A DNA stretch of 64,000 bases. Source: Alphaproteobacteria bacterium (GTDB lineage: Bacteria; Pseudomonadota; Alphaproteobacteria; MPNO01; UBA830). The position numbers were made by a program, and so were the translations under genes. Where the stretch lies: contig OZ251539.1 of assembly GCA_965243135.1 (NCBI GenBank), positions 5,706,250 to 5,770,249 of the forward strand, given 5' to 3'. Below the pieces are notes generated by a model that saw nothing but the letters and a program-made list of their open reading frames with translations, did no database searches and was not told the origin of the DNA. Every line of letters starts with the position of its first letter. The first letter of the stretch is position 1. Positions 1 through 64,000 of the stretch are shown piece by piece.

Positions 1-1325
1 GCGGTCGCTTCCTCGACCCGAACGTCCAGACCCGCCGCCGCGAAGTGCGAGTAGACGAGGGCCGCCCAATAGCCCTCGTAGAGGTCGTTCTTCCGGTGCC
101 AGTCGTGAGGAACGCTCGCGAAGAACGCCTCGAACAGCGCTCTCACCCTCTCCGGATCGTCCTCCGCCGTCAGCCTGGCCAGTTCCGCCTGCCGCGTCGC
201 CTCCTGCCCCGTCGTCGGCGCCATGGCGCGCAACAGCCTCTTGTTCAGGCTGAGCTTCACCTCGTAGTTCGGGTAGTCCAGCCGGTAGAGGCTCCCGCCG
301 TCTGCGGCCTCCTCGCCGACAATGGTCAAGTAGCCGGTCTGGAACAAAAGCGCTTCGGTCGAGATGTCGTCGACGTCGAAGGCCGACAGCAACTCGTCGT
401 CCGCGACAAGCCCCTCAAGGGCCGGCGTCGCGACCCGGCGGCGCGATAGAAGGTCGACGAGGAAGGTCGGCGTGCCGCTCTGGAACCAGTGCGCCTCGAA
501 CTTGCGCGTTTCGAAGAGAAGGAGGACGTCGAACGGGTTGTAGACCTTCTCCGCGCCGCACCAGTTGTAGCCATTGTACCAGCGCCGGACTTCTTCCCGG
601 TCCAGGCCCTCGATCTCCGGGGCGAAGACCGTATCCAGTTCTTCGTCCGTGTAACCGCAAAGGGTACCGAAACGCGGATCGAGGGTGATGTCGCGCAGGT
701 TGTTCAGGCCCGAGAACACGCCCGCTTGCGAGAACTTGCTCACCCCCGTCAGGAAAACGAAACGCAGCTGTCTGTCGCAAGCCTTGATCACCCCGTACAA
801 GCTGCGCAGGAAGTCGCGGTTGGCCCGCGCCAGTTCCCGGTCGCCGAGCGCGTCCAGGATCGGCTTGTCGTATTCGTCCACCAGAACGACCGCCTGCCGC
901 CCGGTGCGCTCGTGCAGGGCCTCGATCAATTCCCAGAAACGAACCGACGCCTCGACGGAGCCCGGTTCGAGGCCGGCGCGCCTCTCCGCCGCCGCTAGCT
1001 GCGCTTCCACGGTTACGCGAACCCCGTCCGGGGCGCGGAAATCGCCCCCTCTGCTGAAATCCAGCCGCACGACCGGATGGTGCGCCGACCAGTCCCACTT
1101 GCCGTGCACGGCGAGGCCCCGGAACAACTCCTCGCTTCCCTCGAACAACTCCTGCAGCGTGTCCACCAGCAAGCTCTTGCCGAACCGGCGCGGACGCGAC
1201 AGGAAATTGTACTTGCCCCTCTCGACGAGGCGGCGCGCATGCTCCGTCTTGTCGACGTAGTAGCAGTCCATTTTCCGGATCTCCCGGAGGGAGGTCATAC
1301 CGGTCGGAAGCATGCGTTTCGTCAT
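1..1325 (-). CDS. AAA-ATPase-like / PD-(D/E)XK (PDDEXK_9-type) family protein, paralog 1; 3' end lies beyond the window edge
   Basis: Not in the ORF track because it is open at the edge. My own translation from ATG 1325 (MTKRMLPTGMTSLREIRKMDCYYVDKTEH..SRPRRFGKS..) runs without a stop to position 1. It is colinear with the 1865..3412 and 47297..48838 proteins. Confidence 0.75.
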   Translation of the reverse strand, partial: MTKRMLPTGMTSLREIRKMDCYYVDKTEHARRLVERGKYNFLSRPRRFGKSLLVDTLQELFEGSEELFRGLAVHGKWDWSAHHPVVRLDFSRGGDFRAPDGVRVTVEAQLAAAERRAGLEPGSVEASVRFWELIEALHERTGRQAVVLVDEYDKPILDALGDRELARANRDFLRSLYGVIKACDRQLRFVFLTGVSKFSQAGVFSGLNNLRDITLDPRFGTLCGYTDEELDTVFAPEIEGLDREEVRRWYNGYNWCGAEKVYNPFDVLLLFETRKFEAHWFQSGTPTFLVDLLSRRRVATPALEGLVADDELLSAFDVDDISTEALLFQTGYLTIVGEEAADGGSLYRLDYPNYEVKLSLNKRLLRAMAPTTGQEATRQAELARLTAEDDPERVRALFEAFFASVPHDWHRKNDLYEGYWAALVYSHFAAAGLDVRVEEAT

Positions 1326-1331
1326 CCTAAA

Positions 1332-1360
1332 AGGGTAGGCCGCCGTACCGGAGCGGTCAA
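1332..1360 (-). promoter_or_regulatory. sigma70-like promoter abutting the start codon of paralog 1 (leaderless-type layout)
   Basis: Minus strand reads TTGACC(1360-1355), 17 nt, TACCCT(1337-1332), tttagg, ATG(1325). The other two paralogs have the same layout. Confidence 0.5.
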
Positions 1361-1371
1361 GGAGCGGTGAA

Positions 1372-1400
1372 CGCGAGACGTTCGCGCTGCGCCATGTTTT
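1372..1400 (-). repeat. conserved A-tract + GGCGCAGCGCGAACGYCTC motif, copy 1 of 5
   Basis: Minus strand reads aaaacatggcgcagcgcgaacgtctcgcg, 47 nt upstream of the paralog 1 ATG. Near-identical strings occur at 3461, 21922, 30876 and 37864. Confidence 0.6.
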
Positions 1401-1780
1401 GGTCGGCTGCCGTCGGTCCGGCGCGGGCGACTCGGGCAACTTGTCTCCCCATGAAAAGAATGTTCCCCTGCCGCCTCTCGTGGCATTCAGCCAGGATGCT
1501 CACGACAACCCTCGGGGGGCCGGATTTTTTTGCGCGGAGACGCGCCGCCCATTGTCGCAGCGCGGCGTCCGGGCGGACGGCTTGGGACGGAGTCTGCGGA
1601 ACCTGCCGCCCCGGAAAATCCGCGGTCACCGGGGACATCCGCCGCCCTTGAAAGCCGTCGGGATTTCAGGACGCCGGGAACGGCGACTGAGCGTCCGTAG
1701 AGAGGAGCCGCCGGGCCGGAATTCCCGCCCGCCTCCTCGGCGGCGCTTCCCGCCAAGTTCCCGGAGGGCAAGGCGGCGGA

Positions 1781-1816
1781 ATAAAAGACGACAGCCTTTC
1801 GCCGAGGCGGCTGTCG
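1781..1816 (-). terminator. rho-independent terminator candidate after paralog 2
   Basis: Minus-strand transcript reads cgacagcc-gcctcggcgaaa-ggctgtcg: an 8-bp stem and 12-nt loop, followed by tcttttatt. It lies about 50 nt after the stop at 1865. Confidence 0.5.
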
Positions 1817-1864
1817 AAACGCTCGAACGGGACCATCGAACTCGTCCGCTGGCGGTTCCCGGCT

Positions 1865-3412
1865 TCAGGCGGTCTCGAACTCGAAGCCGACGATGTTGCG
1901 CTCTTCCCGTCCGAACTCCATGCCGATCAACCGGATCGGCACGCCGAGATGCCGGTACTTGTCTGCGTAGCCGCGCTCCCGCATCTGCGCCAGCGCTTGG
2001 CCTTCGTGCTGTTGGTCCACGACCTTGAACTCGTACAGATGCACGCATCCCGGACTCAGCACAGCCATGTCCAGTCGCCCGCGGGCGGTCGCTTCCTCGA
2101 CCCGAACGTCCAGACCCGCCGCCGCGAAGTGCGAGTAGACGAGGGCCGCCCAATAGCCCTCGTAATTTGCGAGGTCGTTCTTCCGGTGCCAGTCGTGAGG
2201 AACGCTCGCGAAGAACGCCTCGAACAGCGTCCTCACCTTCTCCGGATCGTCCTCCGCCGTCAGCCTGGCCAGCTCCGCCTGCCGCGTCGCCTCCTGCCCC
2301 TTTACCGGCGACATGGCGCGCAGCAGCCTCTTGTTCAGGCTGAGTTTCACCTCGTAGTTCGGGTAACCCAGCCGATAGAGGCTGCCGCCGCCGACGGCTT
2401 CCTCGCCGACGATGGTCAGGTAGCCGGTCTGGAACAAAAGCGCTTCGGTCGAGATGTCGTCGACGTCGAAAGTCGAGAGCAGTTCGTCGTCCGCGAACAT
2501 GCCCTCCAGGGCCGGCGGCGCGACCTGGCGGCGCGACAGAAGGTCGACGAGGAAGGTCGGCGTGCCGCTCCTGAACCAGTGCGCCTCGAACTGGCGACGC
2601 CGGAACAGCAGCAGGACATCGAACGGGTTGTAGACCCTGTCCGCGCCGCGCCAGTTGTAGCCGTTGTACCAGCGGCGTATTTCGTCCCGGTCCAGGCCCT
2701 CGAGTTCAAGAGCGAAGACTGCGTCCAGCTCCGAGTCCGTGTAGCCGCAAATGTTCGAGAACTCCGGCTCCAGCGTGATGTCGATCAGGTTGTTCAGGCC
2801 CGAGAAAATGCCCGCCTGCGAGAACTTGCTCACGCCCGTCAGGAAAACGAAACGGAGATGCCTGTCGCTGTCCTTGATCATCGCGTAGAAGCCGCGCAGG
2901 AAGTCGCGGTTGGCACGCGCCAGTTCCCGGTCGCCGAGCGCGTCCAGGATCGGCTTGTCGTATTCGTCGACCAGAACGACCACTCGCTGCCCGGCGCGCT
3001 CGTGCAGCGTCCTTATCAGGCGCCGGAAACGGACCGCCGCCCCGGCGGGGCCCGGTTCGAGGCCGGCCAGCCGCTCCGTTTCCTCCAACTGGTCTTCCAC
3101 GTTTCCCCGAACGAGGTCCGGAGAGTCGAAATTGCCCCCGCCGAAGCTGATCCGCACGACGGGATGGCGCGTCGACCAGTTCCACTTGCCGTGTATGGCG
3201 AGGCCCCGGAACAGCTCCTCGCTTCCCTCGAACAGCTCCTGCAGCGTGTCCACCAGCAGGGTCTTGCCGAACCGGCGCGGACGCGACAGGAAATAGAGCT
3301 TGCCCTCCTCGACGAGGCGGTGCACATGGTCCGTCTTGTCGACGTAGTAGCAGTCCAGATCCCGGATCTCCCGGAGGGAGGTCATGCCGATCGGCAGCAT
3401 GCGCTTGGTCAT
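1865..3412 (-). CDS. AAA-ATPase-like / PD-(D/E)XK (PDDEXK_9-type) family protein, paralog 2
   Basis: ORF 1865..3718 trimmed to ATG 3412 (MTKRMLPIGMTSLREIRDLDCYYVDKTDH, SRPRRFGKT P-loop-like, C-terminal LYEFKV..GYADKY). The upstream 102 codons look non-coding and overlap the amt promoter region. Confidence 0.85.
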   Translation of the reverse strand: MTKRMLPIGMTSLREIRDLDCYYVDKTDHVHRLVEEGKLYFLSRPRRFGKTLLVDTLQELFEGSEELFRGLAIHGKWNWSTRHPVVRISFGGGNFDSPDLVRGNVEDQLEETERLAGLEPGPAGAAVRFRRLIRTLHERAGQRVVVLVDEYDKPILDALGDRELARANRDFLRGFYAMIKDSDRHLRFVFLTGVSKFSQAGIFSGLNNLIDITLEPEFSNICGYTDSELDAVFALELEGLDRDEIRRWYNGYNWRGADRVYNPFDVLLLFRRRQFEAHWFRSGTPTFLVDLLSRRQVAPPALEGMFADDELLSTFDVDDISTEALLFQTGYLTIVGEEAVGGGSLYRLGYPNYEVKLSLNKRLLRAMSPVKGQEATRQAELARLTAEDDPEKVRTLFEAFFASVPHDWHRKNDLANYEGYWAALVYSHFAAAGLDVRVEEATARGRLDMAVLSPGCVHLYEFKVVDQQHEGQALAQMRERGYADKYRHLGVPIRLIGMEFGREERNIVGFEFETA

Positions 3413-3418
3413 TCGAAA

Positions 3419-3447
3419 AGAGTAGGCCGCCGCGCCGTCACCGTCAA
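3419..3447 (-). promoter_or_regulatory. sigma70-like promoter abutting the start codon of paralog 2
   Basis: Minus strand reads TTGACG(3447-3442), 17 nt, TACTCT(3424-3419), tttcga, ATG(3412). Confidence 0.5.
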
Positions 3448-3460
3448 TGAGGAGGCGATT

Positions 3461-3489
3461 GGAGGCGTTTGCGCTGCGCCATGTTTTGC
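3461..3489 (-). repeat. conserved motif, copy 2 of 5
   Basis: Minus strand reads gcaaaacatggcgcagcgcaaacgcctcc, 49 nt upstream of the paralog 2 ATG. Confidence 0.6.
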
Positions 3490-3541
3490 TGCCGTCAGCA
3501 CAGCACTGCGCGGACCGCTCCGTCCACCCGCGGCGGCGCCA

Positions 3542-3570
3542 TTCGCATTGATCTTCGAATGCGCTATAAT
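3542..3570 (+). promoter_or_regulatory. candidate sigma70 promoter of amt
   Basis: TTCGCA(3542-3547), 17 nt, perfect TATAAT(3565-3570), 50 nt upstream of ATG 3620. Confidence 0.35.
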
Positions 3571-3619
3571 GCATCGCCCAAAGAGGCATTCTGTCGTCTG
3601 CATTCCAAGAGGAACATCG

Positions 3620-5014
3620 ATGAAGAAATACGAACGCATGGCGGGCCGCGCGCTTCGCCGAACTGTCGTGGTGGGCGGCGTTCTTCTCGCCGCGGCCTTC
3701 ATGGCGGCTGATGCGCATGCCGCCCTCGACGCCGAATCGAAGTTCGTTCTGAACAGTTTTTCGTTCCTCATATGGGGTGCGCTGGTCATGTGGATGTGCG
3801 CGGGCTTCACCATGCTCGAGTCCGGCACCGTGCGGACCAAGAACGCTTCGGTCATCTGCCTGAAGAATATCGGGCTCTATTCCATTGCCGGCCTCGCCTT
3901 CTATCTTCTCGGCTACAACATCATGTATACCGATGTCGGAAGCTGGATCGGTTCCGTCAAGCTGTTATACGGCACGTCCGCCGATGAAATCGCGCTGCTG
4001 TCGGACAAGGCGGACGCGCTGGCCGGGGTTCTCGAGAACGGCTACTCCAAGATGTCGGACTGGTTCTTCCAGATGGTGTTCGTGGCGACCACCGCGTCCA
4101 TCGTGTCCGGCGCGCTTGCCGAGCGCGTCAAGCTTTGGTCGTTTTTCCTGTTCATCGCGCTTCTGACGGCGATCATCTATCCGATCGTCGGCTCATGGAC
4201 CTGGGGCGGCGGCTGGCTCAGCGACTACGGTTTTCAGGATTTCGCGGGATCGACGATCGTTCACTCGACCGGCGGCTGGGCGGCGCTGGCCGGCATCATG
4301 GTCGTCGGCGCGAGGACCGGCAAGTTCAGGGCCGACGGCAGCGTAAAGAGCACTCCGCCGTCGAACGTGCCGGCCGTAACTCTGGGCGTATTCATCCTCT
4401 GGCTGGGCTGGTTCGGTTTCAACGGAGGTTCGCAGCTGGCTTTGGGCGGCGCGGCCGATGCGGTGGCGATCAGCAACATTTTGGCGAACACCAATCTTGC
4501 GGCGGCGGCCGGCGTCATGGTGGCGCTCGCCCTGTCCAGGCCGGTGTTCGGGCGAGTCGATCTGCTCGCCGCGCTGAACGGCGCCATAGCCGGGCTGGTT
4601 TCCATCACCGCGGGTCCCGACATCGTCGAGCATTACTGGGCCGTCATCATCGGCGCCGTCGGCGGCGCCATCTGCGTCTTGGGCATGAAATTGCTCGAAA
4701 CGTTGAAGCTCGACGACGTGGTCGGCGCAATTCCCGCCCATCTGTTCGCCGGCGCATGGGGAACGCTCGCCGTCTGCATTGCCGCCGGCGGCGACATCGT
4801 CGTGCAGATCGTCGGCGTGTTGGCCGTGGGCGTCTTCGTGTTCGCCTGTTCCATAGTTCTCTGGCTGATCATCGACAAGGTTTTCGGAGCGCGCGTTTCG
4901 CTGAAGGTCGAGGAGTTGGGTCAGGATACGGCGGAGCTCGGAATCGAGGCGTATCCCGAATTCGTGCTGATGCCCGACATGGACGAGGCGGACGATTTCT
5001 CGGCCCAAAAGTGA
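3620..5014 (+). CDS. amt: ammonium transporter (Amt family), 464 aa
   Basis: C-terminal part of ORF 1949..5014, starting at MKKYERMAG. It has a signal-like N-terminus and multi-TM Amt signatures (FTMLESG, AERVK, GSTIVH, GWFGFNGGS). An aagagga RBS lies upstream. Confidence 0.95.
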   Translation: MKKYERMAGRALRRTVVVGGVLLAAAFMAADAHAALDAESKFVLNSFSFLIWGALVMWMCAGFTMLESGTVRTKNASVICLKNIGLYSIAGLAFYLLGYNIMYTDVGSWIGSVKLLYGTSADEIALLSDKADALAGVLENGYSKMSDWFFQMVFVATTASIVSGALAERVKLWSFFLFIALLTAIIYPIVGSWTWGGGWLSDYGFQDFAGSTIVHSTGGWAALAGIMVVGARTGKFRADGSVKSTPPSNVPAVTLGVFILWLGWFGFNGGSQLALGGAADAVAISNILANTNLAAAAGVMVALALSRPVFGRVDLLAALNGAIAGLVSITAGPDIVEHYWAVIIGAVGGAICVLGMKLLETLKLDDVVGAIPAHLFAGAWGTLAVCIAAGGDIVVQIVGVLAVGVFVFACSIVLWLIIDKVFGARVSLKVEELGQDTAELGIEAYPEFVLMPDMDEADDFSAQK

Positions 5015-5049
5015 CGGCGACCCCGGGCAACGGGGCAGAAAACCCCGCA

Positions 5050-5084
5050 GAGCTTTCCCGGACCGGCAGGTTCCGGGAAAGCTC
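5050..5084 (+). terminator. perfect 13-bp inverted repeat downstream of amt (terminator or REP-like hairpin)
   Basis: gagctttcccgga-ccggcaggt-tccgggaaagctc, 36 nt after the amt stop. There is no U-tract. Confidence 0.4.
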
Positions 5085-5957
5085 CGTCCGGGGAGCGGCG
5101 GAGCGCCGCGGCTCTTCGCGCGCCCCGGCGCCGCGCAGTCCGCCGTTGGCCTGACGGCAGACCGCCACGACGAAGAAAGGGGCGCAGGTTGACCCGGCTT
5201 TCCCGCAGGGAAAGGAGAATCCCGAGCTCCAAGGAGAGACCGCGGCCAAAAGCGCAGGAATCTGCAGGCGACCGCGGCCGTAGGCGCGGCCGGTCGGTCC
5301 GGCCCGCGTAGTCGCCGCGGACCAGCGGCCGCACGCGCCGTTCACGGTCACCCGACGTGGCGACCAGCGCGCCTTTGGCGCGTGACGCCTCTCTCCCTGA
5401 AGATGCAGCTGCTTTCCTGCCGGACGCCGGGAGCATGGTTGCCGGTAGTCCAGATGTTGCGGGCGTCGAGCCGGCCTCGCCAGTGCGACGGCCGCCGCGG
5501 GATTCTTCGCCCGTGCGTCTTCCCTCGTCGAGATCCCCTCGCTGTACGGGTGCGTGAACCTGCCCGCGCGGCCGAGTTGCAGCGGCATGAACGTAGATGA
5601 TGGCCGATGCCTTCGCGCAGGGCCGCGGGAAACGAAGTCATCGACGGCGCCAATTCCGGGGTTATGGACCACGCTGGAGCGGTTTTTCCTGTCCGCGTAC
5701 CGGCACGGAGGTCCGCCTGTTGCAGAAGGACTGCTCCTGAAGAAATTGCCGTCGCAAGACGGGCCGAGAACCCCTTTCATGGGATTCCGCGTCAGGCGGC
5801 GAATCCGTACGACGAAATGCGGCAGGCGTGAGAATCTATCGGCGCGAGGCGTAGGAAACGGGCTCGCGTCGAGAGAAACGATCGGTCGGGCCCAGCGGGG
5901 ACGACGAGGCCGGAGATTGGAGCCGCGTGCGCTGTCCGCAACACCTTGAAATGCGGA

Positions 5958-6130
5958 CAGCTTTCCGGGGCGCGGAATTTTTTTACCCCGATTCGGGTAC
6001 GGAAAACCGCGAATTCTTCGCGTCGGGACCGCGATTTTCGCAGATTCCACCCCACGGCCGGCCGGGTGCCGCTCCCCCGATTGGCCAACTGCGTTCAGAC
6101 CACGGCCCGGCTTGCACCAGGTTTGCGGCG
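5958..6130 (+). repeat. dispersed intergenic repeat family 1, copy a
   Basis: cagctttccggggcgcggaattttttt..ggtacggaaaaccgcgaattc..gaccgcgattttcgcag.. aligns by eye with 21681..21775 and with the reverse complement of 62025..62180. Confidence 0.5.
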
Positions 6131-6243
6131 TGGCAACCGGATACTCGCCTTTTGTTCTGAAGACCGAGCACCCCCTCGGCACTTGTCTGGCAAGCTCGCC
6201 GAGGGGGATCCTCAAATAATTTGATTAAAATCCACATGAAACC

Positions 6244-6261
6244 TGTGCATATCCTTGCACA
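6244..6261 (+). promoter_or_regulatory. palindrome upstream of vapB (possible antitoxin operator)
   Basis: TGTGCA-tatcct-TGCACA, 43 nt upstream of ATG 6304. Confidence 0.3.
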
Positions 6262-6303
6262 GCCACACATGATACTGATGGCAGATGTTTTGGAGGCAGA
6301 GCA

Positions 6304-6549
6304 ATGGCGACGATCAACGTGCGGCAACTGGGCGTGGTCCGGCACCTTAAGCGGCGGGCCGCCGGGAACAACCGCTCTCTGGAAGGCGAAGTGCGCCACA
6401 TTCTTCGCGGCGCGGTCGCGGACGACATGGCGGCGAAGCGGGCGTCCTTCCGGGCTCTGGCCGCGAGGCTGCGGCGGAAGACCGAAGGGGACGCGCAAAC
6501 GCTCTCGGAAATCCGCGAGGATCGTGACGGCGGGCACCGAGTGGGCTGA
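6304..6549 (+). CDS. vapB: VapB/FitA-like ribbon-helix-helix antitoxin
   Basis: 81 aa. N-terminus MATINVRQLG..LKRRAAGNNRSLEGEVRHIL matches the FitA/Arc-type pattern. RBS is ggagg. Its stop overlaps the start of the PIN gene. Confidence 0.7.
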   Translation: MATINVRQLGVVRHLKRRAAGNNRSLEGEVRHILRGAVADDMAAKRASFRALAARLRRKTEGDAQTLSEIREDRDGGHRVG

Positions 6550-6960
6550 TGCGTCTGGTGGTCGACGCCAGCGTGGCGGTCAAATGGCTGATCGCGGAGG
6601 ACGGTTCGGACGCGGCGGCTCTCTTGTTGATGGACGGCGACGATCTGCATGCGCCGCGTCTGATGGCTTCCGAGGTCGCCAACGCGCTGTGGTGCAAGAT
6701 CCGGAAGGGCGAGGTCGAGCGCGGCCAAGTCGACGTTCTGACGGCCGCCGTATGCCCGTTCGTTGGAGCGCGGACGAGACGGTGTGCGTGGACGCTGTTC
6801 GTCTGGCCGTCGCGCTCGACCGACCGGTTTACGACTGCATGTACCTGACTCTGGCGCATCGCCTTGAAGCTCGATTGGTGACGGCGGACCGGCGCTTTGC
6901 GAACGCTCTGGCGTCGACCGAGCACGGCGGCGCCGTAACGACGCTGGCGGACCATGCGCG
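6549..6960 (+). pseudogene. vapC: VapC-like PIN-domain toxin, frameshifted
   Basis: The PIN N-terminus MRLVVDASVAVKWL is in the frame of ORF 6549..6848. The PIN C-terminus ETVCVDAVRLAVALDRPVYDCMYLTLAHRLEARLVTADRRF is found only in the frame of ORF 6221..7111. The frame switch lies near 6745-6755. The 3' end is uncertain. Confidence 0.7.
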
Positions 6961-7200
6961 GGAACGATGGGCCGGTCAAGCGCGAACGGGTTGTCATTGG
7001 GCGGTCGCATGCCCGGGGGAAGCGCAGGCTTTCGGCCCGCTGTGCCGACGGAGACATCGGCGCTCTCAGGTCAACGAGGTCTTCTCGCTCGCGGATGGTT
7101 TTCGTGAATAAGCAGGAAATCATGAAAACAGGCCCACGCTATTTTCGTGCGTCAGAACGCCGGTCGGAGCCCAACCGATGAACCGGGCGGGCCTCTGGAA

Positions 7201-7280
7201 CGTGCGGCAATTCCCGCTAAGGCTCTTGGAAAATACGGGGTTTCAGAAAAATTTTTCGTAGATTTTTCCGGGTATTTGCC
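7201..7280 (-). repeat. dispersed intergenic repeat family 2, copy a
   Basis: The reverse complement (cccggaaaaatctacgaaaaatttttctgaaaccccgtattttcc..gcgggaattgccg) aligns with 13508..13592. The core is an AT-rich palindrome, cgaaaaattttt. Confidence 0.45.
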
Positions 7281-8179
7281 TGAGGGATTTGTCGCGGCGG
7301 CTTGTCCATTGGTACTTCTCGACGCACCTTCCGGACATGCGGCCGCCTTGGCGAAAATTGCTGTGGCGAAACCGAGCCGCTGGCCTCGCTTCGCTTCTTG
7401 CCCGGAAGCGCTCAGCGCCATTGTCTCCCCGCGGCGCCTCCGCTCCTTTTCCGCCGTTCCGCGCTTCCAGACAGCGCGTCTCGTACTCCCGCGTTGTGAT
7501 GGAGGGGGCCGGAGAACGACGCCGCTTCGACGACCGAGCGCGTTCCGGAAGGCTGTCAAGAACCTCTTGGGGAGGCCGGAGACTCCTCGCCAAGGTTTTC
7601 CACGTTGTGGGCACCTGGCGTTTCGTCCGCTCCCATGGCCCTGTACATGTCCCGCGCGTCAGGTCCTGACGGCCGCCGCGGATACCTGAGCGGTCGAACC
7701 GGCGCATAGCTGTCGCCGACGCCGCTCATGGTTCTCAGCACGGCGGGCAGGAAGGCGCTCCCTCCGCGAAAGGCGCTCAGCAGAGTTCGTTGCGCTATTT
7801 TGAAAGCGGAGTCGTTCGGCGAACGCACGGCGATCTGGGGCATGGAGCTTTCCTTGTCTTTCACCGTGAGCCTGGAAATATTCTTCGATAGCTCCAAACA
7901 TAACAAGAGCCGAATTAAAGGCGTTTACGGCGCGCCGTTCCCGTCGGCCGAACGCCCGGCGATTCGTCCGCCCGCCGACGGAAGCGCAAGGGTGGTTCAG
8001 GCGTCCTTGAACAAGCGAAGATTACGCAGCGACGCAAACCCGTCGCCCGACCGCAAGCGTCTTTGGCGTTGCGTTCGACAGCGCCCCCTTCCGAAAGGAA
8101 GCCGACGAAAGGTTTTACCGTTGGCGGGCAGCTTGACGACGATCACCGAGAAAAGCCGGTTCGGCGGAGAGTCGGTCGG

Positions 8180-8791
8180 TCAGCGATTGCCGATCTCGCC
8201 CAGCAGGCGATCGATGGCGTTCGTAAACCCCTTCAAGGAGCCCTCGAGGCGAAACGGCTCGCCTCCGCCGGCCGCCGGTTCGGCCTCCACGTGAAGCACC
8301 ACTCCCGCCCGGAAGCTTTCGATCATTATCTGGCTGAGGGCGCCGCGCGCGACGCAGCCGTTCGGGAAACAGGAATCGAACGCAAGCAGAGTGCTTGGCG
8401 CCTCGTCGGCGCGCAGCCGCAGGCCGCTCTTCAACTTCAGGCCGAACGGCGTGACCACGACCGCCTCGAATCCCTTGCCGGGGGAGGCCAGCGGGACGAG
8501 AGTCACGGTCAGCAACGGCTGCCGTTGTCCGGACTGGGGGTCTTGCCAGATGAACCGCTGCTCCATGACGCACTGCCGCACGCTCTCGCCTTCCCTCTCC
8601 TCGACCGCGCAGCGCACCGTCCAGTTGTTGTAGGTTTCGGAAAAGGCGCTCGGCCCGGAGACCTGCGCATGCGAGGGCACCCCCCAACCGAGCGCCGCGA
8701 ACGCGATTGCGGCGAAGCGGACGACGAAATTTCTCGCGATCGTCCCGCCCGGCCATCCATTTCTCGCGAACGGCGCTGCGGAACGCGTCAT
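8180..8791 (-). CDS. invasion-associated locus B (IalB) family protein
   Basis: 203 aa with a signal peptide and the typical IalB pattern (..NWTVRC..CVMEQ..FDSCFPNGCVA..). Its ATG shares one nucleotide with the autotransporter stop (TGATG). Confidence 0.8.
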   Translation of the reverse strand: MTRSAAPFARNGWPGGTIARNFVVRFAAIAFAALGWGVPSHAQVSGPSAFSETYNNWTVRCAVEEREGESVRQCVMEQRFIWQDPQSGQRQPLLTVTLVPLASPGKGFEAVVVTPFGLKLKSGLRLRADEAPSTLLAFDSCFPNGCVARGALSQIMIESFRAGVVLHVEAEPAAGGGEPFRLEGSLKGFTNAIDRLLGEIGNR

Positions 8792-11700
8792 CAGAACCGT
8801 ACCTTCAAGTTCATTTCTCCGCCGACTTCATAACTGTCCACCCGGTCCGTCGCAGCGTAGCTCAGCCCGCTCTGGAGCGTATACCGTCCGTCGCCCCAGA
8901 CATGGATTCCCTTCAGGCCCAAGCGAAGCCAGGTAGCCTCCGCCTCCGACTTGAGATTCGTCCCGGACACGTTGACCGTCGTTTCGTCCCTGAGCTCGTG
9001 CTCCAAGTCTATCGAGCCGGACCAGCGACTGTCGGGATTCCCGTCCCAGCTCCCCTCGACGGTCACGCCCCCCCTGCCTTTCAGGCTTTGCCCGTCTGCA
9101 GAGATGCGCGGACCGTCTACAGACCCGTCTGCAGAGACGCGCTCTGTCACCTTGTCGGTGAAGCCCGGCCAAGACACCCTCGCATAGGTCAGCCCGAACC
9201 GGGGCACGACGACGACGCCGTCCTGGTCGGACCGGCGGCCGACTTCCACGCCCAACGCATGGCTGCGGCCCCTCGCTCCCTTCTTCAGGTCGCCGCGGAG
9301 CGAGGAACTGAGATCCGTCTCGTAAAACGTCGTTTCGCCCTGGACGTCCACGTAGACGTCGTCCCGGCGCCAAGTGCCGGATATTCCCGCGCCGACGCCG
9401 AACAGATCGACTTTGCCGCCTTTCGAGATATCCGCCTGTCCGCGGCGATGGTGCACGGATACGCCGAAAAGGCCGTCGCGTATCGTCGTATCCAGCCCTC
9501 CCTGAAAGCCGCCGCTGTTGCGGTAGTATTCCAACTCCGACGTCGTCGAAGAAGCCGCTTTCCACTTGCCGTGAGAGCCGTACACGCGAGCCCATACGCC
9601 TTTCGCGTCCCGCGGCGCGGTCATTCGGTCGCGGAGATTCGTCAGTCTGGTCATCCCCAGCAGCACCGACGGCAGCGCCTCGTAAACCCGTGCGCGCGGC
9701 GCGAGTTCGCGAACCACCCTGACGCCGCCGCTCCCGTCCGTCTCCAAGCCTAGGTCATAAGCGCCGGACGGAGCCGACTCCGTGGTGCCGAGCCTGCCCA
9801 GCTTGATCGGCTCGGTCGAGCCGAAAGGTTGGTACCGTACGTCGACGCTCTCCTGTCCTTCGGCAGCCAGGATTCGGCCTTTCACCCGATCCACGGCTTC
9901 GCCCGACATTTCGTCGGGGCTTTCCTGGATCGTGATCTTGATATCGCCCCGTTCGCTCGAAACCGCGATAACGTCGTCTCCGCCTCCGGGGTTGATCCGG
10001 CCTTTCGGACCTACGGTAAACGCGCCGCCCTCGTCGATCATGACGCGGCCGACCGCGCCGTTCACCGTCAACGCGCTCTCGCCTTCGCCTACCCGCGTGG
10101 CTACGCGCACGGCGCCCGTCACCGTTCCGCCTTCCGCCACCGTAACCCTGTGCTTCCCGGTCCCCAGAGCGAGCACGTCGCCCGTAAGCATGCCGGCCAG
10201 GTTGGCGGTCAGGTCTTCGGCGTCGCTGCGGACTGCCTCGCCCTCGATTCCGGTGATCGAGCCGGTACCGCTGACCGTCACCGTGCCGCCTTTTTCCAGC
10301 CACACGCGCCCGGCCGTGCCAGCGACCGTCACCTCGCTTGCGGCAAGCTGGATGGTTCCTCCCACCGTCCCGCCATCGTGCACCGTGACGGTGTGGTCGC
10401 CCGAGCCATCGCCGAGGATATCGCCCGTGACCATGCCCGTCACCGACGCGGTCAGATCTCCGAGCGCGTGGATGTTGCCCTCCACCGTTCCGGCCACCGT
10501 CGCGTCGAGGGCGCGCGAGCCGCTGGAGAATATTGCCGTGGGCTTCGAGGAGATTACCCTGCCGGTCCGGCCAACCGTCACCGTGCCGCCGTCAGACAAG
10601 ATTACTCCGCTGTTGCCGCCGGTCACGTCGCCATCGACTCTGACGATGCCGGTCGGCACGTTTCCATTCGCGTCAGCGCTGGTGGACACTTGGATGCCGG
10701 CAAGGCCGCCCGAGACGCTGGCGCCTTCGCCGACGGTTATCGAGACGGTGCCCGCGCCGCTGAAATCCGCCAGCACGCCAAGGCTGCCGGATCCCGCCGC
10801 CCTGACCTCGCCGTCAGCGATGTTGATGGAGCCGCTGCCGGCCGTGGAGCGATAGAGATGGACGCCGTGGCCATAGTCGCCCGCTGTCGTAGCTTCGCCG
10901 CCGGTCATGCGGAAGGCGAGGCTGCCGGCGCCGTTCTGCTGGACGAAAACGGCGTTGGCTCTTTCGCCTTCCGTCTTGACGGAACCGGACAGTTCGACCG
11001 CCAGATCGCCGCTGCCGTCGTTGATCGCGTGGATGCCGTGAGCGTCGGCCCCTTTCGTGGTGACGGAGCCTCCGTCCACGGTCACTGCGACATTGCCCTT
11101 GGCACCGCGATGTTCGGCGAAGACGCCGTGAGCTTCTTCGCCTGCGGTCGCGGCGGCGACGCCCGTCAAGCGGACGGCGACGCTGCCTTCGTTTTCGTGC
11201 CGGGCCTGGACGGCGTAGGCGCCGCCAATCCCCGTCGTGTCGATGGAACCGCCCGTGACGGCGATGTCGATGTCGCCGACGCCGGTGCCATCGACCAATT
11301 CGTTAACGAAGCAGTCGTCGTTGTGGCCGGTGCAGCCGGGTTTCCGCGACCGGATGATCGTCTGCTGGATCAGACCGTAGACGCCGCGGGCGTGGTTGCC
11401 GGTGGTTGCGATGGCGGCATCCGTGACGGCGATGGCGATGTTGCCGGTGCCGATGTCGTTGGGGTCGACGGTCCCGTCGTTGTCGTCGGCCCCGCTGTCG
11501 CCCCGGTGCCGCGCCCAGATGCCGTGGGAGTCCTCGCCCTCAGTGGCGATGTCGCCGCCCGTCACGACGATGGAGATGCCGCCTCCGCCTGGCGTGACGA
11601 CGGTTTCGCCTTCGCTGGCTCCTTCGCCTACACAATCGTCGGGGTCCGCCTCAGTACACACAGTCTCCGTTCGGGTCCTGCCGGTATGGGTGGCGTAGAT

Positions 11701-13287
11701 GCCCTGGGCGTCGTCGCCCCAGGTCCGGATGTTGTTGTCGGTGGCGCGGACGCGAATGTCGCCATGGCCCTCATGGCTGGCGTAGATGCCCCGGGCTTGG
11801 AAGCCGGTGGCTTGGGAGCCGCTGGGAGCGCCGTCAATCCTTTCCACGTAACAGGCGCGGCGATCATCCGCCGTCTCGAGGGCCTGGCAGTAGGCGACAT
11901 CCTCCGACAGGCTCTCGTCCAATGCCCGGAAGTAACGGCCGTTCCAGATAACGATCTGGGGATCCGCGAAAAACTCGCGCGAGTCGGGATCCTCGGGGTC
12001 GTGATTCGGATTCCTGACGGGAAGATAGGCGAGGGTATAGGGGCGGAAGTCAGCAGTGAGGCCTTTATTCAGTCGAATAAACTGCGCAATGTTGACGAAC
12101 TCGGGCGAGTCCGGGTCCGTAGGATCGTAATCCGAATTGCGAGTAAAGGGCTTGTCGGGGTCGAAGACAAGGTCGCGGACAAGGTCGCGCCGCGGGGTGC
12201 CGACCGCGCCTATGGGCACGATGCCCCCGGTGGCGATGTCGTAGCCTTCCACCGTGACGGCGATATGCCCATATGCGGCGGCGCGGGTGTATTCGGCCCG
12301 GACCGCGTCGGCTTGGTCGCCGCGGGTTCCGACCAGCGGGCGGACGCGCTGTTCGCGGTCGCGGTCGGTCTCGATGAGGTTGACGACCACCGCGCCCCTT
12401 GCCCGCGTGATGGCGCCGCTGCCCTGCCTGACTACGCCATCCTCCTCGGTCCTGATGGTGTAGGAGTTGTCCGTGTTATCCCATGTGACGCAGTTGGTGG
12501 GGGCGACCCAGTCGCCGTGCTCGTCCCTGCATCTGAGGCTGGGGCTGAGCCAGTTGCCGTCCTCGTCCCTGTAGACGTAGCTGCCTTCCTGCCAGCCATA
12601 GACTCCGTAAGCATCGTTGCCGGTGGTTCGAACCGAGAGGTTGCGGACGTCGATGCCGACCCGGCCCTCCCCGGTGTGCTTGGCGTGGATGCCGTAGGAA
12701 GCCTCGCCCGTCTCATAATAGGCCGTGTTGCCCGTAGTGAAGATGCCACGGGCGTAATCCAGCGGGAACGGATACGAGAAGACGTTGGCGGCGCTGCCGA
12801 ATTGCTCGGAGACGGAATGGGCGTAGATCTCCAGATTGCCGCTGCCCTCGTACAGGGCTTCGATGGCGGGGAGGAAGTCGCCGGCAACGATGAGTGCGGG
12901 GTTGAGGACGACGAGGGCGCGGCCCTTCGTTTCCGCGCGCCCGTAACGGCAATAGATGTCCTGGGTGAGATCGCGCACGACTTGGCCGCCGACCGCCCGA
13001 TACAGGGCGCGGAATTTCTCGGGGTCGCGGACGAGCTCCCCGCCAGTAATGTAATCGTTGTCGTCGACTTGGATGACGCGGTTGCCATCCTCGTTCTCGA
13101 CGCTGCCGCCCTCTATGATTGATATTGTGGGTGCTACGCTTGGGCAAGTAAACCGCACTTGCGCCTCCGCCTCTCCGGCGCCGAAGGCGATCGCGCCGAG
13201 CAGCAGCCCTCCGACGACCGTCATTGCAGGGCGCTTCGCGCATCCTCTCCGAAGGAACCGCAGTCCGCGGCGGAAATCATCGTACAT
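8791..13287 (-). CDS. autotransporter (type Va) with repeat-rich passenger and C-terminal beta-barrel, 1498 aa
   Basis: ORF 8791..14343 trimmed to ATG 13287 (MYDDFRRGLRFLRRGCAKRPAMTVVGGLLLGAIAFGAGEAEAQ signal). A GGGAG SD lies 8 nt upstream. The passenger has G-rich beta-helix-type repeats, and the barrel ends ..GGEMNLKVRF. The upstream extension overlaps UbiD out of frame. Confidence 0.9.
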   Translation of the reverse strand: MYDDFRRGLRFLRRGCAKRPAMTVVGGLLLGAIAFGAGEAEAQVRFTCPSVAPTISIIEGGSVENEDGNRVIQVDDNDYITGGELVRDPEKFRALYRAVGGQVVRDLTQDIYCRYGRAETKGRALVVLNPALIVAGDFLPAIEALYEGSGNLEIYAHSVSEQFGSAANVFSYPFPLDYARGIFTTGNTAYYETGEASYGIHAKHTGEGRVGIDVRNLSVRTTGNDAYGVYGWQEGSYVYRDEDGNWLSPSLRCRDEHGDWVAPTNCVTWDNTDNSYTIRTEEDGVVRQGSGAITRARGAVVVNLIETDRDREQRVRPLVGTRGDQADAVRAEYTRAAAYGHIAVTVEGYDIATGGIVPIGAVGTPRRDLVRDLVFDPDKPFTRNSDYDPTDPDSPEFVNIAQFIRLNKGLTADFRPYTLAYLPVRNPNHDPEDPDSREFFADPQIVIWNGRYFRALDESLSEDVAYCQALETADDRRACYVERIDGAPSGSQATGFQARGIYASHEGHGDIRVRATDNNIRTWGDDAQGIYATHTGRTRTETVCTEADPDDCVGEGASEGETVVTPGGGGISIVVTGGDIATEGEDSHGIWARHRGDSGADDNDGTVDPNDIGTGNIAIAVTDAAIATTGNHARGVYGLIQQTIIRSRKPGCTGHNDDCFVNELVDGTGVGDIDIAVTGGSIDTTGIGGAYAVQARHENEGSVAVRLTGVAAATAGEEAHGVFAEHRGAKGNVAVTVDGGSVTTKGADAHGIHAINDGSGDLAVELSGSVKTEGERANAVFVQQNGAGSLAFRMTGGEATTAGDYGHGVHLYRSTAGSGSINIADGEVRAAGSGSLGVLADFSGAGTVSITVGEGASVSGGLAGIQVSTSADANGNVPTGIVRVDGDVTGGNSGVILSDGGTVTVGRTGRVISSKPTAIFSSGSRALDATVAGTVEGNIHALGDLTASVTGMVTGDILGDGSGDHTVTVHDGGTVGGTIQLAASEVTVAGTAGRVWLEKGGTVTVSGTGSITGIEGEAVRSDAEDLTANLAGMLTGDVLALGTGKHRVTVAEGGTVTGAVRVATRVGEGESALTVNGAVGRVMIDEGGAFTVGPKGRINPGGGDDVIAVSSERGDIKITIQESPDEMSGEAVDRVKGRILAAEGQESVDVRYQPFGSTEPIKLGRLGTTESAPSGAYDLGLETDGSGGVRVVRELAPRARVYEALPSVLLGMTRLTNLRDRMTAPRDAKGVWARVYGSHGKWKAASSTTSELEYYRNSGGFQGGLDTTIRDGLFGVSVHHRRGQADISKGGKVDLFGVGAGISGTWRRDDVYVDVQGETTFYETDLSSSLRGDLKKGARGRSHALGVEVGRRSDQDGVVVVPRFGLTYARVSWPGFTDKVTERVSADGSVDGPRISADGQSLKGRGGVTVEGSWDGNPDSRWSGSIDLEHELRDETTVNVSGTNLKSEAEATWLRLGLKGIHVWGDGRYTLQSGLSYAATDRVDSYEVGGEMNLKVRF

Positions 13288-13345
13288 CGACCAAGCTCCC
13301 AAGCTGTTTTGACTGAAACCGAACATCACAGACAAAGACGACGCC

Positions 13346-13374
13346 ATTTTACTCCCCCCCCCCCCTCTTTGCAA
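13346..13374 (-). promoter_or_regulatory. candidate phase-variable promoter of the autotransporter
   Basis: Minus strand reads TTGCAA(13374-13369), then a 17-nt spacer aga+G12+ag, then TAAAAT(13351-13346). The homopolymer forms most of the spacer. Confidence 0.55.
13354..13365 (-). repeat. homopolymeric G12 tract (C12 on the plus strand)
   Basis: Counted directly: actCCCCCCCCCCCCtcttt. Confidence 0.95.
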
Positions 13375-13507
13375 CCGGAGGTTTCTCGCGCCGGCGATTC
13401 GCGCCAGCGAGGCCGACGTTCGAAGAAGGCGCGCCGGGGAGGCGCCGTTGGATGGACAGGCCGCTTCGACGCGAGCGAAGCGCCTCATCCAAGAGCGAAT
13501 AGTACCG

Positions 13508-13592
13508 AATCGTCCGGAAAAGTCCACGAAAAATTTTTTCGAACTCCCGGTTTTCCGTAGGTTTCGGGTCTCGGCGGGAATCGCCGTTCCGG
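13508..13592 (+). repeat. dispersed intergenic repeat family 2, copy b
   Basis: ccggaaaagtccacgaaaaattttttcgaactcccggttttccg..ggcgggaatcgccg, between the UbiD stop and the autotransporter promoter. Confidence 0.45.
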
Positions 13593-13634
13593 CGCGTCTC
13601 CTCGCATGGCTTCGACGCGTCGGCCTTCCGCGAA

Positions 13635-15026
13635 CTACGGCAGAAAATCGTCGAGATCCACCTTGTCGAAATTCCGCGGCATCGCGCGCCGAAAGCGCTC
13701 GCGCTCTTCGGCGGCGGCCGGCATGGTCGCGTCGATCATCCACTTCGTTCCGACGCGGTGGAAGCTGTTCTGGCCCGGCGCAACCGGAGAGACGTTGTCG
13801 AGCGCGAACACGCGGGTATGCGGGATGGTCACGATATCGCGCTCGGCGTGCACGCGCGTCGTCATCGACCACATGACCTGACGCAGATCGCCGGCGTCCA
13901 CGTCCGCGTCCACGGCGATCGCGAGTTTCGGGTGAAGGTACGGGCCCGAAAGCGCCGCCATCAGCGCCGTCTTGGCCTGGCCTTCGACGCGCGGACGAAG
14001 CTTTATCACCAGCATCATCATGCCCGCCGACGGATGGCAGCGCACGTCCATCAGGTCGAGCCCGCCCTCGACGTTGCGGAGATGGTCCCTCGTCGCGGCC
14101 TCCACCCCGAGCGCCATCGTGCCCTGCGTGTCGGTCGTCGGATATCCGCAATGCACGGCGTAGAAGACGGGGTCCTTGCGGCGCGTCATGCAACGAACCC
14201 GAAAGACGTGCGAATGGGTCGCCTCCGCGTAGGTGCCCGGAATTTCCCCGAAGGGGCCTTCCGGCACCTGCCTGTCGCGCAGCACCTCGCCCTCGAGCAC
14301 GAGCTCCGCCTCGGCCGGAACCTCGAGATCCAGCGTCTTGCAACGAACCATCCGCACGCCTTCCCCGATCAGCGCGCCGGCGACCTCAAGTTCGTCCTGT
14401 TCGAAGCCGGTCGTGAAGCCCGCGCCGAAGAACAGGGCCGGATGCCCGCCGTAGACCATGGCGACCGGCATGTCCCGGCCCTGCGCGGCGTACGCGTCGT
14501 AGATGCGCTTCGCCTGGCGCGGCACCATGATGAAGCCGGTTTCGCGTTCGTTCAGCACCATCTGGCGGTGAACCGACACGTTGCGGACTCCGGTCTCGGG
14601 ATCCCTGACGATCGCCATGCCCGACGCGAAGTAGCGGCCGCCGTCCCGCTCGGAGGTCATCATCGACGGCACTTCGAGAATGTTCACGTCCGCGCCTTCC
14701 GCCACGACCTCCTGGACGGGCGCCTCGGCGGCGTCGACCGTGGGAACGGTCCGTCCGAGGCGGGCCGCGACTTCGTCGAGGATCCCGTCTTCCTCGATGC
14801 CGAGGCCGATGGCCCATTTGCGGCGGTCGGCGAGAATCTGGCTGACCGCCCGCCACCCCTCGTGACCCTTGATGCTGGTGAACAGGCTGGCCTTGCCGGC
14901 CTCGTTGAACGCCTTCCATTCGACGGCCGCCATGTTCTCCAGAGGATCCACTTCCGTGGCGAAACGGATCAGTTCCCCCTGCTGCTCGAGATTGGCGAGA
15001 AAGGTGCGAAGGGACTGGTCGACCAT
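13635..15026 (-). CDS. UbiD-family (prFMN-dependent) decarboxylase
   Basis: 463 aa. UbiD pattern throughout (..GGRYFASGMAIVRDPETG..NVSVHR..EGPFGEIPGTY..). Confidence 0.9.
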   Translation of the reverse strand: MVDQSLRTFLANLEQQGELIRFATEVDPLENMAAVEWKAFNEAGKASLFTSIKGHEGWRAVSQILADRRKWAIGLGIEEDGILDEVAARLGRTVPTVDAAEAPVQEVVAEGADVNILEVPSMMTSERDGGRYFASGMAIVRDPETGVRNVSVHRQMVLNERETGFIMVPRQAKRIYDAYAAQGRDMPVAMVYGGHPALFFGAGFTTGFEQDELEVAGALIGEGVRMVRCKTLDLEVPAEAELVLEGEVLRDRQVPEGPFGEIPGTYAEATHSHVFRVRCMTRRKDPVFYAVHCGYPTTDTQGTMALGVEAATRDHLRNVEGGLDLMDVRCHPSAGMMMLVIKLRPRVEGQAKTALMAALSGPYLHPKLAIAVDADVDAGDLRQVMWSMTTRVHAERDIVTIPHTRVFALDNVSPVAPGQNSFHRVGTKWMIDATMPAAAEERERFRRAMPRNFDKVDLDDFLP

Positions 15027-15038
15027 GCCCGGTTTCCT

Positions 15039-16124
15039 TTACGATGTTGCGCCGGCCGCCGGGCCGGACGATTCGGCGAGCGCGGCGTAGCGGCGGCGGT
15101 GCATTCCGGCGTTGCCGTAGCGCGCCGACAGGGTCATCGCCCGCTTCAGGCAGAGGCCGATGTCGTGTTCGTCCGTGAACCCGACGCCGCCGTGCATCTG
15201 GATCGCGGACTTGCAGACCGCGAGCGCGGCGTCGGCGGCGTAAGCCAGCGCGGCCGACGGCAGCGCCGGCGCGCCTCCGCCGGAATCCATGGCCCGCGCC
15301 GCCTGGTAGACCAGCGACCGGCACATTTCGACGGCGGCGTGATTGTCCACCGCCCGATGCTGCAACGCCTGGAAGGATCCGATCGGGCGGCCGAACTGTT
15401 CGCGAGTCTTCAGATATTCGATCGTCGTTTCCTGGGCGGCCTCCGCCACGCCGAGAAGTTCCGCCGCGGTGGCCAGATGGAGCGCGTCGAGCAGCGAGGC
15501 GACGGCCGCCGCGGCCTCGTTCGGGCCCGCCGCGAGACGCGCCTCGACGCCCGCAAACGATACGGTTCCGGTCGTCGTCCCGTCGGCCGCCCGCGACCAT
15601 CGGACGTCCCCCGGCGGCGCGTGGACGAGAACCGTGCCGTCCGCGGCCGCTGCCGAAACCAGATACCCGTCCGCCCGGCCCGCGACGCCGGTCTTGGTCC
15701 CGTGCAGCGAGACGGCGCCGTTCCGCATCTTCGCGGCCGCCGCCGGCGGTTCGTCGCCGATCGCTCGGGGGCCCTCCGCCAGGGCCGGGAGGACGACCAT
15801 GCGGCCCGCGACGACGGCCGAAGCCGTCTCCCGGTCTCCGCGCGCCAGCGCGCGCGCCGCCGCGGCGGCGGCGGCGATCGGTTCCGGGACGAGATTCCTG
15901 CCGAGTTGCTGGGAGACGAGGCACAGTTCCGTCAGCCCGAGGCCAAGTCCGCCGGCGGCTTCCGGCGCGAGAGCGGCGAGCCAGCCGGCCGCGGCGGCCT
16001 CCGACCAGATGCCGCGGTCGACGTCCCCCTCCGCCGGCCGGCGCAGCCGGTTCGCGTGCCGCGAGGCGAACGCCGCGGCGCTCTCGCGGAACATTTCCTG
16101 TTCTTCGGCGAGGACGAGGTCCAT
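15039..16124 (-). CDS. acyl-CoA dehydrogenase family protein
   Basis: C-terminal 361 aa of ORF 15039..16859, starting at MDLVLAEEQEMF. Contains the ACAD C-terminal motif (REQFGRPIGSFQALQHR, IQMHGGVGFTDEHD). Its ATG overlaps the ligase stop (ATGA). Confidence 0.85.
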   Translation of the reverse strand: MDLVLAEEQEMFRESAAAFASRHANRLRRPAEGDVDRGIWSEAAAAGWLAALAPEAAGGLGLGLTELCLVSQQLGRNLVPEPIAAAAAAARALARGDRETASAVVAGRMVVLPALAEGPRAIGDEPPAAAAKMRNGAVSLHGTKTGVAGRADGYLVSAAAADGTVLVHAPPGDVRWSRAADGTTTGTVSFAGVEARLAAGPNEAAAAVASLLDALHLATAAELLGVAEAAQETTIEYLKTREQFGRPIGSFQALQHRAVDNHAAVEMCRSLVYQAARAMDSGGGAPALPSAALAYAADAALAVCKSAIQMHGGVGFTDEHDIGLCLKRAMTLSARYGNAGMHRRRYAALAESSGPAAGATS

Positions 16125-17659
16125 CACGCGGTTCCCGCGCCGCCGCCGGCGAGGCGGCGGCGGAGTTCGGCCTTGACGACCTTGCCGGTGCTGTTGCGCG
16201 GGAGGGCCTCGACCGGCAGCACGAGCCTCGGTTTCTTGTAGCTCGCGATCAGGCCGCGGCAGTGATCGACCAGATCCTCGTCCGACGCCTCCGTCCCCTC
16301 TTCGAAAATGACGAAGGCCGCGACGCGTTCGCCGAATTCCGGGTCGGGCGCGGGCACGACCGCCGCCTCCCTCACCGCCGGATGCGCCTCCAGGGCGTCC
16401 TCGACCTCGCGGGCGTAAATGTTGAGCCCGCCCGAGACGATCATGTCCCGGGCCCGGCCGACGAAATAAAGGTAACCGTCTTCGTCCAGCCGCCCGATGT
16501 CGCCGGTCGCGAGCCAGTCGCCGTGGAACGCCGCCCGCGTTTCTTCCGGCCTGCGCCAGTATCCCGTCATCGCGGCGACGCCGCGGGGGCCGCAGCGCAT
16601 CAATATCTCGCCGGCCTCCCCCGCCGGCAGGTCTCTGCGGTCCGCGTCGACGATCCGCAACTCGACGCCGGGAACGGGCCTGCCGCAGGACGCCGGACGG
16701 GCTTCCTGCTCGTCGGGGCGGAGGCAAGCGATGAATCCCGCTTCGGTCTGGGCGTAGAAGCTGTAAAGGCCGAGGCCGGGGAGGGCCTTCGCGAGGCGCT
16801 TCTTGAGGTCGACCGGAAACGTCTCGCCCGTCGCCAACATGGCGCGCAGGGTCCGGCACGCGCGGGGGCGCTTCTCGAACTCGTCCATCAGCATGCGGGC
16901 GATGGTGGGCACGAGGCCGATGACGGTGATTCCTTCGCGTTCGATCGTGTCGACGCAGGCCGCCGGGTCGAAGCGCGGCATCACGACGACGGTGCAGCCG
17001 ACCGACACCGCGTTGGCGATCCGGCCGAGCCCCGTGCGGTGAGCCAGCGGCGTCGTGGCGAGAATCCTGTCGTCCGGGCGCAGCCCGAATTCCCGCGCGT
17101 TGATGAAGCCGCTGAGGAGAACGATGCCGAGATTGGTCGCGACGGCGCCCTTGGGCCGGCCCGTGGTGCCGGAGGTGTATCCGATCAGGAGATCGTCGGG
17201 TTCGCCCGGCAACGGCGGCGGCGCGTCGTCGCCCGCGAGAAGGGTCTCGTAGGCGGTCTCGCCGGATTCCGCGCCGCCGACCGCGATCAGCAAGGGGTCC
17301 GCCAGTTCAGAAGCGGCGTCGCGAACGGCGTCGCGGAAATCCGGCGCGAACAGGATGGCCCAGGGTTCGCAGTCGCGCAGGATGTATCGCGCTTCCGCAG
17401 GGGCGAGCCGGGTCGCGATCGGCACGATGACGCCGCCGGACTTCGCCGCGCCGAGCATGGCTTCCGCAAGTTCGGCGCTGTTGGGGAGATACATCGCGAG
17501 CCTGTCGCCGGGTTTCTGGCCCAGCGCCGCGAAGGCGCCGGCCAGCCGGCCGGCCGCGCGGTCGAGCTCGCCGAAGGAGATGCGCCGCTCGCCGCACACG
17601 ACCGCTTCCCGATCCGGGAACCGCAGCGCGCTGCCGGCGAGCATCGCGCCGAGTTTCAC
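16124..17659 (-). CDS. AMP-dependent acyl-CoA synthetase/ligase
   Basis: AMP-binding motifs (YTSGTTGRPKG, TGDIGRLDEDGYLYFVGRARD, GKVVK). The GTG at 17659 overlaps the stop of the upstream gene (GTGA). An alternative ATG is at 17644. Confidence 0.85.
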   Translation of the reverse strand: MKLGAMLAGSALRFPDREAVVCGERRISFGELDRAAGRLAGAFAALGQKPGDRLAMYLPNSAELAEAMLGAAKSGGVIVPIATRLAPAEARYILRDCEPWAILFAPDFRDAVRDAASELADPLLIAVGGAESGETAYETLLAGDDAPPPLPGEPDDLLIGYTSGTTGRPKGAVATNLGIVLLSGFINAREFGLRPDDRILATTPLAHRTGLGRIANAVSVGCTVVVMPRFDPAACVDTIEREGITVIGLVPTIARMLMDEFEKRPRACRTLRAMLATGETFPVDLKKRLAKALPGLGLYSFYAQTEAGFIACLRPDEQEARPASCGRPVPGVELRIVDADRRDLPAGEAGEILMRCGPRGVAAMTGYWRRPEETRAAFHGDWLATGDIGRLDEDGYLYFVGRARDMIVSGGLNIYAREVEDALEAHPAVREAAVVPAPDPEFGERVAAFVIFEEGTEASDEDLVDHCRGLIASYKKPRLVLPVEALPRNSTGKVVKAELRRRLAGGGAGTA

Positions 17660-18087
17660 CGGGAGCCGCCGCCTTCTTTCTCCGGTTTCTCCGGAACGAA
17701 CGCGAAATAGGCTCCGTCTTCGCCGATCTTCTCCCAGACCACTTTCACCCGCATGCCGATCTCGGCGTCGTCGGGTGCGACGTCCTTGAGGTTCGCGATG
17801 ATGCGCACGCCTTCGTCGAGTTCGATCAGGCCGACGACGTAGGGGGCCTTCCCGTCGAACCCCGCGGTCGGCACGTGGGTCACCGTGTACGAATAGAGCG
17901 TTCCCTTGCCGGAGGCGCGCCGCCACCGGAGATTGCGCTTGCCGCTGCGGACGCTGTTGGCGCGGGGCCAGAACTGGTGCTTTCGCGTCGCAGGGTCGTA
18001 CTGCAGCATCAATTCGCCTTCCTTCGCGCCGTCCCAGAACGGCTGCGTGGTCGGGGTCGGTTTCGGCGTCGGCCGCCGGTCGGCCAT
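17656..18087 (-). CDS. DUF35 OB-fold/Zn-ribbon protein (thiolase partner)
   Basis: 143 aa, starting at MADRRPTPKP..PFWDGAKEGELMLQ, with a GGAGGAA RBS. It sits directly downstream of the SCP-x-type thiolase, as is usual for DUF35. Confidence 0.8.
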   Translation of the reverse strand: MADRRPTPKPTPTTQPFWDGAKEGELMLQYDPATRKHQFWPRANSVRSGKRNLRWRRASGKGTLYSYTVTHVPTAGFDGKAPYVVGLIELDEGVRIIANLKDVAPDDAEIGMRVKVVWEKIGEDGAYFAFVPEKPEKEGGGSR

Positions 18088-18101
18088 GTCCGTTCCTCCG
18101 T

Positions 18102-19283
18102 TCAGTTGACCAGGACCATGGCGGAGGCGGTTCCCCAGTTGCGCCCGTAGGGGATCACGCCGATGCCGGTGACCAGAGCGTTTCGCGGGTTCGGCACTTG
18201 CCGCTTTCCGGCTTCGCCCGTCAGCTGCCGCACGGCTTCGGCGAGGTTGAGCCCGCCCCCCGCCAGCCCTGGCTGGCCGCAGCTGATCTGGCCGCCGCCG
18301 GTGTTGATCGGAAGTTCGCCCTTCGGGCCGAGGTCGGTGTCGCGCAGGAACTGCGATCCTTGTCCCTTCCCGGCGAAGCCGATCTGCTCGCATTTGAGCA
18401 TCACCGCGAACAGGAAGTCGTCGTATGGATGGAACATGTCGACGTCGCGCGGCTTCATCTTCGCCTTCTTCAGGGCTTCGGGGCCCGACACGGAGTGTCC
18501 GGTCGCCGTGATGTCGGGGGTCTGGTTGGCGCAGTCGAAGTTGGAAATCTCGGCGTAGGAGAGGGGGTAGACCCGGTTGCCGAACCCGAGGCGGCGCGCG
18601 CGGCTGGTCTTCATCATGACGAGGCCGTTGCCGCCGTCGCAGAACATCACCGAATCGAGCAGCCTGAGCGGCGACGAGACCTGCCGCGATTCGAGGTAGT
18701 CGTCGACGGTGATCTTGCTGCGCAGCTTTTCGTAGGCGTTGGGATTCAGGACCGCGCCGTTCCGCTGCGCCACGGCGAGCGCGCCGAGGCCGCGGAAATC
18801 GAGGTCGTGCTCGTGGGCGTACCGGTTCATCAGCAGCCCGAACGCTCCGGGCGGCCCCTGGATGCCCACGGGATCCCAGAACTCGTTGCGGTAGCTGCCG
18901 TAATTGGCGCGCCACTGGGTCGAAGGGGCGTCCGCCGCGATCAACATGACCGTGTCGCAGAGGCCGGCCTGGAGCGCCATGGCGGCGCGGGCGACGTTGC
19001 CGATCGCCGACGCGCCGCCGAGGTCGCTGGTCTGGAGCCATCGGGCCGAGACGCCGAGGTATTCCGTCGCGTAGTTCGACCAGAACGGGTTGGCGCATTC
19101 GCTGAGCGGCACGGTGAAGGCGACGCCGTCGATGTCCCCGGGTTCGAGCCGCGTTTTCTTGTAAAGCCGTTCCGCGACCTCGGCCGCGATCTCGTAGGCC
19201 GATCTGCCGCCGCGCCGTTCGACCTTGGTTTCGGCGTAGGCGACGATGCAGACGTCCTTGTTCGCGAGGAAGTTGCCGGCCAT
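18102..19283 (-). CDS. thiolase-like (SCP-x/lipid-transfer type) protein
   Basis: 393 aa with a thiolase fold pattern (..GGASAIGNVARAAMALQAG..INTGGGQISCGQPGLAGG..). Confidence 0.8.
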   Translation of the reverse strand: MAGNFLANKDVCIVAYAETKVERRGGRSAYEIAAEVAERLYKKTRLEPGDIDGVAFTVPLSECANPFWSNYATEYLGVSARWLQTSDLGGASAIGNVARAAMALQAGLCDTVMLIAADAPSTQWRANYGSYRNEFWDPVGIQGPPGAFGLLMNRYAHEHDLDFRGLGALAVAQRNGAVLNPNAYEKLRSKITVDDYLESRQVSSPLRLLDSVMFCDGGNGLVMMKTSRARRLGFGNRVYPLSYAEISNFDCANQTPDITATGHSVSGPEALKKAKMKPRDVDMFHPYDDFLFAVMLKCEQIGFAGKGQGSQFLRDTDLGPKGELPINTGGGQISCGQPGLAGGGLNLAEAVRQLTGEAGKRQVPNPRNALVTGIGVIPYGRNWGTASAMVLVN

Positions 19284-19286
19284 GTC

Positions 19287-20132
19287 CTATTGTCCCCTGA
19301 ATTCCGGCTTGCGCCGCTCGGAGAAGGCCGCCAGGCCCTCGGTCCTGTCCTCCGACCAGGACAGCAGGTAGGCGAGGTCGGATTCCTGCTGGAAGCCGAG
19401 GTGCAGGGGCAGGTCGCGCCCCCGGTTGACGGCCTGTTTCGACATCATGGTGGCGAGCGGGCCCACCTTGTGCATTTCTTCGACGATCTCGCGCACCTTC
19501 GCGACCGCCTGTCCCTTCGGCACGACGTGGTTGACGATGCGGAGTTCGCGGGCTTCCGCGGCCGGGATTCGCCGGCCGGTCCATATCAGTTCCTTGGCGA
19601 GCGGCGCGCCGATCAGGCGCTGCAGGTTCTGGGTGCCGCCGGCGCCCGGAATCAGGCCGTGCCGGCCTTCCGGGAGGCCGAAGCTCGCGTTCTCGCCGGC
19701 GACGATGAAGTCGCCCAGCATCGCCATCTCGAAGCCGCCGCCGAGGCAGTAGCCTTCGACGGCCGAGACCACCGGCTTGGTGTAGTTCATCAGGAAGCGG
19801 TAGAGGAGCCGGTTCCTGCGGTGGTTGTATCGCGCCCGGTAGTTGTCGTAGCGGTCCTCCGGCAGATCCCGGAATCCTCCGAGATCGGCGCCGGCGCAGA
19901 AGGCGCGTTCGTCGCCCGACAGCACGACGGCGATGATCTTCCGGTCGAGTTCGACGGCGTCCATCGCGTGCATGATGTCGTCCGCCATTTCCTCGTTGAT
20001 CGCGTTCAGCCGGTCGGGCCGGTTCAACCGGATCTCGAGCGCGCCCTTGCGCTTGCGGGCCAGAATCGCGTCGTAGGACTTTCTGATCGCGCCGCCGCGG
20101 GGGCGGCGGAAGGATTCCAGCTTTCTCGCCAT
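19287..20132 (-). CDS. enoyl-CoA hydratase/isomerase (crotonase) family protein
   Basis: 281 aa. Motifs [10 protein letters not shown] and [10 protein letters not shown]. Confidence 0.9.
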
Positions 20133-20851
20133 GTCGGCTCCCGCTGTCCCGTAACGGCGCGGAGCGTGCCTGTCGGCGACCGCGAAGTCAAGGATGAGCG
20201 TTCGCTACCCGGGGGACGAAAAAATTTCGTCCGGGGACCGGACGCGGGATCCTTCGCCCCTTTTGCCGCGACCGACGGACGAGGGGCTTTGCCGCCGGCA
20301 ACGGCCCGGCGGGACGAGGCGCGCCAGGAAGCGGAAACGTCGCGCGGAGGCAGGCCGGCAGGCGACGTTCCGGAAAACGCAGCGGGCGCGCCGAGGCGGC
20401 GCGCAACGAGCCGCCTGAAGTCGGCCTCTTCGGCGAACGAGCGGGCCGCCCGCGGCGAAGCCGAGGGAGCGACTCGACGAACGCGGCAACGCCCGCGGCG
20501 CGCAAGTTTGACAAGTTCGAGAGCGAGCGCGCCCGAGGCGCGCCCGAGGCGCGCAGGAGAGCGGCGCGGAACGAGAAGCCCGGCGGGGGCGACAGCCCGG
20601 GTCGCCGTCGCGCGGACGCGCGCCGCGCTTGCCGGGTTCCCGGCCGCCGTCAACGGCAAGCCTTGCGCGAGAAACGGAGAAAAGGCCGCTCGTCGAGTTT
20701 CGCGCCGCGGCGTTGTCGCCGGCCCCCGTTCGACGCCGAAGCGGGAGGCGCGCCGGCGCCGCGGTCGGTCGCGAACGACGGCGCCGGCACTTGCGCCCCG
20801 CGCGACCGCGACAGTCGCTCGACTTCGAGGTTTCGCCGGCGGGGAAGGCCG

Positions 20852-21295
20852 TCAGGCGCCCCCCGCCCCGTCGTCCGTCGGCGTCGTCCGTTCGGCGACG
20901 GTTTCCGGCGCGGCGGTCTGGCGGATCAGCGCCTTGAGCGCCGTCATGCTCTCCTCGTGGCGGCGTTCGTCGGCTTCGCGCTGCTGCTGCAGGGCTTGCA
21001 GCATGGCCTCGTGGCGGCGCTCTTCGGCTTCGCGCTGCTGCTGCATGGCTTCGCTCTGCTGCTGCATGGCCGCGCTCTGCTGCTGCATGGCCGCGCGCTG
21101 CTGTTCCATCGCTTCCTCGTGGCGGCGCTCTTCGGCTTCGCGCTGCTGCTGCATGGCTGCGCTCTGCTGTTGCCCGCGTTCGTCGCTGGCGCGGACCATC
21201 GCGCGGATGCCATACCAGATGCCGACGGCCGCGACGACGGCCGCGAGCGCGTTGACGGAAGCGACGGCGAGATTGGCGATCACGACGGCACTCAT
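20852..21295 (-). CDS. small membrane-anchored protein with Q/E/R-rich heptad repeats (hypothetical)
   Basis: ORF 20852..21355 trimmed to MSAVVIANLAVASVNALAAVVAAVGIWYGI (one TM helix). This is followed by AMQQQ(R/S)EAEERRHE-type repeats. An AAGGA RBS is present. Confidence 0.5.
   Translation of the reverse strand: MSAVVIANLAVASVNALAAVVAAVGIWYGIRAMVRASDERGQQQSAAMQQQREAEERRHEEAMEQQRAAMQQQSAAMQQQSEAMQQQREAEERRHEAMLQALQQQREADERRHEESMTALKALIRQTAAPETVAERTTPTDDGAGGA
20952..21157 (-). repeat. internal DNA repeats of the heptad-repeat gene
   Basis: The 44-nt unit cctcgtggcggcgctcttcggcttcgcgctgctgctgcatggct occurs at 21007 and 21114, with a diverged copy at 20952. 21-nt ctgctgctgcatggc units lie between them. 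Confidence 0.7.
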
Positions 21296-21680
21296 GAGCG
21301 TCCTTTCTGGAGACGGTTTCGGAGACAATATCCGCGGCGCCGATGCGATCGTCAAGAGAGAGAAGGGAGAGACGTTTGCGCCAGGGCGAGAACGGGGCGG
21401 CGGCGTTCATTGCCCGTCCTCGGGGCGGCAGCAGGGGCGGCGCGCAGGACGACCCGCAAGCGGCGAAACGCCTGAACTCCAGGCCGCGGTTCCGTCGAAC
21501 GGGAGCGTCGTCCGGTCGAGCGAGGCGGACCCGTCGAACCTCTTGGGTTCGGCCATGGGCGGAAAGCCTGAGGAAACATGCAACCAGCGTGGGCCCGCCT
21601 GGAGGCGGAACAGGCAGGTCGCCCCGCGACCGAACGCTTACAGTCAAGGAGACCCTTGCGCTGTTCATAACGTCCTGAAA

Positions 21681-21775
21681 CAGCTTTCAGGGGCGCGAAT
21701 TTTCTTTTCCTCAGGTACGGAAGACTGCGAACTTTCCGCGCTGAGACCGCCGTTTTCGCAGGTTCCGCTCCAAAC
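21681..21775 (+). repeat. dispersed intergenic repeat family 1, copy b
   Basis: cagctttcaggggcgcgaattttc..ggtacggaagactgcgaactttc..gaccgccgttttcgcagg. Confidence 0.5.
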
Positions 21776-21921
21776 ACCGTTTCGCGACCGCATGTCCGCG
21801 TCACGGCTCGGTTCGTCCGAGTTCGCCGCGCGGCGCCGGAGCGACCGGGCAGTCCATTTTCGTTCCGCGGTTGCCCGCCTGCGCGACCCTTACGGGGTCG
21901 CCGGCCGGGCGGCGAGCCGAC

Positions 21922-21949
21922 AAAAAAACCGCACAGCGCGAATGCCTCC
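21922..21949 (+). repeat. conserved motif, copy 3 of 5
   Basis: aaaaaaaccgcacagcgcgaatgcctcc, 57 nt upstream of the antitoxin GTG. Confidence 0.55.
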
Positions 21950-21954
21950 GAGTC

Positions 21955-21983
21955 TTGATTTGCAAGCCCATAGAGCTTACGCT
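21955..21983 (+). promoter_or_regulatory. candidate sigma70 promoter of the DUF1778 antitoxin gene
   Basis: TTGATT(21955-60), 17 nt, TACGCT(21978-83), 22 nt before GTG 22006. A GGGAGA RBS lies in between. Confidence 0.45.
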
Positions 21984-22005
21984 CCTGACAGAACGGGAGA
22001 CAGCA

Positions 22006-22293
22006 GTGCGTCAAGCCAGAACCGAACGCGTGCAGATGCGCATTGACCCTGCGGCAAAGCGCAGGTTGGAGCGCGCTGCGGCGTTGTCGAACACGACAGT
22101 ATCGGCCTTCGTTGCGAGCCATGCGCTTGAAGCCGCCGATCGCATGATTCGCGAATGTGAGCGGATCGTCATCAGCGATCGGGACTGGGACTTGTTCATC
22201 GATACTCTCGCCGACCCTCCCGAACCGAATGCCGCGCTGCGCAAAGCATGGGCGACGCATAGACGCATGGTCTCGAAGACCGCCAGCGTGTGA
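22006..22293 (+). CDS. DUF1778 (TacA-like) RHH antitoxin
   Basis: 95 aa from the GTG: VQMRIDPAAKRRLERAAALSNTTVSAFV..DWDLFIDTLADPPEPNAALRKAW matches the DUF1778 pattern. Confidence 0.75.
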   Translation: MRQARTERVQMRIDPAAKRRLERAAALSNTTVSAFVASHALEAADRMIRECERIVISDRDWDLFIDTLADPPEPNAALRKAWATHRRMVSKTASV

Positions 22294-22790
22294 CCTTCGC
22301 TTTCGAGGCGCCGGCGCGGCGTCACGACCGGTCGCGATGCGGCTCCGAGCCTCTCGACAGATACCCGGCAAGCATCCCAGGATGTCCGGCGCAGGGTGGC
22401 GCGGGTGTTTGTCGCTATTCCAGGCAAAGCGGCAGGATACTCTCAGCGCGGCCAGCGCGGACCGCGCTGCCGTCAGAGGCGGCGCGCCGTCTGCCTCCGG
22501 TTCCTGTAGCGCGGACGGCTGGCGGTAGACCGGCGCCGAAGCGGTCAGGGCCCGGCTTTCCTCGCGGACGCCTTGCGCCGGGTGGTTCGCGCCAGCGAAG
22601 CGCTTGCGATCCACGCGGTCGTCGCGAAGGATGCGCACGCCCTTCTACGAACGTTTTGAGTTTATGCGGTTGCCGGAGGCCGGAAAGCGCTTTCCCGTCG
22701 CTTCAACCGAACGGCCGATTGATCCTGTGCAGGTCTTCAGGGACGAACCCGGCGTCGGCCCGCATCAGTTCGCAAGCCCGCGCTTCCTGA
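22290..22790 (+). pseudogene. GNAT (TacT-like) toxin, multiply frameshifted
   Basis: The expected segments are spread over three frames: HDRSRCGSEPLDRY; QASQDVRRRVARVFVA; LSA..ALPSEAARRLPPVPVAR; LAVDRRRSGQGPAFLADALRRVVRASEALAIHAVV; FYERFEFMRLPEAGKRF. Confidence 0.65.
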
Positions 22791-23061
22791 ACAACATGGA
22801 CCGCGTCCCTCTCAACGCCGGGCGCGATATCGTCACCCGCATGGTTGTCGCCCTTGGGCGCGCGCCGTTCGAAGACGCCAGCTCTTCAAGTTCATCGACG
22901 CCTCCAACGATCATCCACATGGCGCGGACCGGGCGAGCGGATGACGAAAAGACGGCGCGACGCGAACGCCTTTCGAAGCGTCGGCCGGCGGAGCGGCCCG
23001 GTGGACGGTTCGCCGCCGCTGCGATAGGTTGCGCCGCGTCGGTTCTGGCGGAGGGAGAAGC

Positions 23062-24576
23062 ATGGACACGTATCGACTCTATATCGGCGGCAGGTTCGTG
23101 GACGCTGAAGGCGGCGCGACGAAGCCGACCGTCAACCCGTACGACGGTTCGGAAATCGCAGCGGTGCCCGTTGCGAGCGCCGCGGACGCCCGCGCCGCGG
23201 TTGCGGCGGCCCGCCGGGCGTTCGACGAGGGGCCCTGGCCGCGGATGTCGGGCGAGGAGCGCAGCGCGATCATTTGTTCGCTGGCGGCCAGGATGAAGGA
23301 GCGGCAGAAGGATCTGGCGCGAATCGAGTCGCTGGATTCCGGAGGCACGATCGCCAAGACCGGCGCCGACGCCTATCTCGCCCAGCGGCAGATGAACTAT
23401 TTCGGGGAGATGGCGAAGAACTACAACGCCGAGCCGGAAGAGATCGCGGGCATGTCGCGCCCCGGCCGGTCGTACAATTTCACCATCCGCGAGCCGATCG
23501 GCGTCTGCGCGTCGATCATCCCCTGGAACTTCCCGTTGATGATGGCGGTCTGGAAGCTCGGGCCGGCGCTCGCGACCGGCAACGCGATCGTGCTCAAGCC
23601 GGCGACGGACACGCCGCTTTCCGCCCTGGAGCTCGCGCGTCTCGTGGACGAATGCGGCTTTCCGGAAGGCGTGGTCAACATCGTCACGGGTCCCGGCGGG
23701 CGGATCGGCGAGACGCTGACGACCAGCGCCGACGTCGACAAGGTCGCCTTCACCGGCTCCACCGAGGTGGGGCGCGACATCATGTCCAGAGCGGCGGGAA
23801 CGTTGAAGAAGGTGACGCTCGAGTGCGGCGGAAAGTCGGCCAACATCGTCTGCCACGACGCCAACTGGGACATCGCGGTCGACGGGTCGATCTTCGCCTC
23901 GTTCTATCATCAGGGACAGGTCTGCGAATCCGGCACGCGGCTGCTGCTGCCGGCGAGCCAGCACGATTCGTTCGTGGAAAAGATGGTCGCGAAGCTGGAG
24001 GCGCTGCCGATGGGCGATCCGCTCGATCCGGCGACGAAGGTCGGTCCGGTCGTTTCCGAGAAGCACATGCAGACGGTTCTCGACTACATCGAGAAGGGAA
24101 AGGCGGAGGGAGCGACGCTCGCCTGCGGCGGCGAACGCGCGAAGGACGGCGATCTGGCGCGGGGCTGCTTCGTCAAGCCGACCGTCTTCACGGACGTGAC
24201 CAACGACATGGCGATCGCGCGCGAGGAAATCTTCGGTCCGGTGCTCTGCGTCATGAAGTACGAGAGCGAGGACGAGGCGGTGTCGATCGCCAACGATTCA
24301 ATCTACGGTCTCGGCGGCGGCGTCTGGTCGGAGGATCTGGACCGCGCGCGGTCGCTGGCGGCCCGATTGCGGACCGGCACTGTGTGGATCAACGACTGGC
24401 ACCTGTTGTCCGAACGGATGCCGTTCGGCGGGTACAAGCAGTCGGGCATCGGACGCGAGTTCGGCGAGGAGGGCTTGAACGAATACACCGAAGTCAAGGC
24501 GCTGCACGTGGACGACGCCAAGACGCGGGAGAACAAGCCTTGGTACGACATGTTGGTGCCGCGCGACGCGGCGTGA
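23062..24576 (+). CDS. NAD(P)-dependent aldehyde dehydrogenase
   Basis: 504 aa from MDTYRLYIGG, with a ggagggaga RBS. ALDH motifs FTGSTEVGR and LECGGKS, and the EEIFGPV region. Confidence 0.95.
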   Translation: MDTYRLYIGGRFVDAEGGATKPTVNPYDGSEIAAVPVASAADARAAVAAARRAFDEGPWPRMSGEERSAIICSLAARMKERQKDLARIESLDSGGTIAKTGADAYLAQRQMNYFGEMAKNYNAEPEEIAGMSRPGRSYNFTIREPIGVCASIIPWNFPLMMAVWKLGPALATGNAIVLKPATDTPLSALELARLVDECGFPEGVVNIVTGPGGRIGETLTTSADVDKVAFTGSTEVGRDIMSRAAGTLKKVTLECGGKSANIVCHDANWDIAVDGSIFASFYHQGQVCESGTRLLLPASQHDSFVEKMVAKLEALPMGDPLDPATKVGPVVSEKHMQTVLDYIEKGKAEGATLACGGERAKDGDLARGCFVKPTVFTDVTNDMAIAREEIFGPVLCVMKYESEDEAVSIANDSIYGLGGGVWSEDLDRARSLAARLRTGTVWINDWHLLSERMPFGGYKQSGIGREFGEEGLNEYTEVKALHVDDAKTRENKPWYDMLVPRDAA

Positions 24577-25155
24577 ACGCCGCTTCGTCGAACTGGCCGC
24601 ACGGTCGCAGCAGGCTCACGAAGCGCGCGTCTGCGGGCGGGGGAAACCGTTAACCCCGGGGCGGAGAGCCGGATGATCCGGTCGCGCGTCGGCAACGGAA
24701 TGCGGTGCAAGACGTTCGTCGCTGTGATGATTTCGTTCGCCGGATTGCGCGGGAAGCCCGAGCGCGTGGACGTGAGGTCGATAGGCCTTATACCAGACCT
24801 GTTATAAATGACCTGTTTTGTGGGGGTTACAGTAGCCCAAGCCCGGTTCACTATAGAAGCGATTTCAGCCGGAGAATCGCATAGCCAACCTTTCCGCGTC
24901 GCGAACCTCCGAGACATCCTTGAACACGCGATTCGCGAAGCGATTTGTTGTGTAACTTACCCCAAGCTGCCGGCCACACGAAACCGTTCCGCGAATCGAA
25001 GATTTTTTCGCGGTGGTGATTGCCGTTCGAGAACTCGGGAGTGTGACGCTGAGGGCTGCCCGTAACGCCCTGTCTTCGCGCCGCGACGCCCGAACGCGGA
25101 ACGGGTATGTCGGCAAGCGGCGCGAAGCCGGGTGAACCATGCCCAAAGTTACATG

Positions 25156-25545
25156 CTACGGGGTGAGTAGGTGCCGATCATGAGCGTTTGTTTCAGGTAC
25201 GACATTCTCCATTGGATCCAGATCTGGACTGTAGGGTGGTAGAAGCAGGAGAGTTATGTTTTCGGGAAGCTCTTTACTTTTATGCCAGCCGGCACCGACG
25301 AGAGCCAGAACGCACTGGCTTCCCAGTTGTACGGAAGCACTGATGAAGGCGAGGTGTTCGTTCATGGATTCCGTGTTGGCGCGGCGTGGCCGACCGTAAG
25401 CTTTCTTTCTGCGCACGCAGCCCCGAAAAGATAGACGTAGCCGTAGTGGTGGCCGCGGCGGTCGTTCGTGCGTGCTCACAGCCACGACAACATCCCCGCC
25501 AATTCTGCCTCGTCCTGGAACCCGTCCGCCCGGCCTTGGACCCTA
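25156..25545 (-). pseudogene. IS630/Tc1-mariner family transposase, 3' fragment
   Basis: ..NTESMNEHLAFISASV..GAGWHKSKELPENITLLLLPPYSPDLDPMENV (DDE C-terminal region). The preceding YGYVYLFGAACAE and DEA..G segments are in other frames. The 5' half is missing where the low-GC DNA begins. Confidence 0.65.
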
Positions 25546-25623
25546 CGGCATCTTTTATCACCCACTACCAACTCCGATGTGCTGATGGGCAGGCATGGGA
25601 TAATTGGGACAGAATGAGTCAGA

Positions 25624-27075
25624 TTAAACCTGTATCGAATCGAGAATACTTGTCACATCTTGTGGTTGAAGTGCCCATCGGTATGCAGGATGAACTTCCC
25701 AATCGTATCCAAAATCTATAACTTCACTTGCCAAAAATCTATTTTGATCAAAATATCTTCTATCGATTCCGGATGATGTATCCTTTCTTGCAGTGATAAA
25801 GTCTATCTTATAAAGAAATTGTATCAGAGACTTTGGTGTGACGGGTCTTCCATTTTTATAGTGAAGAGCCGAATGATCTATGATCTCTTTCATTTTTAGA
25901 ACAAGCCTATCCGTAGCATATAGAAAACTACTGGAAGTTCTCCTTTCTCTCTTTGTTTGCCGCATACCTAACAACAACTTCTCAATCTGTGGAAGCTCAC
26001 TCGAAAACTCATTTATTGTATCTTGAAGCCTTTCCAGTGAATACGGCTCAAATACTGCCTCCAAATTCCCTGTGCTGATTATCTGACTATCATGCATATA
26101 CGCGTTTCGAGCCGCACTGTGCATAAGTTTGATCAAATCTCTTGGCCTCCGTCTCGTCAGAGAGAGTAAGACGTTATGTATAGGGCGGTTACTCCAGTGG
26201 CCTCTTCCTCCGAAATTCGGATCCATAATTTTCGATAGTATATTCTTGGATATATCGGTCTGATTCATTCTCAATATAGCTTCTTGATCACATTCTCCGT
26301 CGAAGAAAGTTAAAACTCTTTTTGCAATTACAGAAAGTATTTCGTGATTGGTCCAAGAGAGCCAGATCACATGACGTTCTATTTTATCAGTCGACTCGTC
26401 AGAAGTCCGGACAAGATAATAAACATCTGTTCTCAGGCCAATACGAAATTTGATCCGACTGTCCGATCCAGAGAGGTCGCGAATGGCGTTTAGTAATGCA
26501 GAAATATTTCTTATACTACTTTCTGACGCATCCCATCCTCGGTCTATATCGTCTATATAAACGTTTATAGAACGATCTTGTAGAAATCTTTCAACAACTC
26601 TTCTTTTCAAATCATCCATGATAGATGGGCGTATATTTTCCAATGCTATTTTGATAGATTCAATCACATACCCCATGCTTTTCTTTGCAATTTGAGCATT
26701 CTGATTACTATCACCGCTATTAGTTATTCGAGAAATCGCTTTATGTATTATCGCTGAAACTAAACCAAGTTTCCAATTTTCAATGAGTTGATTGAATTCC
26801 GACTTGTCTGCATTCCCAACATGAGCAATGAGGTCATTGGGTCTAATCCAAACCGATAGCCTTAAATTTTCTTCATCGTCGATATATGCGCGACGTAATA
26901 AGGCACTCTTGCCTATTCCCTTGTGACCGACTAATATCCGTATCGGAATATCAACGATGAGATTTTCATAAGTCCGGTTGGAGAAAAAATATTCTTTAAA
27001 TCTCTCCAAGTTTTCGTTCTCAGCGTCTTCAGCTCCAAACAGACGTTCGTTTGTCGCGTCATCGAATTTAAACAT
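25624..27075 (-). CDS. stand-alone P-loop NTPase (STAND/Sll1717-like by eye), 483 aa
   Basis: Walker A VGHKGIGKSALL and Walker B INVYIDDIDRGWD. AAGGAGAG RBS. The segment is about 33% GC, against about 65% in the flanks. Confidence 0.8.
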   Translation of the reverse strand: MFKFDDATNERLFGAEDAENENLERFKEYFFSNRTYENLIVDIPIRILVGHKGIGKSALLRRAYIDDEENLRLSVWIRPNDLIAHVGNADKSEFNQLIENWKLGLVSAIIHKAISRITNSGDSNQNAQIAKKSMGYVIESIKIALENIRPSIMDDLKRRVVERFLQDRSINVYIDDIDRGWDASESSIRNISALLNAIRDLSGSDSRIKFRIGLRTDVYYLVRTSDESTDKIERHVIWLSWTNHEILSVIAKRVLTFFDGECDQEAILRMNQTDISKNILSKIMDPNFGGRGHWSNRPIHNVLLSLTRRRPRDLIKLMHSAARNAYMHDSQIISTGNLEAVFEPYSLERLQDTINEFSSELPQIEKLLLGMRQTKRERRTSSSFLYATDRLVLKMKEIIDHSALHYKNGRPVTPKSLIQFLYKIDFITARKDTSSGIDRRYFDQNRFLASEVIDFGYDWEVHPAYRWALQPQDVTSILDSIQV

Positions 27076-28009
27076 ATCTAACTCTCCTTTACAAACCTAT
27101 TCCGGCAAGCATGTCTCATAGCCATATGGACCCCCTTCTTGTCTACCCGGTTTCGTCGAGGGCTTCAACAATCAGGGTTGCCCCCTCCCGGACTACGATC
27201 TCAGCTTCCTCACTGCGCCGTTACCCTGTTCAGCGTAGCGAAGCGCGCAGCTTGTCGGAAACCGCTGCAAAGATCGGGCCACGCTCCCTGACCTTGAGTA
27301 GCACCCCGCGCACAGCTTCATGAGGGCAAGCATACATCGATACGAAAGTCGACACACACTCTTTCTTCACCGCTCCACCTCTCCCACGTTCGGTGACCTT
27401 GCCACAAACTCGGAGGCCGATCATGGCTTGCCTATGCAATCTTTTCAGACATCAGCCAACTCGAAGCGCTGTTGGGGGTGTGGAAAAGCACGGCTTCGGC
27501 CGCGTCGGTAGGCGGCCGCATACGGCCCGTTCCGTGACAGTTCGCGCACCCGAACCGATGCGGGTTCTGGTTCAGCACCGGCGACGCTCGTTTCCCTTCC
27601 TCCCGGTAATAAAGCAGGTAGCCTCGGCGTCACCTGTCGATGTCGCTGCCTTCCAAGTAGAAGCTTCAAGATAGCGCTCCGCGCTTCGAGTCTTCCCGCA
27701 CGATCGCCACGGTGCCGACGCCCTCTGCCCGAAGCGGCGGCGAGATACCGCCATGGCCGCACTTTCAACCCGAAACCGCGCATGACCTCGAAGCGGCAGG
27801 GCTGGAGCGCCGACCTCTGCCGCGCCTTGTGGATTCTGGACGGGGCCGCCATCCTGACAGCGCTTCGGTTCCTGCCGACTATGCGCCCGGAGCACGGCTT
27901 TTCCCAAGGGAAACGGGGCGTTGCGGCGGGAGCGTCGGTTCGTGCGGGCCGCACCAGAGACATGGTGGACTTCCCCCGTTGTTCAAACCATCGGGCAGGT
28001 AACGGAACG

Positions 28010-28309
28010 ATGAAACAACGGATTCTGGAACGGGCGCGGAGCGCCGTGGAAGCCTTCCTGCACCAGCAGTGTGCAGATGCCACGCTCAGCATGCTGTCGG
28101 TGAATTCGGAAGTGGACGGCTACGGCGACGAGTTTCTCTTGATACACCTCGCTTAGGATGACGGCAGCAACACCAAGGGCCTCCCCGACCCCTTGGCGCG
28201 GATAAAGCTGATAGGTCGCTTGCGGACCGAACTCCAAGGCCAGGACATCGAGGCGTTCCCCGTCGTCTCGTTCACCGCCGAATCGGAGGTCGGGGAAGAG
28301 CCGGAGTAG
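28010..28309 (+). pseudogene. hypothetical 99-codon ORF with an in-frame TAG at 28154
   Basis: MKQRILERARSAVEAFL..EFLLIHLA-TAG-DDGSNTKGLPDPLARIKLIGRLRTELQG..EEPE continues in the same frame after the stop. Confidence 0.3.
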
Positions 28310-28333
28310 CGCGTCGCGGATCCGGAGCACCTC

Positions 28334-28790
28334 TTGCAGATAGCCATCGGCCTTGCCGAAGCCAACGCCGGCCGGCCGCGATGGGCGGATTTGTGCCGTG
28401 CCGTCAGCACCGCGTACTACGCCTTGTTCCACTGTCTGGCGCGCATCTGTGCGGACAGCTTGGCTGGCCGCTCTCGTTCGGTCGGCAACCGGGCGGCGGC
28501 GGGTGTACCGGGCACCGGAGCGCAGGCAGGCCAGGACGCGTTGCGAGAACATGCCGTCCTCGTTTCCAGACGGAATGCAGGAATTCGGGCAAGCGTTCTC
28601 GGTGTTGCAAAGCGGACACCACCTGTCGGACTACGACCCGGACTACCTGGTCAGGAAGTCTAACGTGACCGCAGCCATCAACGATGCTCGAACGAGATCG
28701 ACCGTTTTCTCGCAACGCCCGCCGGCGTCCGCCGCGATTTCGCCGTGCTGATGAAGGTGAGACGCCTGAACGGCGGGCGTAGTCGAGTCG
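28334..28790 (+). pseudogene. hypothetical helical protein (HEPN-like resemblance only), frameshifted
   Basis: LLQIAIGLAEANAGRPRWADLCRAVSTAYYALFHCLARICADSL; then RRVYRA..FPDGMQEFGQAFSVLQSG.HLSDYDPDYLVRKSNVTAAINDAR; then ATPAGVRRDFAVLMKVRR. These three segments lie in three frames. Confidence 0.35.
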
Positions 28791-28828
28791 TGGCGGCGAC
28801 GGCGAGGCCGGGCGTTCGCGGTGGGTGG
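28611..28828 (+). repeat. 218-bp direct repeat, left copy
   Basis: agcggacaccacctgtcggactacgacccggactacctggtcaggaagtc.. is more than 90% identical by eye to 30521..30740. Confidence 0.85.
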
Positions 28829-28916
28829 TGCCGCGTGTGTAGCGTTCCCTCTTTCGTTCCTTGGATTGCGGCGCGCGTAGCCGGAGCATCCGACCTTACG
28901 TAAGCGACGGATTTTA

Positions 28917-30278
28917 CTACCTCCCTCGCGCGGCGATTTCGGGCGCGTTCTCCCGGTCGAGGCGGCCGTGATTGACCAACTGTGAGCGAATGGTCATCTG
29001 CGAGACGCCGAAACGCCTCGCGGTTTCCATCTGCCTGTCTTCGGAAAGATCGCCTGCCATCATGTCGTCCACGGCGGCGAAGGGGCTGAGCAACTCTGCC
29101 GCAAAGGCGCGTTGCACCTTCTGGCGGTAACTGTAGGTGCGCGTTGCGGGGTGCAACGCCTCTGTGGGGCGGCCGTTGCGAGCGGCAAACAGTCGGTCGC
29201 AAAGGAGACGCGCCAACTCGAAGCGCCGGCCCGTCTTCCATTTCGATTTCAACGCCAAGCGCCCGCCGCCCGGCCGGTCGAGCGCGAAGCAGGGTCCGTT
29301 CCAACGCTTGCTCGTTCGCTCAATCGCTTTGGCTGTCGTTCCCGACAGGGCCGCGAGCCGTGCGTCGGCGATCGGCAGGCCGTCCAGTCCCTCCCGGTCG
29401 CGAACCGCTTGCGCCATGCCGTACCCCAACCGCCAGGCTTCGACGTCTGGCGCCTTTGGCAACTCCGTCCCGTCGGGCAACGCTACTGCGTCCTTCGGGT
29501 CGGCATCGAAACCGTTCCGCTTTGCGGCCTCCGTGATGTCCTGCGCTGAAACCATCTCGTCGAGGGCGCGGCCGCGCAGGGCGGCGTCGGCAGCCACTTC
29601 GCCCCAGGCCTCTTCTCCCAGCTCATCCGCTCCGGCGAGATGCTGGCGGATCAGGCAGTCGTCGACCTTGTCCGGATCGTACCCGAGCTGCGCTTCCAAC
29701 CGTCGAAAGCGCGCAAGTTCAGGCTCGCGCCGCTCTACTGTCAGGTCGTTCCACAGGCGATGCAGGTTCGTGCTCTTCAATTTCCGTTCGTCCAGACAGG
29801 CCAGTATGTTTTTCGCGAAGTCGTCGATGGCGCTTTCCAGGCTCGCGGCCGGAATCGCTTCCCGTCGCGGTGAACCGACGCAGCGGAACAAGGCGGTGTA
29901 CGGCTCCAGGGACGGCTCGGAGATCAGAAACGACATCGGACCGTCCGAGAAAATCGTAATATTTGGCCATACGTAGCCGTCGCCGACGGCCGACATGCAA
30001 TGCGTAAAGTCCCAGTCAAGCGCAGCTTTCTCTCCGGAAGGCCTCCGCCCGAATTCCCACCGCAGCCGCCACCAATTCCACAGGAGCCATTCGGCCAGCG
30101 GGTAGCCGGCGACATGCGGGCCGATCTCCACACGCTCAATGTCTTCGACGACGGTCAGCAATCTGCAGTTCGCCGTCATGGAGAGCATGCCGAATGTTGC
30201 CTTCTCTTCCGTCGACCCCTCGTCAAGGGGTTCGCAAGAAAGCGAAATTTTCAGTTCGTTGGACATCTCGTCTGCCAT
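28917..30278 (-). CDS. 453-aa protein with an unknown N-terminal region and a degenerate ImmA/IrrE (DUF955)-like C-terminus
   Basis: The C-terminus RFELARLLCDRLF..YRQKVQRAFAAELLSPFAAVDDMM..ARRFGVSQMTIRSQLVNHGRL follows the ImmA/IrrE layout. No HExxH occurs anywhere in the protein. The N-terminus carries a W-rich motif, AEWLLWNWWRLRWE. Confidence 0.7.
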   Translation of the reverse strand: MADEMSNELKISLSCEPLDEGSTEEKATFGMLSMTANCRLLTVVEDIERVEIGPHVAGYPLAEWLLWNWWRLRWEFGRRPSGEKAALDWDFTHCMSAVGDGYVWPNITIFSDGPMSFLISEPSLEPYTALFRCVGSPRREAIPAASLESAIDDFAKNILACLDERKLKSTNLHRLWNDLTVERREPELARFRRLEAQLGYDPDKVDDCLIRQHLAGADELGEEAWGEVAADAALRGRALDEMVSAQDITEAAKRNGFDADPKDAVALPDGTELPKAPDVEAWRLGYGMAQAVRDREGLDGLPIADARLAALSGTTAKAIERTSKRWNGPCFALDRPGGGRLALKSKWKTGRRFELARLLCDRLFAARNGRPTEALHPATRTYSYRQKVQRAFAAELLSPFAAVDDMMAGDLSEDRQMETARRFGVSQMTIRSQLVNHGRLDRENAPEIAARGR

Positions 30279-30418
30279 TCCTTGATGATACGTCTCTGCA
30301 TGGCGTTACCGCCGCTCAGTTCGTAGCCGCGATAACTCCCTTTACTTCCCAAAATGGCCTCGGCCGTCGGAGTTAACCGCCCAAACATATTTCGGTAGTT
30401 CGTCTTCGCCAAGGCCAT
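30251..30418 (-). CDS. small protein (55 aa; 79 aa if TTG 30490 is used) co-transcribed with the 453-aa gene
   Basis: MALAKTNYRNMFGRLTPTAEAILGSKGSYRGYELSGGNAMQRRIIKEWQTRCPTN. Its 3' end overlaps the downstream ATG (30278) by 28 nt. Confidence 0.4.
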   Translation of the reverse strand: MALAKTNYRNMFGRLTPTAEAILGSKGSYRGYELSGGNAMQRRIIKEWQTRCPTN

Positions 30419-30520
30419 CCCTCGCTTGATGCCTTCGCGAAAAAGAGCCCTCGCTTCAGCCTTTTTGACGCTTCGGCCACGGTCGCGCAATGATTTTCCG
30501 GGACGCGGGCTTGTTGATGG

Positions 30521-30740
30521 AGCGGACGCCACCTGTCGGACTACGACCCGGACTACCTGGTCAGGAAGTCCAACGTGACCGAGGCCATCAACGATGCTCG
30601 AACGGCGATCGACCCTTTTCTCGCGACGCCCGCCGGCGTTCGCCGCGATTTCGCCGTGCTGATGAAGGTGAGGCGCCTGAACCGGCGGGCGTAGTCGAGT
30701 CGCGGCGGAGACGGTCAGGTCGGGCGTTCGCGGCGGGTGG
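30521..30740 (+). repeat. 218-bp direct repeat, right copy
   Basis: This copy keeps the 3' end of the 28334 gene family in a single frame (RHLSDYDPDYLVRKSNVTEAINDARTAIDPFLATPAGVRRDFAVLMKVRRLNRRA-stop). The left copy has a 1-nt deletion. Confidence 0.85.
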
Positions 30741-30875
30741 AGCCGTGCGGAGCGCTCCTGCGTCTGCGCCCGCCCCCGTAGCGGCGAAGCTGCTGACGCG
30801 CCCTCGCGGTCCTTGCGGATCTGTTGGCGGACAGCCGGAGCGATCCGCGGGGCGCCGGCCGGGCGCCGAGCCGAC

Positions 30876-30901
30876 AAAAAACGGCGCAGCGCAAACGCCT
30901 C
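30876..30901 (+). repeat. conserved motif, copy 4 of 5
   Basis: aaaaaacggcgcagcgcaaacgcctc, 265 nt upstream of the ATPase ATG at 31166. Confidence 0.55.
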
Positions 30902-31165
30902 TCGCACTTGGCCATTCCGTGATGAAAGGCGCCGGCCATGCGGTAACGGCGTCAAGAGTGGGCGCGTTCCGACGCGTCGCTGATAACTCCCGCCGTTACC
31001 GAAGCCTTCCGGCCGGCGTGCGTCGCCGGTCGACGAAGACGACATCTCCCGTCGAAACCGCTTGAGCGTTGAATCCCCTCGCCGAAAATTCGGAGCCGCG
31101 CGGTGCGACGAAGCCCGTTCCGGGGAAGCCGTTGGTACAATGACTCTTCTGGAGGAAACGGCGAA

Positions 31166-32389
31166 ATGAACGGAATGACATCGCAAGATGCCGCAACGCC
31201 GCGCATCGAATGCCTGAAGGTGCGGAACTTCCGGGCCTTGCGGGACGTCGAGATCGCGAAACTGATGCCGTTGACAGTGCTCCTCGGCCCCAACGGCAGC
31301 GGCAAATCCACGGTGTTCGACGCGCTCGCCTTCCTCGCGGAGTGCTTTTCGTCCGGCCTGCGGCGCGCCTGGGATCGGCGCGGGCGGGCCAAGGAGCTCA
31401 GGACCTGCGACGCCGACGGGGCGGTGACGATAGAGATCAAATACCGTGAACGACGAAAAACTCCGCTGATCACTTATCACCTGTCCATTGACGAGTTGGC
31501 CGGCGCGCCAGTAGTCGTCCACGAGTGGCTGGGCTGGAAACGAACGGGCTTCGAAGCGCCTTTTCGTTTCCTTGAGTACCGCCACGGCAGAGGCCAAGCC
31601 GCGAGCGGCGAAGTGCCGGACGCGGAAGACGAGCGGATCGAGACGCCGTTAAAATCGCCCGACCTGCTGGCGGTCAACGCGCTCGGGCAGTTCCAGGATC
31701 ATCCGCGCGCGGCGGCGCTGCGCGATTTCATCATGGGTTGGCACGTTTCCTGCCTTTCGGCCGACAGCGCGCGTGCACAGCCGGAGGCGGGTCCGCAGGA
31801 GCGTCTGAGCACGAGCGGCGACAACCTCGCCAACGTCATCCAGCATCTAAGCGAACGGCACCCAAAGCGTCTCGACCTCATTTTCCAAACGCTGCGCCGG
31901 CGCGTGCCGCGCATCGAGCGCGTGCTGGCCGACGCCATGCCGGACGGCCGGCTGCTGCTGCAAATCAAGGACGCGCCGTTCAGCCACCCGGTTCTGGGGC
32001 GCTTCGCTTCCGATGGCACGCTAAAGATGCTGGCCTATCTGACGTTGCTGCATGATCCGGAACCACCGCCCTTCATCGGCATCGAGGAGCCGGAAAACTT
32101 TCTGCATCCGCGCCTGCTCCACGAACTGGCGGAGGAATGCGCCGCGGCCGGCGAGCGCACGCAGATGCTCGTCGCCACCCATTCGCCATTCTTCCTGAAT
32201 GCGCTGAAGCCCAAACAGGTTCGCGTCCTGTGGCGGGACGAAAAGGGCCACGCGCGGTCGCGGCGAGTCGCCGACCTCGATGGCGTGCCCGATTTCATGG
32301 AAGCCGGCGCACTGCTCGGCGATCTCTGGATGGAAGGCTATTTCGGCGTTGGCGATCAGTTGACCCGGCATGGCGGAGAACGCCGGTGA
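31166..32389 (+). CDS. ABC/SMC-like AAA ATPase (AAA_21/AAA_15 type)
   Basis: 407 aa from MNGMTSQD, with a GGAGGAA RBS. Walker [10 protein letters not shown], Walker B/D-loop [16 protein letters not shown]-loop VATHSP. Confidence 0.85.
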
Positions 32390-32972
32390 CGGCGGCGCGG
32401 CGCTTGGAAATCCCGATCGAAGAGCCGGAGGCCTTCTTGCAAGAGCTGCTACCGCGGGTTCTCCCGGATGGCTGCGCGTGCCGCGTGGTCCAACGCAGAA
32501 CTGTTGCGAAAGCTCGAACGCCGCTTGCTTGGATACCGTCGTCGGCTATCCGCCGAATGGCGACTCGTCGTCGCGGTTGATCGCGACAACGACGATTGCC
32601 ATGCGCTCAAGAGGCAACTCGAACAGGCGGCAGGCGGGCCTGCTTGCGCGCTCGCGCGGCCAGGAGATGCCGCGGCAAGTGATCAACCGCGAGGCATGGT
32701 ATTTCGGCGATTGGGAGGCGGTGCGCCAAGCTTATCCAGGAGTCCAGCCCAACATCCCGTATCAAGCGCGTTACCGCGACCCGGACGCCGTCCGGGGCGG
32801 GACCTGGGAAGCGTTCGAGCGTAGAAGCGCGGCTATTTCCGAAACGGGTTGCGCAAGACCGAAGCCGCGCGAACCATCGCCCCTAACATCGACCCGGCAC
32901 GCAACCGTTCGCGGAGTTTCACGATGCTTTGGCCGAGGCGACCGCATGAAACGAGCGGAAACGGCGGCGTGA
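32386..32972 (+). pseudogene. DUF4276-like partner of the ATPase, at least 3 frameshifts
   Basis: The GTG overlaps the ATPase stop (GTGA). The segments RRLEIPIEEPEAFLQELLPRVLP; ELLRKLERRLLGYRRRLSAEWRLVVAVDRDNDDCHALKRQLEQAA; EAWYFGDWEAVRQAYPGV..YRDPDAVRGGTWEAFER; and KTEAARTIAPNIDPARNRSRSF lie in different frames. Confidence 0.6.
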
Positions 32973-33276
32973 ACGACCTTTCGGAATCCCTTTTCGGCAT
33001 CGTCCCCAAGCGGCTCTTCGGTCGCGGCTGGGCCGCCGTCCGCGGTCCCGGCGAGGTCGCGCCGCCAGCCGAACGCATGGCTGGCGTGTCTTGAGCGACG
33101 GTCCCGGCGCTGGTTCCGCGGGAGACTCTCGCCAGGCCCCGCGAATTCGAACGCTTCGGCGGGTCCGAGTTGGGAAGCCTCAATCCGCGCGCGTCTTCCG
33201 GCGCTGTCGAAGCCGGTTGCAAAAGGATCGCAGGCGGTCGCCTCGGACCCGACGCGCGGGGCGGGAACGACCGTCT

Positions 33277-33628
33277 TCAGGCTCCCGCGACCCGGCGAGA
33301 TGTCCGCTCCTCGGGGAAGTGCCTGAAGGTGTTGACGGCCGAACGGTAATCGTCCAGCCCCAAACGGGCGCGGATGTCCGCGGTCGCCTTGAGAACCATC
33401 GGATCCACGCCGCAGCCATTGGCGATGCGGTCGTTTTTGGAGAAATTCGCCGCGATGGCCGCCGCCGCGGGCACGGCTTGGGGGCCGATGGCCCCGGCCA
33501 CGGCGTCGCGCGCCCGGCGCCTCGCGATCCGAACCGATCGCCGTCTCGGCGAAATCCAGCAACTCGGCGCCGCCGGGAACGCCGATGTCCTGCGACGGAT
33601 CGACCAGCGCGTCGAGATTGATGTTCAT
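33277..33628 (-). pseudogene. small conserved protein downstream of the CMD-like gene, apparent single frameshift
   Basis: MNINLDALVDPSQDIGVPGGAELLDFAETAIGSDRE is in one frame. ..ARRRARDAVAGAIGPQAVPAAAAIAANFSKNDRIANGCGVDP.. is in another. The switch is near 33520. This could be a sequencing indel. Confidence 0.35.
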
Positions 33629-33676
33629 GTCGGCGTCGCGTCCACTCTCACGGAGGAACCGGGCATGCCCGGAGGT

Positions 33677-34384
33677 TCAGAAAAAGCACTCGTTGATCGC
33701 CGACACCCGGCCGGCGACCACCTCCGCCTGGGCGCGGCTGAACCCCTCGTGATGCTGGTAATCGGGCACCATGATCCGGTGCAGCGGGAGATACTGAACC
33801 TCCTCCAGCTCCAGGTGGCGGCGCAGTTCGTCCGGCACCAGACTCATGCCGCGGACGATGTAGGGCTTGGGTTTGCCGCCGTATAACTCGTCGGCCGCTG
33901 CGCCGCCGTCCGGCGGGTTGGGGACGGTCGGCACCCAGGCCAGCTCCTGCACCGCCGCCGCCGGGCGTTCGCGCGACGGCGCGCCGGGTCGGGCCGTCGG
34001 CAGCGGCCGAAGATCGACGCCGATGCCGCGCATGTCGAGGTTCGTGACTCGCGCGACGAGGCCGACGATCTCGACGTATTCCTCGTCGCTTAAGCCGCCC
34101 CGGCGCGCTTCCTCGTAAGACTCTTCGTCGACGTCCTTGGGGTCGACGGCAAGCCGCCGAACCATCGTCCGCGCCGCCTCGGGCAAATCGGCGTTCGCCG
34201 ACTCGGCGCCGCCGGCGGACGGCTCCAGCCTGCCGGCTTCGTAGCCCGCCTGACGGGTTTCGACAGCGACTGCGAGACGCTGGGCGCCGGTTCCCCAAGC
34301 GCCGGCCAGCTGGTCGATCTGCCTGGCGTGGACGCCCGCCAGATCGTCCCGAACGTGGTACCGCGAGTCGGAGTATAGGGGCAT
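33677..34384 (-). CDS. AhpD/CMD-like domain protein (tentative)
   Basis: The last 235 aa of ORF 33677..35683 (MPLYSDSRYH..RVSAINECFF), with a GGAGGA RBS. It lies immediately downstream of dctM. The family assignment is from memory only. Confidence 0.55.
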   Translation of the reverse strand: MPLYSDSRYHVRDDLAGVHARQIDQLAGAWGTGAQRLAVAVETRQAGYEAGRLEPSAGGAESANADLPEAARTMVRRLAVDPKDVDEESYEEARRGGLSDEEYVEIVGLVARVTNLDMRGIGVDLRPLPTARPGAPSRERPAAAVQELAWVPTVPNPPDGGAAADELYGGKPKPYIVRGMSLVPDELRRHLELEEVQYLPLHRIMVPDYQHHEGFSRAQAEVVAGRVSAINECFF

Positions 34385-34395
34385 TCGTCCTCCGG

Positions 34396-35703
34396 TCAGA
34401 TGTCGAACATGCTGTCGGGCAGGAACGTGGCGATTTCCGGGAAGGCGACCAGGAGCGCCAGACACGCGCCCATCGCGATCCAGAACGGCCAGATGCCGCG
34501 GAAGATGGTGCCCATGGGCACGTCCGGCGCGACGCTCTTGACGACGAAAACGTTGACGCCGACGGGCGGGCTGATAAGTCCCATTTCCAACACGATCACC
34601 ACTACGATTCCGAACCAGATCGGACTCATCCCCAGTTGGGTGATCACCTCGAACACCACGGGGAGGGTCAGGACCAGCATCGCGAGCCCTTCGAGGAAGG
34701 TGCCGAGCGCGATGTAGGTTACCAGTATCATGAGCAGGACGCCGGTCTTGTCCATGTCCAGATTGACCAGGAAGGTCACCAGATCGGACGGCAACTGCGT
34801 CAGCGCCATGAACGGTATGAAGATGTGGGCGCCGATCAGGATCATGAAAACGGTGGCCGTGGTCCGCAGGGTCTGCAGGACGACGAACTGGATTTTCTCC
34901 CGATCCAGCGATCTCCGGCGAAGGGCCACGCAGAACGCCAGGAAGGCGCCGACGCCGGCCGCCTCGACCGGCGTGAAGATGCCCATGTAGATGCCGCCGA
35001 TGGTCGCCGCCACGATGACGACGAAGGTCGCGGAACGCCGCAGCGACGACAGTTTTTCGGCCGTCGAACTTGCCGGTCCGGCAGGCCCCAGTTCGGGTTT
35101 GATGCGCGTCACGACGGCGATCGCGACGAGGAACAGGCCCGTCAGCAGCAGGCCCGGAACGACTCCGGCCATGAACAGCCGGCCGATGGATTGCTCGGTC
35201 AGGATGGCGTAGATGATCAGCCCGGTGGAAGGCGGAATCAGGATGCCGAGCGTTCCGCCGGCCGCCACTGCGCCGGTGGACAGGCTCGCCCCGTAGTTGA
35301 ACCGCTTCATCTCGGGCAGCGCGACCCGTCCCATGGTGACGGCTGAGGCGATGGAGGAGCCGCTGAGGGCCGCGAAACCGGCGCAGCCTGCGATGGTCGC
35401 GGACGCCAGGCCGCCGCGCCGGTGTCCGAGCCAGGCGTAGGCGGCGTTGAACAGGTCGGCGCTCATCCCCGACGCCCCGGCCAGATTGCCCATCAGGACG
35501 AACACCGGAATGACGGTCAGCGGCAAGGTGACCGTCATTTCGAACGCCTCGCTCGAAAGCGTGCTGAGCGCCGCGCTGTACCCGTTCATCGCGGCGGTGC
35601 CGAAAAATCCCACGATCAACATGGCCATCGCCACGGGCATGCGCATGAAGAGGAGCGCGAACAACGCGACGAGACCGATGCATCCGATGGCGGTGGCCGA
35701 CAC
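34396..35703 (-). CDS. dctM: TRAP transporter large permease
   Basis: 435 aa, polytopic, with the typical DctM N-terminus and the GFAALSGSS motif. Confidence 0.95.
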   Translation of the reverse strand: MSATAIGCIGLVALFALLFMRMPVAMAMLIVGFFGTAAMNGYSAALSTLSSEAFEMTVTLPLTVIPVFVLMGNLAGASGMSADLFNAAYAWLGHRRGGLASATIAGCAGFAALSGSSIASAVTMGRVALPEMKRFNYGASLSTGAVAAGGTLGILIPPSTGLIIYAILTEQSIGRLFMAGVVPGLLLTGLFLVAIAVVTRIKPELGPAGPASSTAEKLSSLRRSATFVVIVAATIGGIYMGIFTPVEAAGVGAFLAFCVALRRRSLDREKIQFVVLQTLRTTATVFMILIGAHIFIPFMALTQLPSDLVTFLVNLDMDKTGVLLMILVTYIALGTFLEGLAMLVLTLPVVFEVITQLGMSPIWFGIVVVIVLEMGLISPPVGVNVFVVKSVAPDVPMGTIFRGIWPFWIAMGACLALLVAFPEIATFLPDSMFDI

Positions 35704-35714
35704 GTCCGACGTCC

Positions 35715-36233
35715 CTACGAGGCCGCTTCGTCCGGGTCGCGTCCCGAAATCAGGGCGGCCGTTTCCGCGAGGAGGACAAGGCCGTACAGCGCCATGCCGA
35801 AGGCCAGCGTCCAGAAGAACGGCTGCAGCGTGATCTCCAGCGACAACGTGGTTTCGCCGTATCTGGCGGCGTTGTTGCCGCTTTCGACCAGCATCCAGAC
35901 CAGGACGCCCGTCATCGCGCAGCCGGCCGCCTTGACGGCGATATCGGTCCAGCGGGTGACCGTCGGTCCCGAGACGACCCCCAGGATTTCAACCGCCACC
36001 TGACCGCCGGTGCGTCCGCTGTATCCCACCGAAAAGGCCACGGTGAACACCAGCAGGATCTGGTTGAAGTCGTCGGCTCCGAAAATGGGAGAATTGAAGA
36101 CGTAGCGGAAAACGACCGCCACCACGATCAGCGCCGCGAGTCCGGCTACGGCGACCCCCCCGGCGTAAAGGGCTATCAGGCGAACCGCGCGATCGACGAA
36201 AGCGATCGCGCGGTTCGCGCCCGGATCGGACAC
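35715..36233 (-). CDS. dctQ: TRAP transporter small permease
   Basis: 172 aa with 4 TM helices, located between dctP and dctM. Confidence 0.85.
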   Translation of the reverse strand: MSDPGANRAIAFVDRAVRLIALYAGGVAVAGLAALIVVAVVFRYVFNSPIFGADDFNQILLVFTVAFSVGYSGRTGGQVAVEILGVVSGPTVTRWTDIAVKAAGCAMTGVLVWMLVESGNNAARYGETTLSLEITLQPFFWTLAFGMALYGLVLLAETAALISGRDPDEAAS

Positions 36234-36257
36234 GATTCCGGCCGCTCGGCCGCGGCC

Positions 36258-37271
36258 TTACTCCGTGGCGGCCTTGTAGATCGCCCGGGCCGGAACGCCT
36301 TTCTTCTCCTTGTCGGCGAGGAAGGCTTCGACCGACCTGGCGGTGGCCGCGTCGAACGCCGCCGCCGCCTCCGCGGACAGTTGGTGGAATTTTACGCCCT
36401 TCTGTTCGGTCTTGGCGGTCTTCAGCTGTCCGGCGTCGATCTTTCCCCAAAAGTCGGCGGCCGCCATGCTGTACTCGCGGCCGGAGTGTTCGGTCACCGC
36501 GGCCTTGTGGGCCGCCGAAAGGCCTTTCCAAACCTGCTTGTTCATGGCGATGAAGAACAGGGAAGTCGGACCGTTCATGCCGGCGGTCACGTGCTCGCCG
36601 GGTTCGGCCAGCCGCCAGGGACGGTAAAGCGCGCCCGGCGAGATATAGACGCCGTCGAGCACTCCGGTCTGCAGGGCGTTGTAGATTTTGGACACCGGCA
36701 TGTAGACCGCGGCGGCGGCCCACGCCTTCAGCTGGGGTATGTTGGCCGGCGACGGCGCCCTGACTTTCAATCCCTTGACGTCGTCCAGCCGGGTAACCGC
36801 TTTCTTGCGGGTTATCAGAACCGGCGGCCAGTTGGAAAACAACGCCAGCACCTTGACCTCTTCGTACTCGGGCTTGAGGTACTGGTCGTACACCTTCCAG
36901 ATTTTCGCGGTCACTTCCTGCGAGCTGTTGCCGACGCCCGGTTGGCCGACGATCATGGTGCGGGGAAAGATGGTCGGCGTGTAACCCTGGATGCCGAAGG
37001 TGATCTCGGCCACATTGTCGACAACCCGCTTGTATTGCGCGACCGGACCCTTGCCCAGCTGGCCGCTCGGGAACAGTTTGATCGTCAACGAGCCGTTCGT
37101 CGCCTCGGCCAGTTTCTTCGCCAGCAGCGGAATGACGCCGCGGTTGACCGGATGCTGCGGCGACATGAAGGTCGCCGCCTTCAGTTCGACGGCGCCGGCC
37201 GTCGACGGCATTCCGGCGGTTGCGGCGAAGGCTCCGCCGACGAGGGCCGTCATTAGTGCGATGCGCTTCAT
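36258..37271 (-). CDS. dctP: TRAP transporter periplasmic solute-binding protein
   Basis: 337 aa with a signal peptide and the DctP pattern. Confidence 0.95.
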   Translation of the reverse strand: MKRIALMTALVGGAFAATAGMPSTAGAVELKAATFMSPQHPVNRGVIPLLAKKLAEATNGSLTIKLFPSGQLGKGPVAQYKRVVDNVAEITFGIQGYTPTIFPRTMIVGQPGVGNSSQEVTAKIWKVYDQYLKPEYEEVKVLALFSNWPPVLITRKKAVTRLDDVKGLKVRAPSPANIPQLKAWAAAAVYMPVSKIYNALQTGVLDGVYISPGALYRPWRLAEPGEHVTAGMNGPTSLFFIAMNKQVWKGLSAAHKAAVTEHSGREYSMAAADFWGKIDAGQLKTAKTEQKGVKFHQLSAEAAAAFDAATARSVEAFLADKEKKGVPARAIYKAATE

Positions 37272-37863
37272 TGTTTCCTCCCGATATCGCAGGCGCGGAT
37301 TCCGGCCGACGCGGCCGCTTCGGAGAATGGCCGCGGCGCTTTGCTTCCGGTTTCCGCAACGCGTTCGAAACGATGATACCGCCTGCGGCCGGACGATTTC
37401 AAGCGTCGGCGGGCCCGAGCGCCGCGTCGGGGAGCGATCGACGACTTTCGCTCGCGTCCCGCAGCGCGGAATTGGAGGCCGCGTCTTCGGCGCGGCCGGG
37501 CGGAACTTCGACCGGCGGCATCCTCCCTCCGGCCCAGGCGCCAGTTCGCCTTCAGGTCGCTCCGAAGGGTCGCGAGACGCTTGTCGGTCATCGCGCGGGC
37601 TATTTCCGCGGCGATCCGGCGGCCGCGCCGGACAGCGCAGCGTTCGCGTTTCGCATGATCGGCGGATACGCTTCGTCCGGCGGGATGCTCAGGCCCGTGG
37701 AGTTGAACAACCGCTATGGATGACCGGCGGTCCGAACGACGAGGAGTGAAGAGATGTCGCTCGGCGCAACCGGATATTCCGTTCTTGATTCTGCAGTCGC
37801 CCGCCTGCACGATCCTTGCGAGCCTGCCGACGGGCGGGCGGAGCGCCGAGCGGACGGCAGCCG

Positions 37864-37889
37864 AAAAAATGGCGCAACGCGAACGCCTC
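37864..37889 (+). repeat. conserved motif, copy 5 of 5
   Basis: aaaaaatggcgcaacgcgaacgcctc, 183 nt upstream of the methyltransferase ATG at 38072. Confidence 0.55.
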
Positions 37890-38071
37890 GGCTACGCTCG
37901 GGCGTGACCGCCGAGAAACCTATGTTTCCGTCGAGCGCCGTCGCCGTTACGTTGCCGAATTCGCTTGGCGGCGCAACGTCGGCGAAGCCGGTGCCATCGG
38001 CGAATGGCGCCGACGGTCGCCTGCGGTTGGGAACCGCCCGATGTATCGCGACCTGACGGCGTGAGGACAGC

Positions 38072-38839
38072 ATGACTGATCTCTTTATTCCTGCGGAAAC
38101 GGTTGACGTCGTCGATGAAATTACCGCCAATGATGGTCACGCAACAGTGGAAATTCTCCCTGCTGCCGATGTATTGTATACATTGGGGCGATCCATGAGG
38201 GTAAACGCAATCATACTTGACCCTTGGTAAAATAGGGGGGTTGGAGGAGAGCGTGGCGATTACGATGATTGGTTGGCTGAAGTCATTCGGTCTGCATGCG
38301 ATATTGCCGATCATGTCTTCGTCTGGGGATTCCCCGAAATATTGGCGAACCAAATCTCGCGTCTGCCGAATGAATTCTTTCTTGTTTCTTGGCTGACGTG
38401 GTATTACAAAAACTGTCCCTCTGTAATTCGAGGATGGCGTTCCGCCCAAAATACCTGCCTTCATTTGGCCCTAAAGGATACGAAAATCTACCCTGAACAT
38501 TTTTTGAACGCACAACAATATGAGAGATGGAAGACAGGAAGAATGCGGTTCGTTCCTAGTCCTCCTTCGGTGCTCGAAGCGCCGTTGAACATAGGTTTCG
38601 TAGGAAAATCGGAACAGACGGGACATCCGGCGCAAAAACCTCTCGCTGTCATCGAACCCTTGATAATGATGGCAACCAAGGAGGACGATACGGTACTAGA
38701 CCCGATGTGCGGTTCGGGTACGACTGGAGAAGCTTGCCTCAGATTTAAGCGCAATGCCGTTCTCTGCGACGCCGCTTCCGATTATCTCTCCATCGCTCGC
38801 TCTCGAATCGACGCTTGGCATCGGTCGAATGGACGATAG
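38072..38839 (+). pseudogene. beta-class N6/N4 DNA methyltransferase with a nonsense codon in catalytic motif IV
   Basis: In-frame reading gives ..NAIILDPW-TAA(38228-38230)-NRG..YDDWLAEV... Motif I is intact downstream (HPAQKPLAVIEPLIMMATKEDDTVLDPMCGSGTTGEAC). Confidence 0.75.
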
Positions 38840-39457
38840 AAACGCCGTCGTTCGCGGCCCATACATGCAAAGCTCCATCCGTGGAGAGGCTTTCTTTCTC
38901 GATAACTTAGGAAAAGTCGCGACGCGCGAGCAACTAATACAGGTGGCGATCGATCCGAAAACCGGGCGGATCCCTGAGAATTGGCATCAACGATTATCGG
39001 AGCTTCGGACAGATCTGAGCTATACCATCCTGTCGTGGCGCAACCGGGGCGATCTGCGGGTGAGCGAATACATGATGCCCAACTCAGAGCGCCGCTCCAC
39101 CTCTGCCCGCCGCGCTCGTCCTAGCGCCCTCACTTGGGAAAGGGTTCTGGAACGCCACGATTATCGTTGTACTTGGGAGGAGGACGGCGTTACCTGCGGG
39201 TTACGGAATGGCGACGCGGACCCGATTGGCGGCGGAACGGTTAAATTGACGCCCGATCATCGCATCTCGCATGCGTTGCACGCGGAAACCGATCCAGGAG
39301 ACTCCGAAAAGTGGCGCCCCTTACGCCATCAAGTCATGAAGAAGAACTATTGGGATGACGAGACCGGATGGCTCAATGTCATGGCCAGTCTGCCTCCGAG
39401 GTCGAGAAGCGTCAAGTTTTGGAATTTTTGAAGACGTATTTCACGGAAACGACATGA
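38829..39457 (+). pseudogene. HNH-type restriction endonuclease-like gene with a probable 3' frameshift
   Basis: The ATG overlaps the methyltransferase stop. Contains ..VKLTPDH..HQVMKKNYWDDETGWLNV. The expected tail QSASEVEKRQVLEFLKTYFTETT-stop is in another frame from about 39385. Confidence 0.5.
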
Positions 39458-39888
39458 CAAGGCGAATCGATTGCTATTGATTTGAGCCTTCCAGGCTGAA
39501 AAATGCCGGATTTGAGGTCCGAGTGGCGTGACGATAGAAGTTCCTGCTGGAGTTCTGCAAGCGCCGCGCACCGCATCGGGGGTCGAAAGTCTGGAGCCGC
39601 AAGGGTTTAGAGCCGTCGCCGCGCTTGAGCGCGACGACCGGACCACGAGCGCATTCCACATCTCCTTCCGAGCGCGACAGGCAACAAAGCGGAGGGTGCC
39701 GGGCAAGCGGCCGGCAACGAACTTGCGCGATCCGCAGAACGGACAGTCGGGGTCGTGTTCGAAAAGATGGTGCAACCGCTATATTTTACGGCTCGCTGGC
39801 GCGTGATGGTTTGTCCTTTAGTATTACGTCGTGCATTCTCCAATCTGAACCTGGATTTGGATCCGGGACAAAGGGCTCGAATTCATCC

Positions 39889-41856
39889 ATGGGCGCGATT
39901 CTTCCGATAAACCTCGACAACCTCCTCCACTGTCGCAGTGTGGAGTCGGAACGGGTGGAGTTCGAAGGATCGTGGGATCCGCGGACGACAGGGCCCCAAG
40001 TGCTCAGGACGATCTGCGCGTTCGCCAATGACTATCACAACCTGAACGGCGGCTACGTCGTCATCGGCGTCGAGGAGCAGGCCGGACGTGCGGTCTTGCC
40101 TCCTTCCGGTCTGTCCGCCGGGGAGATCGAGACCGCGCGGAAATGGGTCCGCGGCAACTGCAACCGGCTCGACCCTCCCTATCACCCCATTTTGTCGCCC
40201 GAGACCGTCGGAGATCGACTTATCCTGGTAGTGTGGGCCCCGGCGAGCGAGATGAGGCCCCATCGTGCGCGCGGGATCGGCGGCGAGCGATTCTGGGTGC
40301 GTCTCGGCTCCGAGACCGTCGACGCCGAACGGCGCGGCGGTCTGCTTCGCGGCGTCGTCGAGCAGACCGCGCGCGTGCCTTGGGACGATCGCCGGGCGCC
40401 CGATGCTCAAGTCGAAGATCTGCGCGGAGCAAAGGTCCGCGAATACCTGCGAGATGTACGCAGCGGGCTCCTCGACGAACCGAGCGAAGAGAACGTTTAT
40501 CGGCGCATGCGCATAACGATGAAAGTTAATGATCGCGAAGTCCCCCGGAATGCGGGCCTCCTGTTCTTTTCGAAAGATCCCGCGGAGTGGTTTCGAGGGG
40601 CGAAGATCGAAGTCGTGCAGTGCGCCGCGGATCGGGCCGGGGATGTGCAGGAGGAACGGATCTTCGGTGGCGCGCTCGTGGATCAGCTTCGCGACTGCTT
40701 GAATTATCTTGAAAACTTTTCGGCGTTTCATCTGCAAAAGCAGCGGCATCGGAGCCAGGTTCGCGGTTGGGTCAGCTATCCGCTTCCGGCCCTCCGCGAA
40801 ACCCTCGTCAACGCGGTCTATCACCGCGGCTACGATGTCGACCAGCCCGAACCTACCAAAGTCTATCTCTATCCGGACCGCATTGAGGTCATCAGCTACC
40901 CGGGACCGGTTGCGGGAATCGAAGCCCGACACCTGCTTCCCGACGCGGAAGTTCGGGCCGCGCCTGCCCGCAATCGCCGCATCGGAGAATTTCTGAAGGA
41001 GCTGGGGCTTGCGGAGGGACGACTCACCGGACTGCGGAAGGTGTTTCAGGCGATGGAAACCAATGGCTCTCCGTCGCCCCGATTCGATTTCGACGAGCAG
41101 CGGACTTACTTCCAGGCCACGTTGCCGGCCCATCCGGAATATGGGGCGCTGTCGGCGCTGCGGGACGCGGCCCATCTAAAGGCATTGGGAGATCAAAGAG
41201 AAGCTCTCCGTCGCGTTGAGTCCGCGTGGACGTCCAACCGAAGTTCGGCGATCCTCGCGTCCGAGATGGTGCGGGCGTATGCGGAAAGCGGCGAGTTGGA
41301 GCGTGCCGAGGAAGTCCTGAAAACCTTCGAGGCGCAAGGGCCGGAGAGCGCGGTTTCCTGCGTCGCGAATGCGATGATCGAGGCGCTCGCGGACGCGGGC
41401 GACGAAAGCGGAGCTCGGCGGTTGCTCAGGAAGAGCCGTCCCGTATTGTTCGGCCGGGACGCTATAGACGCTGCTATCCTGGCCCGGCGCGTCAAAGACT
41501 CCCGCGCCGCGCACCGGTATTTCGAGCGCGCCGACGATGCCGTATATGCCGATTCTCGGGCGCTGCTTGAGTTCGCGCAGACCAAGCTCTGGCTGGCGAA
41601 CGAGGCCTACCGGCAACGTCGGCGCGATTCGAATCGACGGTTTCTCATGGAGGCTCGAGTGCTGCTGGAGCGCGCTATCCAGCTCGATGCATCGCCTGCG
41701 CGCCATGCCTGGGCGTGGCGCGAACTGGCGCGTGCGCTCAACTGGCTACGGGCTCCGGTCGGAGAGGTCGAAGGAGCCTATCGCGCGGCGATCGAGCTAT
41801 TGCCGGACGAACGGAGATTTCGCAGAGAGATGGAGAGGGTGCTGGTTGCCAGATAG
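39889..41856 (+). CDS. Schlafen/AlbA_2 + HATPase_c_4 + wHTH protein (COG2865-like) with a helical-repeat C-terminal extension
   Basis: 655 aa from MGAILPINLD. AlbA_2 pattern ESERVEFEGSW..ICAFANDYHNLNGGYVVIGVEE. HATPase_c_4 pattern YPLPALRETLVNAVYHRGYD..YPDRIEVISYPGP. A tail of about 180 aa looks TPR-like. Confidence 0.8.
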   Translation: MGAILPINLDNLLHCRSVESERVEFEGSWDPRTTGPQVLRTICAFANDYHNLNGGYVVIGVEEQAGRAVLPPSGLSAGEIETARKWVRGNCNRLDPPYHPILSPETVGDRLILVVWAPASEMRPHRARGIGGERFWVRLGSETVDAERRGGLLRGVVEQTARVPWDDRRAPDAQVEDLRGAKVREYLRDVRSGLLDEPSEENVYRRMRITMKVNDREVPRNAGLLFFSKDPAEWFRGAKIEVVQCAADRAGDVQEERIFGGALVDQLRDCLNYLENFSAFHLQKQRHRSQVRGWVSYPLPALRETLVNAVYHRGYDVDQPEPTKVYLYPDRIEVISYPGPVAGIEARHLLPDAEVRAAPARNRRIGEFLKELGLAEGRLTGLRKVFQAMETNGSPSPRFDFDEQRTYFQATLPAHPEYGALSALRDAAHLKALGDQREALRRVESAWTSNRSSAILASEMVRAYAESGELERAEEVLKTFEAQGPESAVSCVANAMIEALADAGDESGARRLLRKSRPVLFGRDAIDAAILARRVKDSRAAHRYFERADDAVYADSRALLEFAQTKLWLANEAYRQRRRDSNRRFLMEARVLLERAIQLDASPARHAWAWRELARALNWLRAPVGEVEGAYRAAIELLPDERRFRREMERVLVAR

Positions 41857-42149
41857 CAGTCGAACCCTGGTTCCCCGGTTTTTGAATCCACTTCGTCGCG
41901 GTAGTCGAGTCAGTCGCAATGTGGAGACCGTTGTTGGCGATTCACCCGCGACTTCGGCGATTCCGTTTGCCGTTGCGGCGGCTTTGCCGGGGTCGTTGGC
42001 GAAATGGACGTAGCGGGCGTTGGACTTGGTCGACAGACTTGGAACGCGGGCCGCGCCGAGATAACCGTTCCGCGGTCGGGCGTCGCGGCGTGAAGACGGA
42101 CGGGGCGGCCCCTCAGCGTCACGCTCCCGAATTCTCGAACGACGCCGCG

Positions 42150-43109
42150 CTATGCGGCGGCGTAGCGCGGCAAGAGCGTCTCGGCGTTGCCGCGGCGAAC
42201 GGCATGGGCGCGCGCCGTTCCTGTCCAGGCGTCCAGCCCGGCGGTCTCCGACGCCACCGCCTTTTCGGAGACGTACGGATAGTCGCTTCCGTAGAGGATG
42301 CGCGACGGGTCCGCGACGTCGTGAAGCGCAGCCAGCGGAGTTCCGTCGCCGGACAGCGCCGTGTCGAACCAGAAGCGCCGGATGCAGGCCAGCGCGCCTT
42401 CGGGATAATTGTCGCGGAAAGCGGTCGCCTCGTCGAAAATCGCGATCCGGTGAGCGAGGAACGGCAGCGTGCCGCCGCTGTGCGACAGGATGAACCGGAT
42501 GTTCGGCCAGCGCGTCGTCACGCCGTTGAGGATCAGGTTGACCGCCGCTTTCGTCGTCTCGAACGGGTAGTCGATCAGCATGCGCGGGATATTCCAGCCC
42601 TGCGCCTCGGTTCCCGCCGGATAGCAGGGATGGACGAACGCCACGGCCGCCCGGCGGTCGAGTTCGGCGTAGAGCGGTTCGAAACCCCGGTCTCCGACGT
42701 AACGGTCGTCGACGCTTGTCAGCAGCGTGATGCCGTCGAGCCCGAGATCGTCCAGCGCCCGCGCTGTTTCGGCGAGCGCGGCGTCGATATCCGGCAGGGG
42801 CAGAAAAGCGAAGCCTCCGAAGCGGCCGGGACGGTCGCGCGCGAGACGGGCCAGATAATCGTTGCAACGGCGGGCCAGATCCCGCGTCTGCGCGATGTCG
42901 CCGAACCAGATGCCGGGCGAGGTGAAGGAAAGGACCGCGGCGTCGATGTCGTTGGCCTCCATCGCCGCAAGGCTCTTCTCCGGCGTCCATTCGGGAAAAC
43001 CGCGATAGGCGGTGCCGGTGAAGCCGGCCCCGCGCTGCGCCTCGATATAGAATGCGGGCAGAACGTGGTGATGCACGTCGATGCGGCCGGTCATGGCCTC
43101 TCCGGTCAT
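42150..43109 (-). CDS. amidohydrolase_2 (ACMSD-like) family metal-dependent hydrolase/decarboxylase
   Basis: MTGRIDVHHHVLP.. and a typical PF04909-type pattern. The start overlaps the SDR stop (ATGA). An alternative ATG is at 43094. Confidence 0.85.
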   Translation of the reverse strand: MTGEAMTGRIDVHHHVLPAFYIEAQRGAGFTGTAYRGFPEWTPEKSLAAMEANDIDAAVLSFTSPGIWFGDIAQTRDLARRCNDYLARLARDRPGRFGGFAFLPLPDIDAALAETARALDDLGLDGITLLTSVDDRYVGDRGFEPLYAELDRRAAVAFVHPCYPAGTEAQGWNIPRMLIDYPFETTKAAVNLILNGVTTRWPNIRFILSHSGGTLPFLAHRIAIFDEATAFRDNYPEGALACIRRFWFDTALSGDGTPLAALHDVADPSRILYGSDYPYVSEKAVASETAGLDAWTGTARAHAVRRGNAETLLPRYAAA

Positions 43110-43810
43110 ACGGATCGCGTCAGCCCGCCGTCGACCCGGATGTTCTGTCCGGTGATGTAGCCGGCTTCGTCCGACAGCAGGAAGGCGACGGTCTCGCCGA
43201 CCTCGCTCGGGGAGCCGTAGCGGCGCGCCGGAATCGTCTCCGCGACCGAGCTGTCCGCCCCGTGGGTGTCGATGAAGCCGGGCAGGACGTTGTTCATGCG
43301 GATGCCCGAGGGTGCGTACTCGTCGGCGTAAAGTTTCGCGTACGCGGCGACGCCGGCCCGGAACGTGGCCGAGACGGGATAGGCCGGACTCGGTTCGACC
43401 GCGGCGTAGGTCGTGATGTTGACGATCGCGCCCCCGCCCTGCTTCGCCATGACGGGCGTCACCAGCCGGGCCATCCGGACGACGTTGAGCAGCACCATGT
43501 CGAGGCCGTTGCGCCAGTCCTCGTCCGAAATCTCGAGAAGGTTTCCGCGAGGCGCGAAGCCGCTGTTGTTGACCACCGAGTCGATCCGGCCGTGCGCCGC
43601 CATGGTCGCGTCGACGAGCGCGGCGAGGTCGTCCGCCTCCGTTACCGAGCCTCTGACCCCGATGGCGCCCAGTTCCTCCGCCAGAGCCTCGGCCGAACCG
43701 CCCGGAGACATCAGCGCGAGCGCATGGCCCCTTGCGGCCAGCGCGCGGGCGCAGGCGGCGCCCATTCCGCGTCCGCCGCCGGTGACGATCGCGACTTTGG
43801 CATCGGTCAT
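43106..43810 (-). CDS. short-chain dehydrogenase/reductase (SDR)
   Basis: 234 aa from MTDAKVAIVTGGGRGMG, with a GGAGGAG RBS. Contains NNSG and Y..YAK motifs. Confidence 0.9.
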   Translation of the reverse strand: MTDAKVAIVTGGGRGMGAACARALAARGHALALMSPGGSAEALAEELGAIGVRGSVTEADDLAALVDATMAAHGRIDSVVNNSGFAPRGNLLEISDEDWRNGLDMVLLNVVRMARLVTPVMAKQGGGAIVNITTYAAVEPSPAYPVSATFRAGVAAYAKLYADEYAPSGIRMNNVLPGFIDTHGADSSVAETIPARRYGSPSEVGETVAFLLSDEAGYITGQNIRVDGGLTRSV

Positions 43811-43926
43811 TCCGCTTCTCCTCCTTGCCGTTTCAGGCGGCGAGCATAGCCGGGCAGGCCGTTTCCGAAAAGCGCCGGCGCGTCGCCGTTCGCTGCGGGC
43901 CGGCGCTCGCCGCCGCGTCTCGGCCG

Positions 43927-45228
43927 TCAGGGAAAGAGTTGTCCCGGAAGCCAGAGAGCGAGCTGGGGGAACAGCATCAGCAGCGCGATCAGCACGGCGT
44001 CCGCCACGAGAAAGGGCGCGATGCCGCGGAAGACGGTCGAGAGCGCGACGTTTTCCAGCTGGGCGCGGATGACGAAGATGTTCAGCCCCACCGGCGGCGT
44101 GATCAGGCCTACCTCCACGACCACCACCATCAGTACGCCGTACCAGACGGTGTCGTAACCGAGAGCGACGACGATGGGCAGAAAGACGGGAACCGTCACG
44201 AGGATGATCGCCACCGATTCGAGAACGCAACCCAGGACGATGTAGAAGGCGAGAATGATCAGGATGACCGCCCAAGGCGCCAGCGACAAGGCGTCGATGA
44301 GGTCGATCATCGCGTTCGGAAGCCGGGTCTGGACGACGAAATATGCGAATATCCACGCCCCCGCGATGATGAACATCAGCATCGCGGTCGTGCGCAGCGT
44401 GTCCGCGAGGCAGTCGACGAAGCCCTTCCAGCCGAGTTTTCCGGTGCCGGCCGCGATGACGATGGCGGCGAACGAGGCGATGCCGGCCGCCTCGGTCGGA
44501 CTGAACCAGCCGGTATAGATGCCGCCCACCGCCAGACCGAACAGCACGACCAGTTTCCACATGGCCAGGGAGGCGGCCAGGCGCTCGCGCCACGGCATGC
44601 GAGGGCCGGCCGGCGTCCATTCCGGACGCACGCGGGCGATGACCCAGATCACGGCGACGAAAAGGAAGGTGAGAAGAAGTCCCGGAATCATTCCTGCGGC
44701 GAACAGGGCCGGCACCGATTCCTCGGCCGCCAGGGCGTAGATCACCATGATCACCGAAGGCGGAATGAGAATGCCGAGCGTGCCGCCGGCGGCGACCGAC
44801 CCGGTCGCGAGCCGCTCGTCGTAACCGTACCGGCGCATTTCCGGGACGGCGATCCGGGTGAAGGTCGCCGCGGTGGCGAGCGAAGACCCGCTGATCGCCG
44901 CGAAGCCCGCGCAGGCGCCGATCGTCGCCATGGGAAGCGCGCCCCGCCGTCCGGCGAACAGGGCGTTGGCGGCGACGAACAATTCCTGCGACATGCCGGC
45001 GCGGGTCGCGACGGCGCCCATCAGGACGAAAAGAGGCAGGACCGAGAAGGCGTAACTCGAAAGAAAATAGGGAGTTTCTCCGAACACGATGAAGGCGCGC
45101 TCCCAGCCGTCGATCGCTGCGTATCCGACCAGGCCGGTCAAGCCCATCGCCGCGCCCAGGGGCACGCGGAGGAGCGTGAGCGCGACCAGGCCGAGAATGC
45201 CGAACGCGCCGATGAGTTGCGTCGTCAC
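43927..45228 (-). CDS. dctM: TRAP transporter large permease (second system)
   Basis: 433 aa with the DctM pattern. Confidence 0.95.
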   Translation of the reverse strand: MTTQLIGAFGILGLVALTLLRVPLGAAMGLTGLVGYAAIDGWERAFIVFGETPYFLSSYAFSVLPLFVLMGAVATRAGMSQELFVAANALFAGRRGALPMATIGACAGFAAISGSSLATAATFTRIAVPEMRRYGYDERLATGSVAAGGTLGILIPPSVIMVIYALAAEESVPALFAAGMIPGLLLTFLFVAVIWVIARVRPEWTPAGPRMPWRERLAASLAMWKLVVLFGLAVGGIYTGWFSPTEAAGIASFAAIVIAAGTGKLGWKGFVDCLADTLRTTAMLMFIIAGAWIFAYFVVQTRLPNAMIDLIDALSLAPWAVILIILAFYIVLGCVLESVAIILVTVPVFLPIVVALGYDTVWYGVLMVVVVEVGLITPPVGLNIFVIRAQLENVALSTVFRGIAPFLVADAVLIALLMLFPQLALWLPGQLFP

Positions 45229-45713
45229 GCCGGATCCCGGCGGCGCAGCGCCGCCCGCATGTCGCGCAGAAAAACCGCCGTGACGGCCAGGAACGAAGCC
45301 GCCACGCCGGTCAGGACGAGGCTGGCCTTCCAGATCACGGGATATTGCAGGTCGGCCGTAACTTCGTTGAATTCGACGAACTCGACGGCAGGTTCGACCA
45401 TGTGAAACGCCAGCAGGCCCATGAAGACGACGGACGCGGCGACGCCGGTCAGCTTGAGCAGTTCGACTCCGCGCGGCGGCACGATCTGGTCGATCAACTC
45501 GATCGTGATGTGCCGGCCCCGCAGGAAAGCCTCCGGAATGGCGAGAAACGCGACGCCGGCAAGGAACAGCTCGACGATCTCGTAGGTGCCGAATATCGGC
45601 GCGTTGAAACCGGACCGCAGTCCCACGTCGAGCACGTTGATCGCGACCATGGCGATCAGAAGGATGGCGGCGGCGCGAGAAAGAAATCGCGCCGCCGCCA
45701 AGGCGAGGGACAT
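45225..45713 (-). CDS. dctQ: TRAP transporter small permease (second system)
   Basis: 162 aa from MSLALAAARF. Its stop overlaps the dctM start. Confidence 0.8.
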   Translation of the reverse strand: MSLALAAARFLSRAAAILLIAMVAINVLDVGLRSGFNAPIFGTYEIVELFLAGVAFLAIPEAFLRGRHITIELIDQIVPPRGVELLKLTGVAASVVFMGLLAFHMVEPAVEFVEFNEVTADLQYPVIWKASLVLTGVAASFLAVTAVFLRDMRAALRRRDPA

Positions 45714-45721
45714 GGCCGCCG

Positions 45722-46750
45722 CTATTCGCTTGCGTACTTCGCGGACAGCGCTTTCATCTTTCCGAAGACCTCGCGCGCCGGCAGGCCTTTTTTCTCGAGG
45801 CCGGCGATCTTGGCTTCGATCACCTTGTCGGCGGCCTGACGCATTCGCGCGTCGGCCTCGGCGCTCAACGGCACCGACTCGATGTTGATCTTCTTCATGT
45901 AGTCGGTGAACACGGGAAAATCGTCCCAGGTGAGGGTCGACATTTGAATCGCGTTGTCGCGCGACCCGAGGTCGTCGACCATGGCCCGCAGGTCGGCCGG
46001 CAGGTTGCCGTACGATTTTTCGTTCATGGCGAAGCCGAAACTGATCACCGACACGAACATGTTCGTGTAGTACTTCACCAGCCCGCCGAGCTTGAAGGCG
46101 AAGATGCCCGAGGGATCGGTCACCACGCCGTCGATCGTCTTCTTCTGCAGCGATTCCGCCATCAGCGGAGCCGGCAGGCCGATGGGCAGGGCACCGAGGG
46201 ACTTCATCATCGCCACGTCGGTCGGCGTCGGCGCGCGGTAGCGGCGCCCCTTGAGGTCGTCCACCGTCCGGATGGGAATCTGGGAATCGTAGATCCCCGA
46301 CGGGCGGTTGAACACGATCCACAACGCTTTGGTTCCCTTGTGCTCGGCTGCGAGGTAGGGGGCCTTGAGGTCGTGCGCGACCTTCGCTCCGACAAGCGAC
46401 CCCTTGAAGCCGGGCGGGAACAGGTACGGAGCGTGCGTGAGTTCGGTCAGCGGAAACCTGCCCGGGGTCGTGCCGTGCTGGAAGAACGACAGGTCGGCGA
46501 CGCCCTTGCGCGCGAGGTCGTAATGCCGCGGCATCGGCCCCATCGAAGCGCCGTAGAACACTTCGAGGTTGAGGCGTCCGCCGCTTTTCTCGGCCAGCTC
46601 TTTTTGCTTCAACTCGAACCAGCGAGTGCTTGACGCCGCTTTCGGCGTGAAATTCGCGACCTTGAGGGTATAGGTCTTCTGCGCGGTCGCGGAGCCTGCG
46701 GCGAGCATGCCAGCCGCCGCCGCAAGGGCGAGTGAACAGGATATGCGCAT
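45722..46750 (-). CDS. dctP: TRAP transporter solute-binding protein (second system)
   Basis: 342 aa from MRISCSLALAAAAGMLAAGSATA (signal peptide), with a GGGAGGA RBS. Confidence 0.9.
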   Translation of the reverse strand: MRISCSLALAAAAGMLAAGSATAQKTYTLKVANFTPKAASSTRWFELKQKELAEKSGGRLNLEVFYGASMGPMPRHYDLARKGVADLSFFQHGTTPGRFPLTELTHAPYLFPPGFKGSLVGAKVAHDLKAPYLAAEHKGTKALWIVFNRPSGIYDSQIPIRTVDDLKGRRYRAPTPTDVAMMKSLGALPIGLPAPLMAESLQKKTIDGVVTDPSGIFAFKLGGLVKYYTNMFVSVISFGFAMNEKSYGNLPADLRAMVDDLGSRDNAIQMSTLTWDDFPVFTDYMKKINIESVPLSAEADARMRQAADKVIEAKIAGLEKKGLPAREVFGKMKALSAKYASE

Positions 46751-46753
46751 CGG

Positions 46754-47095
46754 TATTCCTCCCGTTTTGTCGCGGATCAGCGAGAGAGCGCCGGCCGGGC
46801 CTGTACGCTGTTCCGCAAGCCTGCTTGTCCAAGCCGTTAGACAGTCTGCCATAATTCGGCGGGACGGCATAGCCGGACAGCGCCGCCCCTTTCGCCGCCG
46901 CGCGCGCGGCCGTCAGATGACGCCGACCCTTGATGCGCCTCGCAGAACTTTCGCCGCCGCGTGCGGGGCCGTCGGCCAGCGCGATGGCTTTCCGCGGTCG
47001 GCCAGTCCTGCCCGCTGTCCGGCATCTTCTCGACGGCTGGCGTTCCGTAGCCGACCGCCCACGTTGTCAGGGGTCCAGGTCCGTGCGGAGTGACG
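46754..47095 (+). repeat. ~340-bp repeat, intact copy
   Basis: ttcctcccgtttt..cggatcagcgagagagcgccggccgggcctgt..ccaagccgttagacagtctgccataattcggcgg..ttgtcaggggtcc..ggaggggaaacaggtcattc matches 49214..49314 joined to 52155..52405. Confidence 0.7.
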
Positions 47096-47261
47096 GAGGG
47101 GAAACAGGTCATTCCCGAACCGGCCGGCGGCCTCGGCCATGAGGCCCATGCCGACGCCGGCGGCGCTGCCCGTGCGCCTCCTTCTCCTGCCGGTCGAGCT
47201 GGCGGATGGCGTCGCCGAGCTGGGCGCGGACGCGCAGGACGAGGCGTTAATGACGCTCTCC

Positions 47262-47290
47262 TTGACGGCTTCGGGGCGGCGGCCTACCCT
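47262..47290 (+). promoter_or_regulatory. sigma70-like promoter abutting the start codon of paralog 3
   Basis: TTGACG(47262-67), 17 nt, TACCCT(47285-90), tttcgg, ATG(47297). Confidence 0.5.
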
Positions 47291-47296
47291 TTTCGG

Positions 47297-48838
47297 ATGA
47301 CGAGACGCATGCTTCCGACCGGCATGACCTCCCTCCGGGAGATCCGGGGAGAGATGGATTGTTACTACGTCGACAAGACGGACCATGTGCGCCGCCTCGT
47401 CGAGAGGGGCAAGTACTATTTCCTGTCGCGTCCGCGCCGGTTCGGCAAGACCCTCCTGGTGGACACGCTGCAGGAGCTGTTCGAGGGAAGCGAGGAGCTG
47501 TTCCGGGGCCTCGCCGTGCACGACGGGTGGGACTGGTCGGCGCGCCATCCGGTCGTGCGGCTGGATTTCAGCAGAGGGGGCGATTTCCGCGCCCAGGACG
47601 GGGTTCGCGTAGCCGTGGAAAGGCAGCTGGCGAGGGCGGAAAGGCGCGCCGGCCTCGAACCGTGCCTCGTCGAAGCGTCGGTTCGTTTCTGGGAATTGAT
47701 CGAGGCCCTGCACGAGCGCACCGGGCAGCGCGTGGTCGTGCTGGTGGACGAATACGACAAGCCGATTCTGGACGCGCTCGACGACCGGGAACTGGCGCGG
47801 GCCAACCGCGACTTCCTGCGCAGCCTGTACGGGGTGATCAAGGCCTGCGACAGGCAACTGCGTTTCGTTTTTCTGACGGGAGTTAGCAAGTTCTCGCAGG
47901 CGGGCCTGTTCTCGGGCCTGAACAACCTGCGCGACATCACCCTCGATCCGCGGTTCGGCACCATCTGCGGCTACACGGACGCGGAACTGGATGCGGTCTT
48001 CGCTCCGGAACTCGAGGGCCTGGACCGGAACGAGGTCCGCCGCTGGTACAACGGCTACAACTGGCGCGGGCCGGAAAGGGTCTACAGCCCGTTCGACATC
48101 CTCCTTCTCTTCGAAACGCGCGAGTTCGGCAACCACTGGTTCCTGAGCGGCACGCCGACCTTCCTGGTCGAGACGCTGGCGCGCCGCAACCTGCCCACTC
48201 CCCGCCTGGACGGCATGATCAGCAGCGAAAACCTGCTCTCGACCTTCGACGTCGACAGGATCTCGGTCGAGGCGCTTCTGTTTCAGACCGGCTACCTCAC
48301 CATCGCGGGCGAGGAGAACGGGCGCTACCGGCTGGACTACCCGAACCTTGAGGTGCGCCAAAGCCTGGGCGAAGCCCTGCTGGGAGAACTGCTCCCGGCC
48401 GAGGCCCGCGAGGAGACGGAGAACCTGCGGCTGGGCGAACTGCTGGAGGCGAACGACTTCAAGCGCATCGAGACCCTGTTCCGCGGCGTCTTCGCCGCCA
48501 TCCCGCACCAGTGGTACGCGACCAGCCCGGTTGCGAAGTACGAGGCCCACTACGCGAGCGTCATCCACAGCTGCTTCCTGATGGAGGGCCTCGAGCCGGT
48601 CGCGGAGGACAGCGGCAGCCGGGGGCGCGCCGACATGGCGATCCGCGTCGGCGGACGCGTCTACCTGTTCGAGTTCAAGGTGGTGGAGCGCGGGCGGGAG
48701 GGGACCGCGCTCGCGCAGTTGCGGGAGAAGGGCTATGCGGACAAGTACCGCCATCTCGGTCGTTCGGTGCACCTGATCGGGGTGGAGTTCAGCCGCGAGG
48801 AGCGCAACGTCGTCGGCTTCGATTGCGAGGCTGCCTGA
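47297..48838 (+). CDS. AAA-ATPase-like / PD-(D/E)XK (PDDEXK_9-type) family protein, paralog 3
   Basis: ORF 47090..48838 trimmed to MTRRMLPTGMTSLREIRGEMDCYYVDKTDH. It is colinear with paralogs 1 and 2. Confidence 0.85.
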   Translation: MTRRMLPTGMTSLREIRGEMDCYYVDKTDHVRRLVERGKYYFLSRPRRFGKTLLVDTLQELFEGSEELFRGLAVHDGWDWSARHPVVRLDFSRGGDFRAQDGVRVAVERQLARAERRAGLEPCLVEASVRFWELIEALHERTGQRVVVLVDEYDKPILDALDDRELARANRDFLRSLYGVIKACDRQLRFVFLTGVSKFSQAGLFSGLNNLRDITLDPRFGTICGYTDAELDAVFAPELEGLDRNEVRRWYNGYNWRGPERVYSPFDILLLFETREFGNHWFLSGTPTFLVETLARRNLPTPRLDGMISSENLLSTFDVDRISVEALLFQTGYLTIAGEENGRYRLDYPNLEVRQSLGEALLGELLPAEAREETENLRLGELLEANDFKRIETLFRGVFAAIPHQWYATSPVAKYEAHYASVIHSCFLMEGLEPVAEDSGSRGRADMAIRVGGRVYLFEFKVVERGREGTALAQLREKGYADKYRHLGRSVHLIGVEFSREERNVVGFDCEAA

Positions 48839-49213
48839 AGCTGGGCGAGTGCGACGTCCCTTTCGAACATTTCGACGGCCGCCTCCGCGAAAGGCCGCCG
48901 CCCGCTCGCTGTCGGCCCTCTTCCGCGGCACGAACGGGTTGGAATCGGCCAGCCGCCGCGTCCAGTATCGTGCATGGCGGAGGCGCGCGGCACGCCCCTT
49001 GCGGCGGCGACCTGCCACTCTCGTCGGGCGCCACCAGCCGTTCCTTGACGGTCGACACCGCCTCCCCGCCTGCGACGACGCCCGGCCTTTCCGGACAGTG
49101 CGTTCCGGAGGCGGCGTCGCCTCCAACAGTTCTTCTGCGCGGGGAAATCCGAGGATCTGCCCGACTTCGGCGCGAACGTCATACAGTCGTTCCTGCCCGG
49201 GTGGAGCGGGTTT

Positions 49214-49314
49214 TTCCTCCCGTTTCCGAATTGCCGCGGATCAGCGAGAGAGCGCCGGCCGGGCCTGTGCGTCGTTCGCGGTTCCGCAAGCCTGCTTGTC
49301 CAAGCCGTTAGGTA
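49214..49314 (+). repeat. ~340-bp repeat, second copy, left part (interrupted by IS insertions)
   Basis: It stops at ..ccaagccgttaggta, exactly where the IS inverted repeat gtgcccgcc begins. Confidence 0.65.
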
Positions 49315-51037
49315 GTGCCCGCCATAAAATAAGCAACTATCTGATTCTGCGCCTGATTCGGGGATTCCCGGTTGCAAAGATTCTCTGGATGTAGTAGAGA
49401 TTCGGTCGGGTAGCCACGATATCAGGCATTCTTCGCGAGGTCAGGGCCATGAGAACGGTCGAGCAGGCGCAATTCCGGCTTGGGCAGCTGCGCGTACATC
49501 AAGCTCGATGCCAAGTCGCGTGACGACATTCCGGCGCTTTTGTGGGGTCTTCAGCACATTTACAAGGACAAAAAGACTCGGGCGGAGCTTTTCGCATTGC
49601 TGGACGCGCACATTTGCCCTGGTACTGACAGAAGCGTCGGAAGGCCGGGCATGGAGATGTGGAAGATTCTGGTTTTGGGGATATCAAGGTTTGGGTTGCG
49701 ATTTCGACCGCCTTCATGAACTTGCGAATCAGCACAAGACGGTTCGTGATGGGGCACAGCGACTTTGTGGACGATACCTACTACGAATATCAGACGGTTA
49801 TTGACAATATTTCGCTTCTGACCCCCGAACTTTTGGCGGAGGTCCAGAAGCTTGTCGTGAAGACCGGTCATGAAGTCGCTAAAAAAACCCTGGCGCACCC
49901 TTGCGAGGCCGGTGTGATTCGTTTGTTGTGATTCGTTTGTTGTGGAAACCGATGTCCATTACCGATCTTAACTTGCTACGGGAGCGCTGTTTAATAAGAG
50001 AGACCGGCAAGGCGGCTCAGAAATTTGAAGTTGGGGGATGGCGTCAATCTCAGCAATTGAGTCGAAAGGTTCACAAGCTGTTTAACAAGGTTCGCGGACG
50101 CAGGAAGCGTCAGGAAAAGGATGTAAAAGCGTATTTGAGATATTGCAGTCCGTTGGTTGATCGTGCCGAGAAGGCGATTCCGGAATTGCGAGAGAAAGGT
50201 GCCTTGCAGAAAAAGATTGAGGAAATTGAACGCTTTATACGCCATGCACGGCGACAGCCAGGGGTCGAACGCCGTCTTCTTCGGGGCGAGACAATACCGC
50301 AAGAGGAAAAGGTATTTTTCGAAGAACACACTCGCTGGATTCAAAAGGGGAAAGCGGGTGTTCCGGTAGAGCTTGGCGTTCCGGTTTGCGTTGTTGAAGA
50401 CCAGTACCAATTCATTCTTGACCATAAGATATTATGGGAAGGCGGCGACACGGATATAGCGGTTTCGATGATCCGTGACGTGCAAGAAAAGTATCCGGAA
50501 CTGCGAGCCTGTAGTTTCGATCGCGGGTTCCACAGCCCTTTCAACCGATCTGAACGAGATACTCGATCTTAACGCTCTACCAAAAAAGGGGAAGCTGAAT
50601 CGGGTCGAACGAGAAAGAGAGGAAGCTGAGGACTTCAAATTCGCTCGGCAGAAACACCCCGCGGTTGAGTCCGCGATAAACAATCTCGAACAACGTGGTC
50701 TTGATCGTGTTCGTACCTGTGGAGCTGACGGTTTCTCCCGAACGGTCGCACTGTCGGTTCTCGCGTTGAATTTACATCGTATCGGGTTGCTATTGCAACG
50801 ACAGGAACGGCGTCGAATACGACGCGCAGCCTGATTACTCTTCTCAGTTGTTCTGTTTCGTCTCGCGTAATTGGCTTTCTGTGTCCGAACTCTTAAAATT
50901 GGTTCCAGCGTGGGTCGCAAATGGCCGGTTCGAGACGAATACTTGCATATGCAATCGAATTTCTGACTGATTTGGCATCGGCGAGCGGCGACACGAGCTG
51001 CCCGGAGCGCAAAACCGGGGGGTTTTCTGGCGGGCAC
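49315..51037 (+). mobile_element. 1.7-kb IS (ISNCY-like, tentative) with a decayed transposase
   Basis: Terminal inverted repeats GTGCCCGCCAtAAAA (49315..) and the reverse complement of ..ttttctGGCGGGCAC (..51037). A 6-bp TAGGTA duplication is at 49309-49314 and again on the right, where it is split by the IS630 insertion. Confidence 0.7.
49449..50834 (+). pseudogene. DDE transposase of the 49315..51037 IS, at least 4 frameshifts
   Basis: Colinear pieces lie in ORFs 49480..49719, 49659..49931, 49901..50572 and 50475..50834 (IKLDAKSRDDIPALLWGLQHIY.., ..HTRWIQKGKAGVPVELG.., ..ARQKHPAVESAINNLEQRGLDR..). Confidence 0.65.
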
Positions 51038-51039
51038 TA

Positions 51040-52154
51040 GTGTTGTGTCCCTTAAATAGATATTATATATCGGCGTGGGAAATTTTCAGGAGGAGGTCAC
51101 CATGCCGAAAGGGAGGCCTGTCACGCCGCTCGTTCTCACTCAGGAAGCGCAACTGCGCAGCATTGCGAATGCAACGTCGCTGCCCTGACTCTGCGCGCCA
51201 GGATCGTTCTGGAGTGCGCCGCGGGAATGTCGAACAGGGCGGTTGCCGAAAAGTTCGACGTTTCGCCGCTGACCGTGGGCAAATGGCGAAAGCGGTTTGT
51301 GGAAGGCGGGACCGAAGGACTGCACGACGAATTGCGCAGCGGCCGGCCCCGGACATACGACGACGAACGGGTTGCCGAGGTCATCAAGAGCGCGCTTCAG
51401 GAAACGCCGAAAAACGCGACGCACTGGAGCGTTCGCTCAATGGCCCGCCATGCCGGCCTCTCGAAGAGCACCGTCCAGCGTTGGTTCGAGTTGTTCGGCG
51501 TCAAGCCCCACCTGCGCAAGACGTTCAAGCTGTCGACGGATCCGTTCTTCGTCGAGAAGGTGCGCGACATCGTCGGATCTCAACCCTCCGGAACACGCGG
51601 TGGTGCTGTGCGTCGACGAGAAATCACAGATTCAGGCCCTCGACCGTACCCAGCCGACCCTGCCCCTCGGGCTCGGCTATGTCGAGGGCTACACCCATGA
51701 CTACATCCGTCACGGCACCACCACGTTGTTCGCCGCGCTCGACGTTGCCACCGGACAGGTCATCGCCACTTGCAAGCAACGTCATCGTCACCAGGATTTC
51801 CTCGACTTTCTGCGCCTCATCGATCGTAATGTCCCTGAAGAACTCGACGTCCGTGGCTGACAACTACGCGACCCACAAGCATCCCAAGGTTCGTGCCTGC
51901 GCAGCGACCTCGCTACCATCTCCACTTCACCCCGACCTACGCTTCCTGGCTCAACCAGGTCGAGCGCTGGTTCGGCCACGGAGACCGCCCTTCGCCGGGG
52001 ATCGTTCGCAAACGTCAGCCAATTAGTGAAATGCATCAAGCGGTTCACCGAAGACTACAATCGCGAGGCCGCCCCCTTCGTTTGGGCTGCTACCGCCGAG
52101 TCCATTCTCGAAAAGGTCCAGCGATTATCTATGCGTATTTCTGGGACAGAACAC
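51040..52154 (+). mobile_element. IS630-family element
   Basis: Inverted repeats GTGTTGTGTCCC.. and ..GGGACAGAACAC, flanked by TA (51038-39 and 52155-56) in a CTAG context, which is typical of IS630. Confidence 0.85.
51102..52150 (+). pseudogene. IS630-family transposase, multiply frameshifted
   Basis: MPKGRPVTPLVL..; [33 protein letters not shown]..; [43 protein letters not shown]..; DNYATHKHPKV; HLHFTPTYASWLNQVERWF. These segments lie in different frames. Confidence 0.8.
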
Positions 52155-52405
52155 TAGGTAGTCTGCCACAATTCGGCGGGGAGGCGCAGCGCCGCCTCTT
52201 TCGCCGCTGCGCGCTTGGCATTCGGCGGAGCCGTCGGCCGAACGGCCAGCGCGATGGGTCTCCGCAGTCGGCCAGTCGCGGTTCTGCCCGCCGGAAGGCA
52301 TCTTCTCGACAGCTGGCGTTCCGTAGCCGACGCCCCGCCGTTGTCAGGGGTCTAGATGCGGTCCGATATATACGATACGGAGCCGCTCGCATGGAGGGGA
52401 AACAG
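52155..52405 (+). repeat. ~340-bp repeat, second copy, right part
   Basis: taggtagtctgccacaattcggcgggg..ttgtcaggggtct..ggaggggaaacaggccattc. It overlaps the 3' end of the split gene at 52344. Confidence 0.65.
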
Positions 52406-52944
52406 GCCATTCGAAATGCATACGAAATGCCGGCGTCGAAATTTTGCCATGCCAAAAGCAGACCAACGTTCCTTCGCCGTCGGGATCGGGAAAAGTAAAG
52501 GTTTTCTCGGAGCGCTTACGGGGTTCCGACTCGTCCGAGAACCAAGCCCGTTTTCCCGTGAAGAAATTTGCGCGAAGTTCCATTCCTGCTTCGGAAAGCC
52601 TTCCCTCTTTGTCCATCTCATTCATCATTTTCTGGAGCACATGGAGCAGTTCGACAATCCTCCTTCCTGCAGGCGGATGATATGGGTAAGGTGCGAGCGC
52701 ACTATCGCAGTATTCGCCAATGCGCAGACGGTTGAAGCGCTCACGGGATCCAGAAAGAAGTTCCGTCCACGTCTTCGGATCCGGCTTGGAATTCAGCAAT
52801 TCAGCCGCAAGATCGCTCGCCCTCCGAAAGTTCTCGACAGGCACTTGCGCGATGGGTTTCTCTAAGAATCCATGAGTGACGATTAACGGATCGACGGTAA
52901 AACGGGATTCGGGGTTTTGGACTGGGCTGAAGGTAGAGGCGGGC
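52344..52944 (-). pseudogene. C-terminal part (197 codons) of the third gene of the DUF262 operon, separated from its N-terminal part by an IS
   Basis: ORF 52344..52967. The first codons of that ORF are IS-end sequence. The real reading resumes at ..STFSPVQNPESRF.. and ends ..FWHGKISTPAFRMHFEWPVSPPCERLRIVYIGPHLDP. Confidence 0.7.
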
Positions 52945-53091
52945 GGGTGCAAATCTGATATTGCCAAATTGAAAAATCTATAAGGTGTTGATTTTTAAGG
53001 ATTAACAAAGTTTGCGCGATAGCGCTTCAAGGCCAAAATCAGCGATTTCGTGACAAATCGCCGTTCCGGGCGCGGATTTTGTCACGATGGC

Positions 53092-53105
53092 GGGGGGGGG
53101 GGGGG
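53092..53105 (+). repeat. homopolymeric G14 tract inside the IS left end
   Basis: Counted directly: atggcGGGGGGGGGGGGGGcgcg, 77 nt upstream of the transposase ATG. Confidence 0.95.
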
Positions 53106-53181
53106 CGCGAAAAAAGGAATGCTCCAAGCCGCAAGATGCGGTAAAATGTTGGCATCAAACCACAACATCAGGAGCATTCCC

Positions 53182-54527
53182 ATGCCAGCATTACAGCCTT
53201 CGGCCGGTTTGTCCATCGATTTCTCGAAGCTCCCCGCGGCGACTGCCGAGGCATTCCAGTCAGCCGCAGCCTTCGAGTGGGTGGAACGACAAGATCAGGG
53301 TTCCGAGGCGTTCGCCGGTTTCGAAACCGAGTTGTTCCAGCATACCTACGCGATCTGCCGGGCGGCCGTAGGCGATTACATTGAAGCGCGGGACGTGGAG
53401 GAAGGCCCGGTTCGCCGGGAGGGTCAGGTTTTCTACCGGGCTGCACCGACGCAAAAGACCATCCACACATTGTTCGGTCCTGTCACGTTCTCCCGCTCGC
53501 GGTATCGCGTGCATTCGGGAAGTTCGTCCATCTCGCCGGTCGATGAAAGCCTGGGGCTGGTCGACGGTTATCTCACGGTTCCAGCCGCTTACCGCGCTCT
53601 CCATGGACCACTGTACGCCGAGAGACGCGGTCAAACTCTTCGAAAAACTGGGGGGCATGAACCCGTCGACGAGCCATCTGCAACGTCTTTTGGTTACGGC
53701 GGGCGATCTCTGGAAGGAGAAAGGCGAGGCGGCCATGGACGAAATCCGGAAGGCGAAACCGGTGCCGACGGAGGCGGTTTCTTTCGCTGTCTCGCTCGAT
53801 GGGGTTGCGCTTCGCCCCAACGGGCGCGAAGAAGCATGCTGGCGCGAAGCGTCTTGCGGGACGGTCAGTTTCCATGACGCGGACGGCAATCGCTTGGAAA
53901 CATTGTATTTTTATGCCGGAAGCCGGCAAGGTAACGCTGAAAGCGCAGATCGCGGAAGAGGTCGCCCACATCCGGAAAGTGAGACCCGATCTTCAACTCG
54001 TCGCTGTCGCCGACGCCGCAGCCGACAACTGGACGTTTCTTGAGAGGCTTCAGCCCGACGAGCGGGCGATCGATTTCTTCCATGCATGCGAACATCTCAG
54101 CGACGTCGCCGACCATGCAGTCGCAACCGATTGGTACGACAAGTACCGTGCCATCCTGCGCGACGATGCCAACGGTATCGACAAGGTCATTCGGGCGATC
54201 CGCCATCTTCGCGACAAGGCGACGACTGCGACGGCACTCAAGGATCTCGAACGCGAACTCAGGTTTTTCCAGAAGCACAGGCGCCGCATGCGTTACGCGG
54301 CCCTGAATGCCATGGGTTACACGATCGGGTCGGGTGTTGTCGAAGCCGCCAACAAGGTGCTGGTCAACCAGCGCATGAAACGGGCCGGCATGCGTTGGAG
54401 CATCGAAGGCGGTCAGAACGTCCTCACCTTCAGGGCATTGATAAAGTCAGACCGATTCGATTCGGCATGGCAAGCAATGGTCGGAGCAAGCATCGCGAAC
54501 GACGATCAGGAGGCCATCGCAGCCTGA
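53182..54527 (+). pseudogene. transposase of the 52945..54567 IS, 2 frameshifts
   Basis: Pieces lie in three frames (ORFs 53050..53877, 53381..54043 and 53799..54527). The C-terminal signature is AIDFFHACEHL..GYTIGSGVVEAANKVLVNQRMKRAGMRWS. Confidence 0.65.
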
Positions 54528-54567
54528 CAATGGAAAACTTGACTTTGGCAATATGAGATTCACACCC

Positions 54568-54931
54568 AGGCGGGCCGTGAAGCGAGGATACGACGGGCGG
54601 CTTCTCCAAGGCCGAGGTCGGTAACGTCTTCTTCTTCAAAATGAAACAGATCTTCGTCTATCTCCTGCCGGTCGTCCTCCATGAACGGTCCTTTTTTTGC
54701 GGTCCACTGCAACAACATTCCGAATTTGTCGCGCGGCAACCGTTTCGCGATATCCAGGAGTGTGACTTTGGGTCGAACCTGTACATTAGGCATTCCCCTT
54801 GCGCAATATAAATTCTTGACGAAAACGGGATGTTGTCTTCGAGCTTCAAGCAGTTCCTCCAGCGGCAAGTAAGGGACAGGAGCCTCTGCGCAGGCTTCCG
54901 CCAGAGCCAGCTCGTTGATGAATGCGCGCAC
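54568..54931 (-). pseudogene. N-terminal part (121 codons) of the third gene of the DUF262 operon
   Basis: GTG 54931 directly abuts the ATPase stop. MRAFINELALAEA..GLGEAARRILASRPA, after which the reading runs into the IS end (WV-stop). Confidence 0.7.
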
Positions 54932-56089
54932 TCAAACTTTCTCCCAGCCTGAAAGAACGGCCAGATCAAGTTCCATTTGATCGAAAAAACCCTCTGGCCA
55001 GTCGCTGATTGCTCCGGTTTTGTCGATGGTGACGGTCATGACCTTCCCGGTATCGCTTTCCGGACCGAAGAAGTGCAACGCGACAGCGCTCTGATCGAGC
55101 AAACTATCGCGCACTGCAAGACGGATGCCATTAAGCAAGTGATCGCTATGGGTTTCGACGAAGATCTGTATGCCCGCGCCAGCCATTTGACCAAGCAGCC
55201 GGCCAACGGCGGACTGCGCCCGAGGGTGCAGATGAGCTTCCGCGCTATCCACGACCATGATCGATCCTGGTGCCGTGGTCAGCAATGCGACTAGCATGGG
55301 AAAGGCGTAGCTCAATCCATAACCAACGTTCGCCGGTCGAACCCAATTGCTCGTTCTGCTTGAACTGAAAGTCAGCAACGCTGGAGAGTCGGGAGTTAGC
55401 CGATCGGCTTTTACGCGAGATCCTGGAAATATTTCGCCGAGCCACGCATCGATCTGCGCACGTACCGTTTCCCGATCATCTTCCGGGTGGCGCCGTGCGA
55501 TGTCGACTGTCTCGTCAGCATACTCAAGATACCAATAAGCGGCATACTCACCGTTCGCGCCGACATCCCCTAGCGGGCGCCATGGTTCGCATGGCACGGG
55601 AAATATCTCAATCTGCGCCTTACGCTCTGCACTGAGGAATATTGCATCCCGCATAGCGGAAACCAGTTGCGAGTGCCCATCCACAGGCTGGATTTTGCAA
55701 ACTGATTCCTCGGGAACGCCGTCTCGCGAATATTCTACGGTTGCGAGATGCATCAACCCCCTGGCCGACAACTCTGATTTGTGATCGAAGGTCCATGTGA
55801 TTTTTTCTTCAGTGTTTCCGACGCTTCCGATGCCGAGCTGAAGAGATTTTTCCGAGGCGTTTCTTCTAATTATTGCGTCCGCGCTGCCTAAGTTAACTAG
55901 GTCTCCATTCAGGTGCAGCCTCCTGCCGTCAGGAGCGACGCGGAGGGCTTGCGTCATCAACAATAGCGCCTGCAGAGCCGTGGATTTGCCGGCTGCATTA
56001 TATCCCGTCAGTACCGTCAGCGGTGCGCAGGGCAGTTCAAGAGCACCGAAGCACTTGAAGTCCTTCATCACTATTGATTTAATCGTCAT
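54932..56089 (-). CDS. AAA ATPase with DUF3696-type C-terminus
   Basis: 385 aa from MTIKSIVMKDFKCFG. Walker A GYNAAGKST, Walker B IMVVDSAEAHLHP, H-loop VETHSDHLL, C-terminal DWPEGFFDQ. The ATG is 2 nt after the DUF262 stop. Confidence 0.85.
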   Translation of the reverse strand: MTIKSIVMKDFKCFGALELPCAPLTVLTGYNAAGKSTALQALLLMTQALRVAPDGRRLHLNGDLVNLGSADAIIRRNASEKSLQLGIGSVGNTEEKITWTFDHKSELSARGLMHLATVEYSRDGVPEESVCKIQPVDGHSQLVSAMRDAIFLSAERKAQIEIFPVPCEPWRPLGDVGANGEYAAYWYLEYADETVDIARRHPEDDRETVRAQIDAWLGEIFPGSRVKADRLTPDSPALLTFSSSRTSNWVRPANVGYGLSYAFPMLVALLTTAPGSIMVVDSAEAHLHPRAQSAVGRLLGQMAGAGIQIFVETHSDHLLNGIRLAVRDSLLDQSAVALHFFGPESDTGKVMTVTIDKTGAISDWPEGFFDQMELDLAVLSGWEKV

Positions 56090-56091
56090 GG

Positions 56092-57207
56092 TCAAATATC
56101 CTGACAACTATCTTCGGTCATATAATTTCCGAGACAATCTTCCACCATACTAAATCTGGTTCTGACTTGTTTGGTGCTGTTCGTAGAATAGGTGATGGCA
56201 TCTTCAAAATCGCAATGCATCATCAAATCTCTGATTAGCGTTTTTATCTGTTTTTTATTCATATCGAAAACCTCGGTCGAAATTTGCGCGCAAGCCCAAG
56301 ATAACACGTCAAAAAGCGCCATATTTATTACCGTCTTGTTATCGCTAAATTTGGCTAAGGATTTTCGAAACGCATGATCGCGAAATAATTTATAATTTTG
56401 GCGCATGGAAGCAATAAAAGTTTCCTCTATTCGAGTGCTTCCCGCTTTGGAATTTAGGTGTATCAAAGATCGCGCCAAGAATTCGTCCATGTCGCCATTA
56501 TCATATGACTTCCATCCAAAAATATAAAATCCGGCAAATCGGTTGATGGCTTCACGGTCGCGCATTTTCTTGGGGTCGAGGGATCCGCCTGTTGCCTTCA
56601 AGAAGTAATCGTTTTTTGACATGTCGGAAACCCAGCGCGTTCCGGGCCCATTGAAAATCGCGTTGCGCATTTGCTGTCGGGTTAAAGGAACGCCGTCGTT
56701 GACGCGTTCAAATATGTCCAGTCGGGCGCGTTGGGGCGCGTCTTTATCGAGGATATAGAGCATAAGCTGTGTATCTTCCACTCTATCTTGGAGTTGTATT
56801 TCAAGATCGGAGAAGCGCTTTTCTTCCAAGGGATGATTGCGGCCGAGCCCGGTCAGTTTCAGCTTTCCATCCAGGAAACGAACGAATGTCGTCAAGCGCT
56901 GAAGCCCGTCGACGATTACGATTCGTCCATCGGGGGCTTCGGCGACGTACAGAGCTGGAAGCGGTATACGCATGATGCAACTTTCGACCAGCTTGGATTG
57001 CTTCTGCGGCTTCCAGACAAAATCGCGTTGAAAATCGGGATCTAGGAAGAAACGGCCACGCCGTATTCTTCTGACAACTTCGGAGACTGTGCGAGTCTCG
57101 GAGCGAACCATAATGTCGTGGAGAGGATACGCGCCCCTCTCGGTGACGGAAGGATCTTCGTATCCCTCGATCTCCTCGGGTGGAGTTTGCTTCAAAGAAA
57201 CTGTCAT
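56092..57207 (-). CDS. DUF262 (GmrSD N-terminal / ParB-like NTPase fold) protein
   Basis: 371 aa. FLDPDFQRDFVW..IVDGLQRLTT matches the DUF262 DGQQR-type motif. The region is low GC. Confidence 0.85.
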   Translation of the reverse strand: MTVSLKQTPPEEIEGYEDPSVTERGAYPLHDIMVRSETRTVSEVVRRIRRGRFFLDPDFQRDFVWKPQKQSKLVESCIMRIPLPALYVAEAPDGRIVIVDGLQRLTTFVRFLDGKLKLTGLGRNHPLEEKRFSDLEIQLQDRVEDTQLMLYILDKDAPQRARLDIFERVNDGVPLTRQQMRNAIFNGPGTRWVSDMSKNDYFLKATGGSLDPKKMRDREAINRFAGFYIFGWKSYDNGDMDEFLARSLIHLNSKAGSTRIEETFIASMRQNYKLFRDHAFRKSLAKFSDNKTVINMALFDVLSWACAQISTEVFDMNKKQIKTLIRDLMMHCDFEDAITYSTNSTKQVRTRFSMVEDCLGNYMTEDSCQDI

Positions 57208-57242
57208 TTTATCTGCGATGAGGATGGAAGCTCATATTCCCG

Positions 57243-57271
57243 AATATTGCGCCCCGGCGTTCCCTTGTCAA
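57243..57271 (-). promoter_or_regulatory. candidate sigma70 promoter of the DUF262 operon
   Basis: Minus strand reads a perfect TTGACA(57271-66), 17 nt, AATATT(57248-43), 35 nt before ATG 57207. Confidence 0.4.
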
Positions 57272-57299
57272 GCGGCGAGGGCGTTCGGGATTGCTCAGT

Positions 57300-58076
57300 T
57301 TGCGATTCCGGTGTCGCCATTGCTTCAGGGTGGTCGTGGCCAACCTGGCGGGCTTCCCTCTACGGCGTGCCGACGATGTTCATGGGCCGGCTCCTGCATC
57401 CAGAGTTCGACCGGCTCTCCAGCCTGCGCGCGGCGCCGGCTTGCCGTGTCCCGTCAAGGTGATGAGGCAGGTGATCGAAAAAATCCACATGCGGCACGTC
57501 ACCATCGCCTGCGGGATGACCGAAACAGTCCGGCGTCGACCCAGGCTTCCGTCGACGACGCGTTCGACCGCCGCGTTCCCACGGTCGGACGGACGCAGCC
57601 TCGCCTTGAGGTCAAGAGCGTCGCCGGGAGCGTCGCGCCAGTCGGGGTCGCCGGCGAGTTCCGCACCCGCGAGCATCATGCGCGGTTGCTGGGGCGACCC
57701 GGAGCGGAGGGCGAAGGCCGTCGACGAAAGCGGCTGGATGCATGCGGGCGGCCGGACGCCGACGGATGCTTCAATATCGTCGGCCGCATGAAGGACATGG
57801 CCGTTTGCGGCGGCGGGAACCTGCATCCCCGGGAGGGATTTGCTCCGCCCGAAGGACGTCCAGGCGTTCGGCGTCCCCGACGACAAGTACGGCGAAGAGT
57901 TACGCATCTGGCCATGCGGACGCGCGAGGAGCCGATCAGGTTCGCCGGCTTGCGGAGGAGGGCAACGCGACCGCACGGCGGCTCGCGCGGACCGCTCGAC
58001 GCCATTCGAGAAGCGGCGACGCCGGTCCGTCCGAACGACCGCCGCGGGGCGCTTTTGCACGCTGCGTCAATGGTGA
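57300..58076 (+). pseudogene. 3' fragment of an acyl-CoA synthetase (AMP-binding) gene, frameshifted
   Basis: LYGVPTMFMG.LLHPEFDRLSSLRA; VMRQVIEKIHMRHVTIACGMTET; WGDPERRAKAVDESGWMH; DVQAFGVPDDKYGEEL. These lie in several frames. The N-terminal half is absent, and the fragment begins at the low-GC island boundary. Confidence 0.6.
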
Positions 58077-58116
58077 TAACCTTCCGCCCGCGCGGAAGAC
58101 AGATGGAGGATATCCG

Positions 58117-58950
58117 ATGCCGAAGGTTCTGACCGAGGAGCAGGTCGAGTTCTATCATCGGGAAGGCTACGTCTTTCCGGTCCCGGGGGTATCGAAGGAA
58201 CGCTGCCGGAAACTGCTCGACGGAGTGCAGCGGTTCGAGGAGCAGTACGGCGTCAACCCCGGGTTGTTCAAGCTCAAGGGGCATCTCACCATGTCCGAGA
58301 CGTGGGATTTCGTTCGCGAACCGGCGATTCTGGACGCGGCCGAAGACATCATCGGGCCGAACATTCTCGCGTTCGGGTCGCGTTTCTGGGTCAAGCCGGG
58401 CGGCGACGGCTCCTTCGTCTCCTGGCATCAGGATTCGGCCTATTTCGGCTGCCACCCGCACGACATGGTGACGTGCTGGGTGGCGCTCACGCCGGCGAAC
58501 AGGGAGAACGGCTGCCTGCGCTTCATGCCGAAATCTCACCGCGTCGGCTACGACCACGAAGAGAGCCACGAAAACGCGCCGGGCGACGCGCCGGGCGAGA
58601 AGAAGAACCTGCTCGGGCGCGGCCAGACGATCAAGGGACTCGACGAGTCGAAGGCCGTCTACGCGGAGCTCGAGCAAGGGCAGTTCTCGATGCATAACGA
58701 ACGCACGGCCCATGCTTCCTATCCCAACAACACCGGCGAGACGCGCATCGGATACTCGTTCTTTCTGATCCCGCCGCACGTGAAGTCGACGCTGGAACGC
58801 CGTCCCGCGACGCTGGTGCGCGGCGTCGACGAATACGGCCATTGGGATACGGATCCCGTGCCGACCGAAGAGAGCATGTCGGAATTGATCAAGATGATGA
58901 TCGCGCACAACGCGCAATACACCGATCCGCAATTCAGGCAGAACGCCTGA
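58117..58950 (+). CDS. phytanoyl-CoA dioxygenase (PhyH) family Fe(II)/2-oxoglutarate oxygenase
   Basis: 277 aa from MPKVLTEEQVEFYHREGYV, with a GGAGGA RBS. Contains WHQD..H pattern residues. Confidence 0.85.
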   Translation: MPKVLTEEQVEFYHREGYVFPVPGVSKERCRKLLDGVQRFEEQYGVNPGLFKLKGHLTMSETWDFVREPAILDAAEDIIGPNILAFGSRFWVKPGGDGSFVSWHQDSAYFGCHPHDMVTCWVALTPANRENGCLRFMPKSHRVGYDHEESHENAPGDAPGEKKNLLGRGQTIKGLDESKAVYAELEQGQFSMHNERTAHASYPNNTGETRIGYSFFLIPPHVKSTLERRPATLVRGVDEYGHWDTDPVPTEESMSELIKMMIAHNAQYTDPQFRQNA

Positions 58951-59043
58951 GGGGCGGCCGTCTCCCGCCGCTGGCGGCAATCCTCGAACCCCGTGAAGGA
59001 AGTTTCCACGGCGCCGGCCGCCGGCGAGCGGCAGGGCGAAGCT

Positions 59044-59910
59044 ATGGCGCACGCCATGATGGCGTTCGCCGTGCTGATTCTCGGCCTCAACTACGTAGTC
59101 GGGCGATGGGCGGTCGGGGAAGTGCCCGCCTATACGCTCGGATTCACGCGCTGGGCGATCGGCGCGCTCCTGTTGCTGCCGTTCGCTTGGCGCCACGTCC
59201 TTCGCGACCGTCAACTGATCCGCGACAACTGGCGACTGCTGGCCGTTTGCGGATTCGTCATGCCGTTCGTCGGAGCCGGGGTGACCTACGTCGCGCTCAA
59301 CTACACGACCGCCATAAACGGCAGCGTGATACAGACCTCGCTGCCCGTTCTGATCGTTCTGTTTTCCTGGGCGATACTCGGCAACCGTCCAGCTACCGTG
59401 CAGCTTGCCGGCACCGCGCTCGCCATAGGCGGAGTGCTTTACATCGTTTCCCGGGGCGATCCCTCCGTCCTGTTCGGCCTGAGGTTCAATTTGGGAGACG
59501 CGATCCTGATCGTCTGCAACGTCGGGCTCGCGATCTATGGCGTGGTGGTCAAGAAGGTTCCGAGCGCCATGCACCCGTTGTCGCTGATCCTCGTCGTTTG
59601 CGCGATCGGCGCGCTCTGCCATTTGCCGTTCTTTTCGGTCGAGATCGCGACCGGGCAAGTGCCGCGGCCCAGCCTGGCGGCAGTGGCGTCGCTGACGTTC
59701 GTCGCGATCTTCCCTTCGGTCGTCGCCGTCATCGGCTGGAACAACGCGATCTCGCGATTGGGACCCAACCGCGCCGGCTTCTACATGTATCTGGTGCCCG
59801 CCTTCGCGACCGCATTCGCTATTCCGCTGCTGGGCGAAACCGTCGGCCTGTTTCACCTGATCGGTCTCGCCCTGATCGTCACCGGCGTGACGCTGGCGGC
59901 GCGAAAGTGA
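59044..59910 (+). CDS. EamA/DMT family transporter
   Basis: 288 aa with 10 predicted TM segments and a duplicated EamA pattern. Confidence 0.85.
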   Translation: MAHAMMAFAVLILGLNYVVGRWAVGEVPAYTLGFTRWAIGALLLLPFAWRHVLRDRQLIRDNWRLLAVCGFVMPFVGAGVTYVALNYTTAINGSVIQTSLPVLIVLFSWAILGNRPATVQLAGTALAIGGVLYIVSRGDPSVLFGLRFNLGDAILIVCNVGLAIYGVVVKKVPSAMHPLSLILVVCAIGALCHLPFFSVEIATGQVPRPSLAAVASLTFVAIFPSVVAVIGWNNAISRLGPNRAGFYMYLVPAFATAFAIPLLGETVGLFHLIGLALIVTGVTLAARK

Positions 59911-60380
59911 CGGGGCGACGCGGTTTCTTCAAGCGTCGCGACCGGGGAGCGATGCCCGCCGATCTCCGCCGTTGATTCTCCCGTTCTCGCGCGGCGAAGC
60001 GGGCCGAGATCCGGTCGACGGGCGCGACGCTCTCCGCGCGCCGTCGCCCGCTGGATCCCGCGTTGGGTTGCGGGCCGCAGGAACCGTCGGCGTTCGTCGG
60101 CTGCGGGTCGACGTTCCGCAGGGAAGCGGTCGACGCGGGGAACCGGAGACGCCTCTCCGCCTCTTCATCGGCGGCGCGCATGTCGCTCGGGAACGCGCGG
60201 CCGCCGCGGCGCAAGACGGAACGTGCCGCGGTCGGCTCCGTCGGTTCCGCGGGCAGCGGTCGAACTCCGGCGGGCTCGCGCAACGCGGGGCCGTCGGGGC
60301 CCGCGCTCCATTGCCGGAGCGAGAGGGCAGGCGCGGCACGTCGAGGGAAGGCTCTTCGTCCGTCGCGCCGGAGCCTTGCC

Positions 60381-61781
60381 TCAGATCACGCGTATCGAGG
60401 CCATCATCCCGCTCGCCTGGTGTCCGAGAACGTGGCAGTGGAACATCCAGTCGCCGGGGTTGTCGGCGACGAACGCGATCTCGACCCGTTCCCGCGGCTC
60501 CATGAGCGCCGTGTCGCGCCATTCCCGGCGCGGCGCGGGTTTTCCGTTGCGCGAAAGGATCCGGAAGGAATGGCCATGCAGATGGATCGGATGGTGCCAC
60601 GCCGTCGCGTTCGTCATGGCGATCACGTGACTCCGGCCGCGCTCGATGACCAGCATGGGCTTCGCCGTATGGTCCTCGGCGGCTACGCCGTTTACGAACC
60701 AGAGTCGGCCGGAGCGCAGGCCGCCGGGCATGCTGCCGCCCAGTTCGCCCATGACCGCGCCGCCCATCATGCCGCCGTTGAATACGACCTCGGTGCGCCG
60801 CGCGGTCCCGATATCCGGTTCCGGCAGAGGGTTGGCCGGCAACTCCATCGTCCAGTCCGGCGTTTCGCTCCTGAGCGGCTTCGCGCCGTAGACGAAGTCC
60901 AGGATCCGGTATTCCCGATTCCGGTAGAATCTGTCGACCACGGAAACGCGGCTGCCCGGCTCGCCTCCCATGTCGAGAACGACGTCGGCGCGCATCGCCG
61001 GACCGAGGACGACGAGGCCGCCGTCCGGCGCGTGAGGCGCCGCCGGTTGCCCGTCGAGCGCGACGATCGTCGGCTCGTGGTCCCGGAACTCGATGCCGAA
61101 GATCCGCGCGTTCGCCGCGTTGACGAGGCGCAGACGGACGCGCTCGCCTTTTCTGACGGCGAAGGCGTTCGGGGGGCGTCCGTTGATGGTGACCGTGTTG
61201 CCGAGCCGGCCGTTGTGGCTCATGTCGTGGGCGTTGTTGAAATCCCCCCGGATCCCGGCCGACCGGTTCAGCCGCCAATCGTCGAGCACCCACGTCACGT
61301 CGCGGTCGACGCGGATCGGGTCGATTTCCTCGACGACGAGCGGGCCGTAGAGGCCGCGCCCGACCTGCTCGGGACTTCGCTGGTGCGGGTGGTACCAGAA
61401 CGTTCCGGCGTCGACGGCGTCGAATTCGTAGGTGAAGGTTCCGCCCGGTCGAATGGGAGGCTGCGTAAGGTGCGGAACGCCGTCCATCGCGTTCGGCAGG
61501 CGTATGCCGTGCCAGTGGACGGTGGTTTCCTCTTCGAGCCCGTTCTCCGCGACGATGCGGATGCGGTCGCCCTGTCGAACGCGAATCTCCGGTCCGGGAA
61601 CCGCGCCGTTGTAGCACCAGACCGGGGTTTCGCCGTGCGGTTCGGGAACGAGGCGGGCGCGTCCGGGCGCGGCCCGCAGCGTCGAGGTTCTTCCGGCGGC
61701 GGCCGAACGCGGCAGCGTCGCCGCCAGCAACGCCGCCGCGTTCGACGACAGAAACGCTCGGCGCGTCAGCGTGGAAGACAT
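60381..61781 (-). CDS. multicopper oxidase with Tat signal
   Basis: MSSTLTRRAFLSS twin-arginine signal. Copper motifs HWHG, WYHPH, HPIHLHGH and HCHVLGHQASGM. ATG 61781 is favoured by the AAGGAG spacing. Confidence 0.9.
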   Translation of the reverse strand: MSSTLTRRAFLSSNAAALLAATLPRSAAAGRTSTLRAAPGRARLVPEPHGETPVWCYNGAVPGPEIRVRQGDRIRIVAENGLEEETTVHWHGIRLPNAMDGVPHLTQPPIRPGGTFTYEFDAVDAGTFWYHPHQRSPEQVGRGLYGPLVVEEIDPIRVDRDVTWVLDDWRLNRSAGIRGDFNNAHDMSHNGRLGNTVTINGRPPNAFAVRKGERVRLRLVNAANARIFGIEFRDHEPTIVALDGQPAAPHAPDGGLVVLGPAMRADVVLDMGGEPGSRVSVVDRFYRNREYRILDFVYGAKPLRSETPDWTMELPANPLPEPDIGTARRTEVVFNGGMMGGAVMGELGGSMPGGLRSGRLWFVNGVAAEDHTAKPMLVIERGRSHVIAMTNATAWHHPIHLHGHSFRILSRNGKPAPRREWRDTALMEPRERVEIAFVADNPGDWMFHCHVLGHQASGMMASIRVI

Positions 61782-62024
61782 GGGCATCTCTCCTTTCGAG
61801 CCGTCGGCAAGTGTCTCTTCAAAGCGTTCGCGCCGCAAGGGAGCGCTAGCGTTTCAGTCTCCCGTTGACATTCGCGCAGTCGGAAGCATTTGCGCTGTGG
61901 CATTTTTTGTCGGTTGCTGTCCGCTCGATGCCCCCATGGTCGCTCCGGCTGTCTGTCGGCACGCTCGCAAGGGTTGCGCAAACGGACGATTATGGAATAG
62001 AAATCGGAATATATGGCTGCCTCG

Positions 62025-62180
62025 GCACCGTGCGTAAACTCGGGGCGAGCCGGGCCGTGGTCCGAACGCGGCCGGCCGGCCGCGGTCGTGGAGCGGCTTG
62101 GGGCAGAATTTGCGAAAATGGCGGTCTCCGCGTGGAAAATTCGCAGTTTTCCGTCCCAGAATAAAGGAAATCCCCCGAAA
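62025..62180 (-). repeat. dispersed intergenic repeat family 1, copy c
   Basis: The reverse complement aligns with 5958..6130, including ..gcgttcggaccacggcccggct... Confidence 0.5.
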
Positions 62181-62353
62181 TATGACTGTATTTCAAGACG
62201 TTGGAAACCACGCAAGAGTCTCGTAATGGCATCAATTGATCTTGGGGATGGTCTTGTATATCCTGATGGCGTGCGAGCGATATGGTGCTCCAAGCTGCCG
62301 TGGCTTTCGGCTCGAACCTACCACGCCACGACAATTTGCGAGGTGAGGCTATC

Positions 62354-63388
62354 GTGAAGAGTACATACAGTTCCATCCCCACACACCAGATTGACTTTGA
62401 CCGAGAGAATCCGAGGATTAAGGTCGCCCTTGAGAAGTATGGTGACAAGCTCGATGACCAACGCATCCGCTTTGCACTACGGACCGCCACGGAAGGATCC
62501 GCCAGCGTTTCCTCCTATCGCTCTCTAAAGGACTCGATCAGAGCGGCTCGAGGTATTTCGGTACCTATCGTCGTTTGGCCCACCAATGGTCGATTCGTGT
62601 GCGTTGACGGCAACACCCGCCTAACCATCTACTACGAGCTCCACGAGGAGAGCGCCCCTGGCGATTGGACCACCATCAATTGTATCGTACTCGACAACCC
62701 GGACCAGCGGGACATCGAGACGATCCGGGTGACAGCCCACCTCGTCGGCGCCCGTGACTGGCCTGCCTACGAGAAGGCACGATACCTTCATTACCTGCGT
62801 AACGTCGAGTTCATGGACTACGACGACCTCATCGCCCGATGCGGAGGCAACAAGCGGACGATCAGCCAGCAAATCGAAGCCTACCACGACATGAACGAAT
62901 ATTACCGCGACGTAAACAGCGACGACGCGTTCAAGGTTGATCGATTTAGCGGCTTTGTCGAACTACAGAAGGCAGAAATCAAGGACTCCATCTACGGAGC
63001 GGGTTTCGACCTCCACGACTTCGGCCGCTGGATCCGTGACGGCCAAATATACCGACTGGCCGACGTTCGAAAGCTCCCCCGCGTTCTTGCAGACGACGAG
63101 GCGAAGGACACGTTCGTCAACGGCGGCATCCGATCAATCGAAGACGCCATCGCGGTTGCCGATGCCAACCGTCAAAAAGGCGTCCACACCCCGTCGGGCG
63201 ACATCACCGTCGCCGATGCCAGCATGACGATGTTGGCCGAAGCGCTGCTACAGAGGATCAAAGCCTTGGCGCGAAAGGACTATCTTGCCCTCCGTGACCG
63301 GCAATACGAGACTGCGGACCAAGACGTTGACACCCTGAGCGACCTTGCCGAGCATCTTCAAGACTTGCTTCAAGATGTCTCAAAGTAA
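62354..63388 (+). CDS. ParB-like nuclease (ParB/Srx fold) domain protein
   Basis: 344 aa from GTG 62354 (RBS gaggtgagg). IPTHQIDFDRENPRI and VCVDGNTRL match the ParB N-terminal domain. Confidence 0.75.
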   Translation: MKSTYSSIPTHQIDFDRENPRIKVALEKYGDKLDDQRIRFALRTATEGSASVSSYRSLKDSIRAARGISVPIVVWPTNGRFVCVDGNTRLTIYYELHEESAPGDWTTINCIVLDNPDQRDIETIRVTAHLVGARDWPAYEKARYLHYLRNVEFMDYDDLIARCGGNKRTISQQIEAYHDMNEYYRDVNSDDAFKVDRFSGFVELQKAEIKDSIYGAGFDLHDFGRWIRDGQIYRLADVRKLPRVLADDEAKDTFVNGGIRSIEDAIAVADANRQKGVHTPSGDITVADASMTMLAEALLQRIKALARKDYLALRDRQYETADQDVDTLSDLAEHLQDLLQDVSK

Positions 63389-63836
63389 CGCGCACCGCCG
63401 ACTGGTTGCTGCCGCCGCGCAAGCCATACGGCTACGCCATCCGACGATGTGCGTTACGACGGACCTCCTCGACGACCCCGGTGATCCGGTGCCCCCGTGC
63501 ATCGGCGGCCACCGTCCCGATATCATTGCCCGGTGCACCGCTGCCCGCCGCCGGTCGGTCATTATCGCGGAAGCCAAGACTGATGGCGACGTTGACAATC
63601 AACATACTCGAAGCCAGATCCGTGCCTTCGTGGATCACCTTGACGCCATAACGACGGACACCAATACCGGTACCTTCATCTTGGCCGTCAATGGACATGT
63701 TGCGGCTTCAGCAGGGACCGTACTCCGCTTCAACTGTCGCCAACGGGTGTCGTTCCGACTCCACATCAAGTTGTTCGACGGCCTCGATTTCTGGGCCTTG
63801 GGTCCCTTTGGAGCATCCCTATGGCGTTTGTCCTGA
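63375..63836 (+). CDS. small PD-(D/E)XK-like protein (tentative)
   Basis: 153 aa. It overlaps the upstream gene by 14 nt. GHRPDIIAR..(x)..VIIAEAKT resembles a D..E.K nuclease core. Confidence 0.5.
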   Translation: MSQSNAHRRLVAAAAQAIRLRHPTMCVTTDLLDDPGDPVPPCIGGHRPDIIARCTAARRRSVIIAEAKTDGDVDNQHTRSQIRAFVDHLDAITTDTNTGTFILAVNGHVAASAGTVLRFNCRQRVSFRLHIKLFDGLDFWALGPFGASLWRLS

Positions 63837-64000
63837 GACGCCAACCCGAACTCTCGCCCAAGCATGCGGCGTATCCCTATCAGCTCGACGCAATTCGCTC
63901 CGTCAAGGATCTCCCTTACGCCGCCATCTTCCATGAGCAAGGTCTCGGAAAGACCAAGATCGCGATTGATCTAGCTTTGCTATGGCTGCAGAGCGATGCG
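63821..64000 (+). CDS. SNF2/DEAD-like helicase, N-terminal 60 codons only (runs off the window)
   Basis: Not in the ORF track because it is open at the edge. ATG 63821 overlaps the previous gene by 16 nt. MAFVLRRQPELSPKHAAYPYQLDAIRSV..IFHEQGLGKTKIAIDLAL contains helicase motif I. Confidence 0.7.
   Translation, partial: MAFVLRRQPELSPKHAAYPYQLDAIRSVKDLPYAAIFHEQGLGKTKIAIDLALLWLQSDA

Follow-up and report, generated by a model that had tools for sequence, protein, structure and literature searches.

The question raised by this locus is whether the run of 12 guanines that precedes a large surface-protein gene is the variable spacer of a phase-variable promoter. The window, that is the whole stretch of 64,000 nucleotides (64 kb) analysed here, has a G+C content of 63% and contains two homopolymers of at least 10 nt, the G12 run in question and a G14 run at 53092-53105. 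By our own arithmetic, approximately 0.09 G/C runs of 12 nt or longer are expected in 64 kb at this composition. A preliminary description of this DNA had placed the G12 run between the hexamers of the autotransporter promoter and had compared the arrangement with a phase-variation switch. The features on which the argument depends are the following:

13374-13369, minus strand: -35-like hexamer TTGCAA (sequence and consensus scan)
13352-13368, minus strand: 17-nt promoter spacer, aga-G12-ag (AGA at 13368-13366, G12, AG at 13353-13352)
13354-13365, minus strand: G12 homopolymer (C12 on the plus strand), the proposed slippage-prone element (homopolymer run search)
13351-13346, minus strand: -10-like hexamer TAAAAT (sequence and consensus scan)
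13288-13339, minus strand: predicted 5' leader of ~52 nt, placed from the -10 position
13300-13296, minus strand: Shine-Dalgarno GGGAG, 8 nt ahead of ATG 13287
8791-13287, minus strand: predicted type Va autotransporter gene, 1498 aa (signal peptide, repeat-rich passenger, C-terminal 12-stranded barrel plus helix)
8180-8791, minus strand: IalB-family gene (Pfam PF06776, E 8e-21), whose ATG overlaps the autotransporter stop (TGATG)

Direct reading of the minus strand gives the order cctccgg-TTGCAA-aga-GGGGGGGGGGGG-ag-TAAAAT-ggcg, which agrees letter by letter with the motif first described (TTGCAA, aga-G12-ag, TAAAAT). The spacing of 17 nt between the -35 and -10 hexamers at 12 G was also correctly counted, but "exactly 17" is a soft figure, because a 12-nt homopolymer may be off by one if the source contig is a long-read metagenome assembly, as the contigs of its relatives appear to be. 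Regarding sigma-70-like sites, TTGCAA-17-TAAAAT is the single pair found between 13000 and 14000, with 9 of 12 consensus matches where shuffled sequences give an expectation of 0.1, and the same consensus criteria applied to both strands of the whole 64-kb window return just 22 sites. The G12 run is an uninterrupted repeat long enough for slippage (about 8 nt or more) and, judged by consensus, it would lie between the -35 and the -10 of the gene's promoter. Transcription is predicted to start near 13339. The gap between the -10 and ATG 13287 is 58 nt, close to the "about 55 nt" of the preliminary description, and the leader length matches that of the homologs; the assignment of the start to ATG 13287 with its GGGAG is borne out by the sequence, by the database gene call (P0001) and by the starts of the homologs. 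No Rfam family was identified in the window, nor in the leader and intergenic region, and a tRNA search found none.

The open reading frame from ATG 13287 to the stop at 8791-8793 encodes 1,498 amino acids and is identical to database entry P0001. A profile built from the last 340 residues matches the beta-domains of EspP (E 1.5e-14) and Hbp; the full-length profile gave no match against PDB sequences, and the C-terminal profile alone worked. The AlphaFold model of the C-terminal region (pLDDT 88) has a helix at 39-54 followed by a run of beta-strands forming a barrel, and the best Foldseek matches for this model are the barrels of EstA, EspP, AIDA-I, NalP and BrkA. In addition, tblastn identified matches to annotated autotransporter barrels on Rhizobiales plasmids. 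The three lines of evidence (profile, AlphaFold/Foldseek and tblastn) point to a genuine type Va (classical) autotransporter; the preliminary description had called the gene an autotransporter. Pfam and NCBIfam searches of the window protein returned no match, PF03797 included, even when the C-terminal 369 amino acids were searched at E <= 10. Among 16 aligned homologs PF03797 was found in six (best E 5e-30) and missed in 10, and we regard the failure of PF03797 and NCBIfam to recognise the predicted barrel (8791-9900, minus strand) as a sensitivity gap of the models that weighs less than the structural evidence. On inspection, a charged n-region, a stretch of hydrophobic residues (MTVVGGLLLGAIAFGAG) and a cleavage-like AEA-Q site can be recognised at the N-terminus, all kept in the homologs, and the N-terminus looks like an extended signal peptide. 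Residues 44-500 of the passenger (11788-13158, minus strand) are highly conserved, with about 120 invariant residues among eight sequences, conserved cysteines and the motifs YCRYGRA and RAEYTRAAA. For the same residues, no family or PDB match was found, and AlphaFold gave no usable model (pLDDT 34).

Immediately downstream, the stop and start codons of the autotransporter and IalB-family genes overlap in the window (TGATG at 8789-8793, minus strand), and a 4-nt overlap occurs in one of the homologous loci, L021 (7102-7105). The IalB gene follows the autotransporter also in L001, L002, L005, L008, L013 and L021, so that the pair is present in at least seven loci. This conservation suggests a functional module, and the IalB gene is probably co-transcribed with the autotransporter and hence under the same switch. 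In Bartonella, IalB is an invasion-associated protein. The upstream neighbour is a ubiD-family gene on the same strand, ending at 13635. No terminator was detected after it, so some read-through transcription from the ubiD-family gene into the autotransporter may occur. The intergenic region between the two genes contains an AT-rich near-palindrome amid GC-rich DNA, CGAAAAAATTTTTCG (13527-13541, minus strand), and an imperfect hairpin with 16-nt arms (13453-13491, minus strand) about 80 nt upstream of the -35; either may bind a regulator or act as a weak terminator.

Comparison with homologous loci is important in order to understand whether the arrangement is particular to the window. An alignment-based scan and exact-protein look-ups gave 23 homologous loci (designated by L numbers), 24 with the window, from complete MAG chromosomes (OZ2514xx, OZ2418xx) and metagenome contigs. 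The autotransporters of these loci share 33-55% protein identity with that of the window. The window's locus was not met a second time: exact-protein look-ups for its autotransporter, UbiD-family and IalB proteins gave nothing, single-protein scans of genome contigs and metagenome contigs returned no close relative of it, and the promoter flanks, searched as a DNA pattern separated by a gap of variable length, had no match in metagenome contigs. In 19 of the 24 loci, window included, the 500 nt that precede the autotransporter start contain a G/C run of 10 nt or longer. From the background of seven such runs in the remaining 254 kb, 0.33 loci would be expected to have one (Poisson P ~4e-27), which corresponds to an enrichment of more than 50-fold upstream of the autotransporter family. 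When orthologous groups are allowed for, the run is found in approximately 14 of approximately 18 independent lineages. The homologous tracts range from G10 to G20.

In nine promoters, window included, the G run is placed between a TTGxxx and a TAxxxx hexamer:

window: TTGCAA-aga-G12-ag-TAAAAT, spacer 17 nt
L003: TTGCAA-c-G16-TATATT, spacer 17 nt
L004: TTGCGC-ggc-G14-TATACT, spacer 17 nt
L014: TTGTTT-tcgggaa-G10-GATAAT, spacer 17 nt
L012: TTGCTT-gttgc-G11-TATTCT, spacer 16 nt
L015 and L022: TTGCAA-aacgc-G13-TATAAA, spacer 18 nt
L020: flanks of the L015 type with G11, spacer 16 nt
L007 and L024: TTGACC-G19-TATAAA, spacer 19 nt
L023: TTGACC-G17-tg-TATAAC, spacer 19 nt

The sequence ahead of the tract is TTGCAA, or TTGCxx/TTGACC, in L003, L004, L007, L012, L015, L023 and L024, and the hexamer directly after the tract in the homologs is TATATT, TATACT, TATAAA, TATTCT or GATAAT; some of these -10 hexamers (TATAAA) are without the T at position 6. 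In all spacer tracts the G's are on the coding strand. The gap between the -10 and the ATG is 59-69 nt in L003, L004, L012 and L015, against 58 nt in the window. Across the nine promoters, the longer the tract, the fewer are the remaining bases of the spacer (r = -0.96). The tracts vary from 10 to 19 nt, yet the total spacers remain within 16-19 nt, and so narrow a range has a permutation P of 0.0004. Such compensation between tract and non-tract bases is what selection on hexamer spacing predicts. Locus L006, with no tract, has TTGCGC-18 nt-TATCAT at the same place, an ordinary spacer. As controls, tracts located elsewhere (the window G14, L001 G11, L012 C11 and L021 C15) are without the hexamer layout. 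The recurrence of hexamers and tract before the homologs, the compensation, and the hexamers kept in the tract-less L006 all favour the phase-variation promoter layout put forward in the preliminary description.

That description had also proposed a comparison of tract length among relatives, and lengths do vary between close relatives, twice as G13/G11 and once as G19/G17, so that the invariance across strains named there as a refutation is not what the family shows; the window locus, being without a second copy, is outside this comparison. L015 (OZ241357) and L022 (ERZ25070167) have G13 where L020, from Agelas tubulata, has G11, the flanks being nearly identical, and L008 has G13 where L021, from Agelas sventres, has G11. 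The G11 alleles are on PANK22-1 scaffolds, whereas the G13 alleles are on chromosome-level MAGs or on contigs with long-read-style names, so part of the G13/G11 difference could be technical, the platforms being deduced from contig naming. In the third group, L007 and L024 have G19, and L023 has G17 plus TG; all three have a total spacer of 19 nt, and this argues for a preferred state rather than scatter.

Not every member of the family fits the simple layout. L005 does so only via an alternative -10 (TTGCGG-16-CATAGT), and L005, L008, L013 and the loci with C tracts are to be considered as departures from it. In L008 (2341-2353), L021 (2487-2497) and L013 (2382-2401) the G run ends 3-6 nt before an ATG, which in L021 is the called start, and in these three loci the run could be a Shine-Dalgarno-like element instead of a promoter spacer. 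The C runs of L001, L009, L011 and L017 lie outside any recognisable spacer; that of L017, for instance, is 17 nt upstream of a TTGACA-17-TATAAC promoter. The C10 of L010 (2386-2395) and the C15 of L011 (2377-2391) are in frame with an N-terminal extension of the autotransporter ORF. The L010 run appears to be inside the N-terminal coding region, and perhaps the L011 run is as well, the alternative start of L011 being a GTG further downstream with a good Shine-Dalgarno; both are possible translational (frameshift) switches. L002 and the pair L018/L019 have no homopolymer upstream. L018 and L019, one on a contig from Aplysina cauliformis and the other on a contig from Agelas tubulata, encode an identical distant homolog, P0040. 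About 300 nt upstream of the P0040 gene the heptamer CGCAGAC is repeated eight times in L018 (~125-185) and seven times in L019 (~209-262), in both cases upstream of a TTGACA-17-TATATG site. The family uses repeats at the 5' end of its genes in several ways, and the window belongs to the clearest class.

We consider it probable that the G12 run is a slippage-driven spacer for transcriptional phase variation of the promoter of the autotransporter-IalB operon. According to this model, the run would be the variable-length spacer of a sigma-70-type promoter, TTGCAA-17-TAAAAT, driving both genes. Slipped-strand mispairing at replication would add or remove G's, the gain or loss would alter the distance and the rotational phasing of the -35 relative to the -10 hexamer, and the altered phasing would turn transcription up or down, reversibly and randomly, in a fraction of the cells. 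The G12 state, with its 17-nt spacer, is the predicted high-expression state. We infer that the hexamers act as a promoter, that expression responds to changes in tract length, and that the organism switches often and reversibly. The product, a surface-exposed autotransporter, is of a class typical of phase-variable genes, and homologs come from sponge tissue, a host-associated setting.

The same layout would also be obtained if the G run were a real but effectively static spacer, a by-product of G/C-rich, slippage-prone genomes with no adaptive switch, tolerated because any spacer of 16-19 nt works. Every assembled spacer is indeed in this workable range, the three orthologs of the L007 type all hold 19 nt, and other long G/C runs occur without an obvious regulatory role (between dnaK and dnaJ in L021, and the G14 of the window). 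A passive by-product, however, is difficult to reconcile with the enrichment of tracts upstream of this one gene family, with the persistence of uninterrupted runs of 10-19 nt in the promoters of genes whose products have diverged to identities of 33-55%, and with unequal tract lengths in near-identical loci; when the close relatives L001 and L002 are compared, a background tract, in contrast, is seen to have decayed to GGAGGGGGG. We therefore consider a static spacer unlikely, although it is the strongest competitor of the phase-variable spacer.

Somewhat less probable again is that the tract acts otherwise than by hexamer spacing, as an activator site or distance-setter of the kind seen at the BvgA-dependent fim promoters of Bordetella, as a G-quadruplex or i-motif, or as part of the ribosome-binding region. 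The runs that end just before the ATG in L008/L021 and L013, the C runs of L017, L009, L001 and L011, and the constant orientation of the spacer tracts would all suit such a role. On the other hand, the window and eight other promoters have the tract exactly between good hexamers, and a compensated total spacer is predicted by spacing control and unneeded for structure or binding; the strand bias is explicable by common descent of the promoter. A canonical three-tetrad quadruplex needs more than a G12 run, and the tract of the window is too short for this form. Very improbable, in our view, is a location of the tract within the coding sequence of a longer protein, where it would encode an in-frame Gly4 and act as a frameshift switch, or an origin as an assembly artefact. 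The autotransporter frame is open through the tract up to 14343, and long homopolymers are error-prone in long-read assemblies. However, the upstream extension would overlap the same-strand ubiD-family gene and has no signal-peptide character, and the database gene call begins at 13287. In most homologs a stop codon separates the tract from the ATG, which makes the tract non-coding, and we rejected this role. An artefact was rejected as well, since tracts at the same position recur in independent assemblies with different contig-naming styles. The phase-variable promoter spacer thus remains the preferred reading.

Phase variation through a poly-C promoter spacer is known for Neisseria opc. The Neisseria-type precedent invoked in the preliminary description is documented for fetA and porA, where the length of the promoter-spacer tract sets the spacing, and through it the level of transcription, and strains differ in this length (PMC5320596). 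Like porA (poly-G), fetA/frpB (poly-C) and opc (poly-C), the locus of the window has a G/C homopolymer between the hexamers ahead of an outer-membrane protein gene. In contrast to Neisseria, the host here is uncultured and GC-rich (63%), its relatives being for the most part MAGs associated with sponges, and the target is a classical autotransporter to which an IalB gene is coupled; moreover, whereas the Neisseria tracts concern the gene of one species, here the design is common to a diverged gene family as a whole. The Bordetella C-stretch defines how far the activator BvgA site is from the -10. The promoters of fim2, fim3, fimX and fimN have a C-stretch of 7-22 nt, which is variable among strains and affects transcription (PMC1891110). 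As in the window family, related surface-protein genes of a GC-rich proteobacterium all have a G/C homopolymer in the promoter, and the Bordetella fim genes are the best counterpart for family-wide conservation of the tract. The differences are that here a plain -35-like hexamer flanks the tract, with no activator known, and that the products are autotransporters and not fimbrial subunits. Homopolymer-switched autotransporters are also described for Neisseria meningitidis (NalP/AspA and MspA/AusI) and Campylobacter (CapA) (PMC3723659, PMC7168839). These share with the window the link between autotransporter expression and homopolymer slippage, which here is a proposal; their tracts are in the coding sequence and act by frameshift, whereas that of the window is in the predicted promoter spacer. 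The mechanism is already known, and what sets this case apart is the host group, uncultured and partly sponge-associated, and the persistence of an uninterrupted tract across a deeply diverged family.

Nearly all that is known of homopolymer phase variation comes, to our knowledge, from pathogens and commensals of animals that have been cultured, for example Neisseria, Haemophilus, Campylobacter, Helicobacter and Bordetella. Five of the homologous loci come from PANK22-1 assemblies, which derive from the sponge tissue metagenomes of Pankey et al. 2022 (Agelas tubulata, A. sventres and Aplysina cauliformis; PMC13083261 supplement), and the organism of the window may be marine or sponge-associated as well. 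The family occurs in MAGs whose labels assign them to Alpha- and Gammaproteobacteria, and even to Nitrospirales. Should the switch be real, host-associated environmental bacteria would randomly vary a large surface protein and the coupled IalB protein within a population, which bears on the persistence of symbionts inside a filter-feeding, phagocytosing host. The promoter-spacer design is conserved in a family in which protein identity has fallen to about one-third. A wider hypothesis, which we advance tentatively and with more doubt than confidence, is that an ancient poly-G switch has been kept uninterrupted before the autotransporter(-IalB) family across unrelated uncultured marine bacteria, that phase variation by SSR of a surface or invasion module is a general strategy of sponge symbionts, and that the gene takes the switch along when it is transferred horizontally. 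If true, it would represent bet-hedging, for example against host phagocytosis or phages. The locus offers a direct test of read-level heterogeneity in existing metagenomes. The expression state at such loci is unreadable from a consensus MAG, and homopolymer errors in the assembly matter there.

Long G/C runs were observed at other places in the window and the homologous loci. The G14 run of the window (53092-53105, plus strand) is 76 nt upstream of ATG 53182, the start of an apparently frameshifted ORF with no Pfam match. It is located between IS630-like transposase remnants (51227-51860) and a defence-type AAA_21/DUF3696 ATPase gene (54932-56107). We considered this run as a second promoter switch and rejected it, given its lack of the hexamer layout and its position among these elements. 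The C15 run of L021 (1169-1183) is in the short spacer between dnaK (HSP70) and dnaJ, an unexpected place, in a sponge-associated bacterium. L001 has a C27 run (3615-3641) at 360 nt from the autotransporter and at about 310 nt from a divergent glutamine-amidotransferase-like gene, upstream of both. No tract is present in the proximal promoter of the L001 autotransporter (TTGACA...), and the sister contig L002 has an IS element (DDE_Tnp_1) at the position of the C27.

Follow-up and report, generated by a model that had tools for sequence, protein, structure and literature searches.

Proteins of the DGQHR/ParB group accompany DNA-modifying enzymes in the Dnd and Dpd systems, and fusions with nucleases are known (PMC3632139, PMC10853773). 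In GrwAB two paralogues of the ParB fold act together, and the NTPase domain of GrwAB and TgvAB is the sensor or regulator of cutting (PMC12137116). In mobile operons resembling R-M systems, GHKL paraMORCs are found together with SNF2 proteins and nucleases (Iyer, Abhiman and Aravind 2008, PMC2292703). The locus analysed here lies at the end of the window, i.e. the whole stretch of 64,000 nucleotides under study, and encodes a ParB-like protein, a small predicted nuclease and the first part of an SNF2-family ATPase. We found no name for this gene set in PADLOC or NCBIfam and no description of it in the literature searched. Our comparison with its relatives indicates that the genes in the window are the 5' half of a ~7.1 kb mobile cassette with the gene order A-B-C-D-E-F.

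The three genes in the window are encoded on the forward strand. Gene A (ORF1, ParB-like protein 1) spans positions 62354 to 63388 with a GTG start and encodes 344 aa, gene B (ORF2, the predicted small PD-(D/E)XK nuclease) spans 63375 to 63836 with an ATG start and encodes 153 aa, and gene C (ORF3, the 5' part of the SNF2-family ATPase gene) starts with an ATG at 63821 and has 60 codons up to the window edge at 64000, beyond which it continues. A Shine-Dalgarno-like sequence, GAGGTGAGG, lies on the same strand at 62340-62348, 5 nt ahead of the ORF1 start. A longer in-frame variant of ORF1, starting from the ATG at 62282, would have 368 aa; the homologues begin at the equivalent of 62354. ORF1 and ORF2 overlap by 14 nt (63375-63388), and ORF2 and ORF3 by 16 nt (63821-63836). 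Each of the two overlaps is kept in 31 of the 33 full-cassette loci, in which the proteins have diverged to ~50% identity, and overlaps so conserved are no chance feature.

The left edge and the leader of the cassette were placed at 62278 to 62353 on the forward strand, based on where the nucleotide homology starts and on reading of the sequence. The stretch homologous to other cassettes (L006, L009 and others) begins at ~62278-62343, they have nothing in common further upstream, and therefore the dispersed intergenic repeat of the host at 61883-62222, seen through its blastn copies and as pair I7 of the repeat search with no strand assigned, lies just outside the element. This repeat has four further copies in the window (5991-6127, 21649-21791, 30830-30901 and 37766-37889), with 67-75% identity by blastn. 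The GC content is 57.9% for 62354-64000 versus 63.4% for the remaining window, and the cassette is lower in GC than both of its flanks in 30 of 33 related loci. Rfam and promoter/terminator scans gave nothing useful near the operon. The first-pass annotation had described the three ORFs as one operon of intermediate GC, with overlaps of 14 and 16 nt, right after a dispersed repeat. The coordinates, the conserved overlaps and the base composition agree with this description, though the repeat is a weak one.

The genes D, E and F are read from relatives, and the window itself ends inside gene C. Exact protein look-ups with four start variants gave no match, nor did the genome collection contain the exact 60-mer of the window end. 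The expected continuation is D with ~335 aa, E with ~545 aa and F with ~500 aa, perhaps followed by a DGQHR-HEPN gene. This six-gene order recurs in about 33 of 40 genomes, covering at least 8 phyla or classes. Further genes beyond position 64000, e.g. a methylase, had been expected from the window sequence; every relative does have further genes there, but they code for a paralogue of the ParB-like protein (D), a putative radical SAM enzyme (E) and a predicted GHKL ATPase (F) rather than a methylase. Gene E is a putative divergent radical SAM enzyme, the N-terminus of which may resemble the B12-binding domain of cobalamin-dependent (class B) members. Its cysteines C174, C178 and C181 (CxxxCxxC) are invariant, 31 of the 32 members have weak matches to the Pfam Radical_SAM domain below the gathering score (best 1e-4), five of the 32 have weak matches to the B12-binding domain (best 0.004), and its profile gives a weak alignment with RimO in PDB around the cluster motif. 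The orthologues on plasmids are labelled "radical SAM protein" in RefSeq. Gene F is predicted to be a GHKL/MORC-like ATPase: it matches HATPase_c_3 above the cutoff (1.5e-8), and its N-box (E..QN..D), D.G.G and G.RG.GR motifs are invariant in 30 orthologues.

Gene A has a ParB/Srx N-domain and an HTH-like domain in the middle, and its C-terminus is helical. A Pfam search of ORF1 and ORF2 themselves returned no match, the profiles of A and D gave no usable match to PDB and no sequence-level match to any PDB ParB, and the HMM matches of gene A are weak (TIGR03764 at 1e-4, and ParB_N), as is the only PADLOC match of A and D (PDC-M38A). We predicted the structure of gene A using AF2 (pLDDT 79). 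Its top 27 Foldseek matches in PDB all belong to the ParB superfamily, namely ParB, Noc, Spo0J, the Pnob8-like ParB N-domain, PadC and sulfiredoxin, with the best at 4e-6 and probability 1.00 over 230-250 aligned columns, and the closest structures are of ParB bound to CDP or CTPgammaS. The residues N19-P20-R21 and G86-N87-T88-R89 (GxxR) are invariant in alignments of 35 and 50 homologues. Gene D is a full-length paralogue of A (hhalign 99.3%) and retains NPR and GNSR. Based on the model, ORF1 looks like a ParB/Noc-type protein with an N-domain and an HTH, for which a CTP clamp is predicted. No ParA adjoins the cassette in the chromosomal loci examined, and the operon partners of gene A are the nuclease and the SNF2 ATPase.

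Gene B is predicted to be a PD-(D/E)XK nuclease. Its AF2 model (pLDDT 93.7) has a restriction-endonuclease-like alpha/beta core, and the top Foldseek matches are nuclease domains of EndoMS/NucS, BstEII, XisH, PaqCI, RecU and Can2, with E-values of ~5e-3 and probabilities of 0.96-0.99 for the first six matches. Since these E-values are modest, the assignment leans on the motif too. The predicted catalytic residues D49, E66 and K68 (RPDI...IAEAKT) are all invariant in an alignment of 35 sequences (A1); in another of 40 sequences (A3), E66 is conserved in at least 90% and the other two residues, D49 and K68, do not vary. One homologue has a precomputed match to the Pfam domain FokI_C, and the sequence profile of gene B has no usable match in PDB. 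We discarded an apparent fusion of A and B (protein P0382 in locus L047), the linker of which resembles an out-of-frame translation; E and F are also split there, and the locus is probably a frameshifted or decayed copy.

The 60 residues of gene C in the window carry the helicase motif I, GLGKT, and 56 of the 60 are identical (93% over the shared 60 aa) in the orthologue of locus L001. The relatives of gene C are ~500 aa long, with matches to SNF2-rel_dom at 2e-28 and Helicase_C at 6e-17, and 34 orthologues share motifs I, II, V and VI without variation. The labels given to ORF2 (PD-(D/E)XK-like) and ORF3 (SNF2 helicase) by the first-pass annotation hold, the former through the predicted fold and the three catalytic residues and the latter through GLGKT and the domain matches of the orthologues. 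Its label for ORF1, a ParB-like nuclease domain, holds too, with one correction: the structure model has the ParB fold, but a bare nuclease domain does not describe a protein of the ParB/Noc type with an HTH.

A widespread family of gene clusters, as yet without a name, is built around E-F as its constant core. E and F are adjacent in 109 of 110 loci, i.e. in 73 of the 74 metagenome loci anchored on the radical SAM gene and in all 36 genome loci. The module A-B-C-D is one of several interchangeable partners of this core, and the trio in the window is the accessory part of the larger system. A-B-C-D may be placed before or after E-F, or be convergent or divergent to it. The other partners are a set with a DndH-like HerA ATPase (X; PADLOC DndH at 1e-50), a fusion of DGQHR and HEPN_Swt1, and a PIN_8 and GHKL pair; at least one partner module is found in each of the 17 loci whose flanks extend 7 kb or more in both directions. 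Often before E-F is gene N, a DGQHR (DndB/DpdB-like) protein matching TIGR03187 at 1e-40, above the cutoff. Among the loci, which were chosen by homology, we saw no intact A-B-C-D without an adjoining radical SAM gene of the E family, and E-F was found without A-B-C-D. On plasmids, E is present in all seven cases with a homologue of A, and A is absent in five of the 12 with E, an asymmetry of small numbers in loci picked by homology.

The system occurs in chromosomes of sponge symbionts from many phyla and on plasmids, some of them conjugative, of cultured Rhizobium, Novosphingobium and Roseomonas. Complete copies are found in R. leguminosarum WSM1325 (pR132505; RLEG_RS34150-34120, in the order A-B-C-D-N-E-F), N. 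aromaticivorans DSM 12444 (pNL1; SARO_RS17510-17535) and Roseomonas mucosa AD3. The MAGs of sponge symbionts seem to be long-read assemblies, as their records are of complete chromosomes. We had considered an element specific to sponges, the nearest relatives being sponge symbionts, and dropped this idea as other metagenomes and rhizobial plasmids frequently have the radical SAM-GHKL core too. The flanks of the cassette vary among genomes. It lies between trpF and folC in locus L001, and the neighbours in relatives are housekeeping genes, IS elements, toxin-antitoxin genes and an Eco29kI R-M system. A pair of DUF262+AAA_21/DUF3696 genes lies 5 kb upstream of the cassette within the window. We count this pair, the IS, toxin-antitoxin and R-M neighbours and the conjugative plasmids among the carriers as a defence context. 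By the standards of defence genes the conservation of the proteins is unusually high (gene E has 55-57% identity between copies from sponge symbionts and from rhizobial plasmids), which counts against a defence reading. We found no relatives in the 2.9 million viral contigs of IMG/VR.

Our analysis suggests that the putative six-gene cassette most likely attacks foreign DNA. That it is a conflict system, as the first-pass annotation had proposed, fits all the context evidence, and this much we infer. As to how it would work, we tentatively propose, at somewhat less than an even chance, a DNA-directed modification/restriction-like defence built like Dnd or Dpd. The module (N)-E-F would mark the cell's own DNA through radical SAM chemistry, with a ParB-superfamily NTPase and the GHKL clamp aiding E, and A-B-C-D would be the restriction arm. 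In this arm A and D, which may form a heterodimeric NTP-gated clamp, would be loaded on DNA, C would be the translocating SNF2 motor, and the small nuclease B, translationally coupled to both of its neighbours, would cut DNA that lacks the mark. We read the arrangement as R-M-like because A-B-C-D depends on E-F while E-F does not depend on A-B-C-D. Gene N is absent from the subfamily of the window, and therefore the analogy with Dnd and Dpd rests partly on relatives.

We also speculate, with more doubt than belief, that the radical SAM enzyme, the GHKL clamp and the ParB/DGQHR NTPases may install a new "self" mark on DNA for interchangeable restriction modules, and that a heterodimeric clamp of A and D may guide the SNF2 ATPase and the nuclease. 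If true, this would be a third modification-restriction chemistry of the Dnd/Dpd kind and the first immune use of ParB clamps, in an unnamed, widespread multi-gene immune system with a radical SAM core enzyme. The principle of Dnd and Dpd, namely a ParB-superfamily helper, an unusual DNA modification and detachable restriction modules, would gain a new chemistry, and the spread of the gene set among sponge symbionts from at least 8 phyla or classes would be accounted for. The complete copies on plasmids of cultured strains make the proposal directly testable.

An unlikely alternative keeps the same cassette with another logic: the radical SAM enzyme would make a small molecule, either a viperin-like modified nucleotide or a signal, instead of a DNA mark. 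Binding or provision of the NTP would fall to the ParB-fold proteins, and the nuclease/SNF2, HEPN, PIN and HerA modules would be effectors triggered by infection, through abortive infection or chain termination. ParB-fold proteins do bind nucleotides, in line with the CDP- and CTPgammaS-bound structures closest to gene A, and partner effectors of the RNase type (HEPN_Swt1, PIN_8) misfit a pure DNA-restriction logic. To our knowledge the viperins, the substrates of which are CTP and other NTPs, are the only radical SAM enzymes established in phage defence, which favours this alternative as well; we know of no radical SAM chemistry serving as a DNA self mark. However gene E has no detectable similarity to viperins, its only matches being to the generic cluster-binding region and to B12-binding and MiaB-like models. 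DGQHR proteins are otherwise linked to DNA modification in Dnd and Dpd, and the one-way dependence of A-B-C-D on E-F resembles R-M.

The cassette could also serve mobile elements as a weapon or shield instead of serving host immunity, as a module of plasmids or ICEs that acts in competition, in addiction or against restriction, and we take this to be quite improbable. For instance, it might protect the DNA of its element from host restriction by modifying it, or, like the ParB/Srx protein Osa, be directed against rival plasmids. The full versions on conjugative plasmids of Rhizobium and Novosphingobium lie among plasmid accessory genes (DUF736, DUF3768, DUF1173, an SOS-response peptidase and toxin-antitoxin genes), and ParB/Srx enzymes mediate conflict among conjugative plasmids (Maindola 2014, as cited in PMC10853773). 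But the cassettes of sponge symbionts are chromosomal, sit between housekeeping genes and have no transfer genes nearby. This alternative also overlaps with the defence reading, and the two are hard to tell apart by sequence.

Much less credible, and largely refuted, is a diverged copy of a named system, i.e. type I/III R-M, DISARM, BREX, Zorya, Dnd, Dpd or GmrSD. The best PADLOC models for gene C are ZorD, DpdE and DrmD (1e-37 to 1e-18), and there is a likeness of gene N to DpdB and DndB and of X to DndH, but such matches span only generic ATPase or ParB-superfamily domains. No mapped locus has a methyltransferase, PglZ, DUF1998, ZorABC, DndACDE, DpdA/TGT or HNH/DUF1524. With respect to type I/III R-M, the hallmark HsdM or Mod methyltransferase and the type I specificity subunit were looked for, and no mapped cassette has a methyltransferase. 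Equivalents of the DISARM proteins DrmA, DrmB (DUF1998) and DrmC (PLD) are absent, and gene C has only a generic SNF2 likeness to DrmD (7e-18). There is no match to the BREX proteins PglZ, BrxC and PglX and only a weak helicase likeness to BrxHI/HII, ZorA, ZorB and ZorC are absent with gene C matching only the helicase part of ZorD, and the modification enzymes of both Dnd and Dpd are absent, the only common parts being gene N and the DndH-like HerA domain in relatives. The PADLOC run recommended with the first reading of the window returned no named system and no match at all for B and E, RefSeq annotates the plasmid copies only generically, and the downstream genes of the relatives do not form the known R-M, DISARM or BREX set that had been considered. 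A prophage or plasmid module for replication (the helicase) or partition (the ParB) is scarcely conceivable and is refuted by the context: ORF1 is structurally nearest to partition ParB and Noc, but the chromosomal cassettes, inserted in housekeeping gene neighbourhoods with nothing phage-like around, have no adjoining ParA, replication initiator or phage genes, no relative was found among the viral contigs searched, and the cassette always comes with a nuclease, a radical SAM gene and a GHKL ATPase, which partition does not need.

The proposed modification/restriction-like defence shares parts with several known systems. In structure, gene A is closest to the chromosomal ParB/Noc CTP-dependent clamps, with N-domain and HTH both matched and with NPR and GxxR kept, but the cassette has no ParA partner and no known parS, and its two divergent paralogues lie inside a nuclease/helicase operon. 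Like the cassette, the MORC/paraMORC operons (PMC2292703) combine a GHKL ATPase with an SNF2 helicase and nucleases; the GHKL gene here is locked to the radical SAM gene and not to the helicase, and radical SAM or ParB/DGQHR partners are not described in that work. GrwAB and TgvAB, type IV systems of the GmrSD family (PMC12137116), likewise have two ParB-superfamily paralogues plus a nuclease. Their paralogues are DUF262 proteins and their nuclease is of the His-Me/DUF1524 kind, whereas A and D look like canonical ParB/Noc proteins that have an HTH, the predicted nuclease is PD-(D/E)XK, and SNF2, radical SAM and GHKL proteins are added. An SNF2 or SF2 translocase coupled to a nuclease of the restriction-endonuclease fold is also seen in ZorD, the best PADLOC match of gene C (1e-37), and in the type I/III restriction motors. 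Our cassette encodes the nuclease as a protein of its own (150 aa), linked through the 16-nt overlap, instead of as a fused Mrr-like domain, and neither a ZorABC membrane complex nor a methyltransferase or specificity subunit is present.

Dpd (DpdA-DpdB-DpdC plus DpdD-K, making 7-deazaguanine) also pairs a DGQHR protein with a DNA-modifying enzyme, here only a candidate one, and has an SNF2-like helicase in its restriction part. Gene N matches the DpdB models at 7e-12 (NCBIfam NF041060) and 4e-12 (PADLOC PDLC02811), and gene C matches DpdE at 1e-27. The cassette is much smaller, however, with no DpdA resembling tRNA-guanine transglycosylase, no preQ0 pathway and no other Dpd proteins. From the phosphorothioate system Dnd (DndABCDE plus DndFGH) it differs in having no DndA, DndC (PP-loop), DndD or DndE, in a candidate modifier that would be a true radical SAM enzyme (CxxxCxxC), in an obligatory GHKL ATPase, and in a putative restriction arm, in the window, of ParB-nuclease-SNF2-ParB rather than DndFGH. 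Still, both place a DGQHR/ParB-superfamily protein beside an Fe-S-dependent enzyme, which is the candidate modifier here, both have a detachable restriction module, one of the partner modules here even having a HerA/FtsK ATPase of the DndH kind, and both are mobile, with a patchy occurrence in islands.

The operon at the right edge of the window consists of three overlapping genes on the forward strand. Gene A (ORF1, 62354-63388, 344 aa) has a GTG start with GAGGTGAGG 5 nt before it, gene B (ORF2, 63375-63836, 153 aa) starts with ATG, and gene C (ORF3) starts at 63821 and exits the window after 60 codons, with helicase motif I (GLGKT) among them. The overlaps of 14 nt (ORF1/ORF2) and 16 nt (ORF2/ORF3) are as the first-pass annotation described them, and each is conserved in 31 of 33 related loci whose proteins have diverged to ~50% identity, so they are no accident of the source genome. 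The intermediate GC content was likewise recovered, with 57.9% in the cassette segment versus 63.4% in the remaining window, as was the dispersed repeat just upstream. The latter belongs to a REP/MITE-like family of the host genome (~140 nt); one copy (61883-62222) borders the cassette on the left and four further copies lie at 5991-6127, 21649-21791, 30830-30901 and 37766-37889 (67-75% identity). We place the repeat outside the element since nucleotide homology to other element copies begins only at 62278-62343.

Neither ORF1 nor ORF2 has a Pfam match, and sequence profiles reached no solved structure for either. ORF2 was modelled by AlphaFold2 from an alignment of 40 sequences with high confidence (pLDDT 93.7), and the best PDB matches of the model are PD-(D/E)XK nucleases, i.e. 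EndoMS/NucS, BstEII, XisH, PaqCI, RecU and Can2, with modest E-values (~5e-3). Of the motif residues D49, E66 and K68 (RPDI...IAEAKT), none varies among the 35 sequences of one alignment; the 40-sequence alignment retains D49 and K68 without exception and E66 in at least 90%. The PD-(D/E)XK-like assignment made from the sequence alone thus holds. ORF1 had been called a ParB-like nuclease-domain protein, and its model (pLDDT 79) bears out the ParB fold: the top 27 PDB matches all belong to the ParB superfamily (ParB, Noc, Spo0J, Pnob8-like ParB N-domain, PadC and sulfiredoxin), and the lowest E-values (down to 4e-6) go to ParB and Noc with bound CDP or CTPgammaS. The structural alignments cover 230-250 columns, i.e. 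the N-domain and the HTH, and the NPR box and the GxxR motif (G86-N-T-R89) are invariant; judged by its predicted structure and these motifs, ORF1 is therefore a ParB-type protein and more than a bare nuclease domain. ORF3 is indeed the start of an SNF2 helicase: its 60 residues share 93% identity with orthologues that match SNF2-rel_dom (2e-28) and Helicase_C (6e-17) and conserve all motifs.

The content past 64000 was deduced from relatives of ORF1, not from the source contig. The relatives in a Binatia chromosome (92% identical) and in a gammaproteobacterium (82%) are followed by the same genes, B, C (500 aa), D (335 aa), E (~545 aa) and F (~500 aa); further genes, e.g. a methylase or an effector, had been suspected beyond the window edge. 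D is paralogous to ORF1 over its full length (hhalign 99.3%, E 2.5e-20) and keeps the NPR and GNSR motifs. E has an invariant CxxxCxxC, can be aligned to RimO around this cluster motif, and gives weak Radical_SAM matches in 31 of 32 members and weak B12-binding matches in five. F, a GHKL ATPase, matches HATPase_c_3 (1.5e-8), and its Bergerat motifs are invariant. When one genome per species was scanned, 40 loci emerged, ~33 of which have A-B-C-D-E-F in fixed order as a ~7.1 kb block, with a GC content below both flanks in 30 of the 33 full-cassette loci. We are nearly certain that the window holds the front half of this cassette.

The hosts include Binatia, Acidobacteriota, Alpha- and Gammaproteobacteria, Poribacteria, Chloroflexi, Nitrospirales and Thermodesulfobacteriota, several with sponge-specific lineage names (Poribacteria, Poriferihabitaceae, Spongiihabitans). 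Between these phyla the identity of gene A is 73-92%, which implies a recent horizontal spread. Five copies (L005, L009, L015, L016 and L030) are broken by insertions or truncated; D is split at 13395/16326 in L015, and ~7 kb separate A from B in L016, both insertion-disrupted. In L005 (Vicinamibacterales, 14555-16779), the place of E-F after A-B-C-D is taken by a different, opposite-strand ParB-like gene and a radical SAM protein with only 29% identity to E, a second, distant ParB-radical SAM pairing. An apparent ParB-nuclease fusion in L047, a probably frameshifted copy, was discarded as a likely pseudogene or artefact.

Using E, the radical SAM protein, as the anchor, we found at least 579 metagenome contigs encoding it and made HMM maps of 80. 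F directly follows E in 73 of 74 metagenome cases and in all 36 genome loci. A-B-C-D is a movable block, found up- or downstream of E-F, convergent or divergent, with D-D-A-C variants too. Five loci (L014, L054, L056, L072 and L079) run E-F-A-B-C-D along a single strand, a circular permutation of the cassette, which supports two separable blocks rather than one fixed operon. Directly upstream of E there can be N (~340 aa), whose stop codon overlaps the start codon of E; it is a DGQHR domain protein (TIGR03187, 1e-40, above cutoff) that matches the DpdB models (7e-12 in NCBIfam, 4e-12 in PADLOC) and, more weakly, DndB. Other recurrent partners of E-F are H, a DGQHR and HEPN_Swt1 fusion, and X-P-Y, which combines a HerA/FtsK ATPase (DndH, 1e-50), a second GHKL ATPase and a PP_RS20740-like protein. 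Six independent loci have a pair of PIN_8 (~640 aa) and second GHKL ATPase (~520 aa) genes next to the system, with side and orientation varying (L002 17156-20609, L012 5804-9038, L023 17531-20960, L045 17707-20830, L129 5087-8640, L130 13215-16731); PADLOC has no name for this pair, which may represent one more module or an unnamed system of its own. Wherever a locus extends 7 kb or more to each side of E (17 loci), one or more partner modules are present.

Some plasmids of cultured bacteria carry complete versions, under merely generic RefSeq annotation: A-B-C-D-N-E-F with PIN-GHKL on the opposite strand in R. leguminosarum WSM1325 pR132505, PIN-GHKL-N-E-F and then DGQHR-HEPN in N. aromaticivorans pNL1, and N-E-F with a convergent A-B-C-D in Roseomonas mucosa AD3. 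E is present in all seven plasmids with an A homologue, and A is absent from five of 12 plasmids with E.

The first-pass annotation had asked whether the gene order is conserved in defence islands of other genomes. The order recurs in other genomes, and the setting there is either a housekeeping neighbourhood, e.g. directly between trpF and folC in L001, or the vicinity of IS transposases, toxin-antitoxin genes or an Eco29kI R-M. A pattern search with ORF1 found no relatives among 2.9 million viral contigs. Marinitoga camini virus 1, which is temperate and infects a thermophile, has a shortened radical SAM homologue (31% identity over 68% of the query; L131, 4998-6080) next to HerA and a gene for a NurA-like exonuclease.

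The window contains other defence-like genes, among them a minus-strand pair 5 kb upstream of the cassette (54932-57207) in a stretch of 46-56% GC; it encodes a GmrSD_N/DUF262 protein (56092-57207, 7e-25) and then an AAA_21/AAA_15/DUF3696 ATPase (54932-56107, 8e-23). An AAA-ATPase_like (PF09820, 9e-58) and PDDEXK_9 (PF08011) gene occurs in three diverged copies (47090-48838 on the plus strand, near 81-1364 and near 2171-3451; 80-92% identity, one inverted relative to the other two), those at the window start forming a tandem duplication of ~2.09 kb. A 743-aa protein with Schlafen AlbA_2, HATPase_c_4 and TPR (39625-41856, plus strand) adjoins a low-GC stretch (38-40 kb). The sharp low-GC island at 25000-27100 (39-50% versus ~65%) is probably foreign DNA; its 483-aa ORF (25624-27075, minus strand) has only a weak ORC-CDC6-like match. 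Short imperfect GC-rich tandem repeats of 21-66 nt (CTGCTGCTGCA-type) at 20953-21173, where the GC content is 73%, probably represent repetitive coding sequence.

The nuclease with an intact active site, the SNF2 translocase, the GHKL/paraMORC ATPases and the several ParB-superfamily proteins point to a DNA-directed conflict system, in which HEPN, PIN or HerA serve as alternative parts. The operon had been described as a plausible conflict system; its domain parts and gene order stand, and we consider a role in defence or conflict probable. A viperin-like small-molecule or abortive-infection logic is an unlikely reading of the same genes, and competition between mobile elements or an anti-restriction function slightly more so. 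A known R-M, DISARM or BREX variant had been thought possible downstream, but the loci mapped lack all the genes that define type I/III R-M, DISARM, BREX, Zorya, Dnd or Dpd, so we reject a diverged copy of a known system as very improbable. In PADLOC v2, NCBIfam, RefSeq product names and full-text literature searches no name for the gene set turned up, although a newer catalogue could list one. A prophage or partition module, including a prophage replication module around the SNF2 gene, is rejected on its genomic context as very improbable.

The gene set, its conservation and modularity, and the folds and motifs are established, and we infer a mechanism for this probable conflict system. In Dnd and Dpd, a DGQHR protein is locked to an unusual DNA-modifying enzyme and the restriction modules are detachable (PMC10853773, PMC3632139). 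By analogy, we tentatively propose a model of two arms, in which (N)-E-F would mark the cell's own DNA via radical SAM chemistry and A-B-C-D would restrict DNA without the mark. A and D might form an NTP-gated DNA clamp, possibly heterodimeric; C would be the motor and B the cutting part. Among the loci mapped, an intact A-B-C-D was never seen without an adjacent radical SAM gene of the E family, and E-F does occur without A-B-C-D, which fits the R-M logic. Individual elements have precedents: the two ParB-fold paralogues acting jointly in GrwAB, the GHKL with a PD-(D/E)XK nuclease in VcSduA (PMC12137116), and the R-M-like operons in which paraMORC occurs together with SNF2 and nucleases (PMC2292703). 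Its most telling feature, a DGQHR protein with a candidate modifier and detachable modules, is shared by Dnd and Dpd. We rate the gene set as a putative modular Dnd/Dpd-like island system with new chemistry.
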